NCBI GenBank assembly: GCA_048013815.1
Contig: CM106585.1
Coordinates: 6,882,001-6,946,000 of the forward strand
DNA length: 64,000 nt
Source of the DNA: Setoptus koraiensis
Taxonomy: Eukaryota > Animalia > Arthropoda
Direction: 5' to 3'
Below are positions 1-64,000 of the stretch, piece after piece. Under the pieces are notes generated by a model that searched no databases, was not told the DNA's origin, and saw only the letters and a list, made by a program, of their open reading frames with translations. The position numbers and the translations under genes were made by a program. Within the stretch, counting starts at the first letter, position 1. Each line of letters starts with the position of its first letter.

Positions 1-585
1 GGTATCTTTTAATTCTTGTAGTTCCTCCTTGAGTTTCTCTAAAACAGAATCCTTATAATACAGCTTATCCTCGTTCTCCTTTGCGTGCCTGTTAATGTGA
101 AATGATACACCAGGTGGTATAGTTGTGTTGATAACTTCTATCAGGATAGGTAACTTTGTGACGGTGGCCTCTTTCATTTGTAGATTCCTCCCATACATCT
201 TGATTGTGTATGTTGAATCCTTTGCAGTGCTTCTTTCTTTGAACGTTTCTATTATCAAATCCTGGTGTGGGGTCGACCAAGCTCTGGTGACTATAAAACC
301 CATGTTGACCATTTTCTTGTGAAGGTAGCTTTGATACCTCTCAAGAGCTACGTAGTCGTAGCCTTTGATCTCTAGGTCGAGCAGGTCGTAGAAACCAACC
401 TGGGGTTTTAATTGTTTCAGGTAACCGGGTTCATGGAGGTCAGGTATATATCCCGAATCTTTTTTAGACTCAGAACACATGGCTCTGATTATGGTGCATG
501 ATTTATGAATCCTCGGCTGGCTGTTGAATGTGCTCACTTTTGTGAACAAAGTGTTGGATAGTATTTTTCTAATTGTTTGAGCCAT
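1..585 (-). CDS. mRpL48: 39S mitochondrial ribosomal protein L48 (S10-like fold); runs off the window start, 3' end missing
   Basis: Not in the ORF track because it has no stop in the window. Manual translation from ATG 585 gives an open frame to base 1: MAQTIRKILS...EPGYLKQLKPQVGFYDLLDLEIKGYDYVALERYQSYLHKK...MYGRNLQM...LEKLKEELQELKDT. The EP.YL..LKP, KGYDY..LE.YQ.Y.H and Y.RN.Q motifs match mRpL48, after a presequence-like N-terminus. Confidence 0.85.
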   Translation of the reverse strand, partial: MAQTIRKILSNTLFTKVSTFNSQPRIHKSCTIIRAMCSESKKDSGYIPDLHEPGYLKQLKPQVGFYDLLDLEIKGYDYVALERYQSYLHKKMVNMGFIVTRAWSTPHQDLIIETFKERSTAKDSTYTIKMYGRNLQMKEATVTKLPILIEVINTTIPPGVSFHINRHAKENEDKLYYKDSVLEKLKEELQELKDT

Positions 586-1083
586 TGACTTAGATCACAG
601 TTATTATGTTGATAAATATAAATATGGCTTGATGTTACAATTCCTCTAATGTTTGGTAAAGATCCAATCGAAAAGAAACTCGGTGCAATATACCTGTCAA
701 CATGTGACAAACCGCATGCACTAAATCTAATGTGATACGCGCGTGTTTTGAAGGGGCGCTCAGTTACGGACGTTCAATTACCATGTGAGAAGAAAAAAAA
801 AGAAGAAACGTAACACCGAGACATCTTAAGCATTTTGATGCATTTTTGGGTTGCTGCAAGCGCCCTCGCGTCTTTTTCTTAAACTGCATCCAGAAGTACT
901 GGCAAATCTACACACGGTACGAGGCTAAGACTTATAAGATTCGTCGAATAAATATTGATTTAAACTTTATGCTGTTTGTGTGGAATTGATAACGATACAA
1001 AGAAGTTACTGTTATTATCTATTCATTCTGTTTTATTGAGCTTAGCGACCCTCTCACAATTTGTTACTACCCGGTTGCTAGAA

Positions 1084-1836
1084 TCAATCTTCTTCCATAT
1101 CTTCTTCAGACTCTTCCTCGAAATCATCTTCAGACATTTCTTCCATATTGTCTCCAGACTCTTCTTCTGAGTCCTCTCCACTTCCATCCACTGTCGCCTC
1201 TTTGATCGGCTTTTTTGGCGTTTTATTCTTAAACGCCCAAATAACTTTCCCGTGAAAACTCGAGGACAGCATGAGCAGAGGCTGGAGTACCATTCTTGGG
1301 CCGATCTCTTCCAATTTTGATAGATCTGATTGATCTAAGATTTGATAATTCCTAAACCAAATGTGTTCATCCATGTAGCTGAAAGTGACAACTCTATCCA
1401 CGAAGGGCTGACTCTTAGGATGCTTGTATGGTACGTTAAATATCTGGAGAAACAGTTCTTTCACAAGTTTTAGATGGGGAACTTTATCGAAACTCTCGTC
1501 AAAGGTTAGAATTGGCCGAGATCCTTTGAGACTATTACCAGCGAATTTAATATCGGACATTGTATGCACTCCTTGAACAAGAAATTTGATAGATGGCCCA
1601 CCGTTCACATTTGAGGCCCACATGTACAATATTTTGCCTTTTCTGTTTTCAAAGTAGACACATTTGTCGCATTTATCCATAACACATATTTCGTTTAGAG
1701 CAGTAAGGGAGTCCTTCTTGTCGAACTTGCATTCTTTTTTGGAATGAGGTATTATCTGTCTAATATCCTGAGTTAGATGTCTATCTTGATGATTGACTCC
1801 GCGAGAGCACAGAACCAGTACGCGTGTTTTAGGCAT
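1084..1836 (-). CDS. BRX1: Ribosome biogenesis protein BRX1 (Brix domain), intronless, acidic tail
   Basis: Motifs RVLVLCSRG..H..RHL, LYMW.SN..GPS.KF, GN.LKGSRP.L.FD, HPKSQPFVDRV and IWFRNYQI...EIGPR. Confidence 0.95.
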   Translation of the reverse strand: MPKTRVLVLCSRGVNHQDRHLTQDIRQIIPHSKKECKFDKKDSLTALNEICVMDKCDKCVYFENRKGKILYMWASNVNGGPSIKFLVQGVHTMSDIKFAGNSLKGSRPILTFDESFDKVPHLKLVKELFLQIFNVPYKHPKSQPFVDRVVTFSYMDEHIWFRNYQILDQSDLSKLEEIGPRMVLQPLLMLSSSFHGKVIWAFKNKTPKKPIKEATVDGSGEDSEEESGDNMEEMSEDDFEEESEEDMEED

Positions 1837-2261
1837 TGTTCTATATAGAAATATGTTGACATCTGATGTGTATAATCAATTAAAAATTTTGGTAGGAATT
1901 TGAGATATTCAGCATCATACAATGGCTTGTAGAGAAAATTTCTAACTATTCGACTAGCATTACTACGAGTACTAGCCCACGTGCTCATGTTTGGATATAA
2001 TTCTAGCGTTTTCCGCAGTGGGGCGCACTACTAATCCACGCTTGAGCTGAAATGCTCCCATTATGTAAGAATTCACAAAAAAAATGTGCTAAATCACATG
2101 GTCTCAATTTCTTGGATGAACGGCTATGGGCTCATCAAGTACGATCTATTTTGTCATGTTCAAGTCGTGTCAAATGTCCAATTTAGATACCTGTTTACCC
2201 ACCGTCACATGTTAGCTCTAGATACAAGCGCAAAATTTTCCCACTAGACATATAAAACATC

Positions 2262-2765
2262 ATGGTCTTGCTCAAATGTACCCCTCACACTGACGATTTT
2301 CTTGAGACAGAGATTTCACCCGGGAGTAAGAGCGCTGAGAGGCCCTATATCTGGCTGGTCAGACCCTGTGAAAGGTATAAGGAAATGTATGACGATTGTG
2401 GAAGTATCACAGGCCGTTTTCAACAGTATTATATTTATGGCTACAACCTGGACTGCAGTAATCATTTAAACCATTATAATTTATGTAAACAATTTCGAAA
2501 ACAAAAAGATGCAAGCATATTGGATCCTATAATAAATGACGAATTGTTGGAAATAAAAAGAAGAACTCAATCAGTTTATGATAACAAAGCCTGGGAATTG
2601 AGGGAAAGCCCACCAGCTGATTTCAATGCTCCATTGCCGGAATTCATCGCTAAAAGGTCCAGCAGATTTTCACAATTTGAAGAAGACCGTCAAAAAAGGA
2701 AAACTCCACAATTCACTCTCTACCAAGATTTAGTTAACTTTATCAACACTACTATAAGAAAATGA
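2262..2765 (+). CDS. C22orf39: UPF0545 / C22orf39-like (PANTS) protein
   Basis: Cys pattern RPCERYKEMYDDC.SI.GRFQQYY.YG..LDC...Y..C, followed by W.LR.SPP.DFNAPLP. Confidence 0.8.
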   Translation: MVLLKCTPHTDDFLETEISPGSKSAERPYIWLVRPCERYKEMYDDCGSITGRFQQYYIYGYNLDCSNHLNHYNLCKQFRKQKDASILDPIINDELLEIKRRTQSVYDNKAWELRESPPADFNAPLPEFIAKRSSRFSQFEEDRQKRKTPQFTLYQDLVNFINTTIRK

Positions 2766-2974
2766 ATTAATAGCTAGACTCTGAGATAGAGGAGTTATAC
2801 CTAAAATTCATCCACAGAAATTCTCAAAGTCAATAAACGCAGAAGTAAAACTTGCCCACATAGACCAGTCGAAATAGTATTGAAGAGCTAGATCATTGCG
2901 AAAAACTTTAGTATCTATCATTTATCCTTTTGCGGACCATTGCAATTTTAGCCATTCTCAAAGCAGCAACCGAC

Positions 2975-4543
2975 ATGCAAGCCTCAAAAAGATTTTTGGT
3001 GGTAATAGCCATGTTTACTTGGTTTGTCATTGTTCTTATCATTTTGATGTCCAATAGTGCCAAAAGAAAATCGATCAATGATATGACGACGCTCAGCTAT
3101 AATCAACTCCTTGATGAATCTAGACAACTCCTTTGTGATAATAATGTGTCGAGGCCTAGTCAAGATGAGATTTTTCAATCATACTGGAATCAATCTAGGA
3201 AATCAATTTACAAGCCAAAATTACACAAGTTGAAATTCTTCAGACAAACAAAGCAACATTTTTCAAACGAACACTTCAAAACTTTATTAGATGTCATCAC
3301 TCAACCAGATGCCCCAAAAGAATCTCCTGAAAAGAAACTACTGCCTAACTTCGTAAGCAATGCTACTCTTCTGGCGATCAATCAATATGTTAGAGATAAA
3401 GTTGCTACGAGTCCTATGGATAATATTTATGACTTTAAATCTTGTCGCATGAGCACATGCTTTGATTACGCAAAATGTAATAGAAGTAAGGGTTTGAGAG
3501 TTCATCTCGTGCCAACAATTAAATCCCACAGTTACAGCAGACCCACAACAGTTCCTGTAGATTCGTTTAATGTTAGCTCTGCAAACAGTTTGATATATGC
3601 AAGAGTACTTGATGTTATAAGGGGATCGAGTTACTACGAACCAGATGCTAATAAGGCCTGTTTATACGTACCAGAGTCTCACACGCTTGACAGAGACCCA
3701 TTGAGTGCTAGTTTTCAGATTGGCTTGAATAACATGATAGGAAAACACAACAATTATGGGCTTAATTATGTTATATTCAATCTGTTTTCTGGATCCTGGC
3801 CAGATTATCATGAGGATGACTATTCTGGACTAAAAATTGGTGCCTCAATTCTAGCAAAAGCATCCATCAGTCATTTGAACTATCGTCCTGGTTTTGATAT
3901 ATCACTGCCACTGTTTAATATATCGCACCCAACATACAACATGGAATTATCAAGTAATCAGGATCTCAAGAGTGTAGCAAAGAAATATCTTCTTTCTTTT
4001 AAAGGCAAACGCTACACTATTGGCAATGGAAGCGAAACTAGGAACTCTTTGTTTCACTTGCATAATGACAGAGATGTCATTATGCTCACCACGTGCCGAC
4101 ATGGAAAACGTTGGCGAGAATTGAAAGATCGAAGATGTGATGAGGATAATCGTGCATATGATAGTTTTGATTATCGACAGTTAATGCGACAGTCCTCGTT
4201 CTGCCTCATACCCCGAGGCCGCAGGTTGGGGAGTTATAGATTTTTAGAGGCACTAAGCAATGATTGTATTCCGGTTGTTCTAAGCAACGGTTGGATTAAG
4301 CCGTTCGAGTCCCTGATAGACTGGTCCAAATGTGTCATTCAAATAGATGAGAGACTGGTGTTACAAGTGCCTGATCTTCTCAGGGGCCTGAGTGTCGGAA
4401 TGATAGAGAACACGCGAAAGGAATGTAACAAAATCTATTTCAGACACTTCTCCTCCATAGAGCAAATAGTAATGTCTACTTTCAATATATTGGAAAAACG
4501 CCTGCAGTTCATGTTGAGCAATGATAACCGACGGCATGATTGA
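2975..4543 (+). CDS. EXT1: Exostosin-1 (tout-velu) orthologue, GT47 domain only, 522 aa, intronless
   Basis: First ATG at 2975 (the track starts at a TTG, 2930). N-terminal TM anchor. EXT1-specific motifs CRMSTCFD, IFNLFSGSWPDY, FKGKRY..G.GSETRNSLFHLHN, TTCRHGK.W, FCL.PRGRRLGSYRFLEAL and CIPVVLSNGW. AATAAA at 4731. Confidence 0.92.
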   Translation: MQASKRFLVVIAMFTWFVIVLIILMSNSAKRKSINDMTTLSYNQLLDESRQLLCDNNVSRPSQDEIFQSYWNQSRKSIYKPKLHKLKFFRQTKQHFSNEHFKTLLDVITQPDAPKESPEKKLLPNFVSNATLLAINQYVRDKVATSPMDNIYDFKSCRMSTCFDYAKCNRSKGLRVHLVPTIKSHSYSRPTTVPVDSFNVSSANSLIYARVLDVIRGSSYYEPDANKACLYVPESHTLDRDPLSASFQIGLNNMIGKHNNYGLNYVIFNLFSGSWPDYHEDDYSGLKIGASILAKASISHLNYRPGFDISLPLFNISHPTYNMELSSNQDLKSVAKKYLLSFKGKRYTIGNGSETRNSLFHLHNDRDVIMLTTCRHGKRWRELKDRRCDEDNRAYDSFDYRQLMRQSSFCLIPRGRRLGSYRFLEALSNDCIPVVLSNGWIKPFESLIDWSKCVIQIDERLVLQVPDLLRGLSVGMIENTRKECNKIYFRHFSSIEQIVMSTFNILEKRLQFMLSNDNRRHD

Positions 4544-5208
4544 GATTTGTGTTAATAGGGCCATGACTCTTCTCACTATAGTTTTCACAACAATAGGTCA
4601 GCCTATCACCTCAACCTATTAACTGTCTTTATGTCGTCCGATGTATGTTAGCTAAAAAACGAACTAGATGTGAGTTATGCTAAGCTAAAAAAATTGATTA
4701 AATAGTTATGAGAAGTGTATGGTATGAATGAATAAAGATTTATGTTAGTTAGCGCATCATAAATCCCAACTTATCTACTAGAGCCAATTTACAAGTTTGA
4801 TACATGAAGGGACTGTTTATTGGCCATCATTTTTTGAAAAGACTTTTATTGCGATGTCAATGTCAATTGGGCAACGAATTAATCCACTGCAAATTGATCA
4901 AGCGATAACCTCCAGTAGCAACGTATTTATACTGCCTTACGATGAATTATTTGTATAGGCAATATAAAGTCCAAAGGTAATTACAAGCCTTAGTGGTTGA
5001 TGTCACGTCAATTGTTACACATTCGATTTGAACTGTTGAAAAAAAATCTCTATAAAGGTGCATATATTATCGAACAACTCCAGATACGTTTCACAATAAG
5101 TTATGTAAGACAATGATGCTATGTGTGTAGCCAATCTACGGTTATAGTTGTTATTTATTTGTATCATATTCTATAGAAAGAGAATAGCACTTAAGCAAAC
5201 CCCCGAAG

Positions 5209-7371
5209 ATGAATACTCTATTCAGACAATTTAATTCGACAATCTCTTCGTTCATTGCATGTGTCATGATGATTGTCATTATGGTTCAGTATATCGCCCA
5301 CGGTATAAATTCCAGTACCGATCAAATACTTTCACTGCGATCAACGAAACCAAAAACAAAAAATTCAGAGTCGGACTTTCAAGAGATTCTATCGAATATC
5401 GACAAAGGACTCTATCAAAGATATATCACGAGAAACAACAGATTTTTGAATCATTCAGTTGGATCAGACAGTCTAGATTACTCAATAATACCTTGTTTGC
5501 TTAGTTCCGAACCAGTATCAGCCACGAAGTTCAAGCTTGACATCTTTTACTTTCGTATAGATCCTGGTGATGATAAAAACTACAAGCGTCAACCTGATTT
5601 TATTTTCTCAAACAACTACAGTTTGTCAGACATCAGCAAAGCGAACATAGATCTAAATTTACCAACAACTATAATAACACACGGATTCAATGATGGTCAG
5701 TTATAATTTCAATATGTCAATCACATCACTATAACTATTAGCATTAGGTGTAGCTAATGATTTAATTTGACATTCTGCATATCGCTGCTAGGTTGGCCCG
5801 GTTTTGACAATTGGCTACAAGTCATTAAGGAAATTCGAGTCAAGCGCGCCTTTAAGAAAAGTAACTTGTTCTTTTTTATCTGGAAAGTGCCAGATTTTAT
5901 TCAAAGAAACAACTATTTTGTTCGATATGGTAGGATAGTCAACAGTTTAAGAAATTTAAGTTACTATTTAGGAGAATTTATCAATCATTTATTTAATAAA
6001 TCTGCACAAAATTGCAGCAGTTTTGATTCAGTGGAGTTAATGGGACATAGTCTAGGCGCTCACATCGTTGGTCTTAGTGCTCGATATGTCAAACATGTTT
6101 CAAAAAAGAAGATTGGACGATTAATAGCATTAGGTGATTAATTGGCTCAATTGATTTCACTTTAACAACCTTTATACATACATTACAATACTTGGATTTC
6201 CTCCCCTCTAACCTATAACTCTCCTGCTTTGTAATCAGATCCCGCCCTGCCTTGTTTCAGGGAAATGAAAACAACGCTTGACAAAGATGACGTTACTTAC
6301 CTCAAAACCACCCACACCAATGCAGGTCTAGAGGGTATGGCATCAAAAAGTTCAAACATAGATATAATTGTTAATGGAGGTACATTGCAACCAGGTAGGT
6401 CTATGACATGTATGACGCCAGTTGATCTCGCGTAGACTAGTTTGCGTCAGCCTAAAACCTTAAAACTCTTGTCCATCGTTTAAACAAACGCACAAATAGG
6501 ATGTGGTTATGATTCAACTTGTTCTCATGGTTTAGCTAGATTAATTTACAATTATGTAGACGATCAGTGTCAAATGGTGGCTTATAGATGCGCCACTTAT
6601 GACCAATTCAAATTAGGAGCTTGTAATTCATGTGACAATTCATCTGTCAACAGTATTTCAGTCAACTTCCCCGAACAGACTAGCCAAGAGCATTCACATG
6701 GTTATAATGCAACCACAATGGAGCATTTAAATCAGGGTGGTCATAGTTACTATGTTGACACAAGTCCAATTCAACAAGCAAATGATACTCTTTGTTTGCA
6801 ACATTACCAGATAAGATTGTTGCTCGTGAGTAATGAGGATGACAGAGGAACGAGAAAGTGTCGCTCACTGATAAGACAGTTCTCTCGAAGGAGACTGGAT
6901 ATTTATCTTAGTGGCAATGATTCGGAACCGGCCAAAGCAGTTCAATTGAACTCCATAAAATCTGGACAACTTTTCACCGGATTGTTAACGTTCCCCGGCC
7001 CACCAAAGAAATTTTCGCTTGGCCTTATGCCGGACGTAAGACAGAGAAGAATCGATAGAGAGTGTTTCGTCGTTGTAGATGTAGAGTTTATGAGTGACAC
7101 CAAGTCGCAAAATCGAGCAAGATATTCTTCTTTACTAACGGACAAAACATGGAACTCGCCATATGCCGATGATGAAATGATAATTGCTCTGACTGAGGTG
7201 ACATCCAGAGATATGTATAGTGCGGCAGGCACCAACGACACATGCCATGCGATTGGCAGCTTTATTGACCCCATAATCCAATCGAAAGCCAATGTTTTTA
7301 ACAAAGGCACATATGAAACTTCATTGATAGCAAGAATTATTTCATTTCTATTATTTTTTGTCCCAAGTTAA
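5209..7371 (+). CDS. Pancreatic-lipase/vitellogenin-family lipase, 618 aa; exons 5209-5695, 5792-6133, 6239-6394, 6500-7371
   Basis: Three GT-AG introns join in phase (1857 nt). Motifs TTIITHGF, GHSLGAH (nucleophile Ser), ALDPA (Asp), HTN, D...NGG..QPGC and CSH (His). Hydrophobic N- and C-termini. Confidence 0.88.
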
Positions 7372-7630
7372 CAACGCATCTACATGATGACGAGTCGATT
7401 GTTTGGAAAAATTTCCCATTGGTTTATCCGGTCTCAAATGAATATTTGGCAGACAATGTTTAAGACATGCGAGGACTGAAAACTCAAACTAAAAACGACA
7501 TAAGAGCTACAAGACAATGCTGCAGCGATTTAGATAAATTCAATAAGATAAATATTGGCATCGGCGCTTTATAGATTGCCATCTAGCGATAAAAATAATT
7601 TATTATACAGGCAACACTTGATCATTTCAT

Positions 7631-9772
7631 TCAAGGCTGACATTCTCTATAGTGTTGAGCTTTAGAATCAATATTAAAACCATATCTGGATAATTTGCTA
7701 TCCAAATCGTACACGGTATAAATGTATTCTCTTTGTCTTATTTCATATTCGTCGAGCGTTTTGCTCAACTCTCTTTGCCTACTTATTCCAGCAAGTATCT
7801 CAGTAGCGATCTGGTGGACGTCTGCCCTTAGTTTGGCAACTCTGTCTTCTATACCGGCATTACGATGGACTTTGCTGATTAGACTCTTTTCGGTTATTAT
7901 AATTTTGTCTGAGATATCATTTATTGTTCCATTAAAAGTATCATCTGTTAATCTAAATGCATCTTGAACAATCTTATTGGCTTGTGAAGCATACAACTCA
8001 TTTTTCTCATTTAGTCTTTCTATTGAATAAATGTCTCGTTGCAAACCCAATACTATTTCATGTGAATTTTTAATGCTAACTGTTGAAAGACTTTTGTCCG
8101 ACTCAACTATTATCATATCGTTTGGAATATCTTCTTTCACAATATCGATTAATTGCTGATGACTATTATAATGTTTGTATACTTTTGATTGTTCGTCGGA
8201 TACTATTTGCTCAATGCCGCTACTAAAATTGACACATTTGTTCAAAAAGTCATCTGCTATTTGTTGAATAGTGCCAGCTTGTCTGGATAAACTTTGGGTA
8301 AGCTGTGCGTTATTGCTGGCATTTTCTAGTGAAATTCGAGTTACACGTTGAGTCAGTTCAGATGTGGCTGTTTTCACGTTTACAACAACTTCCGGGATGT
8401 CTTCCATTAGAGTCGTTTGTAATGATAGGCATTCGTCTGCCATAAGCTTAACTTGGCTTGGCATGGAATGATAATCTTCAACATAGATGCCACTTAACAT
8501 TGTTCTTTTCATATCCTCGTAGGCATCATGAGAATAACTTTGACAAGTCTGACAGTGCTTGAAGGCATCAATGGAACTTTTGTGCGTTAGTTTGGTGGCG
8601 TTCAGAAAGTCATTCAATTCGCGTAACATAGTTCCTAACATCATATACTTAGAACTAACTGAGACGATAGATTCAGTTGCCATGTTCAATGCTTGGCTGG
8701 CCATTGTTGAAGCGCCTGAACACATTGAATTATCAGAAGATGAATTATCATGAAAAGAATTAACAACGCTTTGAAGGTTATAGATACAATGTAAAACTAT
8801 AGGAAATCATCAATATGTCTGCAGTGGATTAATGACACGAGACTCACCGCACTTTGTATTCTCTTGAACGTCTGACTCCAACTTCGAGACTTGTTCTGTG
8901 AATCGGTCAAACGATGTATCATTCAAAAGACTACTGCTGGTAGAATAGTTTTCGATATTAGACAGTATATTTTCAGTTTTCTGGTGCCTGTTTTGCGACG
9001 CTAGTAAATGAGTTTTGAAATCCTTAGTCTCGAGCAATGATTCGTTGCTCATTGTTAGAGATGTCGATAAGCTCTCAGAGGCTTCTTCGAAGGAGAAACT
9101 ATGCAAATCTGAGGAATTCAGTTTATTATTATTAAGGTTATGATCGCCTAACAATAGATGATTCTTCTTCCTAAAATCATCGAGTGTCATATTGATCACA
9201 TGTATTCTATCCATCAACTTGTTTATATTTGTTTCGTAATCGGCAATAGTTCCTTGAATTGTTTCTAGTCTTTCAATTGCATCATGTTCCCTATGACGAT
9301 TCTCGAGGTGAAAATGATTATCTTTCGTCATTCTTTTATTAATCTGCAATTCGATTTTGTCTAGCTCGTCGAACACACTGACAATACCTCTCTTTTTAGA
9401 TCCTATTGATAGTTGCGAATACATCAAGTCGTTGTTGTAAAGTAACGATTTTGATTTTAACTTCATACTCTGAGTCTTGTTATGCAACTCTTTAAAACAT
9501 ACAATGCACATAGAACAAGTGGCCGCTTTATTGTTACATTGATTGTCGTTCTTTTCGTCTGATAACGAGTCTCGACAATTACATTTTTGTTGATTTGTCT
9601 TGTTATTTCTCACGTTGACGTTTTGTTTAATCGGTGCAAAATTGTTGCTTTCGCTGCTCTCGTACAACTCATCCAAAACTGGTGATATGCTGTGCTCAAC
9701 AAGTTGGCCACGAATGATAAAGCCATCAATATTGAATAACACCAAAATGAGGCAGTATTTACATGAATTCAT
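7631..9772 (-). CDS. Secreted coiled-coil protein resembling the laminin beta-chain rod without LN/LE domains, 696 aa; exons 9772-8848 and 8796-7631
   Basis: A 51-nt GTGAGT..TAG intron (8847-8797) joins the two track ORFs in phase. Signal-like N-terminus, CNC..QC..CSMCIVCF motif, long heptads, and C-terminus KAQHYRECQP resembling laminin-beta ends. Confidence 0.65.
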
Positions 9773-10903
9773 TTTTTATCTTACAAACATTTGCACTATG
9801 ATTGCATACCATCGAAAGAAAGTTTGCCAATTCCTTTGCAACTTTCAGAATACATTACAAGATGATATGTTATATTAATACATTTGCACTCGTCGAGCTA
9901 GCTTGCCATTTCAATGGATCATTTGTGCAACTTTGCTGTTTGCTTGCTCCCTCAGTTACTTTCAGTCTCCCACTCCCACCGCAGACCATATATGTCATTT
10001 ACGGAGGGGCGGGCCGAACAAAACTATCAAATAGATCAGGGATAGCTTCGGGGGAGGCGGGAGGGGAGGACTGGATGAGACTGTCCGCTTTGGTGAGGGT
10101 AAGGGTAACAATTTGTCACTAACAAGTAAAACAAAAAAGTTTTTGAAAAAAGTAATCAAGTCTGATAGATACTCCACCGCTAGGGGTATCCTATCAAGAT
10201 AGAGCTCAAGTACTCCTATTTCCTTGCCATGCTCTCGCACCAATTGAACATGAAACGAATAAATCACAAATATCACCTCTGCGTTGCTGCAAATCATCCA
10301 ACCATTGTCTTATATAACTTATTGCAAAACTAATCTAAGGTTGAAAGACGATCTATATAATTGATTAATAATAGATTTTTTCTTACTAAATCGAATCAAA
10401 TGTGTAATTCATGCAAGGTTCACTGCTCTAACTTTGGGCTCTTTATTGTTTATACAAATATTTCGTCGTTTGGCAGTATAAATATGTTGCCTTTGAAGGC
10501 TACCGCTCGATTAGTTGACAGTGGATCAATTCGTTCCTATTTAACATTGGCATCGCATTCAAATTTTTTTCAATAATGGATGGCCAATAAACAATCCGGC
10601 TATGTATCCAATATTTTTTGTTGTTAATTGACTCTATTACTAATAGACAAGTTGGAATTTATGATGTGCTAACTGATGCTTTATTCATCCATACTTCTTA
10701 TAACTATTTAATCGAACTCTCAGCTTAGCATGACTTACATCCAATTCTTCTTTTAGCTAACTCACATTGTAGGACACAAAGACAATTATCAAGTTGAGAT
10801 GATTGGCTGGCTTATTAATGTGACAACAAACTCTTGGGGCAGATTTTGTGGTCATAGTGGGAAGAGTAATCACCCTATCAACGAATCTCAATCATGTTGT
10901 TAG

Positions 10904-12205
10904 TTAGATTAATGGTGAGGGTAAGTTTGAAGCACCTTTGGTTGTTTTGACATGCAACTCAACTGACACATCAACTGCCTGGCAACTATCTAAAAAATCA
11001 AGCAAGCTTGTGGCCGCGCTCTTTTTAAGTTGCTTGATGAAGCTATGTGTGAGCAATTGTGAAGCAGTGGGTCTCTTCTGTGGATCAAAATTCAAACATA
11101 GGTCCGATGTGAAAGTGTGAAAAGAATTACTGAAGTGTCTCGCTCGGAATACATAGTATTTCTCTCTATCTTCCTCAAACATTTCTGAAGGGTCCAGGTT
11201 GACTAGCTCGCGACAGGTAAAATCGAGTAAACGCGGAGAATTGCCAGTTAATTTATCTAGGAGCATCTCAGTAGGTTGCATATCATTAAAAGGAACAACA
11301 CCATTGGCCAACTCGCAACATGTTGTACCCAAACTGTAAATGTCCGATCTGTAATTATAACCGTAAAGATTCTGTTCTAATAGTTCGGGTGAGAACCAAT
11401 TTAGGTTCGCTTTGGCTTTGGGTGGGTACTGGTGTATATATGGTTGCCAGCGACCGTCACTAATGCAATTGATTGAATATTTAAGTCCACTCAATAGACA
11501 GCGTCCTATGGGATTGACTAATATGTGAGAGGCTCTCACTGAGCGGTGTATAAGGCCGCGTTGATGTAAATATTCTAATGCGCTAAGTACATCTCTTATA
11601 ATAAAGGCTATGGCCAATTCGGGCAAACCAAACGGTTTAGCTAAACGATCCGCTGACGTGTAAGGACAAAATGGCGTTATAATCCATAACTGATCCGAAT
11701 GGATAAAGTTGAATAGATAGGGGAGTAAATTCTTATGTCTTAATTGACTACAAGTTCTTAATTCGTGTTGTACAAGCTCATAGTCGGTTTCATCGAGCTT
11801 GTCTAAATGTATTAATTTAATTGAGAATAGATGATTGCGGGTAATTTTATCACATGCAACAAACACGTCAGGATCTAAGGGTTTCAACAGATGAAAATCA
11901 CTAGGTGTTGTCATATTTCTTGCCACTGTAGACAATTGCTGTTGGAATAATAATTCCTGTTGTTGTTGTATTAATTGATGATGTCCTAAACTGGAAGACG
12001 TTGACTTAGATGATAAACGAGCCGATCTGAATGACTCGCGTATGACATTTCTAACACTGGCCCCGAGGCCCGATCTTAGATTCTTTTTAAGACCAGAGGT
12101 TTTTTTGTTTGAGTGATGCTGCTGTTGATTGGAATTGGGTGTCAGTAGATTCTCGGATGCCGCTGATGTGGATGGTGAGCTACTGTTGTAGTCTCGCGCT
12201 TCCAT
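10904..12205 (-). CDS. STRAD: STE20-related kinase adapter pseudokinase (STRAD/Stlk), intronless
   Basis: Kinase fold with STRAD-type degenerate motifs: IHRSVRASHIL instead of HRD, LSGLKY instead of DFG, NLNWFSPELLEQNLYGY, SDIYSLG and GVVPF.DM.PTEMLL.KL.G. Confidence 0.93.
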   Translation of the reverse strand: MEARDYNSSSPSTSAASENLLTPNSNQQQHHSNKKTSGLKKNLRSGLGASVRNVIRESFRSARLSSKSTSSSLGHHQLIQQQQELLFQQQLSTVARNMTTPSDFHLLKPLDPDVFVACDKITRNHLFSIKLIHLDKLDETDYELVQHELRTCSQLRHKNLLPYLFNFIHSDQLWIITPFCPYTSADRLAKPFGLPELAIAFIIRDVLSALEYLHQRGLIHRSVRASHILVNPIGRCLLSGLKYSINCISDGRWQPYIHQYPPKAKANLNWFSPELLEQNLYGYNYRSDIYSLGTTCCELANGVVPFNDMQPTEMLLDKLTGNSPRLLDFTCRELVNLDPSEMFEEDREKYYVFRARHFSNSFHTFTSDLCLNFDPQKRPTASQLLTHSFIKQLKKSAATSLLDFLDSCQAVDVSVELHVKTTKGASNLPSPLI

Positions 12206-13071
12206 GTGTAAATAGGTGTGTGAAGCGTATCCAAATTGAAGGAGAATTATTAATAAACAACTGATACTAATAATGATGATAATAATACAACTAAAATAGA
12301 GCTATCTAACAGACAGTAGTTTAGCAATGGTCGCTAGGCCAGTTGTATAGTCGGACTGGCGATGAGTAGGAATTATGCTTATTCTTCTTCTTCTACTTCT
12401 TGGCTAGATCGATGATTTAACAGCATCAACTAACAAGTGTAAGTGTGTAAATATTATCACAAAGAGTCTCATCGTAATAAATTGGCTTGTATACTGCGTG
12501 TGTAATCGCACTTGGCCCAAACTTTCTGTGCATCCGCACAATGCATGCTTTTGTGCTTGCACACTTACACTTAACACAGCCCGCAGCGTAACGTGTGCAC
12601 CTTTTCTAGTGGATACTATTCCACAAAGATGTAAATATTATACAGCTTGTCCGCACAATCGCAACCTATTTAGGCACACGCGCCGCATTCACATTCTTCA
12701 GTGTATCAATTCTCGGCACAGAGAGTTTGACACAAGTCCGAATACACCCTGTAGATGCACACACGCGTAATCATAGGTTCTGTACCATCGAAGTGATTCT
12801 AAACGCGAAAACTTGTGATCTATATGGGACGCGCGAACTTCGAAAATATGTGACCCAAAAATTGCACCCATTTTCTGGCTAGATCACAGAACAAACGATA
12901 ATGGATAAAACAAGCTGCCTCACTCGCCCGTTAATTGTTAAGCACGACGATGATAGCGAATCTATCTTTATCTTTCAACCTGGTTTATTGTTGTTTTCTA
13001 TAAAATGAGATATATATTGTAAAGTTTGTTCCAAGGAATGGGTCGCTATCATGAACACATGATGAAAACTT

Positions 13072-14716
13072 TTAGAGTTCGACATGGGCCTTCTCAACCC
13101 CACTCCTGTCGTAGCCGGACAATTCGTCAGTGGCGTGCTCAGCAACGTATTTAAGTAGATCACTGATGTCGCGACCTCCCTCATATTTGCGCGGAGTCTT
13201 TGTATCTTTTGGATACCAGTAGATTGTGGGGAATCCATGAACAACAAAAGCAGAAGGATAGTCGTTTGCTGTGGCATCGAGCTTGGCGATAGTAACACCT
13301 GATTCACCTTTAAGCTTGTTTCCTAGTTCCTCCCAAGTTGGTGCCAACGATTTACAATGACCACACCATGGGGCGTAAAACTCGATGAAAACATCTTTGT
13401 CGGCTTTAGTGACCAATTCGTCAAAGTTCTTTCCAACAGCAGTCTTCACTGCGGCATTCTCTTGGTCCTCAGGCAAGTCTTCTGATTTCATGAATGGCTC
13501 TAGTTTACCGTCTAAGAAATCTTTGACAAATTTGGTGAAAGTGTCCACTGAGAATTTTTCCTTAAGGGCGAATTTCTTACCATCCTTATCAACGGCAGCA
13601 ACGAAGGGAGGTAGATCCTTAGTTGAGCGCGGCATTTCGAAACCAAACTCTACCAATTCTTGGCCGAATTGTGCAACATTTGATATGGCAAAATTGACAC
13701 CTTGATCTTTGTAGTTGGTGGCCACTTTGAGAACACGATTGCGCCAGTAGTGGGTGCCTTTAGGATTCTTTTCGTAATCAATTTCAAAGTAGGCTACAAC
13801 ATAAGGCTGAACAACTTCGGCAACATTGGCCATTGTTCTGTAAGCTAATAGTCCGTGTAAGTTCTCAGTGACAAAGTCGGAGATTTCATCGCTACCATCA
13901 TATACGACATAGTCTGGCTCGAATTTGCTCCTGAAGTAAGAGGCTCTTGCGAGTACCACACCTGGTAGGGTGACGGACTTGTCATCTTTGAAGGCAGAGC
14001 ATTTTTCATTGAATTTGTCAGTGGCCTTGTCAGCAAACACATGAACAAATTTAGCTTGATCACGGAGCTTGTTGGCAGCCTTCTGGAATTTAGCGCTCAA
14101 TTCGTCGGAGGAGCTTTCAAACAAACCAAATACAATTGTCTCCTTGGATTTCTCGTAAAGTTTTTGTAACTTGTCAAAGCTGTCATACTCCTTGGAGGCT
14201 GGTCCAGCAATGGAGCGCATCTTTTTCACTATGCCATCTGCGTCGCGAGGACCATCGTAGTCTGTTGCTTCGCCTGATCTAAATATCTTGAGAGTTGGGT
14301 AACCGTTGACGCCGTTTTCCTGGCATATCTCTTTACCATTGTCCGAGGTACAGTCTACCTTGGCCAAAGGTACGGGGGGGTCTTCGTTTTTGAGTGTGGC
14401 AGCCGCAGTTTCGTATTCTGGAGCCAACCTATAGTAGTAAGCAAATGAAAACAATAGTTGTTAGTGAATTAGTGAACATTGTCGGCTTATAATTGTTAAC
14501 TACTGGGTATTTGAGTTAGTGCGATGATGAAATAGCCTACCTTTTGCAGTGTCCACACCACGGGGCAAAGAATTCAACCAGAATCAGATCCTCGGCGTCA
14601 ACTTTTGACTTGAACGAGTCTGTGTCGAGGCTGGACAAATCTAGAACAGATTCAGCCGATGCCTGGATGCAGAGCAGGGCTAACAGAGTGGAGGATATTG
14701 TCAACGCTTTAATCAT
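13072..14716 (-). CDS. PDIA3: Protein disulfide-isomerase A3 (ERp57/ERp60), 510 aa; exons 14716-14541 and 14428-13072
   Basis: Exon 1 gives a signal peptide and EFFAPWCGHCK. A phase-2 intron (GTAGGC..TAG) leads to RLAPEY. Second motif EFYAPWCGHCK, YWRNRVL, and C-terminal HVEL. Confidence 0.95.
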
Positions 14717-17154
14717 GATGACAAATCTTTAGGTGTACTAACAATAATTAGTTATAAGTAGATTTAGATGACACACAATAATAAATAGTTATCTAGTGGC
14801 CTAGTGTGGGTTTTAGCGTCGCCGAGTCGATATGGAAGAGTAATTACTGTAAATATATGTAAATTTTGATAGACTTGTTAAGTATGAGGTGTCGGGCGAT
14901 AAGACAGACAAAGACACCGCACAACATGGGCAGAGCAGCAGTGGACGGTGCAGCCGAAAGTGCAGAGTCTGTACAGAGTGATGAATCACTATTGAAGCAC
15001 TGTGTACTTGTGCACCGGTTGTGGCATCTACCTCTAAGAAGACTTGAAGCTGTTTGCAGACGTGCAGGATGCGCGAAATTCAAACCAATTTGGCATTGTC
15101 ACAAGCATTGAATTGCTAATTAAGGCTGCAGACTGAAACAATCCCGATAAGGCGACTGTCACTTTTGGTGCAGCATTGCATCTGTGGGGGCAGGGCAACA
15201 TTTGAACTTTTGATTTTGAAGCAAGTGCCAGCCGACTGGATTAGCAAGAAAGTAACAAGATTTTGCGATAAGTTGCTGGCACTGGCTTTACTTTCGTTTT
15301 GTTCATTCAAGCCATTTCACTATTCAAGCTCGCCCCGTATGCACACACGACGACCATTGCTGCCAACTTTTACGAGATTTTCAACTCACAGCTGTTTCTT
15401 GCTTGATTGCCTATATGGTGAAATGATGCTTCATTCGTAGCGAATTTTGTTACGAATGATTTGTTTTATTGCTTGCTCCATCGAACACATACAGGCCGTC
15501 ATGTTTCTCCCCGGAGCCGAGCCAATCCACAACAGAGCTCAATGAAGCTGCGCGACTTGTTGAGTCACATTAAAATCTCAAGTTCACCGTGTGTCAGAAG
15601 AGTTTCCGACTGTTGAAAATACAGTGCCAGTCTTAGCGCATGAGCTGTCTCGCAAGCAGACATTGGGCATTGCATGTGTAAAACTGTCGGAATATTGTTC
15701 GATTAGTGGCTGTGACATAAACGCTACCTTGTCTCCATCGCGACATCTTATCGGCCAGTTTTATATTTAGTTGTTTTGCTGGCTTCTCGTTCGAGCCAAC
15801 TCTATAGCTCACTTCGGCGCCCCCAGGGGGGTTCCTGTCATCGTCGAATCTATCCAACAACGACTTGCGGGCACATTATCGGGCGGATATTGTCAGCCTC
15901 CCCAACGAGAAGAGAGTCCATGCAAAGACGTTGCTGGCGAGCCAACACTGATCAGACAAAGAACAAAACCGATCGGCCGGACGGAGGGAGAAGTGGCGCA
16001 GCGAGAACCGCTCGGGCAACAGACCCATAGTGCACGACACGCCTTCTTTGTCGAGCACAAACTGTGCAAAAGTGGGTGTATCGCGGTGAGTGAGTAAGTG
16101 TGTGTGTGTGTGTGCGTGTGAAACCCGGCAACAAGACAGGCGGTGAGAAGGCTTCGAAAACGAAATTAATTTAAAACAAAACATCGTCAACGCAGCCACT
16201 GGTGCCTCGATAAATATTATTAAATGGAAATATAATACCGATTGCTTACTTAATTCCTATTAATACTGTGAGATTTCTGTTGTCCCCAATATCACAGCCG
16301 GCATTGTCAACAACATGGTGCAAAAGACGATGACAAACATGAGATAAATGGGAGGAGGATGAAGATGAGCGTCGAGAAGAACGATGGTAAGCGAAAATCG
16401 GATGATACTTACTGGATAAATGGGACACGCGCATGAGACAGATAGCAAGCTCTGTATCACTTTATTGTCACCCAGCTGAGACACCATTGATATATCGCCA
16501 ACAAACAGCACCACAAATAACGAATATATAAAATCATAGAGAGACTCAATATTCATCATCGCTCGCGAATCACAGTGGCTGCTGTTTCATTGTTTCATTA
16601 ATTCATTAATACATCATCATTATCACCACTTAGTTTAGCTCATTTAGCGATAATTATCTACGTCATTATTCAGCATACACATATTTATATATTGTGGTGT
16701 TATTGAGCCTTACTGTTGATGTGTGCTTATTGTTGAGCTTTCACTGTTATTGGCCAGCAACAATGCAAATTAAGTGAAATTATATTCTGTCCAAAAATTC
16801 ATTGCGCCACTACTTGAGCATATTAGACACATTGCACCATGTATCAGCCATGTAAAACTAACATCTGATTCGACATAGGACATTATCATACACACACTCG
16901 CACACACAATATTATTACTCTTGTGACAACCAAGCCGCCACAACCATAGAGGACTCTATTCATTTTTATTTATTTCATTTAATTTCGCTATACAACAACA
17001 TTTTACGACACTCAATATTAATATTACGGCTTTGTCGTTAACTCTAACGCCTCACCAACAAAGAGCTGTGGCCACCAATCTCAAGTCGAACTTACTTGTC
17101 AGTCCAAAATCAGCTCACCACCACCAAAAATAAGCTTCAAACAACTTCAGAAAG

Positions 17155-17736
17155 ATGCAGTCAATCAAATGTGTCGTGGTCGGCGATGGTGCCGTCGGTA
17201 AAACATGCCTACTTATCAGCTATACAACAAATGCATTTCCAGGCGAATACATACCGACAGTATTTGATAACTATTCAGCCAATGTTATGGTAGATAATAA
17301 ACCAATCAATTTAGGCCTATGGGATACCGCCGGTCAAGAGGACTACGACAGACTTAGGCCTCTATCGTACCCCCAAACAGATGTGTTCCTTATTTGTTTC
17401 TCATTGATCAGTCCAGCCTCGTTTGAGAATGTTAAAGCCAAATGGTATCCTGAAGTCAGCCACCATTGCCCCAATGTGCCAATAATATTAGTTGGTACAA
17501 AGTTAGATCTTAGAGATGAGAGTAAAACAATAGATAAACTCAAGGATAGAAAACTATCACCAATCACATACCCGCAAGGTTTGGCCATGTCCAGAGAAAT
17601 TGGAGCTGTGAAATATTTGGAATGTTCAGCATTGACGCAAAAGGGCCTCAAAAATGTGTTTGACGAGGCCATAAGAGCGGTGCTTAGTCCTCAGCCCAAA
17701 CCGAAGCGACGAAAGTTCAAATGTTCTGTGCTATAA
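17155..17736 (+). CDS. Rac1: Rac small GTPase, intronless
   Basis: [47 protein letters not shown]...[23 protein letters not shown], polybasic tail and CAAX box CSVL. Confidence 0.98.
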
Positions 17737-19822
17737 ATATAAAATTATATTTATTGATGATGATAATCGAGATCAGCAACAAATTATTTTATATACATAT
17801 AGTATAATATAGTCTACTTAATCAAGTAATAAAAATATCTATCAACTTAGTATCTAGAATATTAAATAATGCCACACAATCCGTCATTCATCATATTGGA
17901 TTCAAGAATTCAAGTTGTCATGAATACGTAGGAAGAAAAATTTTTGCACACGATTATCAATTACATCATAGTAATTATAGGTGTACCTTGTAGATGATGT
18001 GCTTCATTTGCTCGAAGTGATTGTAACTCAGATACTAATTGACAAGGGCATCGTCAATCAAGAGTAATCGTGTGCATTAGGAGGTGCATTGAAATGATTA
18101 AATTGATGGCGAGAGCACTTATCGAGCGCAAATGAAGTACATCCGTTAGATAATCAGGGAAGAAGGAGTAGAACATCTTATTGAGTTGACCTCTCATTTT
18201 ATGTCATTAAGACATTCTCTTTGAAACTGTTAGGTTGTCGGCCAAAGGTATTATCAGTGGGCACATTGGCGCGTTGTTAGTAGATTAAGTGAGATGGGGG
18301 CCATCACTACTACTGTGCATTACTTACGCAACGTACAGTTTAACCATATCTATGGTGATAGAAGTTTTGTTGTGCGGACACCGAGAAAGATATTGTCTTC
18401 TCTTTGTAGTTGTTTGCCTGTTAGCTGTACAAGAAGGGAGGGGTCTTTGTGGTTTTGGATTGATGCAATAGCTGCAGCAGGGGCAGCGGCAGCAGCATCG
18501 CCAATTCTCATTTGTAAATGGGTGTAACCTAGATTATTACATCGATTATGGTGTAACATGCGATAAACTAATAAATTGGTCGTACAATATGCATAGACTA
18601 TTTGAGAATGTTGAATGTTTTGTGTATGCGGTTTGGATTTCTACATTGTGCTGGGGGATATACATAGACATATGGAGATAGATGGCCCCAAAGTCGCAAT
18701 CATACATTCAAATCATCATCATATCTTATCAATATGCTGCTGACCAGACAAACGCGCCACATACGAGTCAGTGGCTTGCATGTTTGCAGTTTCGACGAGA
18801 GGGATACAGTATATTTTTTGGCTATATTGGTGTTGGGATGAGAGAGAGAGAGAGCGAGAGGTTACATGCAACGTGCTCACCTGTTAGGCCTCGCCCACCC
18901 TCTTGTCACCTATTAACAGGTTTGTGCTAGGTTTTGTGTGGGTGGACAAGATAATGGCGCTCGATATTATCTCGATTGGCGTCGCGATCGAGCGACAAAT
19001 CACAGCGCAACAACAAGAGAAAATTGGAGCAATTTTACCTGTGTTACCTGTACTAACATGAATGGTTTGTGTGGTCATGTATAGGCTCTAGTCTGCACAA
19101 TGTCTATGGCCTCTGTTCTAATGTGTATAACGTGATTTTTTCTTGGTGTGCGTGCCAACCATAGAGGCACGTATAAAAACAAACATATACTTCAGCGCTA
19201 GGTGACCATAGCATCATATAGCACCGGTTATATGCGCACCGCAGCATTGCCATGTTGACACACGCACTTTCACGCGGTTTGAATCATGGCGATGCATATA
19301 TAACACACACACACACACAGTGCAGTGCGTAAAGTTACGTAAGGCGGATGTTTGATTTTGTTTAGCCGCTGCCTATAAGTGGTCTTGGCAATGCGCCGAT
19401 GGTCCCATGCTATACATACACACAGGTATGCAATAATGATTATTACAATATTTGCATACAAATACATGTGGTTGTTGTTGAATTATTATTGCATCAATGC
19501 ACCGGACCATCTATGCGCTGGTCAGTAGGCTAGCTAGAGTGTGTCAGCGAGTGTTGGTCACTTTTTCGTGTCCGCTGTCTATATGAGTGTTTTGTGGTTG
19601 TCTTGCGTAACTAGTGGACTGGTGGCCTAGTTTCAATAGTTTCATCTAGTCGATGGTTTGTGTTGTTAGTTTCATCATACAGACAACACATTGTTGTAAC
19701 ATTGTCCTAAGCCATCTGATTCAAGTAGTCCACCACCACCAGTAGTTGGCCATCAGCAACTCTTTTAATCATCGCAAAATTTTGTTGAGAGAGCGAGCCT
19801 CAAAGCCAACTACCTAGTCCAA

Positions 19823-19823
19823 T

Positions 19824-19885
<62 letters not shown>

Positions 19886-19910
19886 ACACACTCACACACA
19901 CACACACACA
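19823..19910. repeat. (CA)n microsatellite, about 44 units with a few interruptions
   Basis: Read directly from the sequence. Confidence 0.95.
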
Positions 19911-20845
19911 AAATCAATTATAACATGAACCATCGACCAATGTAATAGATTATGTAATAGTTGACCATAGAGGCTCGTCATTTAATTGATTTATCGCTTC
20001 GATACACTTACAATTCTACAGGTATCATCATTATAATCATCATCATCATACAAGAATATATTTATGTATTGTGTATATATGGAACAACAACAACAAATAT
20101 GTAACGAGTGTTAATCTGTCACAGTCACTTGTAATCACAGCATTTATTTGATTACAATGACTGGTGTTATTATTATTAGTGGTATTATTTCTCCAATCAT
20201 CACTATTTATCGTCGCGAAGACATCTTGATTGATTGTTGCGTTTATGTCAATCGTCATTGCTAACCAACACACAAGTTCGGTCCGACAAGACATTTTCAC
20301 TTTCTATGCATACCTAAGTAGAGTAAAGAGATTTCGTTGTCGTTGTTGCTGTTGACGCTGTTGTTATCGTTGTTATCACAAGCGCTCTATCATTGTTTTC
20401 AAGACACTTGTTATTGTTTGTTAATTATCGTTTATGATCATCATCATCATGGCACCGTTAAACAGAAGCCACAACAATAGTCAGTACAACAACGAGTTGC
20501 AACAAGTAATCAAGGCGATAAAACAGCAACAACAACAAGCCAAAACTAAACTTGGCCAACAGCAGCAGCAAGTTAACCAGTCTAGTCGATCAACGTGCCA
20601 CTACATGTAATCATCTCAAGACATCTAGATAACATCATCACAACACGTTCATCATTATTCACAATCACACACACACAGTATATACAATCAAATTTTAAAC
20701 AATCAACTTTACCAGTATTTATTTATATATTATTAATTTATTATTAATTGATCCAAGGTTTACTGTTGATACTTTCGTCTAGTAATTCAACAACATTCTC
20801 AAAGGGAAGAACGTCAACTAATCAAACAATCAATGTATTCTAGTC

Positions 20846-23800
20846 ATGACAGATAACAATCATAGAGACTCTGATCAATATAATGGCGGGCCCAGTGCTA
20901 CTTCTAACAACTCAATTATACAAAATAGGCGAAGAATAAAAGCTAATGATTACGTAGCCAACGAACAACATCATTATGCTGATAATTACATTAAAACATC
21001 AAAATATACATTATTAACATTTTTGCCATATAATCTATTTGAACAATTTAGACGTTTAGCCAATACATATTTTTTATGTTTATTGATATTGCAATTAATA
21101 CCTCAAATATCGTCATTAACACCTATTACAACAGCCGTCCCATTAATAGTGGTTCTAGCCATAACCGCCATTAAAGATGCCCATGATGATATTTGTAGAC
21201 ATAGGAGTGATAATCAGGTCAACAATCGTTTGTCGTTATTATTAAAGAATGGCGAATTGGTTAAGGAAAGGTGGCACCATGTTAAAGTTGGCGACATAAT
21301 ACGCATCGAAAACGATCAATTTGTGGCCGTAAGTTTGAATCACTGTATAAAGTGATACACTGAACAATTAAATTCAATTTGTTTGTTGTATATTACGTAA
21401 ATATTGACCGTTGATTTCCAACCCAATTGCCACATACAGGCCGATCTAATGATATTGTCCACCAGTGAACCCAATGGTTTTTGTTACGTCGAAACGGCAG
21501 AGTTGGACGGGTTCGTTTCTCCTCTATCTATTTAATGACTAACTAGCGCTAAGTTTCAGACACAAACACAGATACTAATAACTGCTTTTATCTTCCCTTC
21601 AGCGAAACCAATCTCAAGTGCCGTCAATCCCTGGCTGATACAGCCGCCCTCGGCGACGACATTTCCGCTTTGGCGAGCTTTGATGGTGAGTTATAGATAG
21701 TGAGAAATGTACACTTGAGGTGTGGCAGCTACTCTTTAAAAACTAATGATTATGAAAATAACTTTCTGCACATCAACCATCGACATTATGATAATCTTGG
21801 GCATCATCAACAACCATTCACTGTTAGGCGAGATTATTTGCGAGCCTCCCAACAATAATCTGACCAAATTTGAGGGGACCCTCTTTTGGAACAACCAGAA
21901 GTATGCCATAGACAACGACAAGATGCTTTTGCGCGGTTGTATACTCAGGAATACCAAATGGTGTTTTGGATTGGTGATATTTGCCGGCCGCGACTCTAAA
22001 TTGATGCAAAATAGCGGCAAGACCATATTCAAAAGGACCAAATCTGACCGCTTGCTCAACATACTCATCATGGGGGTAATTAATTTAGTCGCTAATTAAC
22101 GATCAATTGATTGTCGACACGAAATTGCTCAACACTCAATTAATGCTCATCTATAATTTATCGTCACTTTAATCATTCCAATCAATCGTGTTTTAGATCG
22201 TACTGGCCCTACTTACGATGTGCCTATTCTGTTCGATCGCCTGCGGAGTATGGGAAATGGTCTCAGGTAGACATTTTATCCCCAGATTTTTACCAAGGGA
22301 GGCCTTCATACCTAGCGATAGCTTTACGGGGGCCACTATTACCGCCATACTGACATTTTTTAGCTATTTAATTGTTTTAAACACAGTAGTGCCAATATCG
22401 CTATATGTTAGTGTCGAAGTGATACGTTATTGTCAATCTCTGTTAATTGATTTTGACAAAAAAATGTACTACGAGGTGAAGGACGCCTACGCCAAAGCTA
22501 GAACAACCACTCTGAATGAGGAATTGGGCCAAGTGGAATATGTTTTCTCAGATAAGACGGGTACATTGACACAAAATTTAATGACGTTCAATAAATGTAG
22601 TATTGCCGGTGTGTTGTATGGTGATGTCATTGATCCCGCAACGGGCGAGTGTGCCGACATAAATCAGCAAGAGAACGCTCATTTGTTTGAGTTGCTGGAT
22701 TTCTCAAACGATGGCCAAAACAAATATTACGAGGAAGAATTCAAATTTTATGATCAAAATCTATTAGATCAAATACATCAAGGCAACAAGGAGGTGCATG
22801 AATTTTTTCGCTTATTAGCTCTGTGTCACACTGTAATGTCTGAAGAAAAAGACGGCCGCCTGGAATATCAGGCGCAATCGCCCGATGAGGCGGCCCTGTC
22901 GTCGGCAGCAAGAAATTTTGGTTTTGTTTTCAAGAATCGCACGTCGTCAACAATTGAAATAGAGGTATTGGGCAAGACAGAAATCTATGAACTGTTGGCT
23001 ATTTTAGATTTTAATAATGTTAGGAAGAGAATGTCTGTGATAGTACGCGACCAAGACAACAACATAACGCTTTATTGTAAGGGGGCCGATTCGGTGATAT
23101 TTGAACATTTAGGTAACGAGTCGGCAAACGACAACAACAACAACAACAACAATTTAACTACTGCCACACCAACTAATTTAACAGCAACAACTCCAACAAC
23201 AAACACAACAAATATTAGGGAGGCCACCAATGATCATTTGGAACGGTTCGCTGGCGTCGGTTTGCGTACACTGTGCCTGGCAAAAAAGGATCTGGACGAG
23301 GAGACGTACGCCAAATGGGAGAAACACTTTCATCAGGCTGTGACCTCAATCGAGAACAGAGAGGAAAAGGTGGATAAATGTTATGAGATGATTGAGCAAA
23401 ATCTTCAGCTGTTGGGCGCCACCGCCATTGAGGACAAACTGCAGGACGATGTGCCCAAAACAATAGCAAATCTGATAGCTGCCAACATCAAGGTTTGGGT
23501 GTTGACTGGCGACAAGCAAGAGACCGCCATCAATATCGGCTTCTCATGCGAGCTACTCAACGATGAAATGACAGAGATTTTCGTCATAGACGGCGTTTAT
23601 CCTGAGGAGGTGGACAAACAATTGCGACGCTGCCAAAAGTCCATCAACAAGTTCCATCATCAGCAGCAACAACTCCACAATCAGCACCATCATCATCATC
23701 AGCAGCAGCAGCACAGATCTTCGGAACAATCGTCGGAGCATCACACTCAGGCCAGGTCCCCGTCTAAGATATTCATCAACAACAACAACAATTCTATTTT

Positions 23801-25438
23801 GTATCAGGCCAGCAGCAGTGAGAACAGTTTGAACAACAACCAGACAACCACCGAGACGGCGCCCAACAGTTCCGCCAAGGCCAACACCGGCAACATTGAA
23901 CGGGGACCCAGTCCGCTCGGGGCCAGCGGCGGCGGTCTGGGCGGTTTTGCGCTGGTCATCAACGGACACAGTCTGGCCCATGCGCTCTGCCTCAGCCGAG
24001 AGGAACTATTCTTGAGTGTGGCCTGTCAGTGTAAATCGGTCATTTGTTGCCGAGTGACCCCGTTACAGAAGGCTCTCGTTGTTGATTTGGTGAAGCGACG
24101 CAAAAAGGTGATCACATTGAGCATAGGCGACGGTGCCAACGATGTCTCAATGCTCAAAATGGCCCACATAGGCGTGGGCATAAGTGGTCAAGAGGGCATG
24201 CAAGCGGTGCTGGCCAGCGATTACGCAATAGCTCAGTTTTCCTATTTAGAGCGACTTATTTTGGTGCACGGCCGTTGGTCCTATTTTCGTATGTGCAAAT
24301 TTTTGCGTTATTTCTTCTACAAGAATTTCTCATTCACATTGTGCAATCTCTGGTACGCCTTCTTTTGTGGCTTCTCCGCTCAGGTGAGTTATTATGTAAT
24401 AATTGGTCACATCCACATAATGCTTTTTTTTTGTTATTTTAATTAGCAATCCTTTAATTAGCCTCATTAGTGTGTACAAACTATAACTCACCAATATGTT
24501 GTTGTTCTTTTTGGATATTGTTTCGCAATCAGACGCTGTTCGATCCAATATTTATATCGTTCTACAACGTCTTCTACACGTCGCTGCCGGTGCTCGCGTT
24601 AGGCGTCTTCGATCAGGATGTCAACGATCGCTACTCTACCAAATATCCGCTTCTTTACACGCCTGGCCATATCGATTTATTGTTCAACAAGTACGAATTT
24701 CTCAAGAGCGTCGCCCAAGGTATTATTACATCATTTACAACGTTCTTCATAACATATGGAGCATTTGTGGAATCAATTGACGGCGAGGGCATCAATCTGG
24801 ACAGTCACGAATTATTTGGTTGTGTTGTCAGCACGAACCTGGTTGTCGTGGTCACTTGTCAGGCTGCGCTTGATACGTCCTATTGGACAGTGTTCAATCA
24901 TATTGTCATTTGGGGCAGTATTGCCTTCTTTTTTGCCATGACGCTCATATTCAATAGTCGCGTCATTAGAGTCCAATATCTTGGAGTTTTCAGGAAGGCC
25001 CTCAGCACGCCATTGTTTTGGTTCACCCTGTTTCTGGTGCTGGTCATACTGTTGGTACCGATAATAGCTTACAGATTTTATCACACCGACCTATATCCCA
25101 CCCTGTCGGACAGGTGCCGCTTCATTCAGCGTATGTCCCATAGGCGCACCAAGCCCATAGAGCCCCAATTTAGGCGTAGATCTAGCGCGCGCAAGAGCAG
25201 ACGCAGCATTAGATCAGGTTACGCTTTTTCGCATCAAGAAGGCTTCGGAAATCTCATCACATCGGGCATGATTATTAAGGCAACAACAGGCGGTGACAAG
25301 TCTGGCCACCATCACGGTCAGCATCATCATCATCATCATGGCCAAAATCACAACCGGCCAGGTAGTAATTCGCGCGCTGGAGCTCGCAGTAGAAGCGATG
25401 GGCGTCATTCGCGCGCTAGAGCCCCATCCGCAGTTTAG
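20846..25438 (+). CDS. P4-ATPase phospholipid flippase (ATP8B/ID-like), 1325 aa; exons 20846-21328, 21440-21510, 21603-21685, 21828-22075, 22197-24383, 24533-25438
   Basis: Five GT-AG introns join in phase (3978 nt). Motifs [17 protein letters not shown] (split by an intron), [47 protein letters not shown] and [10 protein letters not shown]. Confidence 0.95.
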
Positions 25439-26223
25439 CTGCAATTTTAATCGATCGACTCACCCAAATGTACTTTTTTATTGATTATTTTAGTTTATTT
25501 TTAGTTTAGTTTGCTTGTTTGTGTCGAAATAAACATGCATAAACGCGTGCAATTTCCATCATTTTACCTACGGTTATTCGCATGTGCTCGCCAACATGCA
25601 AGATTGCGATGCAAAATTTCCAACAAAAACTGTATGATAGACGACTGCTTATTTTACCGTAGGTGGTAAAATAAACTGTTTAATTTTGGTTTTTCGGTGA
25701 CTACAAATTTTGTCGCGGAGCGCCTCGAAGGCTCTCACTCTTTCACAAGGACGTACTAGGATCAATTGCTTCTGTTTATTCATCGTTTTGATCGTATGAT
25801 GTCTAAAAACTACCTTTAGTTGTCATATATGTAGAAATGTAATCACATCTTATGTATACGGCGCTCACGGGAACGCCTCAAGGTGAAAGAGAGGTTGTAT
25901 GGTTTGCGTTGCAGTTTCTTCGAATGGATAGTCAAAACTCCACTTTGTTCATGTTATAACAAAGGTTCAAATATTGAACAGAATTTATAGTTTTTATCAG
26001 CCCGATCAGAAGATAAAATAATTTGAAAATGTACTCACCTTTATGTCCTGCACAGGTATCGGTGCACTTGTAATCAGCTTTCGATTAGAAATTTTATCTC
26101 TGGCATGGATCGGATCTCTGAATTGTAGCCAGTTGAGATGAAAGAGTCACCATTATCGCAACGAGATCTTCAGTAGAGACACAAATCAACAAGTTGTTGG
26201 AAGCAGCGTGTTGTTTATCTATT

Positions 26224-26723
26224 NNNNNNNNNNNNNNNNNNNNNNNNNNNNNNNNNNNNNNNNNNNNNNNNNNNNNNNNNNNNNNNNNNNNNNNNNNNNN
26301 NNNNNNNNNNNNNNNNNNNNNNNNNNNNNNNNNNNNNNNNNNNNNNNNNNNNNNNNNNNNNNNNNNNNNNNNNNNNNNNNNNNNNNNNNNNNNNNNNNNN
26401 NNNNNNNNNNNNNNNNNNNNNNNNNNNNNNNNNNNNNNNNNNNNNNNNNNNNNNNNNNNNNNNNNNNNNNNNNNNNNNNNNNNNNNNNNNNNNNNNNNNN
26501 NNNNNNNNNNNNNNNNNNNNNNNNNNNNNNNNNNNNNNNNNNNNNNNNNNNNNNNNNNNNNNNNNNNNNNNNNNNNNNNNNNNNNNNNNNNNNNNNNNNN
26601 NNNNNNNNNNNNNNNNNNNNNNNNNNNNNNNNNNNNNNNNNNNNNNNNNNNNNNNNNNNNNNNNNNNNNNNNNNNNNNNNNNNNNNNNNNNNNNNNNNNN
26701 NNNNNNNNNNNNNNNNNNNNNNN
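26224..26723. other. Assembly gap (500 N)
   Basis: Run of N. The three track ORFs crossing it are artefacts. Confidence 1.
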
Positions 26724-26822
26724 CTACTTGCATTACACAGAAGTGTTTGAATTTCGCGATGAAGGCTTCATTGTAACCAACGAGGCAATTAGAGTAAGTC
26801 AGAAACAGGATCACAGATCGAA

Positions 26823-29800
26823 ATGAACTTTTCCAGGCTTGTGGAGGAAAAGCGGTCCTCTGAGGCCTCCAAGCCCACGATGGATGGACAAGTTTGGATC
26901 ATATTCAAGCATTTCTTCTTATTGAAGAGAAGACACTTCATTAGAACATTCCTGGAGCTATATTGTCCCATTTACCTAATTGGATTAGGTGTTTACTTCC
27001 TGATAACTCAGGAATACCGAAAAGCTCATGGACCTAAGGATTCTTTTACCATGGATGCACTTCCACCGATTATGGTGGGTGCATTATCTGCGCATTTCTT
27101 TTTTTCTATTGTTTGGCTCATCACTGAAAAATGCGACGGATTTCGTTTGCTCATGCACACAATGGGCCTCAAAAAATCCTCATACTATTTAGGTGTGTCA
27201 TTTGCAATGCTTTCGATATCATTGACAATTAGTATCATTGCTGGCTGTATACTTATAAATTTGGTCAGCGATGCACTTCAAATACCATTCGCAATATTTC
27301 CGTTGCTCTTCATAATTTACCCAATACAACTAACAAGCATAGTGTTCGCGCTGGGCAGTCTCATAAATTCACCATATCTATCTCTATTAACAATACTTTT
27401 ACCACCGATCGGCGTTGGGATCGACATCATGATATGCACTAGTTCTATCGAAAACATATTTCTTAAATTTATTCTTACGATTTTATCCCATATATCACCG
27501 TGGACGGCTACGAAGTCGATGCTTCAAGAAGCAAAACTATGGAGCGACACACATGGAGTTCATGTGCTCTGTGCAAATCCCTATCCGATCCCTCATTTTT
27601 TCAGTTTGCTTTTAATGATCCTTTGGTCAACAGTTATGTACTCATTTGCTTGGTATTTTGATTCCATATGTCCATGGCAAACACTGAAATCGCCAGAGCC
27701 TATATTATATTGCCGCAAGAAAAAAACTCAGCGTTCATTGAAGACCGATGAAGAACTGAAAGAAGTTACGGACCCTTTCGTTGGGCACGATAGAAATTAT
27801 TTCGAGCTAGCACCACAAAATAAACTACCGGGTATTTACATCGATGATGTAACAAAGCAATTTTCAGGTTCTGGAACTATCGTCGATTCGTTGTCACTGA
27901 GCGTATACAGGGGCCAAACAACATTGCTTCTTGGGCACAACGGTGCTGGAAAAACCACCCTGATGAACATGATCCTCGGCAATTTGGCGCCAAATCAGGG
28001 AAAAATCTACATAAATGGCTACGATATTGATACTTGCTCCGAGGATGCTCGCATTGGTCTCGGTGTGTGTCCCCAACAAAGTATATTGATGGAAAATTTG
28101 ACGGTAGATGAACACTTGTATTTGTTCGCCGGTATCAAATGCAACTATCGGGGCATTGTCAAACAGCAGCACATTGATGTGATTCTTCGAAATGTAGGAT
28201 TGCTCGAGCAGCGAGGCAAACTATGCCGCCGACTCTCTGGTAGTGAGAAACGGAAGCTCAGTCTTGCATTGGCCTTTGTAGGCGATAGTAACGTTCTTAT
28301 TTTAGACGAGCCAAGTTCTGGAGTTGATGCCGAATCTAGAAAATTTCTATGGGACATAATAAGAATGTATAGATCAAGTCGAACAGTATTGTTGTCCACG
28401 CAACACATGGAAGAAGCCGACTATCTAGGTGACAGAGTAGCCATTATGAGTTCGGGGAAAATAGTTTGCTGTGGCTCGTCTGTTTTCTTGAAGAAAGCGT
28501 TTGGATCTGCGTACAGGCTTCGGTTAGAATGCCTCAGAGGTAGCCACGACTCAGTCATGTCGAAAGTGTCCCATTACTTTCCGGTCGCCGAAATAGAGGG
28601 TTCGAAAAATCAAGTGAGCGCAGAGCAGAATTCGCAATATCTCGACACCATTGTCAAGCTCATACCCAGCGGCAGTAACGATTATGATGATCAGCTTATT
28701 CAATTGTTAGACGATCTAGAGCAAAACCACACAAGTTTGGGAATCAAGTCATTTGGTCTGAGTTGCTCAACAATTGAGGACGTGCTTCTGAACTCAGCGA
28801 AAACTTTCAGTACCCCATGGATTCAATCAGATGAAAACATAGCTAACGAGCTGGAAACCTTAACTAGCAAAATTTTCGTCGCCGGGAAATTCAAGCAAGA
28901 AGACAACCCGAGTTTATTTTTTTCGGAGATGCCATTGATACTCATTAAGAAACATTTCACAGAGGCTCACCGAAGCATTTGGTCAGATCTATTTTGGCGT
29001 TTCATTCTGGCTGCAATTGTCCTGTACTTAACGACAGTGGTACTATTCACTCTTAGAGGTTCTGTGGGAATATGGTTTAACTTTTTCCCGCTTACTATTT
29101 TGATGGTCAGTTTCATCAGAAATCCCTTGACTGAGAAAACTAGCAAATTCAAGATCATACAATTATGCTCTAAGGCAACCTATTGGCACTATTGGTTTTC
29201 ACGATTCATCATGGACCTTGTGTACGTCATATTGTGCTCATTTATTCTCATTCCTTGCATCAAGTTTGTATTTGGAGCAACAATGGCAGATTTCGGTTTC
29301 ATCTTCTTATTGATGATGCTCGTATTATGTGCTGCCTTATTGCTGTTGGCATACATATTGTCAACCTGTAACACAAATCTATTTACTGGTGTTTTAATTT
29401 ACATAATCCTGTTGCACACGCACAAGGTGATGTTATTTTCAATTGCCATTTTTCGACTTTTTATAACCAATCTGAATGACGACCTTATACAGGATTTAAC
29501 TATTGATAAACACTGCTCTGGCCTCTATTATGTAATTCCAACCGTGACTGCTGAATGGACAGTGGTACATGGTTTCAAAGAGGCTGAGAACAATGTCAAT
29601 GCCATCGCATGGCAGGGTTTGATTGTTATATCAATGCAATCGTTGGCGTTTGCAATTATCCTAGCCTTAGTAGAGAGAAAGCGAGTGAATCTTCTCGGTT
29701 TTCTTTCGCCGCGCTTATATTTTACTGACAAGAGGCCCAGTGGCTTGGAAAATTTGGACAAGGATGTAGCCAATGAGAGAATCAGGGCAACGAATATCAT

Positions 29801-30878
29801 GGAAAACCCCTCGGATCGGATCAACCATGCTCTGGTGGTCAAGGATTTGACCAAGTTATACACACGCAACAATAGAGCGGTCGATGGTCTGACATTCACA
29901 GTTGGTAGATCGGAATGTTTCGGATTATTAGGGCCGAAAAATGCTGGTAAATCAACGGTATTCTCGATGTTAACAGGCGATATTCGTTCTGACTACGGCC
30001 GTATTCTGTGTTATAATATCGGCGCAGATGACAGCATCGAGGCCTACCGCGAAAATATCGGCTATGATCCGCAATCTAGTCCTGAGCTGAGCCTATCACC
30101 TGTCCAGGCGCTTCAATTTATGGCAAGATTGCGCGGCATAAACGAGGACGCCATTCAATCGATTGTGGAATCATTCTTAGTTTTGTTGAGAATGCAAGAG
30201 CATCGCAACAAGTCGATGGCTAAATTATCGGGCGGCAACAAGCGAAAATTATCTTTCGCCTTGGCTGTGATAGGCAATCCCTCTGTTGTGATGTTGGATG
30301 AACCAACTGCCGGAATCGATCCTATGGTCAGACGCAACATATGGCAATTACTGAATGCGCTCAAATCTAAACACGGATCATCTATCATTATGTCGTCGCA
30401 TGCAATGGAAGAGTGTGAGGCTATTTGCGATAGATTGACAATAATGATTCACGGAAGGATGAGATGCATCGGATCTGTTCAGCATTTGAGATCGAAATTT
30501 GGGCAGGGTTACAATGTTAGAATTCAGTTCGACTCCACCACAGGCGAAGACAATCACAAAGAGCAAATTAAAGTTATCAATGACTATCTATCGGACAGTT
30601 TACGAACCTCTGTGCTAATGGACGATGTTAGCACAAATTCAGTTGTTTTCAGGATGACTGATGGAAGAATTGCTAGGTCGTCGATATTTAAGTCGCTGAA
30701 AGCGCTGAAAAGCACCCACACAAACATAAGCTATTTGGTTGGGGATCTGACATTGGAGGATATTTTTGTGCAGCTTGTAAAAGAGCAAAGAGAACCTAGA
30801 GAACAGCTTAGAAACTGGTTTCATTTTTCTGGCGTACATTTGGGCATTATTGAGGAGCGTACCAGTGTAATAGTATAA
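26823..30878 (+). CDS. ABC transporter subfamily A, full transporter, intronless, 1351 aa, with both extracellular domains nearly absent
   Basis: TMD-NBD-TMD-NBD layout. NBD1: GHNGAGKT, LSGSEKRKLS, LDEPSSG. NBD2: GPKNAGKS, LSGGNKRKLS, LDEPTAG. ABCA-type motifs EK..G.R.LM..MGL and HLRSKFGQGY. Confidence 0.92.
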   Translation: MNFSRLVEEKRSSEASKPTMDGQVWIIFKHFFLLKRRHFIRTFLELYCPIYLIGLGVYFLITQEYRKAHGPKDSFTMDALPPIMVGALSAHFFFSIVWLITEKCDGFRLLMHTMGLKKSSYYLGVSFAMLSISLTISIIAGCILINLVSDALQIPFAIFPLLFIIYPIQLTSIVFALGSLINSPYLSLLTILLPPIGVGIDIMICTSSIENIFLKFILTILSHISPWTATKSMLQEAKLWSDTHGVHVLCANPYPIPHFFSLLLMILWSTVMYSFAWYFDSICPWQTLKSPEPILYCRKKKTQRSLKTDEELKEVTDPFVGHDRNYFELAPQNKLPGIYIDDVTKQFSGSGTIVDSLSLSVYRGQTTLLLGHNGAGKTTLMNMILGNLAPNQGKIYINGYDIDTCSEDARIGLGVCPQQSILMENLTVDEHLYLFAGIKCNYRGIVKQQHIDVILRNVGLLEQRGKLCRRLSGSEKRKLSLALAFVGDSNVLILDEPSSGVDAESRKFLWDIIRMYRSSRTVLLSTQHMEEADYLGDRVAIMSSGKIVCCGSSVFLKKAFGSAYRLRLECLRGSHDSVMSKVSHYFPVAEIEGSKNQVSAEQNSQYLDTIVKLIPSGSNDYDDQLIQLLDDLEQNHTSLGIKSFGLSCSTIEDVLLNSAKTFSTPWIQSDENIANELETLTSKIFVAGKFKQEDNPSLFFSEMPLILIKKHFTEAHRSIWSDLFWRFILAAIVLYLTTVVLFTLRGSVGIWFNFFPLTILMVSFIRNPLTEKTSKFKIIQLCSKATYWHYWFSRFIMDLVYVILCSFILIPCIKFVFGATMADFGFIFLLMMLVLCAALLLLAYILSTCNTNLFTGVLIYIILLHTHKVMLFSIAIFRLFITNLNDDLIQDLTIDKHCSGLYYVIPTVTAEWTVVHGFKEAENNVNAIAWQGLIVISMQSLAFAIILALVERKRVNLLGFLSPRLYFTDKRPSGLENLDKDVANERIRATNIMENPSDRINHALVVKDLTKLYTRNNRAVDGLTFTVGRSECFGLLGPKNAGKSTVFSMLTGDIRSDYGRILCYNIGADDSIEAYRENIGYDPQSSPELSLSPVQALQFMARLRGINEDAIQSIVESFLVLLRMQEHRNKSMAKLSGGNKRKLSFALAVIGNPSVVMLDEPTAGIDPMVRRNIWQLLNALKSKHGSSIIMSSHAMEECEAICDRLTIMIHGRMRCIGSVQHLRSKFGQGYNVRIQFDSTTGEDNHKEQIKVINDYLSDSLRTSVLMDDVSTNSVVFRMTDGRIARSSIFKSLKALKSTHTNISYLVGDLTLEDIFVQLVKEQREPREQLRNWFHFSGVHLGIIEERTSVIV

Positions 30879-31870
30879 GTCAGATGGATGTGCACAATTG
30901 ATTGAGAAGCTCGTAATCGCTGTAGAAAATGTAACAAATTTCAAATATAACATTCGATGCAATTGAAATTTTGACCAATAGAAACCGAATTGCCACAAAT
31001 GCAATGAGAGTCTTTGCTTTCCAATCAAATTGACGAAACGCACTTCTTATGTCGGGAAAGCGATAGGTGTTGTCTAGATACAGTTGTTTATTGAAGAACC
31101 CATTTGGCAGAGCGGCGAGCATAAGTTGTTGAAGCAACGCATTCAATTAAACCAATTGGAAAAAATCGGTTTTCTTAAAACCTGAAGATTAAGGGCGCCT
31201 GCCGGTTGATTGATGGATACGCTCGAAGTTCAATCTACGCAATAGCCAGACTGGCACGGCGAGGTTATTTGGCCCGAAACGATGGGGGCAGTCTAGATGA
31301 GAGCATCACCAATGACGAAAGAATACAAAAATGGATTTGCGCAGTTCAATATTGCCAGGGTCTTCTGATTGTGCATGTCAATGTCGATTTAGAGCAAGAT
31401 AGCCCGCTGAAGTTAGAAAAAGATGGTCCGAATGGGCATGCACTTGTCGTTGACGTTATGTTATAAAACAATGTAGCTGTGATGGTACTATGTCTAAAAA
31501 CGAACTCTGGCCGTCCAAGCGTCGTCTTTTATACCTATCTTCTGTGTTGCCGCTGTTGGCCAGTACTTTGTAGTGTTGCAACATCGCCCATCTTATCTTA
31601 TCATTCACCTTATCATAAGTATTGCCATAAATATAAATCAAATATTAAACAGAATTTATAGTTATAATCAACCCAGTCAGAAGATAAAATAATTTCAAGG
31701 TATACTCACTTTTCTGTTCTCCAAAGGTATCGGTAGGCTTGTAACAATTCATTTGAAACTTTATCTCTGGGATGGATCGGATCCCTGAACTGTAGCTGAC
31801 AAGTTGTGTGATGCACGATGATCAACTTGATTGGGCGCTTGTTTGGAACATGCCATAGCAATGAATATGC

Positions 31871-31960
31871 CTCTTCACGATAATGAATGGGAAAGTTCGA
31901 TAATCATTGATTGATTAATCTCAATTTTTATCGATCTTTCCCATTCATTATCGTGAAGAG
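31871..31960. repeat. Hairpin: 33-bp inverted repeat (one mismatch) with a 24-nt loop
   Basis: CTCTTCACGATAATGAATGGGAAAGTTCGATAA (31871-31903) pairs with TTATCGATCTTTCCCATTCATTATCGTGAAGAG (31928-31960). Confidence 0.9.
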
Positions 31961-32853
31961 AGCTGACGTTTCCTGTGGGTAATCAGCGCGTGCGGCAATA
32001 AATATTGTTACCAATGGGCTAGATTGTTTTCTTCACGCGAGCTGTGACGTTTAGATGTGTTTATTTTCCATCGACGTATGGTAAACAAATCCAAATTGGA
32101 TCTGCAAGTGGTTTTGGCTTCATTGCGCATTCATATCACATGGAGCGGCCAAGAGAATAGTTTCTACTAACATTATTTAACAATCACAAAGTAAAGTGAT
32201 GATAACAAAAAGAGTCTCTCGGAGTGGTCGGCTTACTTGCGGATCATACGACCGGAATGGGGACTCCAGCCGACTGCTACCATTAGATACTGGCGACTTT
32301 TTTTGTGTTCACCGTCGGCCCGAATGCAATTACATGAGCTTCTTCGTGTCAGACATGCTTCAGCCGGGTGCTCAATTTCATCACTATGGTGCTTAAAAGG
32401 GCCCATGAGGCAGGATTATCGCCCTATGTTTATTGCGACTGGATGAACTTTTGCGCATGTGATTTTTATTGGTGACTTCACCAAGAGCACACTGTATCGA
32501 CAAAGATTACACCTAATCATTTGTCACTCGTTGCAAAAAAACAATGGTCACATACTCGCTAATAAAATAAAATCATTAAGATCGCAACGTTAGTAGCCTG
32601 CAATCAATTCGTAACTATTAATCACTCGTTACTATATATAAAATCGACATAAACCACCGTTCGAACAATAGGAAAAGGATTAAAGATTTATTGCGTATGA
32701 AGGCGACGACCAAGCAGTTTTGTTGAAATCGAAATTTGTCCTAGTTCCCTACAAATGTTAGACTATCGATTGTGAGTAATTATAATTCAATTATTGCGAA
32801 GCTGATCATCGCACTTTCAATATTCGGCTTCGAATTTCTTGAAAGAGAGAAAG

Positions 32854-32861
32854 TATTTAAA
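32854..32861 (+). promoter_or_regulatory. TATA-like box TATTTAAA of peptide gene 1; the same motif is at 37548 and 39980 for genes 2 and 3
   Basis: Conserved GTATTTAAACTC 141-154 nt upstream of the ATG in all three paralogues. Confidence 0.55.
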
Positions 32862-32998
32862 CTCTCTGTTCTACTCTCTGATACCATTAGTCAATAACTG
32901 AACTAACAATCAGCATCAAATAAATAAGCAGTTGTCATTTATCGTATAACATAACTCGCAAGACACAAAACCATCCGACCGGACGTAACTAATAGAAC

Positions 32999-33193
32999 AT
33001 GATGAATAATTCTTTCGTTGTATGTCTCTGCTTGTTCGCTTTCCTCCTGGTAGCCACACCGGATATAATACAACCATGCTATGGACAAGATCTTACTGGA
33101 GGACTTAACAGACTTATAGAGACTCTTCTTAACTCTATAGATGAGGCACAAGTACAAACAATCAATGGCGTACAAGCGCTAGGACGCAAATAG
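32999..33193 (+). CDS. Small secreted peptide precursor, copy 1 (64 aa)
   Basis: Signal peptide MMNNSFVVCLCLFAFLLVATPDIIQPCYG shared with two paralogues, conserved leader DNA, and C-terminal GRK. Confidence 0.8.
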   Translation: MMNNSFVVCLCLFAFLLVATPDIIQPCYGQDLTGGLNRLIETLLNSIDEAQVQTINGVQALGRK

Positions 33194-33462
33194 TCCATCT
33201 CTGATCAATCATCAGCTGACCAACTAGCAACGAAATGGTTCGTCACAGACGCGAAAGATCTACAAATATACATACGCATATATGACGGAACTACTCTTAG
33301 ATTTGGCCGGCTAAATATGAAATAAAAAACACAACTAGGTTGTAGCAGAATCAAGATTGAAGATTGAAAATTAATGAGAGTGAGTCTGCGACTGGGGGCC
33401 AATTCAATTCTGTTGGATTCTGTCGGATGTGTTCTGTTCTGTTGCTTCTCTCGATACATTTC

Positions 33463-34445
33463 ATGGGTGTTCTTGCGATTAGGTCCCCACTCAGATTTCG
33501 ATGAAACTTCACACATGGGTCCCGTAGGGGCCCCATATCATGGAATGAGTAGACCGGAAGCCAGGAAACCTCCGGTTCCGGAGTTACTAAAAGATTGAGA
33601 TAGAGCTTTGAAAATTCATAATCGGATAGATGACGCCTAGCGGAGCACGATGAAATCAAAATTAATCTTCTGCCACTTCCGGTTACCTAGATATAGCTGT
33701 TTAACGCAAAAAAGGGTGTGGCCGGGCCCTGTGCGGTCGCGATGAGCGGACCCATCCTGTGCCTCGTGCGCGCAACACCCTGTATCCATGTCTGTTTCGG
33801 TCATTTTAACCCTGAATATCAACGAATTAGTGTGATAATAAAATTTGAGATGAAAATTATTACAACAAATGGATGGATAAAGTGTCCTGGTGTAGCATTC
33901 ATCTCATTATGTCTCCAATCCAGTTGTTCCTACTTGTCTCATCCTTATTTTTCATTCCCCCCTTCATTTGTGTATGGATTGCAGTCATGTGAGCGGAGGG
34001 TAGAGGGCGCAGCCCGATACCCGAAGCGCTCATCAACCCTACCCGAAGGGTTCCCGTCGCACGCAGTCGTCGCGGTAGCGACGACGGAGATGTTACGGCC
34101 TCCAGCGTACGAGGCCGCAGGCCGAGTTCTCAGACACACCGCATGTGCATCCCTGAGCGCAGCGAAGCAATAATTTGGTCACTTCCGGTATTCTAGACCC
34201 AGTAATATCTCTATATCTCGGAAACCGGAAGTCGCACAGAGCTGAAAATTATGTCATCGTGTTTAGCGTAGCTTGAAACGTCTGTGTAGTGAATTTCAGA
34301 GCTCTAGCTTTAACTTTATGTAAAACCGGAACCGGAAGTTTCCTGGCTTCCGGACCACTTTTTTCGTCTTAGTTAGGTCAGAATAGACCTATACCGGAAG
34401 TTTCATCAAGATCCGGTTGGGGACCTAATCGCTAGAACAACCCAT
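33463..34445. mobile_element. Foldback/MITE-like element with long imperfect inverted arms (about 33463-33696 and 34211-34445)
   Basis: ATGGGTGTTCTTGCGATTAGGTCCCC versus GGGGACCTAATCGCTAGAACAACCCAT. ACCGGAAGCCAGGAAACCTCCGGTTCCGG versus CCGGAACCGGAAGTTTCCTGGCTTCCGG. It interrupts the homology between peptide repeat units. No TSD identified. Confidence 0.6.
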
Positions 34446-35530
34446 TTCATAATTTGAAATTTGAAGGAATAAATTCAAATTATCAGGGAGCGGAGACAAA
34501 TGAAATTCCAACTCAAGAGGTGAGCTGCGCGATCCTCACAGACCAAATTGTTTCGCTTTTCACCTAGACAGGGATTTTGTCATCCTTACTCACAGCGGCA
34601 ATCATGACCGTTTATGATCGACAGTTGGCTTGATATGTAGTCACATCTAGGCAACCCATATCGGCTCTGTTTGGACCTGGGTGGTCAATTTTCGCCAGCT
34701 TATGATTCATGACAGCTCGGTGTTGGCTCGTTCTGGCAATTAGAGGTGCGCTCGGATATCCACGGCGGATATCCGATCTGTTTTGAAAAAGATTTCGGGT
34801 GTTGTTCGGAATACGTACCAAGCCCAATTTCCTTCAAACTTCACACATGAGCCCCGAAGGGGCCCCAAAGAACAAATAAAGTGGTCCGGGAGCGCGGAAA
34901 TTTCTACTTCCGGAGATATAGAAAAATGCCTTTTTCGGGTCTCAGAGGGGCCTCAGATTTCAAATTTTTGTATGATCGTCTAGATCCAGATGCTATCTAT
35001 GTGAAAGCGTTGAGATAAATCTTTTACATCAACTCGTTCGCGAGCTATTCCACAATAAGTGCACGTCACACTTCCGGTTCTAAAACTGATTCGGCTGTAC
35101 TACCAACTAGTTACGGTCTCTAAAGCAAGTTCACACCCTATATGAAAGAAACCCGGCCCGATCACGGGCCCCGCCCATTCGACTCCCAGTCCTCGGGAAG
35201 AATCTTTTTTAGTTTGGTGGCCGTCAGTCGTCCCGCCGGAGGCTTCATGTTGACTTGCCATTGACAGATAACCGGCTTAATTGATCATTTGTATCACTTC
35301 AAGAGTGATAATTATGTTTGAACGTCATCTAGTGCTTGTATAATATGCTAAACTAACTTGTCAAGCATGCTATTGACACAGATCAATGCCTAGAGTGACA
35401 CCAATCTATGCAAAAGAGAGCTAATTTAGCTTTGGAACATGTTAGTCCAACAAGTTTGCACACGAGCATGAGTGAAAAAATGGCGCAAAATTTTGTGCAA
35501 CATTACTATTCAATACTATTGTATGCGACT

Positions 35531-35635
35531 ATTGTAATGTATTTATACTAAATTGTAATGTATTTATACTAAATTGTAATGTATTTATACTGAATTGTAA
35601 TGTATTTATACTAAATTGTAATGTATTTATGCTAA
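35531..35635. repeat. Tandem repeat, 5 x 21 bp (ATTGTAATGTATTTATACTAA), enclosed by a 19-bp inverted repeat (35526-35544 / 35634-35652)
   Basis: Read directly. Units start at 35531, 35552, 35573, 35594 and 35615. Confidence 0.95.
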
Positions 35636-35640
35636 ATACA

Positions 35641-35904
35641 TTACAATAGTCGTACTACAAATTGTTGTAGTGCTTCGATCGCAGCAACCTGTAATCGGTA
35701 TCCACGAAATTTTTCGTTTTCTTGAAAAACTTCTCTAACTAACTTGAGGGAGTCCTTCCTTGGGATCTCAATGTTTGTCGTATTTTCGAGATATTGGATT
35801 TTTTTTAGGAATAGTTTCTTCCATCTACGATCTAGCCTTTCTGCCATTTCTTTTCTTGTTTCGGTTCTAGAGGTTGACATTTTTGCTGTTTTCGGTCTAA
35901 CCAT
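35641..35904 (-). CDS. Highly divergent, C-terminally truncated histone H3-like protein (87 aa) with Met at the K9-equivalent position; may be a pseudogene
   Basis: ATG in an ACCATGG context. [21 protein letters not shown] aligns to [65 protein letters not shown] aligns to [43 protein letters not shown]. Confidence 0.75.
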   Translation of the reverse strand: [87 protein letters not shown]

Positions 35905-35958
35905 GGTTGTTAAAAATGATTTTCTTTGTTGATAATGTAATAATATACTAATATATCT

Positions 35959-36564
35959 ATGATAGTGTGTATAATATAATGTGGTGGATACGATGTTTCT
36001 TCGATTCGACGGGAGAGAAGACGACAACAACAAGACGATCCTGACAGATATCGGAACGAAACAAATCGTCATGGTCTTGTTGTTCGAATAAGACTCAGAC
36101 CATCATGTCCAGAATGTCGTCATGACATCAAAGCTGTTTATTCTTTGAGTCTAGAAGAAGTCGAGCCCGATCCTGAGTTAGAATTGGGGCAGAACGAGCT
36201 ACAAGAACAGGGGCAAGTAGAGCCACAACAGGTGCAAGAAGAACATCAACGGGTGCAAGAAGAGTATCAACATGCGCAAGTTGAGCGCCAAGAACGAGCT
36301 CAAGAAGAGATAGCAAACCAAGAAGAAGAGATTCGAAACCAACAAGATAGGATTGAGCAACAACGAGATGGTCGTCCACATTCGGTAGTGATCTTGGAGT
36401 CGCTTGGAAGAGGTATAAGCATAAAACATCTCACCCGATTCTCTGACAACAGTGAGAGATGGATGCCGAAATCCTTGATTGAGACCAGCGAAGCCTGGGC
36501 CGAATGGCAACGGACCAGAGGCCAAAGAAACATGAGACATCACCGAGCGAGGAATCAAAATTGA
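35959..36564 (+). CDS. Half-RING (CPECR) / E-Q-rich coiled coil / chromodomain-like ORF; ATG 35959 is followed by an in-frame TAA at 35977 and the frame is then open 35980-36564; possibly decaying
   Basis: The track ORF 36145-36564 extends upstream in frame through RPSCPECRHDIKAVYSL. The C-terminal VVILESLGRGISIKHLTRFSDNSERWMPKSLIETSEAWAEWQ resembles a chromodomain. AATAAA motifs near 36644-36664. Confidence 0.5.
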
Positions 36565-37688
36565 TGTCGAAAACAAACAACGACAACAACAAATTAATGT
36601 GCACAACAAACAACACCACCAATTAATGTCAACAACAACAAAAAATAAAAACTGTATTAATAAACTAACATATTGTGTCGTCTTTTCTTTTTATTCCTAT
36701 TTAATTCCTATCTCGACGCTAACATTCTCCCGACGCTAACCAACTGTATCTCGACGATTACATTCTGCCAACGCTGACATAGTTTCGACGCTGACATAAT
36801 CCGTGGATATTCATCTGTTTTCACGGATATGCATGGATATCCGTGATTTTTTCTAAAATTTTCGATCCGTCCGTGGATAATCCGCGCTTAAATTTTGCGA
36901 TCCGAGTCCGCCGCGGACGGAATTTTTACGGGTAATTCGCGGATTCGGATCGGATCGCGCATCTCTACTGGCGATACAACCAAATCAACTTCTAAACGTT
37001 TCTTCACTTGTCAGAGGCTTGTCTCGCTTCACCTGATTGTCTGATCTTATCACTAGGGTACTCAACAGTGTTAATGGGACAGGATTATAGTATGTTTATT
37101 GCGATGAAAAAAATGCTTGCACAAATGATCTTTAATTGCACCTTCACCCTTCACTGTATCAATAAAGATTGCACCTACTTATTTGTCACTCGTTGTAAAA
37201 GCAACTGTCACATGCTCTCTGACAAAATGAAAGTGATTAAGATGGCCAAACAATAGCCTGCATGCAATTGATACCTTCCATAAATTCGGCACAAACAAGC
37301 GAATTATATCTAGTTTACTCATGTGACCATTGTGTGGCGCTTTGAAATTGAAAGTTTTCAACAGTCGAAAAAGGATTAGATTTATTACATATGCGGGCGG
37401 CAGGCACCAAGTTTTACTTTAATCGGGGTTTGTCATAAATCCCAACAAATGTTCGACTATCAATTGTAAGTAATTAAAAATCATTTATTGTGACACTGAT
37501 TGTCGCAGTCTCAATATTCGATTCAGAGTTTCTCGATGGATAGAAGGTATTTAAACTCTCTGTTTTACTCTCTGGCGCCATCAGTCAATAACTTACCTAA
37601 CAAGTGTAATCAGCTTCAAATAAGTCATTTATCGAATAACATAACTCGCAAGACACAAAACCATCCAACCGGCCGTATCTATCCGAAC

Positions 37689-37889
37689 ATGATGAATAAA
37701 ACGATTGTAGGTCTTTTCTTGTTCGCTTTGCTCCTGATCGCAACACCCAATTTGATACAACCATGCCTTGGGCAAGGACTCGATGAAGGAATAATTCCGG
37801 GTTCATCGGCTCTTATTGATGCTTTACTGAATGCAACGGAACAAGAATTGGATAATAGTCTCGCTGGTCCATCCGGTATGATCGGTTGA
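37689..37889 (+). CDS. Small secreted peptide precursor, copy 2 (66 aa)
   Basis: True start is the ATG at 37689 inside track ORF 37500-37889. Signal peptide MMNKTIVGLFLFALLLIATPNLIQPCLG, and C-terminal Gly. Confidence 0.8.
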   Translation: MMNKTIVGLFLFALLLIATPNLIQPCLGQGLDEGIIPGSSALIDALLNATEQELDNSLAGPSGMIG

Positions 37890-38521
37890 TCGGATAATCA
37901 ACTCGCAACAAGATGCTTCTAGCCGTAAAAGATCTATATCCTACAACAACTCTTAAAATTTGCTTGCTGAACACAAAATAAACAACAAAACCATGTTCTA
38001 GCAGAATCAAGATGGAAGATAGGAAATGAGCGAGAGCGACTTTGCGACTGGAGGCCAATTTGATTGTGTTAGATTGTTGATGTCAACTAATGTCAAAATG
38101 ATAACAGAACCATAAATAGTAAGAAAACGAATCATAGGATGAAAGTTTTGCTTTTGTGGCGTCTTATTGTTCGTCTAATTAGCTTCATATATGCGCCGCA
38201 ACAAGACTACCCCGTTAGTGTCCGGCGGCAACGATGCGAGCAACTACAGCCAGAGTGAGTCTCAGAGTTACGTAACGCGATCGTCTTATGATGGATCTTG
38301 ACAGATAGAAATATCACGAATGCATATTTTGCACATATTTGCACAACGGCTGAATAATAAATTCTCGAGTGCGTCTGCATGATATGATAAGATCGCAAAT
38401 GAAACATGTTTTGGCACAATATCTAATGATTGATAATAATTTACACTATATTTAGCGGTTATAAAACTACAAAAGTTGCACAAGTGCACAAAAATGAATG
38501 AAATTGAAATAGGAATAGGAA

Positions 38522-39363
38522 TCAACCGCGATCACTGCTGCTGGTCACTTCCGGTTGCTCGCAACACAACTCCAGACGCCACAGGCTGAAGCTGCCGTCA
38601 CTGCCTGAGCTAACGAAATGCCTGTCGTCGCTCAAGAATCTCACCACCACGGCCGGTTGCGACGAGTATCGTCTCTCGTAGAAGCCCATAGTTTTTGACC
38701 GACACGGGTACCTGAACAGGCGCAAGTGTCCGTTACCGTCGCTGGCCACGACCAGTTTTTTGTTGTTTGATACATGACAGCTCATGTTGACCACGGTGAG
38801 CTGGTGTTGTTGTTTGTCTGCTGTTGTCGCTTGAAATCGGTTGTTGCTGTCGCTTAAATTGAGATTGTCGTTGTCCCAAATAGCGCGAACATTCTCACTG
38901 GCCGAGCATGTCGCATTGAACCATTCGATGTCCTGGGGTATTTTGCTCTTTTTCATGTACCGGAAATTGCACAAATCCCAGAGAATGAGCTCTTGGTAGT
39001 TGTTGTTGTTGATGGAGGTCAAAATGAACTGATTGTTGTCGCTGAACTGCAGACTCACCACCGGATACGGGCTCTGATTATATAAGAATGTATTATATTG
39101 TAGATAATTGAAATTGGGAGACGGTCAATTATGAGCGATGGGATCAACGCATCGATAGGGGCACATATTGACATACATTTGTCATTATATTATCATTATT
39201 CATTGTCAGGATATTCTCACAATCTCAATTATCAAATATATGCGAAAATATTTTGGGGCTTACTCACCTGGAATATGGACACCTTCTTGTAGGCGCGGCC
39301 CTGCTCGTACACGGTCAACACAAATATGCTTCCGTTTGCACATCCGGCCGCCAGCAACGAGCC
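38522..39363 (-). pseudogene. Partial duplicate of the DCX-EMAP 3' end: 96 nt of the penultimate exon (39363-39268), the intron, and the complete last exon (39073-38522)
   Basis: The last exon is nearly identical to 41219-41770 (EVTSSSDRG versus EVIGSSDRG). Homology stops abruptly after CCAGCAACGAGCCG at 39363. Confidence 0.8.
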
Positions 39364-39398
39364 GAAAAAAGCATCAACCAATAATCTTCAACGATAAA

Positions 39399-39969
39399 CA
39401 ATTGAGAAACTGACATTTGTGAGATACAAATAATGATAATAGAAACTATTCTCTTAGCCACCCCATGTGATATGAATGCAGATTAAGGCTAAAACCACTT
39501 GCATACCTAACCTGGATTCGTTCACCATACATCTAGAGAAAATAGACACATCAAAACGTCACAGCGCGAGATAAACATTTGTCAGTTAATTTTCGGCTGA
39601 TCCAGCCGATTGGTAACAATATTTATGGCCATACCCACTGATTGTCTACAGGAAATGTCGGCTCTTTTCAACTTGAGATGAAGAATAGAGAGGAGCAATA
39701 AACATTGAGATTAATCAATCAGTGATGTCATATTTAGTGCCATAAATATTGTTACCAATCGGCTGGATCAGACGAGAATTAATTGACAAATGTTTATCTC
39801 GCGCTGTGACGTTTTGATGTGTCTATTTTCTATCGATGTATGGTAAACGAACCCAGGTTAGGTATGCAAGTGGTTTTAGCCTTAATCCGCATTCATATCA
39901 CATGGGGTGGCTAAGAGAATAGTTTCTATTACCATTATTTGTATCTCACAAATGTCAGTTTCTCAATTG
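39399..39969. repeat. Long inverted repeat: 231-bp arms (39399-39629 / 39739-39969), about 95% identical, 109-bp spacer
   Basis: CAATTGAGAAACTGACATTTGTGAGATACAAATAATG...ATATTTATGGC pairs with GCCATAAATAT...CATTATTTGTATCTCACAAATGTCAGTTTCTCAATTG. Confidence 0.92.
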
Positions 39970-40133
39970 AGAGAGATAGTATTTAAACTCACTGTTCTAC
40001 TGCCAGGTACCATTAGTCAATAACTGATCTAACAAGTGTAATCAGCTTCGAAGAAACAAGTATTTGTCATTTATAGCAAGACATAACTCGCAAGACACGA
40101 AACCATCCAACCGGCCGTAACTAACAAAACAAA

Positions 40134-40361
40134 ATGAATAATTCCTCTATTGTATGTCTTTGCCTGTTCGCGTTGCTCTTGATAGCAACACCGGCTATAA
40201 TACGACCATGCTTTGGACAACAAGATCTTTCTATGGGACTTGGAACCATTGTAAGACCTATTGTAAACGCAATCGAAGAGGGTGTGACGGACGCCCTTGA
40301 CCCGACAGAAATAATGGAGGCGGACTTCGCAGGATTGAGGTTTGCGAACGGGAGGAACTAA
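40134..40361 (+). CDS. Small secreted peptide precursor, copy 3 (75 aa)
   Basis: Signal peptide MNNSSIVCLCLFALLLIATPAIIRPCFG, conserved leader DNA, and C-terminal GRN. Confidence 0.8.
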   Translation: MNNSSIVCLCLFALLLIATPAIIRPCFGQQDLSMGLGTIVRPIVNAIEEGVTDALDPTEIMEADFAGLRFANGRN

Positions 40362-41218
40362 TTCAACAGTTAATCAACAGTTAGGACAAGATTGTTCTCA
40401 TCAGACCTTGAAAGATCTGTATGCGGGAAGGTTTCTTAGAATTGACCTGGTGAATATGAAACAAACAAAACAACTATGTTTCAGCGAAATCAGTATGGAA
40501 GATTGGAGATAAACAAGAGCGAGTTTGCAACTTGAAGCCAATTCAATTGTGTTAGATTGTTGCTGAAAACGAATGTCAAAATGAATCAATAAACATTGAG
40601 GAAAAGAATTATAAAACGAAAGTCTTGCTTTTGCAGAGTATTCTCGTTTGTTTACTGTCGGTAATCACATTGCTGGCAATTGATAGGCCCCATTTAGATT
40701 GAGTTTGGTGCTGCAGTTTATTGTTTATCGTTGAAGATTATTGGTTGATGCTTTTTTCATCTACTTCTCTTCTCATTCACTCGATTGGCCTTCGTCTACT
40801 CAGCTGTCCTGCGTCGAAAACGCAAGCAACTACATGGCTAACTCACTGTCAGCTGATCTGCAAAAAGGACGAACAACAACTAGGGCAATTGTTTGGCCAC
40901 TCATGCAGCTCAAAGGGAGCTTGAGACACAATTGGTCTGGGGGCCCCTTTTCAGAGTGAGTCTTACAACACAGCGCGCGATGCAAGACGAAAGAAGCCGC
41001 GAGCAAGATTGTTGACTAATACAAATATCACAATTACATATTTTGCACATATTTGCTCATTGGTTAAATAATCAATTCTTCAGCGCATTGTATGATGATA
41101 TGGTCACATATGAAACAAAGTTATGCATTGGCACGATAACAATTTACACTATATTTAGCGGTTATAAAACTACAAAAGTTGCACAAGTGCACAAAAATGA
41201 ATGAAATTGAAATAGGAA

Positions 41219-44200
41219 TCAACCGCGATCACTGCTGCCGATCACTTCCGGTTGCTCGCAACACAACTCCAGACGCCACAGGCTGAAGCTGCCGTCACTG
41301 CCTGAGCTAACGAAATGCCTGTCGTCGCTCAAGAATCTCACCACCACGGCCGGTTGCGACGAGTATCGTCTCTCGTAGAAGCCCATAGTTTTTGACCGAC
41401 ACGGGTACCTGAACAGGCGCAAGTGTCCGTTACCGTCGCTGGCCACGACCAGTTTTTTGTTGTTTGATACATGACAGCTCATGTTGACCACGGTGAGCTG
41501 GTGTTGTTGTTTGTCTGCTGTTGTCGCTTGAAATCGGTTGTTGCTGTCGCTTAAATTGAGATTGTCGTTGTCCCAAATAGCGCGAACATTCTCACTGGCC
41601 GAGCATGTCGCATTGAACCATTCGATGTCCTGGGGTATTTTGCTCTTTTTCATGTACCGGAAATTGCACAAATCCCAGAGAATGAGCTCTTGGTAGTTGT
41701 TGTTGTTGATGGAGGTCAAAATGAACTGATTGTTGTCGCTGAACTGCAGACTCACCACCGGATACGGGCTCTGATTATATATGAATATATTATATTGCGG
41801 ATAATCGAAATTGGGAGACGGTCAATAATGAGCGAGCGAATCAGCGCATCGATACAGGCACATATTTGTCAGTATACATATATTATCATTATTTGTCAGT
41901 GTGCGTATATTATCATTATTTGTCGGGATATTCTCACTATCTCAATTATCAAATATATTGCGAAAATATCTTGGGGGTTACTCACCTGGAATATGGACAC
42001 CTTCTTGTAGGCGCGGCCCTGCTCGTACACGGGCAACACAAATATGCTTCCGTTTGCGCATCCGGCCGCCAGCAACGAGCCGTCGCGCGAATACTCCAGA
42101 CATCCAATGCAGACCGGCGTCAACGGGAAATAGCTGCACAGCGACCCGTCCGACGTCTGAATGATGTAGACGGTGCCGTCGAGCGAGCCCGACGCTATCA
42201 CCTGGCCGCCGCAATGTATCGCAATGGTGCTGCACTCGGACGGTATGAGTGCCGTCCACACCAGTTGTCGGGCCGACCATTTGCAGATTTTGCGGTCCCG
42301 CGAACAAGTGAAATATCCGTCCGCAATGACGGGATCGGGCACCAGGTCGGCGACAAGTGTCTCATGGCCCTCGTAAACGACACAATAGTCGCTTTGTTTG
42401 CTCGCCCGAAGCACGTCGCCCACAAGTATGACGTTGCGCGTTGTGGCCACATACACCCGCATGCTGGCGGGGGGCGCGTTACTGTCTCCAGAAGTCTCCC
42501 TGTCCAATGTGCCGCTACAACAGTTTGCCGGCCTCGTAGCGGCCGATATTATGCAACAAATGGCCCCCATTTCCTCGGGCAAGCGAACAGCGTTGACGCA
42601 CCGGTAACTGGCGCCCTGTATCTGACTGGCGGCCGAGGTGTGATCCGTGCGCTTGCCCGAAGCGGTGGTCGCTAGCGACCATGTGCGCAAGGTTCCGCTT
42701 GCGTCGCCCGTCATCATGACACTATCGCCCACCACTAGAATGCAGCTTATTGGGGCCATTCGACCGGTTTCTGGCCCGCCCACCATTCGACCGGTTTCTG
42801 GCGGGCCGCCCACCAATTGATCGGTGAGCGTGCCGATGGTGTCGGTGGCGGTGTGCGCCGTGAGCAACTGCTGGCCGCTCGCAACAAAACTGACCACCTT
42901 GTATGTGACCGTGGCATGCGGTTGTGCCCTGGCAAACGGGCCGGCCTTGGACGGGCTAGAGCCGGCCGGCACGGACGTCTTAGCGGGACTTGGGGGCGAC
43001 ACAGTGGACGATTGGGTCCACACGCTGACTCGCCCGTCCTGGGCACCGACGAGGTATTTGTCCGGGCCGACACAGGCCACACAGTTGGCCTGGGCGAGGC
43101 TGTTGAGATTGAGGCGCGTTAGCACGCTCAACGACACCAGTTTGCTTTGTTTGTAGTCGATTTGCCACAGGCTCAAATGGCGTCGCCCGAACGTTACCAA
43201 ATGATGCTCGCGATACGGATGTAGCAACACCTGAAGTACCTGTTCGCCGCGGCTCAGAATCTTGGTCACCTTTATCGAGCTGACGGGCACGGGCGGCGGC
43301 TTGGCGGGCGCACTTGTGGTTGCCGGTGTCGGGTTGCTCTGGCCGGTCTCTGTCGGGCCGGTTGCGGCGCGCTGCCCGAGCAAATCGGACAGTGGCCAGT
43401 GGAACAGGTAGAGCGCTAAATGATGTATGTCGCGACTGGCCACCGCCAATTGTGTGACGCTAAGCGACAAACTGAACAGCTGGGCGCCCAAAAACGATTT
43501 TTCGCTTATTGTCATGAGGGTGGTCAGAGTGTCTATGCACCAAACGTGAATTTGGGGTCGCCTGTTCAATTGATCCTCTACCTGGCCACTGGCCGCAATC
43601 CTCGCCTGCGCGCTACACGCCCACGCGGACGGCGGGCCGGCGGCCGAATCCGCATCGAGCCCGTGCGCCCAATCTACCTGTTGACAGCTGCTGGTCAGCT
43701 GTTGCTGGCTGTCAGACGCTAAATGGGGGGCGCTGCCTGCTGTCACATTGGCCGCTGGACATTTGACAACTGTCAGACAACAAACGTCGCTAGTGTGCGC
43801 ACTGTAGTAGCGCTGGCTGTTCTTAGAGCGATTCCACAATATCACCAGCGCCCCTATAGGATAAATCAATTCGTTGTCGGCAAAATGGAGCCAATTTGAG
43901 TAGCGCTCGTTTGGCTCAAACAAGCTACTCGCTGGCCAAATACTGCTGCCCCCTGTTTTGGGTGTGTTCAACTTGCTCGCCCTATAAGCAGAGCCTGTAT
44001 TTATTCCACTTCCGCTTCCGGTCGCATCTCCCATCTCAAGCCATCTCTGCTGTTGCTGTTGGTCCGCTGCCAAATTGTGGGCCAAATGCGGGGCCGGCCG
44101 CCAGTCGTCGTTGATGCAAAAGCCGTGCACCCATTGCAGGCTGAAATTTTGGTCGGGAATTGTGTCGCCCTGACACGCGAATCCTTTAACCTCGCGCGCC

Positions 44201-47200
44201 AACTGAGTTAAGGTCTGGCTGGCACCGGAAGTGATGCTCGCTTTGCGCCAGTTTGTCTCAAGTCCGGATACAATTTGCACTTTGTCTCTGTCTTGTTCGT
44301 GGCCACTGTCATCCGCCAGTTGACGTTGTTCAACTGCGATCAATTGCTGCGACCTTTGGCTCGCTGCGGTCAGATGTGCGCCACCGTCGGTCTCACCCGC
44401 ACCCGACGCGTCACCGCTCGCTGCGCTCCGCGTTTCCGGTCTGTCATACGGCCGCACTTGGTTGCGTTCGATTCTGACAGTGTTGTCGTCAGCGGCTGCA
44501 GACGCGTGCCCGCCCCTCTGAGGGGGCTTGTCATGGGTCACGGGAGAGGTCAGAGTCACAATGTTTCGCACTCGTTCGTTTGCCATATTCTGACTCACCA
44601 CACTCTCGCTGGGAATCTGTTTTCGGGAATATTTGCCGCTCCTGCCTTCGGTTGCACCGGCCCGGCTCTTTGCCGGACTCTGCCCGGATCCCGTCGTGGG
44701 CGCCGCCTTTTGCCTGGCGTTGGCAGGCTGTCTGGCGCGCGTGGGTTGTCTCTGCCTTGTGCTTGCACCCGTACTGACCGTCCCGACCGTCCCGACCGTA
44801 TCGCCTTGTTGGGCTTGGTTGGGGGTGTGGTGGACGAAGCGGTCGCTGGCCAGTTCGTTCACCTGTCGCATCTCGCTGTCGGACAATTGTTGCTCGCTCA
44901 CTGTTATAATGGACTCGTTGGACTTGGTGCGCTCCATTGGAAAGCGCACCGGCAGGTCAACCAGGTAGCCCTGCAGCGATCGATTGGTGCCTATCTCGAT
45001 CGATTTGTTAGTGGCGGCGGTCGCCATTTGGCCCGTACGCTGGGCGCCCGCTCGGGCAGTTCGCTGGCCTGCGCCATGGCGTGCTGGCTGTCTCGCTGTG
45101 CCGTGATTGTTGGCCGCGACGGCCAGCACCCTGCAATGCGTATCCGGCTCGGGTGGCAGTTGTCGCTGAGTGGACACAACGACAAGATCTTCCTTGAAGG
45201 TCACTCTGGGTTGAACGCGCGTCTCCGAGCTACTGCGCACCAGAGCCCGGCTCCTCGTGTCACTTCCGGTTATTCTTGCGGGGCTCAGTTGCTGGCCCTG
45301 TCTAGTATTGGCTGCGAATTCATCGTTTGTCACACACAAAAGTGTCTCGTCTACTGACGCTCGCGCCATTGCTTGCGACGGGCGCCCGCTGTTACAGTGA
45401 TTGGCGCTTGCCAGACATTTGGGCGCCCTCGAGGCGCTCACAAGCTCCAATTGAGGAGCGGACACCATACGAATCAGCTTAGGGTCCCTCTTTCTCACCG
45501 TTGTCGTCTTATCCGCTGCAGCGCCAACAACTAAACTCGCTCTCCGTTGCTGCCGATTGTTTTCTTGTCTCGGGTCCAACTTGCCGGCCGTGCATAAATG
45601 GCCGCCGGCCGTCTGCGACTGTCTGTTCGAGTGATCGGCCGGGCCGGCCGGCACCTTTGACGGGCTCGTTTGGCGGGCCCTGGCCTTGGCCGTGCGCTGT
45701 TGAGATGGACTTTTCGCTTGCATGCTTTGCTTGATGGGTCTCACTGGCGACCTCTGCGTGGGCGATTTGCCCTTGGCCGGGCTGCTCTTGTTGTCGAGCT
45801 TGCTGTCAAGCTTGCTGTGACTCGATGCCGCGAGTGACGAGTCACGACTTTTTACCGCCGGGCCGCCGCTGCAGCCTATGGTGCTGGCCGAGTGGGGCGC
45901 TGTGTGGAGAACTGGACGAATATAATCACTTCTGTCTGGTCTAACCTCAAATTTGGCCAACTCTATAGGCGAAACCGGCGACTTTATCTGGCTGCTTCTG
46001 GCCAATGACGGCTGCTGCTGCTGCTGTTGCTGTTGTGACGGCTTCGGTTCCCTTTGGTCCGTTTCATCCGGTGACTTATGCGCCGGCGACGGCTTGGCAG
46101 TGCCGTTGTTGTTGATGTTGTTGTTGTCTAGATCACTGAGCGCTGTCCGCGGCGACTCCGGCCGTTCGCCTATGTTGTTGCAGGGTGTCTGCGTCGACAG
46201 GTCGCTCGTCGGGCCCGCAATTAGCGGGCCGTCGACGAGGAAATTCTTGCAAGTGTCCAGTTCCTGTTGCAACTGGGCACAATTTAGAACGCGCCTCAGA
46301 TCGTCGGTGTACAATTTGCACACCAGCGCCATACCGATGGCGCCCGCAAATTCGGCCAGCAATTGCTCGAACGACGATTGCTTGCTGGCCACGTATTGCC
46401 TATTTAACCAAATGTTGGCCTTCCTTTTAGGATTGTGATAATCAATTATGCATATTTGCACCGTTGCCACCGTTGTCTGTTGTTTGTCTTTATTATTAAT
46501 TGTCTCGCTGGCATTGGCATGATCGTCGCCCCCATGATTCCGTTTGGCCAGTCGCCTCAGCACACTGGCCTCCTGGCGACATGCTAGTTCCTCACCTGTT
46601 CGCTTGCTGCCAACTTGCTGCTGCTGCTGATGATGCTGATGGTACAACGGTGACACGGAACAGGTCGTCATTTCCGGTGTGAGGGGGCCCGCCGTGTAAG
46701 TGTGAGTGACGGGCGACCGTTGGCCAGCGCCGTTGGCGTTGGGCGCCATTGCGGCCACGCCAATGAGATAATTTGATTGAAAATCAAAGTAGCGCGTTCC
46801 CGAGACAATGTAGATGGCGTTGTGTTGTAACTCGCTCACACTATACAACAATTGACCCTCGTTGTTAAACAAATATCTTGCGCCGCCTTGAATAATGAGC
46901 CGGCCATTTATGTAGTCCAACAGGCGATTCAGATCAACAAATTCGTTGTCGCGCAAACTGATACGAAGCGGCTTCTCAAACGGAAGTCCGTTGCTGTAAA
47001 TGGTCAATATTTTGGCCCGATGGAGCGTGTCGCGTGACCGGCTCATTCTGGCGCTGCTCGCGCCACCTGACAATGGCGGCAGCAATTGTTGCTGCTGCGG
47101 CAAGCCGCCAAAACCCACCAGCGGTTTGCCCGACCGGTAGCTGGCAGTCGGTGCGGTCTGCGTCAAATTGGAGTAGCTACCGCCGAGTCGCTTCCGGTTG

Positions 47201-48675
47201 CTCGTAAGTCTGCTCTGCTGGCAGCTTGTGCTGGCTGTTAAATGGGGCAAATTTGGCCTCTCGTCTGGCCTTGCCTGCCCAGATTCCCGTCCGATGCTGT
47301 CGCGGCTGTTATTCAGGCAACTCCAGTTGGCATAATCGCGATTCAGGTCCACATACAACAGATCGTTATAGTTCAAGTTGGTGCTGCTGTCGTTCAGACA
47401 GCAACTTGATAAACTCTGGCGCCTGTTGTTGGCGTCCCACGCCACTAATACCGGCCCGCTTGAGCGTGTGTGTCCGGCCCCGGCCCGGGCAATCTGACTG
47501 TGCCCCGTCGAGTCGCCGGTGAAATTGCTGACAGCTCGCTGAGGCCTGTTGACAACTGTGGGCAATGTTGTCAGTTCACTATTTCTCTTTCTGGTTAACT
47601 GGGTCGCCGTCGGGCTAACTCTGTGCCAATCTGTCGCGTTATTGTTGGCATGCTGGCCGTCGTTAATTAGCGCCCTGTCACTATCGCTGTCACTATCACC
47701 TGTCGTCCGGTATTTGTGGGCTTTCGCTCTAATGGTGGGCGATTTTGATCTAGTTTCGCTGCATTTGTTGCGTTGTGACTGTGACTTGTTGTGTATTTTC
47801 GATGCTCTGTTTTTTCGTCGCTTCGATTTGGTCGTCGTTTTAGTTGCGCTCAACGAGTTGCAGCCACAAGTGTGAAGCTTCAGGTCACTGTCGGTGATAA
47901 TTTGGTCTGATTGGTGGTGCCCATGGCCGGCATGGCTGCCACAACTGCTGCTTGCTGTGGAATCACTGGGCAAACTGAGGAAGAATCCGTTATTCTTATC
48001 CGTGTCATTGTCGCTGGTGGCCGCTATCAGCGCAGCTCTCTTATTATCCGCCTGTCTCAATTGTCTCCGATTTTTCGCCTTCTTCTTGATCGTCTTTCTC
48101 ACCGGGCCACCACTGAGCTCTTGTTTACAACTATTACAATTGGTATTAGTATTATTATTTTTTCTACTATTGGCCGAGGGCGACAACAAAAGCTTGCTCG
48201 GTCTGGCCAGTGGCTCGTGCTCTGACACGCCACCCTTGTGATAGTCTATTTGTGCCAATGTTCTGTCGCCAATATGAAAATATCTGATGGCCTCCCTGTC
48301 TAGAATGTCGTCGTTTGAGTCGTCACTTGTTTGTCTGTCGTTGTTGTTGTTGTCGCTGTTTGGGTCACTGTTGTTGTTGCTGCTTCTGCCGATAGTCTTG
48401 GCAAATTTTTGCTGCTTGTCAGTTGTCTTTACCGCTACTGCTGCTGCTGCTGATACATTAGCTGCTCGTGTATAATCTTTGCTGGCGGCTGGATAAAATG
48501 TCTGATATCGTTCGCTCATCGACGATTTTCTTCGCGCCAATTGTGGCGAACGCGACTGATCGATTGTGACAGGTTGCTGCTGCTGCTGACACATGTCTGA
48601 GGCCCGATGTTTTGACTGGGCCACGAGTGACAACTGGTCGCCATGGCAAACAAAGGGCCCATTGTCATTGTCCAT
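41219..48675 (-). CDS. DCX-EMAP: Doublecortin-domain echinoderm microtubule-associated protein-like (DCX-EMAP), 2413 aa; exons 48675-41986 and 41770-41219
   Basis: First ATG at 48675. Two DCX-like domains (RAKILTIYSNG...GARYLFNNEGQLL and VQICIID...LVCKLYTDDLRRV), a HELP motif (FSLQWVHGF), WD40 repeats, and an EML-type end GHLRLFRYPC...VRFLSDD. A phase-0 GTGAGT..CAG intron gives 7242 nt in frame. Confidence 0.85.
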
Positions 48676-50050
48676 TGTTGTTATTGTTGTCGCTATACGC
48701 AAATAGGCTATGGCACAAATAAAGTTGCTGCTATCAATCTATTCGTCTAGTCGTCGTCTGATAGTCACAATAGTATCACTGTCCGTCTGTCTATAATTAC
48801 TTGTCATCTCTTGTAAGGGTTGTTTGCAAACAATGGAGCCCCTTCTCAATTGGTGCACCTTTACTTTGGCACTGGTGCTGTTGCTGCTGCGGTCGCTCAC
48901 ATAAACTCTTGTATTATCACTCAGATCGTACAATAAATTGCTGACTAGTTAACAGAGACTCAAGTAGTAAAAAAAGTCAACTCTCCCTCTAGCGAATTGC
49001 GTAACGCGTAACAGACATACAAGCGAGCGGGTTCAGATATGACATTTGCGAATACGACACCATAGACAGAGATAGAGACACCGGACAGAGAGGCCATTGG
49101 CTTTTCGACGTGGTCAACCGTTAACGGTGAATTTATTCAGAGCGCCAGCGAGGTTCACAGACAGCGCAGCGTAGAGTTTATTCAGTTTTATATTTATATA
49201 TATAATATTTATATAATTTTGTATGACATACACAGACACATGGATCCCCTTTTGGGGCGTGCCGGAATAAACAGCAACGGACAGCAAACTAGAGGAAAAA
49301 ACTAAAAATATTCATTGCGCACAATTGGCTCAAAAAAATGGTTACCTGACGTTAGCTGCGCTGGCGCGCGCTTACGTAACAACCAACGACACGGGCACAC
49401 AAATAACAAAACAAATGGTCGGTGGCAATTAGTGGCCCCCCACACCACACACACAACTCACACTCAACTGGACACTGTGGAGTGGAGTTAGTTAAAAGTT
49501 GATAGCGGTAGTGGTGACCGACCACTACTAATAACCACTTACTATATGGTGCCATGATTATTACTATATGTTAATCACTTGCCCGCGGGTTAATTACTTG
49601 GCCCAAAATGTGCGTGCCTCTCCCTCTTTTACCTGACTTGTGCGGTAACCTGGTGGCGGTAACTGAATACCGAGTGAATACTACCACACTGAACAGGCTG
49701 AAAACTCCTACGCTTTTCCCCTGCGCCACGCTACTTATTATATCATGTGGCTGTATCACCGGTAGATATCTGCTAGTGATATGGTCAGTTGATATAAAAT
49801 GCTCGTGATATTTAAACGCCGCCATCGCCGCTATGCGCCACCATCATCACAATTAGTGGTGCACTATTAATGGCAAGCTAGATGGCGAGCTGGCTGGCTG
49901 CTACTGCTGATGCTGTTGTTGTTGTTGGTCGTGGTGTGGGCCGAATAATCATTGCGACCGCAATGGGGACCTAGTTACCGATGCGCCGCCATGATATTGT
50001 TTCGCCCGCCGAATCAACCACTGCCAGCGAGCCCAGCCGGGACAGACAAA

Positions 50051-51022
50051 TCATACAAAAGTTTGCGGCACTGCCACGTTGTCTATGGAGTTTCTCGGCA
50101 AGCGGTCGAAGAATATCACACCGGCCGATCGCTCTATTACATCCAATTTGTTTAATGGCACCCGGTAGTCCTCTAGACGTATCTTATTGTTAATGCTCTT
50201 GTCATTGGGCATCACAAATGCCTCTAGCCGCATGGCGCCCTCTTTAGTTTCGTAGGCGAACACCTTAAAGAAGTGCGTGGGCACGCTCACTTGATTGGCC
50301 CCAATCACCTCGTAATGAACATAAAATCGGCCATTTTGTGGATCTTTTCTGGGCAAAAACAACGGCCCGGTAACAACGTATAAATTCTTGGATTGTTTTG
50401 TCCTGTAGCGCACGTATTTCTCCAGTTTGTTCCAGCCCTCCCTATTGAACGTTGGCTCCTGAGGTGATATATTGGACAAAACAAACGTTTGCTCTACGTC
50501 TTGTTGGCGCAATTTATGGTTGCCAGCCGCCGCCAAATGGCCCCTGTCATAGCCAGAGCCTCGGTAGTCGGATGGATGCGAACGAAAGTATTCGTGCAGC
50601 GTTTTGTCCTCGCAAAATTCCGCATGAGATCTGTCCGTGTGATTGTTGTTGTCAATTTTGTCGGGAGTTAGGTGCTCGTAGGTCCAGGCGGCCGTTCTCA
50701 GGCGTCTGTCATAGGAGACTATGAAATCGTCAAACAGTCTTATGTTGTCAGTACTGGGGAAGCCCCATGTGGCCAGTTGCTTGAAATTTTGACCCGCAAT
50801 GGCCGGATCGGTTTCTACTAAATGTTTCCTGTCCGAATGGCTTGTTGGCTTGATGTGGTTATTTATGTTAATAATGTTGCCATTGTCGTTCGGCTGATTA
50901 GATCTGGGCGAAAAGTGATCCGAAGCTAGGGCAGCGTGATCCCTAACCACTCTTTCGTAGGCGATGCCCATCAGTGACCCGGCTAGGGCCGCGGTGCAAA
51001 ATTTTATAATGCTCCTTGCCAT
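50051..51022 (-). CDS. EndoG: Mitochondrial endonuclease G, intronless
   Basis: Motifs SYDRR.R...W..EHLT, DY.GSGYDRGHLAAAGNH, SNISPQ..FNR..WNKLE.YVR, VVTGPLFLP and VSVPTHFFKV. Confidence 0.95.
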   Translation of the reverse strand: MARSIIKFCTAALAGSLMGIAYERVVRDHAALASDHFSPRSNQPNDNGNIININNHIKPTSHSDRKHLVETDPAIAGQNFKQLATWGFPSTDNIRLFDDFIVSYDRRLRTAAWTYEHLTPDKIDNNNHTDRSHAEFCEDKTLHEYFRSHPSDYRGSGYDRGHLAAAGNHKLRQQDVEQTFVLSNISPQEPTFNREGWNKLEKYVRYRTKQSKNLYVVTGPLFLPRKDPQNGRFYVHYEVIGANQVSVPTHFFKVFAYETKEGAMRLEAFVMPNDKSINNKIRLEDYRVPLNKLDVIERSAGVIFFDRLPRNSIDNVAVPQTFV

Positions 51023-54000
51023 GTCTCGTTGTGACCTACAGATGATTTAACCAAACTATATGTGAAAACTATAACTAGTGCTCGGGACGGCTAGCTGATG
51101 AGTCGTAAATATAAATTTAATTTAATTGATATTCTATTTATTAACAATAATAACAACAATAACAGCAACAACAACAATAACGGGACCGTAACGGTTTTAA
51201 ATTACCAACGGTAACACCGTGACACAGTTGTTTACAAATGCCACATATGCGCCATGATCAGTCTCGAAAGCAAAAACATTCATGCAAAAAACGCCCGGAA
51301 GGGCGGCGCTGTCTGCGCATGATGAGTGAGCTTTGCAGAGCCGTCGCCCGAAAGGCACACAGCATTGCGTCCTCGTGCGTCGAGAGCTGCAAGCTTTGTA
51401 GCAATCATTTGAAACGAAACAAACCCGACCACTATTCTGCCATTATGAGAGATGCTGGAGAAATCCGCTAGGGGTAACCCTTGCGTACAGGATGTTGCTA
51501 AATAGTGTGACCCCTGGCGGATTTGCTCAAGAATCATTAAGTGCCAGCGTTGATCGAGTCATGTTTTGCCTAGTATCATTGTGATTGGTGATACTGTATC
51601 ACCAATCAGTTTGTAGGCGAGTACGACATCTATGACGGGTTATCATTGTACCGTTATACCGAACTGTGTCCCACAGTCTGTGTGCGTTTTTGCGAATGTC
51701 GCTCCGGTGGATTTTCATGGCGTCCGCCAGGGCGGCGTACTTGATTCGCCTTGTGCAATGTGAGCGGGTGGCAGTTGATACTGCTTGCATTCGTGGCCAC
51801 TCGATTGAATCACAATAACTGAACATTTATCGAACCACTTTTGGTTTTGTTGTCAACTGTGATCATCAGAGTCTGATGCGCTTTGCACGCCTCTGGCGGA
51901 TAAAAGAGTCACCAGAGTAAAACTGAAAAAAGCGTACACAGAAAAGAAAGTGACGCTCCTCAAAAGATGGCGCCACTTGCTTGTGGAATGGGGCCCAACT
52001 GGGGCCCGGCGAGGCAGGCCTTTCAAAGCCATTGGCCTGCGATAGACGACGAGAATTCACTCAAAGTTTTGAGTTGGTTTAACACAAGTGTCCATTCGTG
52101 AATAAGTCTGGGCTGTGTTTAATAGATCGCGCGATGGGTACCTAGCGATGAATGAGCGAGCGCAAAGATGACGAAAACTTATATCGTATAAGTTATACGT
52201 AATGAGTCAACAGACACAGTCAAATAGAGGCCAGATACGTCCTGTCTGGCATTGACGGATAGAATGGTTTGCATTTTTGCACAATCGTGCTTGTTGATAC
52301 ATTTGCCAGTTGGGCGCCGTTTGTTTGCTCGCGCTGTTAGATCTGTTTGACGTTTGTTTGCAGTAGTTTTGCGTCTGGCGGCCGCCAACGCTCCCAGTGC
52401 AGGAATGGGCCCATTAAAACATGGTCCTCAACACAATTGAGACAGACAGTCTCAATTGTGGGAGGGAGACAGAGAGGGAGAGGCAGCGAACGAGCGAAGA
52501 AAAAGATACGACGACGACGACGACGACGACGCGATTAATGGGGCGCGGGAAGCGTTTATTTGCCGATCAAACTGCACTCTGACACAAGTAAAAGTTGTAA
52601 AGCTGATGGAGGGCGTGGGGGGCGCACTGCAATTCGTGCCCTGAATACAGATCGTGATTTATATTCAATTTTCCCGTTTCTTGCCCCCGATTGAATGTCC
52701 ATTTCGCGACGAGACATTTCGTCGGGCCGGCCGAGCCGGCGGGCTGGCCCAAAACGCCGAAACTGTGGAAACTGCGAAAACTGCGGAAAATGTGGAAAAT
52801 GTTGAAAATGTTGAAGGGGCTGCGAAAGCCAAGGAGGCCCGGCCTGGCGTGAGCGGCGAGGGTTGGCCGCGGTTAAGGTCAGACGGCGGGCGCTGCGAAA
52901 GTCATTGATTTCGCATCTGAGCCGCTCGACGGCGAGCTGGTCCGATCGCGTGCCATCTCGTGCACGGCGCCAGTTGTTGTTTGCTCAAAATAACACGGGT
53001 AACGGTTAAATAACGTGCTGGCTGGCTTGTTGTCGCCGGCTGGCTCATCGTCGGCGCTGGTTGGTCGCTGGTGCTGGCTGGCTGGCCGGCTGGTCGGAAC
53101 GACGGTTAGAAAACACAAATTGATTGGTGAGCACATGACAGCAGCGGCAGAGCGAGTGGGAGTAAATTGTCCGAGCCACAGTGACATATAGAGCGAGTCA
53201 GTCTTTTTGTTCGGCCAGCTCGCGCCAGAGCCCGTTCAGTCCGAGGGTCCAGGAAGTGCGCACAACTGTGCAGCCAGTGGCCGTCTCTCCATCCGCTCTC
53301 TTCAGCGGCCCCCGTTTCTGGCGAGCTCCTGCCGGCGAGCTCGTGTCGTGAGAGGCCGAGCTCGCCAAGAAGCTCGGTGTGTGTGTGTGTCGGCGTCGAG
53401 GATTGGCCAGTACCAAAACCGCAACAATAACAGCCTCACAACAAAGAGATAGTTGCGTTATGTGTCTCATTTGAGACACTGTTTGTGTGCAGTGCAATCT
53501 ATCTGGCCATTACACAATCACGTCATCGGCGGCTGTTGTTATTTTGTTGTTCATGTGTGCTTGTGGTGGTTGCTGTTGCTGTTGTTGCTGTTGCCGTGGT
53601 TGTTGTGGTTGGTGTTGTTGTTGTGGTCGGCTTGGTTGTTGGGGCCAGTTCAGGCAAGTTCAGTAGCATCAGTAGCGATGGGCAGACTCAAACAACGACG
53701 CTGTCTGCGAATTATAATTTCTTAACCTCCTGCCTTCATTTCCGATCCACTGACTTGTGTCCGACTTGCTAGTTTGTCTGCTGTCTGCCAAGATCGCGCC
53801 GCTCGCCCATTTGCCAATGTCGACATATTGCACGTTTGCTGACTATGGCAAAGTGCGCCCCATTGTTTGCTAATTCCAATCGAGAGCCGCCAAGCGAGAC
53901 AAAGGGTTGGCGGCCATCTTGTGGCCACCATCTATCAATAACAATGATGGGGCCGGCCGAAAGACCACACAGCCAATACAATTCAATAATAAACAATTTC

Positions 54001-54304
54001 ATCATACGCGGGGGCCCCACAATTGGCGGCTGGCTCACCTGTACGAGGTTGCTGCACCTGTCGTTGGGGGTTGATGAGGACGAGGCGAATTAAATTATTG
54101 ATATTCATTGCGTTACTACTGTGTCTACTGTCTGTCGGTCGATCTGTCTGTCGGTCTATCTGTGTGTCTGTTGCATCTAATTACGCAAGTCGCAATGTAC
54201 AAGTGGTGAGTGCTTCACAGATGAGTCGTTTGCAGGCGATTCGTTCACAGGTGAGCTTCATAAGTGAGGTGAAAAGCCAACTCGTGTCTTCGCTGTCTCA
54301 GCTA

Positions 54305-56524
54305 CTAACCTACGTAATCGAGCTGACATCGCTGCTGAGAAGCGGCACCATTATTGTTGTTGCCGGCAATATCCAAATTGTTGTTGTTATTGTTGTTGTG
54401 CTGGCCACCGTGCGTGTGCTGTTGCGCAATGTGGTTGCCTATGCCGAACGCCGTTGCCGCATGATGCATGGTGAGATGATGATGATGACGTAATGATGAC
54501 TTGAACGGCGATTGGCTACTCACGTGCCCGTCCATTGACTGACCATAATGATTCAATGGCTGCTGCTGCTGTTGCTGCTGCTGCCGATGATGATATCCGA
54601 TCACAGCTGTGACTTGGCCAATTTGTTGTTGTTGTAGTTGGCGCGCGAGAGATGATTGCATCATTGTTGCAATATGTTTCTGTTCCATGATGCTGCCAAT
54701 AGCTTGCTGTTGTTGCTGTTGTTGCTGCTGTCCGGCAACCATCAAACTGTTTTGGCTTGCAACCACGGAGGCTGAGGGCGCCAAAGTCACCGGCACAACA
54801 ACGCCAGCCGATGCAGCGTTGCCCGATGACGTAACTGACACAACGGAATTATTATTGTTGTTGTTGTTGTTATTATTATTATTATTATTGGCTAACAGGG
54901 ACGGAAGTAAATTTGTTGTTTGCGCCAGCGAGCCGTAGACGGCGGTCATTCTGGCGCCGGCGTGGATATTATTCACTGGCTTGATGGTCATTTGATCATC
55001 GGCAAGGCCATAGGCACCTAGGCGCGTCATTGAGCCGCATTGTTATTACCGGTGTTATTATTATTATTATTATTAGTTTACCGGGTCGCCGAGTGGCCGA
55101 GTCGTCGGTTCGTTGGGTCGTCGAGTCGTCGGTTTGTTGGGTCGTCGAGCCGTCGGTGCCATCGGTGCATTGAGTGGCGAGTTACGAGCGTCAGAGGAAA
55201 CGGGCGAGGCAAGAGTCAGAAGATTGGTTAGCGAGTCTGGTGGGTGCAGAGATACTTTTGTACTTTTATCTGTGCATTGCGATGTGGATCGCGACACAAA
55301 CAAGAGTATAAACAGCAGCATAAACAAGAGCATAAACAGCAACATAAACAAGAGCGCAAACAAAAGCATAATTAAGAGCGCTGCGAACGGGGCCAGAACG
55401 GCTACAACTCACCTGTGCTGCTATTGTGCTGCAACACACTCAATAAGTGACTCATGCGACGTTGGTCCTGTTCATCTTGAGCCACTTCCGGTTCGCACAC
55501 AATCCCGTCAACAATGTCGCTGGTGTTGTCTGTGTTGTCCACTATTGCGTCTACGCACTCGTCCACTATGTCGTCGCACGACGATCTGACACTGTGATCG
55601 TCGCTGTGATTGTCCTGTGATATTAGGTCGCTTTTGTGGCCCATTAGATGATGATCCAATTGATTCAGGTTCAGGTTGCTGCCGCCGCTGTTGGCCATGG
55701 CCTGTTTGGCGCTGTTGCAATTCTTGTTGCCGGATGTCACCGGCATATACGGGCCGGTTCTGTGCGCTGTCAGCTGATGATAGCCTTTATTATTATCCAA
55801 TAATGTTGTCATGTCGTAACTGTTGTTATTGATCAATCTAGAGTCATTTGTGGTGCAGTTGTACTGCTGCTGCTGCTGCTGCTGGAGTTGCATTTGAAAC
55901 ATATTAAATGGATCCAGATCTCGCTGGCTGTCGCTGTCGCTCGCCATGAACGTCCTCGAGTACCTTCGGCTGTCCGCGGACGCCGCATTGACCGAATACC
56001 TCATTTTGGTTGGGGTACTCAGAGCGGACCTGGACTGGGCGTAGCGTTGCTGTTGTTGCTGGTAGCGACTGTGACCCGCTGTCGACTCCACCGGACTACC
56101 GATAGAGGGCAGATAATTGACGGAACCCGCGCGGGACCTGACGCCACCGGCGACATGCGAACTAGAATCAGTGTTAATTGGCTGCAGTGCGTTGATATTG
56201 GTGGCGCTGCTGTTGGCGGACAGGGGCACAATTGGCTGGACACATTTCGACAGCTGCGAGCTGCTCGTTTGTTGCGACGACGGGCGCCTCATTAAGTAAA
56301 AACCATTATCATTATGTAATTGGGCTTGTTGTTGCTGTTGTTGTTGTTGTTGTTGTTGCTGTTGATTTGGCGCGCCGCCGGTGCCGGTTGTATGCGAATA
56401 CAATAAAGTGCCGTGCGCGGAACCCGCTCTTATGGCCGGCGACATGGTATCGGCGCGCTGTCCGTCCATCGAGGCGCCCATATGCAATGAGGCACGACGT
56501 TGCTGTCGGTGGTGGTGACGGTGT

Positions 56525-56556
<32 letters not shown>

Positions 56557-59500
56557 TTGCTGCTGTATTGTCCAGCTTGTGGCCAGCACGCTCGAATGAG
56601 TCCGGCCAGCGCCCGGCCCGGCGCACATGGCGCCGCCTCTGGAGGTTGCGGCGGACGAAAGTTGGTGCGGAACGGCGGACATGCTGTTTGTCTGGCGCAA
56701 TATACCCGGCGCGGCCGCAGCCGGCGCCGGTTGGCCGCTGTGCTGCTGGCCGGCGCTCATCGGTGACATTGGGGCCATTGGGGCCATTGGGGCGCCAGCG
56801 CCGGCCAATGAATTAGCGGCGCCGGCGCCACCGGCGCCCATCATCATCAGCTGATGATGATGCTGATGATTATATGGATGTCCAGTCAAGTGAAGCGTTT
56901 CAAGGGAGCAATCATCGTTGCTGCTGGTGTTATCATCATTTGACACATTGTGTTGTGACATTGTTGTTGATTCGCTGGCCCCATTGTTGTTGGCACTATT
57001 GCGCAACGCTTGCTGTTGCTGTAACGGGTGCTGGTGGTGGTGCTGTTGTTGTTGGTGTTGTTGTTGCTGGTGTTGTTGCTGCTGGTGTTGCTGCTGGTGC
57101 TGTTGTTGCTGGTGGTGGCGCTGCTGGTCGTAGCCAGATATGGGCATGTTGGTGGGCACGCTGGTGGCGCTCATGGCGCGGCTATGGTGGCTGCTGGTCT
57201 TGTGCAATAATTGATGGTATTTCTTCTCCAATTGAAGATACTCGTGCTGCAGGGCGCTTATCTCTCGGCTACGTTGTTATTATTATTATTATTATTATAT
57301 TATGATCCGCCATTATCATTGTTATTGTCGTTGTTATGATTGTTGTTATTGTTATTATTGATATTGTTATTGTTGGCGTTGCGTTTTAATACATATAGAT
57401 AGATGTGCATAAAGTAATGCCCAAAATCATGGCATTGCGCCGTGACCGGTTGGCCGGTGCATCCAGCGGCAGTATGGCAAGAGTCCGCGAGGGCGCATTC
57501 AATTCATTCAATTATCCGAGATGGCCAGCGGTTAGCGGCCAGCGTTATTCAATGTCCGCCATGTGATGATGATTTAAATATATGACGACGGCCGCGGTAA
57601 CAAAAATGAGCCGAGACAGAACATAAATCATTTTAATTAGATTATTTGCTCATCGCTCCTGGCGCTGTCACGACACACACACACACACACACAACATCGA
57701 GCTAATGAACGGGCCCCTCGGACTCCGAGGCTCGGAGCTTGCACGGCCTAGAGTGGGCCCGTGACCGACAATATAGTCTCGTTTGCACGCGCAAATCTCC
57801 TCCCGACAACAAGCGACAACGAAGAGGGGGCGTGAGACGCGGCCAGGTTTTGCGGGCGCGCCCATGAAACCACGGGCCAGCGAGACGACGCCACACGCGG
57901 ACAACGCGGACGTGTCCGTCGCGGCGGAGCCCCCACGGGGATTAGGGTGACAACGAGCACGAGCCCCAAATCGACAACAAGAGTATCAAGAAGTGAAATG
58001 AAAATAGACCTGACGATCTTTGCGCCGGTCTGCTGAGCCGGGGCCGGATTATAGTTAGGCCGGCCCCGGCCTACTGACAATGTGAGTAAATCGGCAAATA
58101 GACGACGCTGGACGGCTAATGGGCTCGCAGGGATGAGGGGATGAAAGGATGAGGGGCCAGCGGCGCGAAACGGGGCCCGGCTTAAAAGAGGGGCCCCATT
58201 TTATATTTATATATTTATATTTGCAAATATTTATGGTGTCATCACTGGTTGAATTGGTACCATGGGCTAGCGTGGGCGCATGCCATTGCTCTCGGTATCG
58301 GGCCGGCGACTCACCGATACCGACAGCGACGATACCGACAGCGACGGCGACGGCACCGACGGCGACGGCACCGACAGCGACCATGTCGACGGACCACCAA
58401 TTCCGAGAAAGATTTCGAGAGATTTGCGCATCGGAGCCCAAGTCTCGGCAGTGCATCACACGTGTGCACTATTGCGAGCCACAACTATCCACATAAACAA
58501 AATCCATATCTGGCGTGTGGCAAGATTATGAATATTTATTAGCCCGAGTTGTGATGAGCGCAATAATGAAGCCGGCGAGCAATAACTATTTAGTGTCTCT
58601 TTGGGGCTCTTTATTGGTCCCTTTCGCCCCCGTTTATGTGCCACTGGCTGGCACTGTGTCTGGCCGGCACTGTATCTCAATGGATACAGTGCCAGATACA
58701 GATTTATACAGTGTTTAGCCGGCATTTATCCAGTGTTTATCCAGCGGGTTCGATGCAGGCCGTGCGGCGACACCCGACCAAACAGATAACTTGATACACT
58801 CGGCCGGCCCACAGTAAATACACCAGCGACAACCAGCGACGCCAAGATAGCCACTCAAATACAGAGGACGGCCCACGATAAGATTGTGTGCAAGTTTGCG
58901 GGGCCCGGGATCATTTAGCTGGCACTGTGGGCCGGCAAGCTGGCCGGCACTTATGGCAGCGCGTTGCCCGTTAGGTAATGGCGAGCTATCAAATATTTAA
59001 AATCCTCTCTGCGCTGTATCGGCGCTGGCTGCGTGTATCATGTGCAGATTTATGTGGCTCGCTTTATGCAACCATTTCGGTTATTTTCGGCCGCCAGTTT
59101 GTTGTTGAGCCGGCTGTCGCTAGTTGTAAGGGTTTTTTGGGTTGCTGCAGCTGTTCATTCAACAGCAGCGGTTGCGCGCCCAAAAAACACCAAAAAGGGG
59201 CCCCCGTTTTTATATATTTTTATATATAAAGATCCGTTCTCGAGCATTGTGAGTGCGCAACTGCTTGTGTTTGCGCTTGTTCCTCGCTGCTAATCCCGGC
59301 CACCAAATCGATGACAGATCTTCTTTGCTACACGCACTTGTAGTTTATATTCGTTGGCGGCCATTAAATTATGTCGGCGCTGACCATTATCATCGCAGCG
59401 GTCGCCCGGTCGGCCCGCCGGCACCGAATATCAAGACCCATTGGCCCGGCCAGACAGACAGATAGTGCGAGCGAGCCTGCGGTCCTGTTCGCTCGCTTGT

Positions 59501-60550
59501 CCGGCCCGGCGGCAGCGCATGCAATCCGAGCGGGCCCCTCTGATAACTGTGCAAGTTTTGTCGTGCTTTATCTGCTCCACTAGATTAGCTACAACAAGTG
59601 ACTCAATAACTGACGCACCAACGTCAACGGCAACAACGGCGACAACAGCGACAACAGCGACCACGACAACAACATCAACAATTGATAAGCGCATTGTTGT
59701 TGGTATAATCTCGATCGTCATATATGTCGCCCACGCACGAGCTGTGCACGATGCGTTGTGTTGCGCGATCAAATCCAGCTGAAAATCATATCCGTTTTTA
59801 TCGTGTCGCGCAACGATAACGCACATCGGCCCCGATGACCGCTGATCCGTCGGGCCGCTGGCGACAAAGCCGGCCAGTTTATCGGCTTACGTTCATTATT
59901 CGCGCTCCAATCCGCGCCACAACAACAATCAAACAATCGCACAAACAAGCGCACAAACATACAAACAAAAACTCTGCCCTCTACCAGCCAACCAACAAAT
60001 TAGCTGCTATTTGACGAAACTACAAGTGGTTGCAACTTGCAATGCAAGTATTGATGCCCGGCGTGCCATTTTTGGCCGCAACAGGATATCGGGCCTCGAT
60101 GAGCTCGCCGGCGACCGTCATCGAGGCTCAAGTATGCGCATCGGATCAGCGATCCTCGCGAGCGAATCACATTCGCACTGTGTGACGTTAGTTGATTATC
60201 CGTCGCTGACCCGCTGATGACCGTCAACGGGGCGCCCATCGGCCTGCTAACGGCAAAGCGGAATCATGTTTTCGATTGAAACGGATAATAGCGCAACGGC
60301 ATGACGGCATAATGGAACGATGGCACAATGGCTCAATAATGAAATGCGAGCCCCAATATGCGAGCAACAAACACACACACGGGTGCCCCAAAAGTGGGCG
60401 CCTCACTTACCTCATTTGATGGCGCTGATTAGTGGCAATGGAATCGTAATTGTTGTAAATGTGATTAAATAGCAATAAACTGTCTACCCATTCAATGTGC
60501 ACGGTCAGCTGACCGTCGTTCTCGAGATAATTCTTCGACGCGCTCTTAAT
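54305..60550 (-). CDS. 3' part of a large uncharacterised gene (conserved beta-strand plus coiled coil, then a very long Q/N/H-rich tail); exons 60550-60411, 57268-55413, 55017-54305; 5' exons not found in the window
   Basis: Donors AG|GTAAGT (60410) and AG|GTGAGT (55412) and acceptors TAG (57269, 55018) join in consistent phases (2, then 1). The junction reads IKSASKNYLENDGQLTVHIEWVDSLLLFNHIYNNYDSIATNQRHQMSREISALQHEYLQLEKKY. Confidence 0.7.
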
Positions 60551-60674
60551 CTGACGTGGGCAGGCGGCATCGATTTGTTGTTGATTGGGTTGCATCGCGA
60601 ATCAATTCACGTCAAATTTGTTTGATGGGCGAGCATTGCGTCATTTGGTGTTTATTCAGCAGTGTTCATTTGTG

Positions 60675-60765
60675 CGCGTTTATCCGCGTTTATCCGCGTC
60701 GGTCCGCATTTGTCCGAGTTTGTCCGCGTTGGTGCGCATTTATCCGCGCCGGTCCGCGTCGGTCC
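60675..60765. repeat. Degenerate 10-bp tandem repeat (GCGTTTATCC-like, about 9 units); similar short arrays near 52750 (9 bp), 55100 (24 bp), 55300 (12 bp), 58315 (15 bp), 62530 (14 bp) and 63710 (9 bp)
   Basis: Read directly from the sequence. Confidence 0.8.
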
Positions 60766-63700
60766 GTATATTGGCACATACACAAGTGAGGGCGGCAATA
60801 TTAGTGCGCGGCGAAACCATTATTGGCGGTGCGAGTTTACCATTAGTGTGAGAGTGTGATTAACGGTTGTCGCGATTTATTAACGGTGTTGTTGTTGGGG
60901 CCAGAGTGTGTGGTGTGCGGTGGGCGCATATAACGATACAAGATACGGGAGGCGCATATAACAAAGTGCAAAGTGAAGAGGGAGAAATTTCATAAGGGGC
61001 GAATAACGACAAGACAACAAACAATTAATTATAGTGATGAGATGCGATAATAATAATATGTTTTATGGCGTAATGGGTGTCCGGTGATTGCAGTCCCGTA
61101 AGCGGCCGGCGAGCGATTACAAAGTGTCATGGTCAGCGAGCGGGGCCCCGAAAAGCAAAAAGCAATAAGCCGAGTTGGCGCAGAGAAAGCAATAAGCAGT
61201 GACTGGCACACGAGAGTATTCACTGAGGCCTTTCACTAACTGACCAGACGACTTTGATTTATTCTATTAATAACGTGGCGTTAATAACAACGCGCGCTCG
61301 CTGGCACGTATTGCCGGCACCTTAGATATTAAGTATTTATTTAGTATTTGCTTGTGTCGCTCACTGTCTCTGCGCCAGCTCACAAGTTGCCAGCCACAAC
61401 AGAGTGCAAGTGACACACACAACGGGTTAAACGGGGCCCCGGCCCCGGCCCCAAGCCCGACAAACAAAGCCGCTCGACAATGGTTGCGGCGCGACCATTA
61501 TTCACCGGCGGCGCGCTACGTGCCAGTGAGATAAGAATGCTGTCTATAAATGCAAAATTGTCAGCGCCACTCACTCAATTGCCGGCTTGTTGGCTGCGGG
61601 CCTATAGGCCAGTCGAGTGACGGCAAGCCAGCCAGCCAAGAAAGAGTTGAGTGGCGAGCAAATCCTCAAAATTGCCAAATTCTCTTGGCCCATTCTTCTC
61701 GATCGATGACGAGCTGCCGGCGCAAAACTCCTATTTGGCCTATTTGCCGGGGCCATATTATATATATAAATAGCGCCAGCTTAGGTAGCGACCCGTAATA
61801 ATCTTTTGGGGCCCCTCTCAAGGGCCCCCATCAACAGACAAGTTGTTGCTGGCAGACGTAAGTGACCATGAAACAGGAAGGGGCGAGCTTGCGTCGCCAT
61901 TGTGAGCTTGAATCATCGTTGTCGTAAGCAGATAGCGAGAGAGAGCGAGCTAACCCAACGGCAATCTAGCACTAATATTATTATAAATAATAACAACCGT
62001 TGCCGTCAACAGCGAGACCAGCGACAGCAGATTGAATGGGCCAGGTCGCTGACTATCTGAGCTTGTCATCAGTGATTTTTCGTCTTGCTTTGCGCTCTCT
62101 GTCTGTCTCTCTATCAATGTCGCTCATCGACAATTGGTAAGTGGATAAAAGAGCGGATAAACGAGCTGACGACTGAAAGCGGCCGGCGCCGTCGAAAGCG
62201 TGCCGATGAAAGCAAACAAAGTGGATAAAGTGGGCGACCTCACAAGTGGGCAACTGCTAGCTGGAAAAAGATGACAATTGAGAGCCACTCGTGACGCCGC
62301 GGCCACTCAATTGCAAACATTTTCAAATGTCGCCGCTTTATCCGATTGGTGTCAACCAGCCAGCTAGCGAGCCAACATTTAATTAAAGTCGCCTAATATT
62401 GTTACCATTGACCCATTGCCCCGTTACCGTTATTATTTGGCCAATCTCGCATTTGCAATATCGACTACAGATACACCAGCAAAAAGATATAGAGCTGGCT
62501 ACGGGTCGAGGGCAGCCCTACAAGCGCTGCCTCGACGCTGTTGACTCGACGCTGTTGACTCGACACTGTCGACTCGACGCTGTCGAGTTAACAGGCACTA
62601 TTAAGGGGGTAGAGCAGTGAAAATTGGGTCGCGGGCCCCAATCGGGTGAGAGAGCCCAATGTAAGAGAGACCCAATTTCCGGCCCAGATAAACTCTCTCT
62701 CAGGCAGCTCGATATCGCTCTTTCACTGGCTGTTGTCGCGGTTCATGTGTGAACATTGGCACTATTATTATATATACAACTGTTATTATTGTTGTTATTA
62801 TTATTATTACTATTATTAATAATATTATTATTGCTATTATTATCATCATTAGCAGTGACACACAGTCCGTTATCTGGCTGCATCTCGTTACAAGCCGGCG
62901 CCGGCTAACTGGCTCGCCGGCTGTGGCTCGATTGCGGCCGGGGGAGCCCAGTCAATACGTTCTTACTACTCGTCTCAATAATAGCCAGTAGCACATATGC
63001 CAACCAACCAACCGGCCGACTGATATTCTAATGGGCAGCAGCAAGTGAGCACTGCCATTATATTATCTGCTGTTATAATAAGATGACAGTCAAGTGACAC
63101 AGCCAACAACAAACAACAACATGACAACAGACTCACTGCCGCCACCCTCTGTCAGCCGGCCCGGCGGCCCACACACACCGGGCAACACTCCCACGCACTT
63201 TGCAAACATCCGACTGTGGCCAGGGATCCTTTTAACTGTCCTTTTTATTTTCTGTGTCGCTCGCAGCTCGTTATTGCTCGGGCCCGGCACACTCAGCGGG
63301 GCCGAGATTTTATCCGAGCGCGACTTATCCGAGCGCAATTTGTCCGATTCAAACGGACAGCAAGAGCATCAAGTGTGTGCCGGCGACAACTAAACCAGCG
63401 CCAGTCGCTGGCTATTCATGTAGCCAGCAATATATGCTGCTGTGTACGCTTTATACAAAGCGACTGGCAAGTGCCGGGCCAGGCCGGCGAGCACCAGAAC
63501 AACATAACGTTATATAACGTGGCTGTGCGGGCCGCTGTCGGCCAATATCACGCTGGCCACCAAACTGGGGCCACCGAGATATTGGAGCCGAGCAAATGCA
63601 GCTCAACGCTCAGTATTTATAGTGGCCAACTGGCGGTCATTAATCAAAACTCTATCGCTGTCTCAGACAATCTCGACAAACACACAACTGTGACCTTACA

Positions 63701-64000
63701 CTCCGCGAGCTCCGCGAACTCCGCGAACTCCGCAAACTCCGCAAACTCCGAGAGCGAACTCGAGGGCGAGAGAGAGAGAGAGAGAGAGGGGCCAGCTAAT
63801 GGATAAGGAAACCGTCATCGAATCTTATAATAAATGAATATTCTGCCTGAGCGGCCAATTGGAAGCCGTGACAGAGCTACGCCCACGCAATCAATCAGCG
63901 ATATCGTTGGCACGGGGGCCAAGGGGCTAACAGCGAAACAATTATTGTGATTTGGTGGCGAATCGCGCCACTCAGCCACGAATGGCGACGTGAATAGCGT

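Follow-up and report, generated by a model that had tools for sequence, protein, structure and literature searches.

The 2227 bp at positions 34741-36967 of the 64,000-nucleotide stretch of DNA analysed here (the window) are probably a non-autonomous hAT transposon with an Ac-like target that inserted as one unit, with filler DNA as its interior and with two open frames that are both likely passengers. This cut-and-paste element, which is hAT-like and has a terminal inverted repeat (TIR) and a target site duplication (TSD) at both flanks, occurs on one haplotype but is missing from others, and the polymorphism is real and still segregating. We propose that the element would have entered an intergenic stretch as a single unit, where it still shows presence/absence, and that its mobilisation presumably depended in trans on an autonomous hAT partner able to recognise both the TAGAGRTGCGC ends and the subterminal (C)GGAT(A) clusters. 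The interior would be filler of mixed origin, formed of a foldback-repeat piece, a minisatellite, the 5' two-thirds of an H3-type coding sequence and a lineage-specific coiled-coil frame, and could represent a mosaic of the kind made by template switching in gap repair in Pack-type and transduplicating elements.

At the left flank an 8-bp TSD copy (34733-34740, CTGGCAAT) is followed by an 11-bp TIR (34741-34751, plus strand, TAGAGGTGCGC), while at the right flank the second 11-bp TIR (36957-36967, TAGAGATGCGC on the minus strand) is followed by the other TSD copy (36968-36975, CTGGCGAT), which has one change relative to the left copy. Direct sequence comparison gave identities of 10/11 for the TIR pair and 7/8 for the TSD pair, in agreement with the TIRs, TSD, length and coordinates that had been given in the initial annotation, and both TIRs open with TAGAG, which matches the (T/C)A(A/G)NG (YARNG) terminus. 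Using an 11-nt TIR with at most one mismatch, an 8-nt TSD with at most one mismatch and a YARNG terminus as criteria, we detected one TIR and TSD pair in the 64-kb window, which is the 2227-bp element, and none in 30 shuffles. When the YARNG rule was dropped there were ~0.7 pairs per shuffled window, so that a TIR with a TSD, taken by itself, gives weak support. Compared in inverted orientation, the two ends agree at 10 of the first 11 bases and are not similar beyond them.

Inside the TIRs, the left subterminal region (34752-34797) contains two palindromic motifs of the CGGATATCCG type, and in the right subterminal region (36796-36956) CCGTGGATA, GGATATCC and CGGAT motifs are abundant. The 238 terminal bp contain 16 copies of GGAT/ATCC where 1.3 would be expected, which bears out the earlier description of GGAT-rich subterminal repeats. 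For CGGAT/ATCCG we counted 12 copies in the ends and none in the 1989-bp interior. These clusters of short repeats are putatively of the transposase-binding type, as hAT members have. The target consensus of Ac-type hAT elements is nTnnnnAn, which the TSD matches through its T in the second and its A in the seventh position. Judged from these letters, the TAGAG terminus, the 8-bp TSD and the nTnnnnAn target would all fit a hAT assignment. Pfam analysis of the internal ORFs detected no transposase domain in any of them, as expected from the claim that the element lacks a transposase.

We examined the insertion in read evidence in the form of contigs assembled from public runs, four of which (X1, X2, X4 and X5) are named here. 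An empty site, with a single copy of the 8-mer, had been proposed as a check, and it was found in contigs of four of four runs from three studies, where position 34740 is joined to 36977 with one letter between and the element is absent. These contigs carry a single CTGGCAAT and come in two empty haplotype forms. As the empty site has one CTGGCAAT and no element, this argues for an insertion of one unit that is polymorphic. Furthermore, filled:empty depth ratios varied by run (105:59:281, 103:99:398 and 22:78:34), and such differences fit alleles in populations and not fixed paralogs. Since this hAT-type element is still polymorphic, it was probably active in this genome not long ago.

Within the element, the first ~450 bp of the interior (34798-35243) are a piece of a foldback repeat whose family has a very high copy number and whose copies begin with GGGTGTT. 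Over 34820-35240 the summed contig depth is 100- to 700-fold that of single copy, contigs have loose ends at 34827, 35088/9, 35142 and 35243, and a neighbouring copy (33465-34443) resembles the fragment at 70% in its left arm. The resemblance of 34812-35080 to the neighbouring foldback element, which had been noted before, was recovered as 70% identity between 34792-34918 and 33458-33586. In 33000-38000, an Rfam scan gave two matches, both below threshold, and a tRNA scan gave no gene, so that a SINE-like origin of the high-copy piece is not indicated. A minisatellite (35510-35652) follows, with five units of 21 bp and then an inverted unit at a hairpin-capable junction. The two open frames are separated by an AT-rich spacer of 75 bp (35905-35979), which contains the ATG at 35959, and the distinct subrepeat that had been placed at 36710-36800 corresponds to CGACGCTRAC(AT) subrepeats at 36709-36795.

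Copy number differs between these parts. Summed depth is several times single copy in the bin 34716-34819, which takes in the left end together with the initial 22 bp of the foldback repeat. In runs X1, X2 and X4 the right end is at ~5-10 times the single-copy depth, while depth over 35988-36795 in the cargo is ~1 times. As the cargo is approximately single-copy, there is no sign of it travelling with these ends elsewhere. To judge from contig depth, 35783-35976 may also have a second context.

The minus-strand frame (35641-35904, 87 codons) covers a histone tail, alpha-N, alpha-1 and part of alpha-2. It matched the Pfam Histone model PF00125 with an E-value of 4e-4 and 21 bits, which does not reach the gathering score (26.4), over profile positions 15-87 of 122, and a search of PDB sequences returned H3 and CENP-A chains, colinear, at E-values of 0.09-4. 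Likewise, its top 10 language-model neighbours in the Atlas were all Histone, with a score of 0.90. On visual inspection, the first 21 residues match the H3 tail pattern, R-x-K-TA-K/R-M-ST...RK-x-M/L-A, and in the window haplotype the ATG, the H3-like tail and the open frame are all kept. The similarity to H3 breaks off mid-fold, in alpha-2, exactly at the start of the 21-bp minisatellite, and the C-terminal third of the histone fold is absent from the minus frames downstream. The minus ORF has no complete histone fold (alpha1-L1-alpha2-L2-alpha3) scoring above the PF00125 gathering score, and its tail alone gave no H3 match among PDB sequences. Word-index protein searches returned no match for this frame or for the plus frame, and exact-sequence look-ups of its 87- and 143-aa versions and of eight neighbouring ORFs found none of them in the protein collection. 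A single-sequence AlphaFold model is a generic three-helix bundle with a pLDDT of 68, for which the best Foldseek hit in the PDB had an E-value of 2.9 and the best wide VIA-align hit a Z of 7.3 (sigma-factor-like helices), with histones unlisted, a result that is uninformative rather than negative. In run X2, the sole contig over the start of this ORF has a 7-nt deletion, which causes a frameshift, and M20R, and this contig could derive from a paralogous copy instead of the 2227-bp element. The H3-like ORF reported in the initial annotation therefore stands as far as its Pfam and neighbour matches to Histone go, but as a truncated fragment below the cut-off: it is probably derived from histone H3, and is not itself an H3.

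On the plus strand, an orphan open frame of 194 codons (35980-36564) has a middle part that is rich in Q and E, with heptad repeats that arise from 21-nt repeats. It has no opening ATG, the first in-frame ATG being only at about codon 165, and the ATG at 35959, which had been taken to open this gene, is followed after six codons by a TAA stop. A 51-nt GT..AG intron at 35965-36015 would link that ATG in frame to the plus frame, which is possible on paper. The length of 194 codons was reached in 5 of 1000 element shuffles and 1 of 1000 local shuffles and is longer than chance, there are two differences between run X2 and the window, both synonymous, and AATAAA signals lie at 36644 and 36659, downstream of the stop. 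Because of this length, the solely synonymous differences and the two AATAAA signals, the frame may be, or may recently have been, coding.

The description of the plus frame as half-RING/chromodomain-like found no support in Pfam, PDB, Atlas, word, phmmer or AlphaFold analyses. Neither RING nor Chromo Pfam models matched at E-values up to 10, a PDB-sequence search returned no chromodomain chain, Atlas neighbours and the word search gave no backing for either domain, and an exhaustive phmmer search of 1.84 billion representative proteins gave 0 matches. The frame has one CxxC knuckle and not the eight-ligand Cys/His cross-brace of RING. AlphaFold modelled only a coiled-coil helix with confidence (residues 82-131), and the C-terminal 60 residues were modelled without strands at a pLDDT of 33-49, where the model is uninformative. 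Visual inspection of this frame shows a CPxCR knuckle and a W-x-P-x3-L stretch that recall RING and chromo motifs. We also considered a divergent H3-H4 histone pair as the source of the cargo and rejected it, as the plus frame is not H4-like. A bacterial-type promoter scan is irrelevant for eukaryotic DNA.

The codon-usage scores of the two frames are 0.07 and 0.045 per codon, compared with 0.10-0.30 for the real genes of the window. These low scores, the X2 frameshift and M20R, and the lack of an ATG and of relatives for the plus frame suggest that both are passengers. The minus frame would most likely be a truncated H3 pseudogene or fragment, and the plus frame an orphan ORF or a decayed piece of a gene.

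Among the closest known systems are non-autonomous, Ds-like hAT elements of the Ac type, with which the element shares the 8-bp TSD, the TAGAG TIR, clusters of subterminal motifs, the lack of a transposase, the insertion polymorphism and a target with T2 and A7; here, however, the inverted similarity covers only 11 bp and the interior does not derive from a transposase gene by deletion. The initial annotation had read the element as a Pack-hAT cassette with a pair of chromatin genes, of which the non-autonomous hAT-like unit with foreign DNA, including the H3-like piece, is retained and the gene pair is not, and what remains is probably an ordinary Pack-type element. Pack-TYPE elements in plants comprise Pack-MULE, Pack-CACTA and Pack-hAT (PMC8903248). 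They share with the present case a non-autonomous, TIR- and TSD-bounded unit, and inside it they carry foreign coding fragments (PMC8903248), for which the H3-like piece is a candidate here; the cargo is seen in one copy and we infer its capture from a host gene.

The initial annotation knew of no described hAT element with an H3 mimic plus a chromodomain; as regards H3 this is outdated, since capture and amplification of histone H3 by hAT elements has been published for Dothideomycete fungi, for example Pseudocercospora fijiensis and Pyrenophora tritici-repentis (PMC6710886). Those are 9.5-kb elements of the autonomous type with a transposase domain, whose amplified copies number in the tens or hundreds and mostly carry RIP mutations (PMC6710886). 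In common are the hAT-type ends, the 8-bp TSD and an H3-derived sequence, probable here and partial in most fungal copies (PMC6710886), while the present element, 2.2 kb long and devoid of a transposase, has its cargo in single copy and an H3 piece that is far more diverged (21 bits, Pfam Histone). The H3 piece would add a further example of DNA transposons shuffling coding fragments, beyond plants and fungi.

A different origin of the cargo, to which we give a minor share of probability, is that it was not a host gene but a decayed accessory cassette of another mobile element, nested in or copied into a short hAT MITE. Part of the interior certainly belongs to another repeat family, the ends are multi-copy with a unique middle, and the CPxCR and W-x-P-x3-L resemblances, seen by eye, would suit such a cassette; however, no internal TIR and TSD framing the cargo were found inside the element, a Pfam RING or chromo signal is absent even at an E-value of 10, and the exhaustive phmmer search of the plus frame is without a match. 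The empty site shows no more than a joint absence of everything between the ends.

It is unlikely that the two frames of this non-autonomous hAT element are a functional chromatin module. Read as a functional head-to-head gene pair, they would encode an H3 decoy, truncated in the fold, bearing the tail and with Met at the K9-equivalent, and a coiled-coil partner, which from a shared 75-bp promoter would blunt H3K9-methylation silencing. The frames do lie head to head, the H3-like ORF has its ATG, an open frame and 21 first residues that look like an H3 tail by eye, and the plus frame exceeds chance length with only synonymous differences. None-the-less, we assign this reading a low probability: a PDB search with the tail alone gives no H3, the plus frame lacks a RING, a chromodomain, a homolog and an opening ATG, codon scores are weak, the single-copy cargo has not spread with the element, and run X2 shows solely the frameshifted form without Met20. 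The two-component anti-silencing module that had been suggested is unsupported on the same points, namely a truncated H3 piece, a plus frame with neither start nor domain, the X2 frameshift and the single-copy cargo.

K-to-M 'oncohistones' inhibit SET-domain methyltransferases. By analogy, a working K-to-M histone decoy, soluble and truncated in the fold, with a divergently expressed coiled-coil partner might dampen H3K9-methylation silencing, locally or globally, and so protect the transposon, but we hold this to be very improbable; if true, it would be the first K-to-M histone mimic encoded by a transposon. VANC proteins, which had been cited as a precedent, are anti-silencing factors with demonstrated hypomethylation activity, encoded by Arabidopsis VANDAL elements, which are Mutator-like, autonomous and multi-copy. 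The likeness lies in the idea only, that of a transposon protein countering silencing, with no relation in sequence or domain. A transposon-borne anti-silencing pair is an attractive idea and an unsupported one. A literature search gave no relevant link of RING-chromodomain proteins with transposons in mites.

Finally, that the two termini come from independent short elements or a chance pairing, with 2.2 kb of ordinary intergenic DNA between them, could draw on the ~0.7 pairs per shuffled window found without the YARNG rule and on the inverted likeness that stops after 10 of the first 11 bases, but is close to refuted and deserves hardly any credence, as 34741 to 36975 are missing as a block with the 8-mer kept once on two empty haplotypes, and one motif family is enriched at both ends. 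In run X5, a 1075-nt contig terminates exactly at 36967, the end of the right TIR.

The initial annotation had described a 2227-bp element (34741-36967) with 11-bp TIRs, an 8-bp TSD and GGAT-rich subterminal repeats, and reading of the sequence returned the same coordinates. The left TSD copy (34733-34740, ctggcaat) is followed directly by the left TIR at 34741-34751 on the plus strand (TAGAGGTGCGC), and the right TIR at 36957-36967 on the minus strand (gcgcatctcta, reverse complement TAGAGATGCGC) adjoins the right TSD copy (36968-36975, ctggcgat), with 10/11 inverted identity for the TIRs and 7/8 for the TSD. No inverted similarity between the two ends was found past 11 bp. We scanned the window for 11-nt inverted pairs with at most one mismatch, 300-5000 bp apart, with 8-nt direct repeats with at most one mismatch, leaving out an artefact from the N run at about 26231-26716. 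This gave eight pairs, while shuffled windows gave 0.7 on average, so a TIR and TSD combination is little proof by itself. When termini were also required to read (T/C)A(A/G)NG, as in hAT elements, the pair bounding the element was the sole survivor in the window, with none in 30 shuffles. Both ends are nonetheless crowded with one short motif: their 238 bp contain 16 GGAT/ATCC where 1.3 would be expected (Poisson P about 1e-12), and CGGAT/ATCCG is found 12 times in the ends and not once in the 1989-bp interior. The 8-bp TSD, the terminus TAGAG and the clustered subterminal motifs fit hAT elements of the Ac-like subgroup. So does the target, CTGGCAAT, which has T and A at positions 2 and 7 as in the consensus nTnnnnAn. 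Duplications of 8 bp are also made by P and Merlin elements, which have different termini. As had been claimed, none of the internal ORFs holds a transposase domain.

The stretch was found in six public runs, none of them an RNA run, and we compared assembled contigs from four of these (X1, X2, X4 and X5, from three studies) with the window. The initial annotation had counted the lack of an empty site against its proposal, and a site with a single 8-mer was present in all four runs beside the filled form. In this contig (empty-1) just one G separates 34740 from 36977, so that it reads ...CTGGCAAT-G-CAACC... in place of the CTGGCAAT-element-CTGGCGAT-A-CAACC of the window. In X5 it is 1419 nt long with flanks 6-8% different from the window, and it therefore represents a diverged haplotype. 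A further form (empty-2) joins 34740 to 37033 via 16 letters that are window 36976-36991 with two changes, and is thus the same empty site with a 41-bp deletion farther along. Depths of filled, empty-1 and empty-2 forms were 105:59:281 in X1, 103:99:398 in X2 and 22:78:34 in X5, and since the ratio of filled to empty shifts between runs, alleles in pooled populations fit better than fixed paralogs. These contigs show that everything lying between the two TSD copies was gained, or is lacking, as a single block; with one 8-mer and no scar, the site seems never to have been occupied. Over the flanks (34446-34740 and 36977-37115) the haplotypes with the empty site are 6-8% different from the window, and one carries the deletion at 36992-37032; the haplotypes of this intergenic locus have diverged to an unusual depth.

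By contig depth, copy number varies strongly along the element. In three of the four runs the right subterminal region reaches about 5-10x single copy. The part 34820-35240 stands at 100-700x, with loose contig ends at 34827, 35088/9, 35142 and 35243 marking repeat borders, while 35988-36795 is covered by one contig without differences at a depth equal to the unique flanks (105.7 in X1). The cargo is unamplified, whereas the ends are part of a small family. The high-copy part starts at 34798 with GGGTGTT and shares 70% identity with the left arm of the foldback element next to it (33465-34443), bearing out a likeness noted earlier. It is followed by unique sequence, a 21-bp minisatellite revealed by repeat search (35510-35652; five units, then an inverted unit), two frames and CGACGCTRAC subrepeats (36709-36795), the last matching the different subrepeat reported near the right end. 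This mixed succession indicates a patchwork rather than a deleted transposase gene. The foldback neighbour is 979 bp long, with 57-nt inverted arms at 79% identity, a GGGTGTT start and ATTTCAT on both sides; contigs matching its right part (34300-34403) total >1000x single-copy depth in public runs, and its family must therefore be very abundant in the genome. Separately, contigs of three runs contain a joint that goes back 258 nt (35510 to 35253), which suggests that some haplotypes carry a tandem duplication of the unique interior part 35253-35510.

The minus ORF (35641-35904, minus strand, 87 aa) had been called H3-like, and weak histone similarity was indeed detected. Residues 8-83 align with positions 15-87 of 122 in the Pfam Histone profile (E 4e-4; 21 bits, under the curated 26.4). 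Although the best match among PDB sequences was an unrelated Cas protein, 26 of the 29 weak matches were H3 or CENP-A chains, colinear and aligning residues 30-83 with H3 45-97 (E 0.09-4). Likewise, Histone clusters made up all of the best ten in a language-model Atlas search (score 0.90; 173-189 shared features). By eye, the first 21 residues track the H3 tail, with Met in place of Lys9, while a PDB search with this tail alone did not find H3. Structure prediction, which gave a generic bundle of three helices without a histone match, is uninformative either way. A true H3-family origin is likely, but the ORF is not a histone, because it ends mid alpha-2, precisely at the start of the inverted minisatellite unit, and the remainder of the fold is absent from every downstream minus frame. 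In X2, the sole contig over 35814-35976 carries the substitutions K8R and M20R, one synonymous change and a deletion of 7 nt; its reading frame closes after 21 codons, leaving the fold-like remainder without an ATG. This variant may belong to a second copy of the sub-region and not to the element, since it shows four changes in 91 nt against two in the adjoining 874-nt contig, X1 contains a second form of 35756-35963, and a 1977-nt contig in X4 matches only 35783-35976. The latter interval, comprising the first 40 codons of the ORF and a 72-bp spacer, seemingly occurs in a second genomic context, perhaps the parent locus, perhaps a sibling element.

On the plus strand, the ATG at 35959 that was given as the start of the ORF stands just six codons ahead of a TAA; the long frame is open for 194 codons (35980-36564), and no Met occurs in it before about codon 165. 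When the element was dinucleotide-shuffled, 5 of 1000 trials gave a frame as long, and 1 of 1000 did so with local shuffling. Both differences of the frame in X2 are synonymous, so from sequence it is probably coding, or was until lately. Codon-usage scores per codon for the two frames were positive (0.07 and 0.045) but lower than the 0.10-0.30 of recognisable genes in the window. The proposed half-RING/chromodomain found no support: Pfam returned no family, and neither RING nor Chromo at E up to 10; PDB sequences, a word search and Atlas neighbours gave no relatives; and exhaustive phmmer against 1.84 billion representatives gave no match at E 1e-3 or better. The AlphaFold model is confident only for a coiled-coil helix (residues 82-131) that corresponds to 21-nt (7-aa) repeats, and the supposed chromodomain has pLDDT 33-49 and lacks strands.

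The initial annotation knew of no described hAT carrying an H3 mimic together with a chromodomain. As regards H3 that premise fails: H3-capturing hAT elements with 8-bp TSDs are known from Pseudocercospora fijiensis and five more genomes in the genera Cercospora, Pseudocercospora and Sphaerulina, and H3 amplification also from Pyrenophora tritici-repentis (PMC6710886). Pack-TYPE elements in plants are described as including hAT elements carrying gene fragments (PMC8903248). The element is thus a known kind of transposon, a gene-fragment-carrying hAT, in a different host. While the Pack-type reading stands, we found no evidence for a chromatin gene pair or two-component anti-silencing module, a proposal that would require expression and is weakened by the plus frame lacking a start, the broken minus variant and cargo that has not spread. 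The element inserted in one step, lacks a transposase, and has a mosaic interior with single-copy cargo. A hAT transposase acting on its ends and on the (C)GGAT(A) motifs would have moved it in trans. Its interior may have been gained as it is in Pack-type elements and Ds derivatives, through template switching in gap repair, and both frames are probably passengers.

Neighbouring genes are eukaryotic with long exons and encode an ABC transporter, a P4-ATPase and an EML-DCX protein. The N run at about 26231-26716, an assembly gap or masked, lies just upstream of the 1351-aa ABC-transporter ORF, and ORFs at 26194-26826 are artefacts of it. At 41896-48702 on the minus strand, an unbroken 2268-codon ORF contains doublecortin and EML beta-propeller domains, and the block holding it has 54-59% GC against about 40% in the first 42 kb, with a sharp switch at about 42 kb.

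Follow-up and report, generated by a model that had tools for sequence, protein, structure and literature searches.

The minus-strand open reading frame (ORF) at positions 35641-35904 of the window (the whole stretch of 64,000 nucleotides of Setoptus koraiensis DNA that was analysed) is probably a truncated fragment of an H3-family gene, carried as inert cargo by a Pack-type non-autonomous hAT element, its A-(R/K)-M-S motif, with methionine at the place of H3 Lys9, being copied passively. The ORF encodes 87 amino acids, from the ATG at 35904 to the TAA at 35643-35641, and its start context, AACAACCATGG (ACCATGG), has an A at -3 and a G at +4; the 87-aa ORF with a strong Kozak context of the original prediction was therefore confirmed, with a start that is optimal. 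Upstream of this ATG, 56 more codons were found without a stop, and that extension resembles nothing. The ORF, its carrier element and the other features of this region were as follows:

34733-34740, plus strand: left 8-bp target-site duplication (TSD), CTGGCAAT, present in one copy in empty-site contigs
34741-36967, unstranded: non-autonomous hAT-type element of 2,227 bp without a transposase ORF, delimited by its terminal inverted repeats (TIRs), the 8-bp TSD and the empty site
34741-34751, plus strand: left TIR, TAGAGGTGCGC, followed by GGATATCC(G) subterminal motifs; 10/11 against the right end
34755-35309, unstranded: very abundant repeat within the left part of the element (summed contig word depth 13,000-43,000)
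35526-35652, unstranded: palindromic array of 127 bp, with 5.1 copies of a 21-bp unit (35531-35637) and 28-nt inverted arms
35641-35904, minus strand: H3-like ORF, 87 aa, with a tail (1-21), an alphaN-like segment, alpha1, a long L1 and half of alpha2
35878-35880, minus strand: ATG at the position aligned with H3 Lys9 (codon 9) in the tail alignment; the same in the sister contig that spans it
35881-35883, minus strand: codon 8, AAA (Lys) in the window and AGA (Arg) in sister copies, from contig variants
35905-36144, unstranded: AT-rich spacer separating two head-to-head ORFs; TATA-like runs lie 45-75 nt before the ATG (from a reading of the sequence only)
36145-36564, plus strand: 139-codon ORF, rich in Gln/Glu and containing 21-bp repeats; faint chromodomain likeness over the C-terminal ~60 residues
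36957-36967, minus strand: right TIR, reverse complement TAGAGATGCGC, which pairs with the left end
36968-36975, plus strand: right 8-bp TSD, CTGGCGAT, 7/8 identical to the left copy

Similarity of the ORF to the H3 Family

Comparison of the ORF with the Pfam Histone profile (PF00125) revealed a match between ORF residues 8-83 and profile positions 15-87 of 122, with an E value of 4e-4 and a score of 21 bits that falls below the curated cut-off of 26.4 bits. A phmmer search against PDB sequences gave 29 weak matches (E 0.02 to 5). The top one was an unrelated Cas protein (E 0.022), and 26 of the 29 were H3, H3 variants, Cse4 or H3/CENP-A chimeras, all of these 26 being aligned in one register (query residues 30-83 with H3 residues 45-97). 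In a protein-language-model search, histone clusters accounted for 63 of 100 neighbours, the best score being 0.90 with 185 shared features, and a CENP-A cluster was among the top neighbours. In addition, the H3-specific stretch I-x-K-x-x-x-x-x-L-V-R-E-(I/V) is preserved in the ORF. Since the Pfam, PDB and language-model evidence is weak but concordant, we consider it very probable that the ORF, now far diverged, originated from an H3-family gene.

A single-sequence AlphaFold model of the ORF (pLDDT 68) had residues 1-13 disordered and helices at residues 14-43, 49-62 and 69-86; these three predicted helices follow the order expected for alphaN, alpha1 and alpha2. Foldseek comparison of this model with the PDB retrieved no histone and nothing significant, a partial three-helix model obtained without an alignment being a poor probe. 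Closer relatives were searched for in several collections: a word-index protein search with the ORF gave zero matches, an exhaustive phmmer search of 1.84 billion representative proteins yielded neither an H3 at E <= 0.001 nor any closer relative (two repetitive unrelated proteins only), and a metagenome scan gave 371 pattern matches, 0 of which were confirmed. The 87-aa, 143-aa and 139-aa products and one neighbouring gene were also looked up exactly, and none is on record.

In an alignment to an H3 chain, L1 of the ORF exceeds that of H3 by two residues, and a longer L1 is characteristic of CenH3; the best PDB alignment also leaves alpha2 some four residues short. The original prediction had held that the homology of the tail argues against CENP-A, a point left unsettled by this longer L1. 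Both an H3.3-like and a CenH3-like ancestry would fit the sequence of the ORF.

The coding character of the ORF was assessed against eight host genes of the window, whose codon usage served as reference. The ORF gave a per-codon log-likelihood of +0.10, within the range of host genes (in-frame host windows, mean 0.18, sd 0.08; off-frame, mean -0.27), and only 1.3% of local non-genic windows attain this value, which is partly due to the mere absence of stops. Because host-like codon usage is combined with 87 open codons at ~25-30% identity to H3, the codon record says that the H3-like sequence evolved, by all appearances, as protein-coding for most of its divergence. That coding evolution could have taken place in a host H3 variant before capture, or within the element.

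The N-Terminal Tail and the Position of H3 Lys9

When the tail was aligned with that of H3, numbering of the ORF from Met1 coincided with H3 numbering. ORF residues 5-21 align without gaps to H3 residues 5-21, with 7/17 identical (T6, A7, S10, T11, R17, K18 and A21), and the ATG of codon 9 lies at 35880-35878. The target lysine within the recognition motif A-R-K-S is thereby replaced by methionine, as A-K-M-S in the window copy and A-R-M-S in sister copies. This agreed with the H3-like tail carrying Met at the K9 position that had been predicted; the prediction that the K27/K36 part is gone was also correct, the K27-K36 stretch being missing from the ORF.

The local alignment of the tail had a score of 33, which shuffles of the same 21 residues reached in 0.4% of cases (p = 0.004). 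The window has 322 Met-started frames of 60 codons or more, and this score was the highest among them. The H3 tail used as query matches the peptide given in PMC5030085. With residues 1-30 as query against PDB sequences, H3 was not retrieved and a dystonin peptide was the best match. Since the tail alone fails to find H3 in this unbiased PDB search, its similarity to H3 is best regarded as real but modest. It gains weight mainly from its position, exactly N-terminal, in H3 numbering and upstream of the fold.

The Carrier Element and Its Empty Site

The TIRs of the element are 11 bp long, TAGAG(G/A)TGCGC, with 10/11 positions matching, and GGATATCC(G) and CCGTGGATA motifs are found near both ends. 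An 8-bp duplication together with short TAG-type ends is a hAT signature. The description of the ORF as transposon-borne was borne out, as it lies inside a hAT-type element that is bounded by TIRs and TSD and whose empty site is present in the reads. The left-end 21-mer has a single occurrence in the window, and a second copy of the ends was not found within the window.

In all four public runs, which represent at most three samples, contigs connect 34740 directly with 36977 over a single intact target site. The runs that contain the filled site also contain a second, more diverged empty haplotype, with a joint from 34740 to 37033 and without ~40 bp of flank (36993-37032). Summed depths of the empty forms equalled or exceeded that of the unique interior, for example 59 + 282 versus 106 in run X1 and 78 + 34 versus 22 in run X5; such depths are not copy numbers. 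Flanking paralogous tandem units may contribute to the empty-site depth and complicate depth-based estimates of frequency. Since filled and empty sites are both present in the reads, the insertion is polymorphic or hemizygous, and fairly recent.

Three diverged tandem units flank the element, at 32684-33445, 37378-38101 and 39971-40584 (65-91% identity). The unique interior of the element has a depth of ~105, and the repeat at 34755-35309 reaches 100 to 400 times that value. Copies related to this repeat are located at 33458-33586 and 34315-34442. Considered together, the repeat at 34200-34442 and 34755-35309 attains depths of up to 130,000, versus ~105 for single-copy DNA. This abundant repeat contains CCGGAAGTTTC-type hairpin motifs and lies within the hAT element as well as outside it, the two being oppositely oriented.

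Other Copies of the ORF

Contigs differing from the window span 35814-35976 and carry 35882 T>C (Lys8 to Arg), 35866 T>C (silent) and 35846 A>C (Met20 to Arg), the copies seen being separated by these three substitutions, two of them amino-acid changes and one silent. The Arg8 form (35882 C) accounted for a depth of 282/379 in run X1 and 161/161 in run X2. T-A-R-M-S-T is the commoner state of the family, and residues 6-11 of the experimental H3K9M peptide (PMC5030085) have exactly this sequence.

The sister contig that spans codon 9 differs from the window only at 35846, 35866 and 35882 and by a 7-bp gap; its codon 9 is ATG, and no variant at codon 9 was present among the better-supported variants listed from the run contigs. 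Met9 predates the split of the copies, and the caveat attached to the original prediction, that of a single AAG>ATG change in a dead copy, falls for this reason, the spanning sister contig also having ATG. As to whether the motif is shared across copies, the methionine stood, with ATG in the spanning contig and no variant among those listed, whereas the residue preceding it did not, being Arg8 there and Lys8 in the window.

One sister copy contains a 7-bp deletion at 35852, which leaves 15 shared residues followed by six out-of-frame codons and a stop (codon 22). A joint from 34747 to 36027 corresponds to a derivative of the element that lacks 34748-36026 and, consequently, the ORF. Since this derivative exists, the ORF is dispensable for the element. 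The frameshifted sister copy and the derivative without the ORF give no sign of constraint on the ORF. Two further arrangements were observed: a weaker joint from 34441 to 35658 (side 24) hints at a copy whose residue 83 is followed directly by the abundant repeat, and a contig of 1,977 nt from run X4 matches only 35783-35976, that is, the first 40 codons and the upstream 70 nt.

Truncation of the Fold and the C-Terminus

The histone fold had been predicted to stop midway in alpha2, and the Pfam match indeed runs no further, ending at profile position 87 of 122. The palindromic array, which has a period of 21 with 96% matches and folds as a long hairpin (-36.9 kcal/mol), supplies the final four codons of the ORF together with its stop (35652-35641; R-L-L-stop region). 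Because these codons fall within the repeat array, the C-terminus of the ORF is an accident of the minisatellite/palindrome. The complete alpha1-L1-alpha2-L2-alpha3 fold is absent from the ORF, and likewise the complete CenH3 fold with its L1-alpha2 targeting domain and alpha3; whatever product is made, the predicted chain cannot be a complete histone fold.

Sequences beyond the truncation point were analyzed for remnants of the rest of the fold. Neither half of the ORF taken separately, nor any of the three frames downstream, matched a Pfam family. T-H-A-R-V and P-K...L...G had been considered by eye as downstream vestiges, and they were discarded as unsupported, being out of register by 7 to 11 residues. 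When the array was excised in silico, the frame stayed open for 28 more codons (20 to 28 across options), in which nothing H3-like was found. GT-AG pairs within 450 nt would lead to products of 100-111 aa, none of which restores L2/alpha3. The element contains neither a histone 3' stem-loop nor any other family recognised by an Rfam scan. A search for runs labelled RNA yielded none. In the runs found, which are of unknown kind, no joint resembling a splice crosses the array; these runs behave as DNA, with even cover over intergenic sequence, element ends and empty site.

The Head-to-Head Neighbour ORF

The 139-codon ORF on the other side of the AT-rich spacer was also compared with known proteins. 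Its chromodomain neighbours in the language-model search had values of 0.67-0.73, and its one match against PDB sequences was to the cpSRP43 chromodomains, with E = 1. Its structural model was a low-confidence strand-strand-strand-helix arrangement, with many chromodomains among the non-significant Foldseek matches. The segment encoded around 36370-36530, I-K-H-L-T-R-F-S-D-N-S-E-R-W-M-P, can be aligned with I-E-Y-L-V-K-W-T-D-M-S-D-A-T-W-E-P of cpSRP43, and in this alignment the chromodomain Tyr and Trp of Y-L-V-(K/R)-W correspond to His and Phe. By eye against the HP1 consensus, we take the aromatic-cage positions to be mostly non-aromatic. The homologue search for this ORF found none, and no single chromodomain test was significant. 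The 139-codon ORF may be chromodomain-like at its C-terminus.

Origin and Possible Roles of the H3-Like Cargo

The scenario that we favour is that an H3-family gene already far from canonical H3 would have been captured by a recently mobile non-autonomous hAT element. The captured part would comprise the tail, alphaN, alpha1, L1 and the first half of alpha2, after which the frame would enter the 21-bp minisatellite/palindrome. Because only the stretch from the tail to half of alpha2 is present and the array gives the end, the truncated product would be unable to form a histone fold or to enter a nucleosome. The A-(R/K)-M-S motif would have arisen before the present copies separated and would since have been copied passively with the element. 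We infer both the capture origin and the absence of function of the ORF. A parent gene was not found in the protein libraries, from which the proteins of this genome itself appear to be absent, and this weakens any argument from the lack of relatives. The libraries do include relatives, eriophyoid proteomes among them: the neighbouring protein disulfide isomerase (PDI) is closest to those of Fragariocoptes setiger (67%) and Aceria tosichella (66%), which places the genome among the eriophyoid mites. A match of 94% to the same protein corresponds to a Logan contig (SRR33593474), whose DNA is 82-85% identical to the window. This contig (L001:1491-5606) is colinear with window positions 11185-15163 over the PDI gene and its neighbour, and comes from a related mite.

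Several observations stand against an inert passenger. The frame remains open over 87 codons, its codon usage is like that of host genes and its start context is optimal; the copies seen retain Met9, with T-A-R-M-S-T more common than the Lys8 form; and two chromatin-related cargos in one element would be an odd coincidence, if the neighbour, as it may be, is chromodomain-like. Coincidence could also be invoked for the ORF as a whole, its histone and tail likeness then being a chance resemblance in a Lys/Arg/Glu-rich helical sequence within transposon DNA. The Pfam score under the curated cut-off, the lack of any H3 at E 0.001 in the search of 1.84 billion proteins, the unrelated Cas protein as best PDB match (E 0.022), the failure of Foldseek to find a histone and the better match of the tail alone to a dystonin peptide than to H3 would all be accounted for in this way. 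However, three independent methods led to the same family in a consistent register, the I-x-K-x-x-x-x-x-L-V-R-E-(I/V) stretch is kept, and the tail-like segment is exactly N-terminal, H3-numbered and upstream of the fold, and we consider a chance ORF improbable. We regard as similarly improbable a genuine short H3-variant-like gene with another role (histone chaperone or H4 binding, or a CenH3-derived germline protein) that rides in the element or was exapted from it, and whose 3' part may be spliced. Coding-like codons in a frame left open despite deep divergence, an L1 two residues longer, as in CenH3, and the CENP-A cluster among the top language-model neighbours are in line with such a gene, as are the GT-AG pairs that would lengthen the product to 100-111 aa. 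Nevertheless, no possible splice product restores L2/alpha3 and no such splice joint was present in any run (all of which behave as DNA), one sister copy is frameshifted, and no orthologue was found among the proteins of related mites.

A functional pseudo-substrate appears very unlikely. Here, a putative free Met9 tail would fill the active site of H3K9 methyltransferases, so that heterochromatin would silence the element or its family less; what remains of the histone fold would be only a carrier, and the ORF may be paired head-to-head with a chromodomain-like mini-gene. Such a mechanism would be sound: H3K9M as a free peptide is inhibitory to the Clr4 SET domain in vitro, and its residues 3-12 adopt an ordered state in G9a (PMC5030085), and for this reason entry into the nucleosome would not be required. 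It would also agree with the Met9 common to the copies and the commoner T-A-R-M-S-T form, with the open frame, host-like codon usage and optimal start context, with the recent movement of the element, and with a partner ORF that may be chromodomain-like. On the other hand, position 8 of the window copy is Lys, the frame of one sister copy shifts after codon 15, the ORF is absent from one derivative, and the C-terminus is an accident of the repeat array. No homologue was found in the protein libraries or the metagenome scan, the similarity of the tail is modest (p = 0.004) and the tail alone misses H3 in the PDB, and, at the very low copy number of the element, the benefit would reach other elements too.

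Comparison with Known Systems

Pack-hAT elements with gene fragments have been documented in plants (PMC8903248). The element described here resembles Pack-TYPE elements (Pack-MULE, Pack-CACTA and Pack-hAT; PMC8903248, PMC6379663) in being bounded by TIRs and TSD and lacking a transposase, and also in its low-copy, partly coding-like interior, its truncated gene piece and the variation of interiors between copies. In contrast to the plant Pack-TYPE elements, the host is a mite and we infer the capture, no parent gene having been found in the libraries; moreover, the cargo is far diverged from canonical H3 and not a near-copy of a host gene.

With regard to the methionine, the ORF resembles the H3K9M trans-inhibitors of Clr4/Suv39/G9a (PMC5030085) in having Met at the Lys9 position, the sister motif T-A-R-M-S-T being identical to their residues 6-11. 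H3K9M is an experimental, complete H3 that enters chromatin (PMC5030085), whereas the putative product considered here has a truncated fold. Residues 1-5 of the ORF (V-R-P-K, shorter by one) also differ from those of the H3K9M peptide, as does Lys8 in the window copy. In concept, the ORF is comparable to EZHIP (CXorf67), a natural non-histone inhibitor of PRC2 that resembles K27M (PMC9912509), in having a natural Met-containing pseudo-substrate motif outside the nucleosome. EZHIP is a conserved, expressed host gene that targets PRC2/H3K27, in contrast to an ORF that is lineage-restricted transposon cargo and aligned to K9. Likeness to CenH3/CENP-A/Cse4 lies in a highly diverged H3-family sequence, in an L1 with two additional residues and in the presence of Cse4 and CENP-A among the weak matches. 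CenH3 proteins have a complete fold with the CATD and a tail that is usually unalignable, whereas the ORF is cut in alpha2 and its tail is its most H3-like part.

As the evidence stands, these results describe a cargo-carrying (Pack-like) hAT element in a mite, Pack-TYPE elements having been described in plants (PMC8903248), together with direct read evidence of a polymorphic insertion and a small family of H3-derived fragments with A-R-M-S as the ancestral state. Should the ORF prove to be expressed and active, it would rank as the first K9M-type inhibitor to occur in nature, and as the first case of a transposon encoding a block to the main mark by which transposons are silenced. Such a counter-defence of a transposon against heterochromatin silencing, if true, would be a K9 analogue of EZHIP and would be relevant to the arms race of transposons with heterochromatin.

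Downstream of the element, the window also contains a ~2.7-kb tandem duplication (38298-39364 and 41012-42082, up to 99% identical). It repeats a 179-aa C-terminal beta-propeller piece (ORFs 38522-39061 and 41219-41758), which belongs to a large EML/doublecortin-like gene (main ORF 41896-48702).
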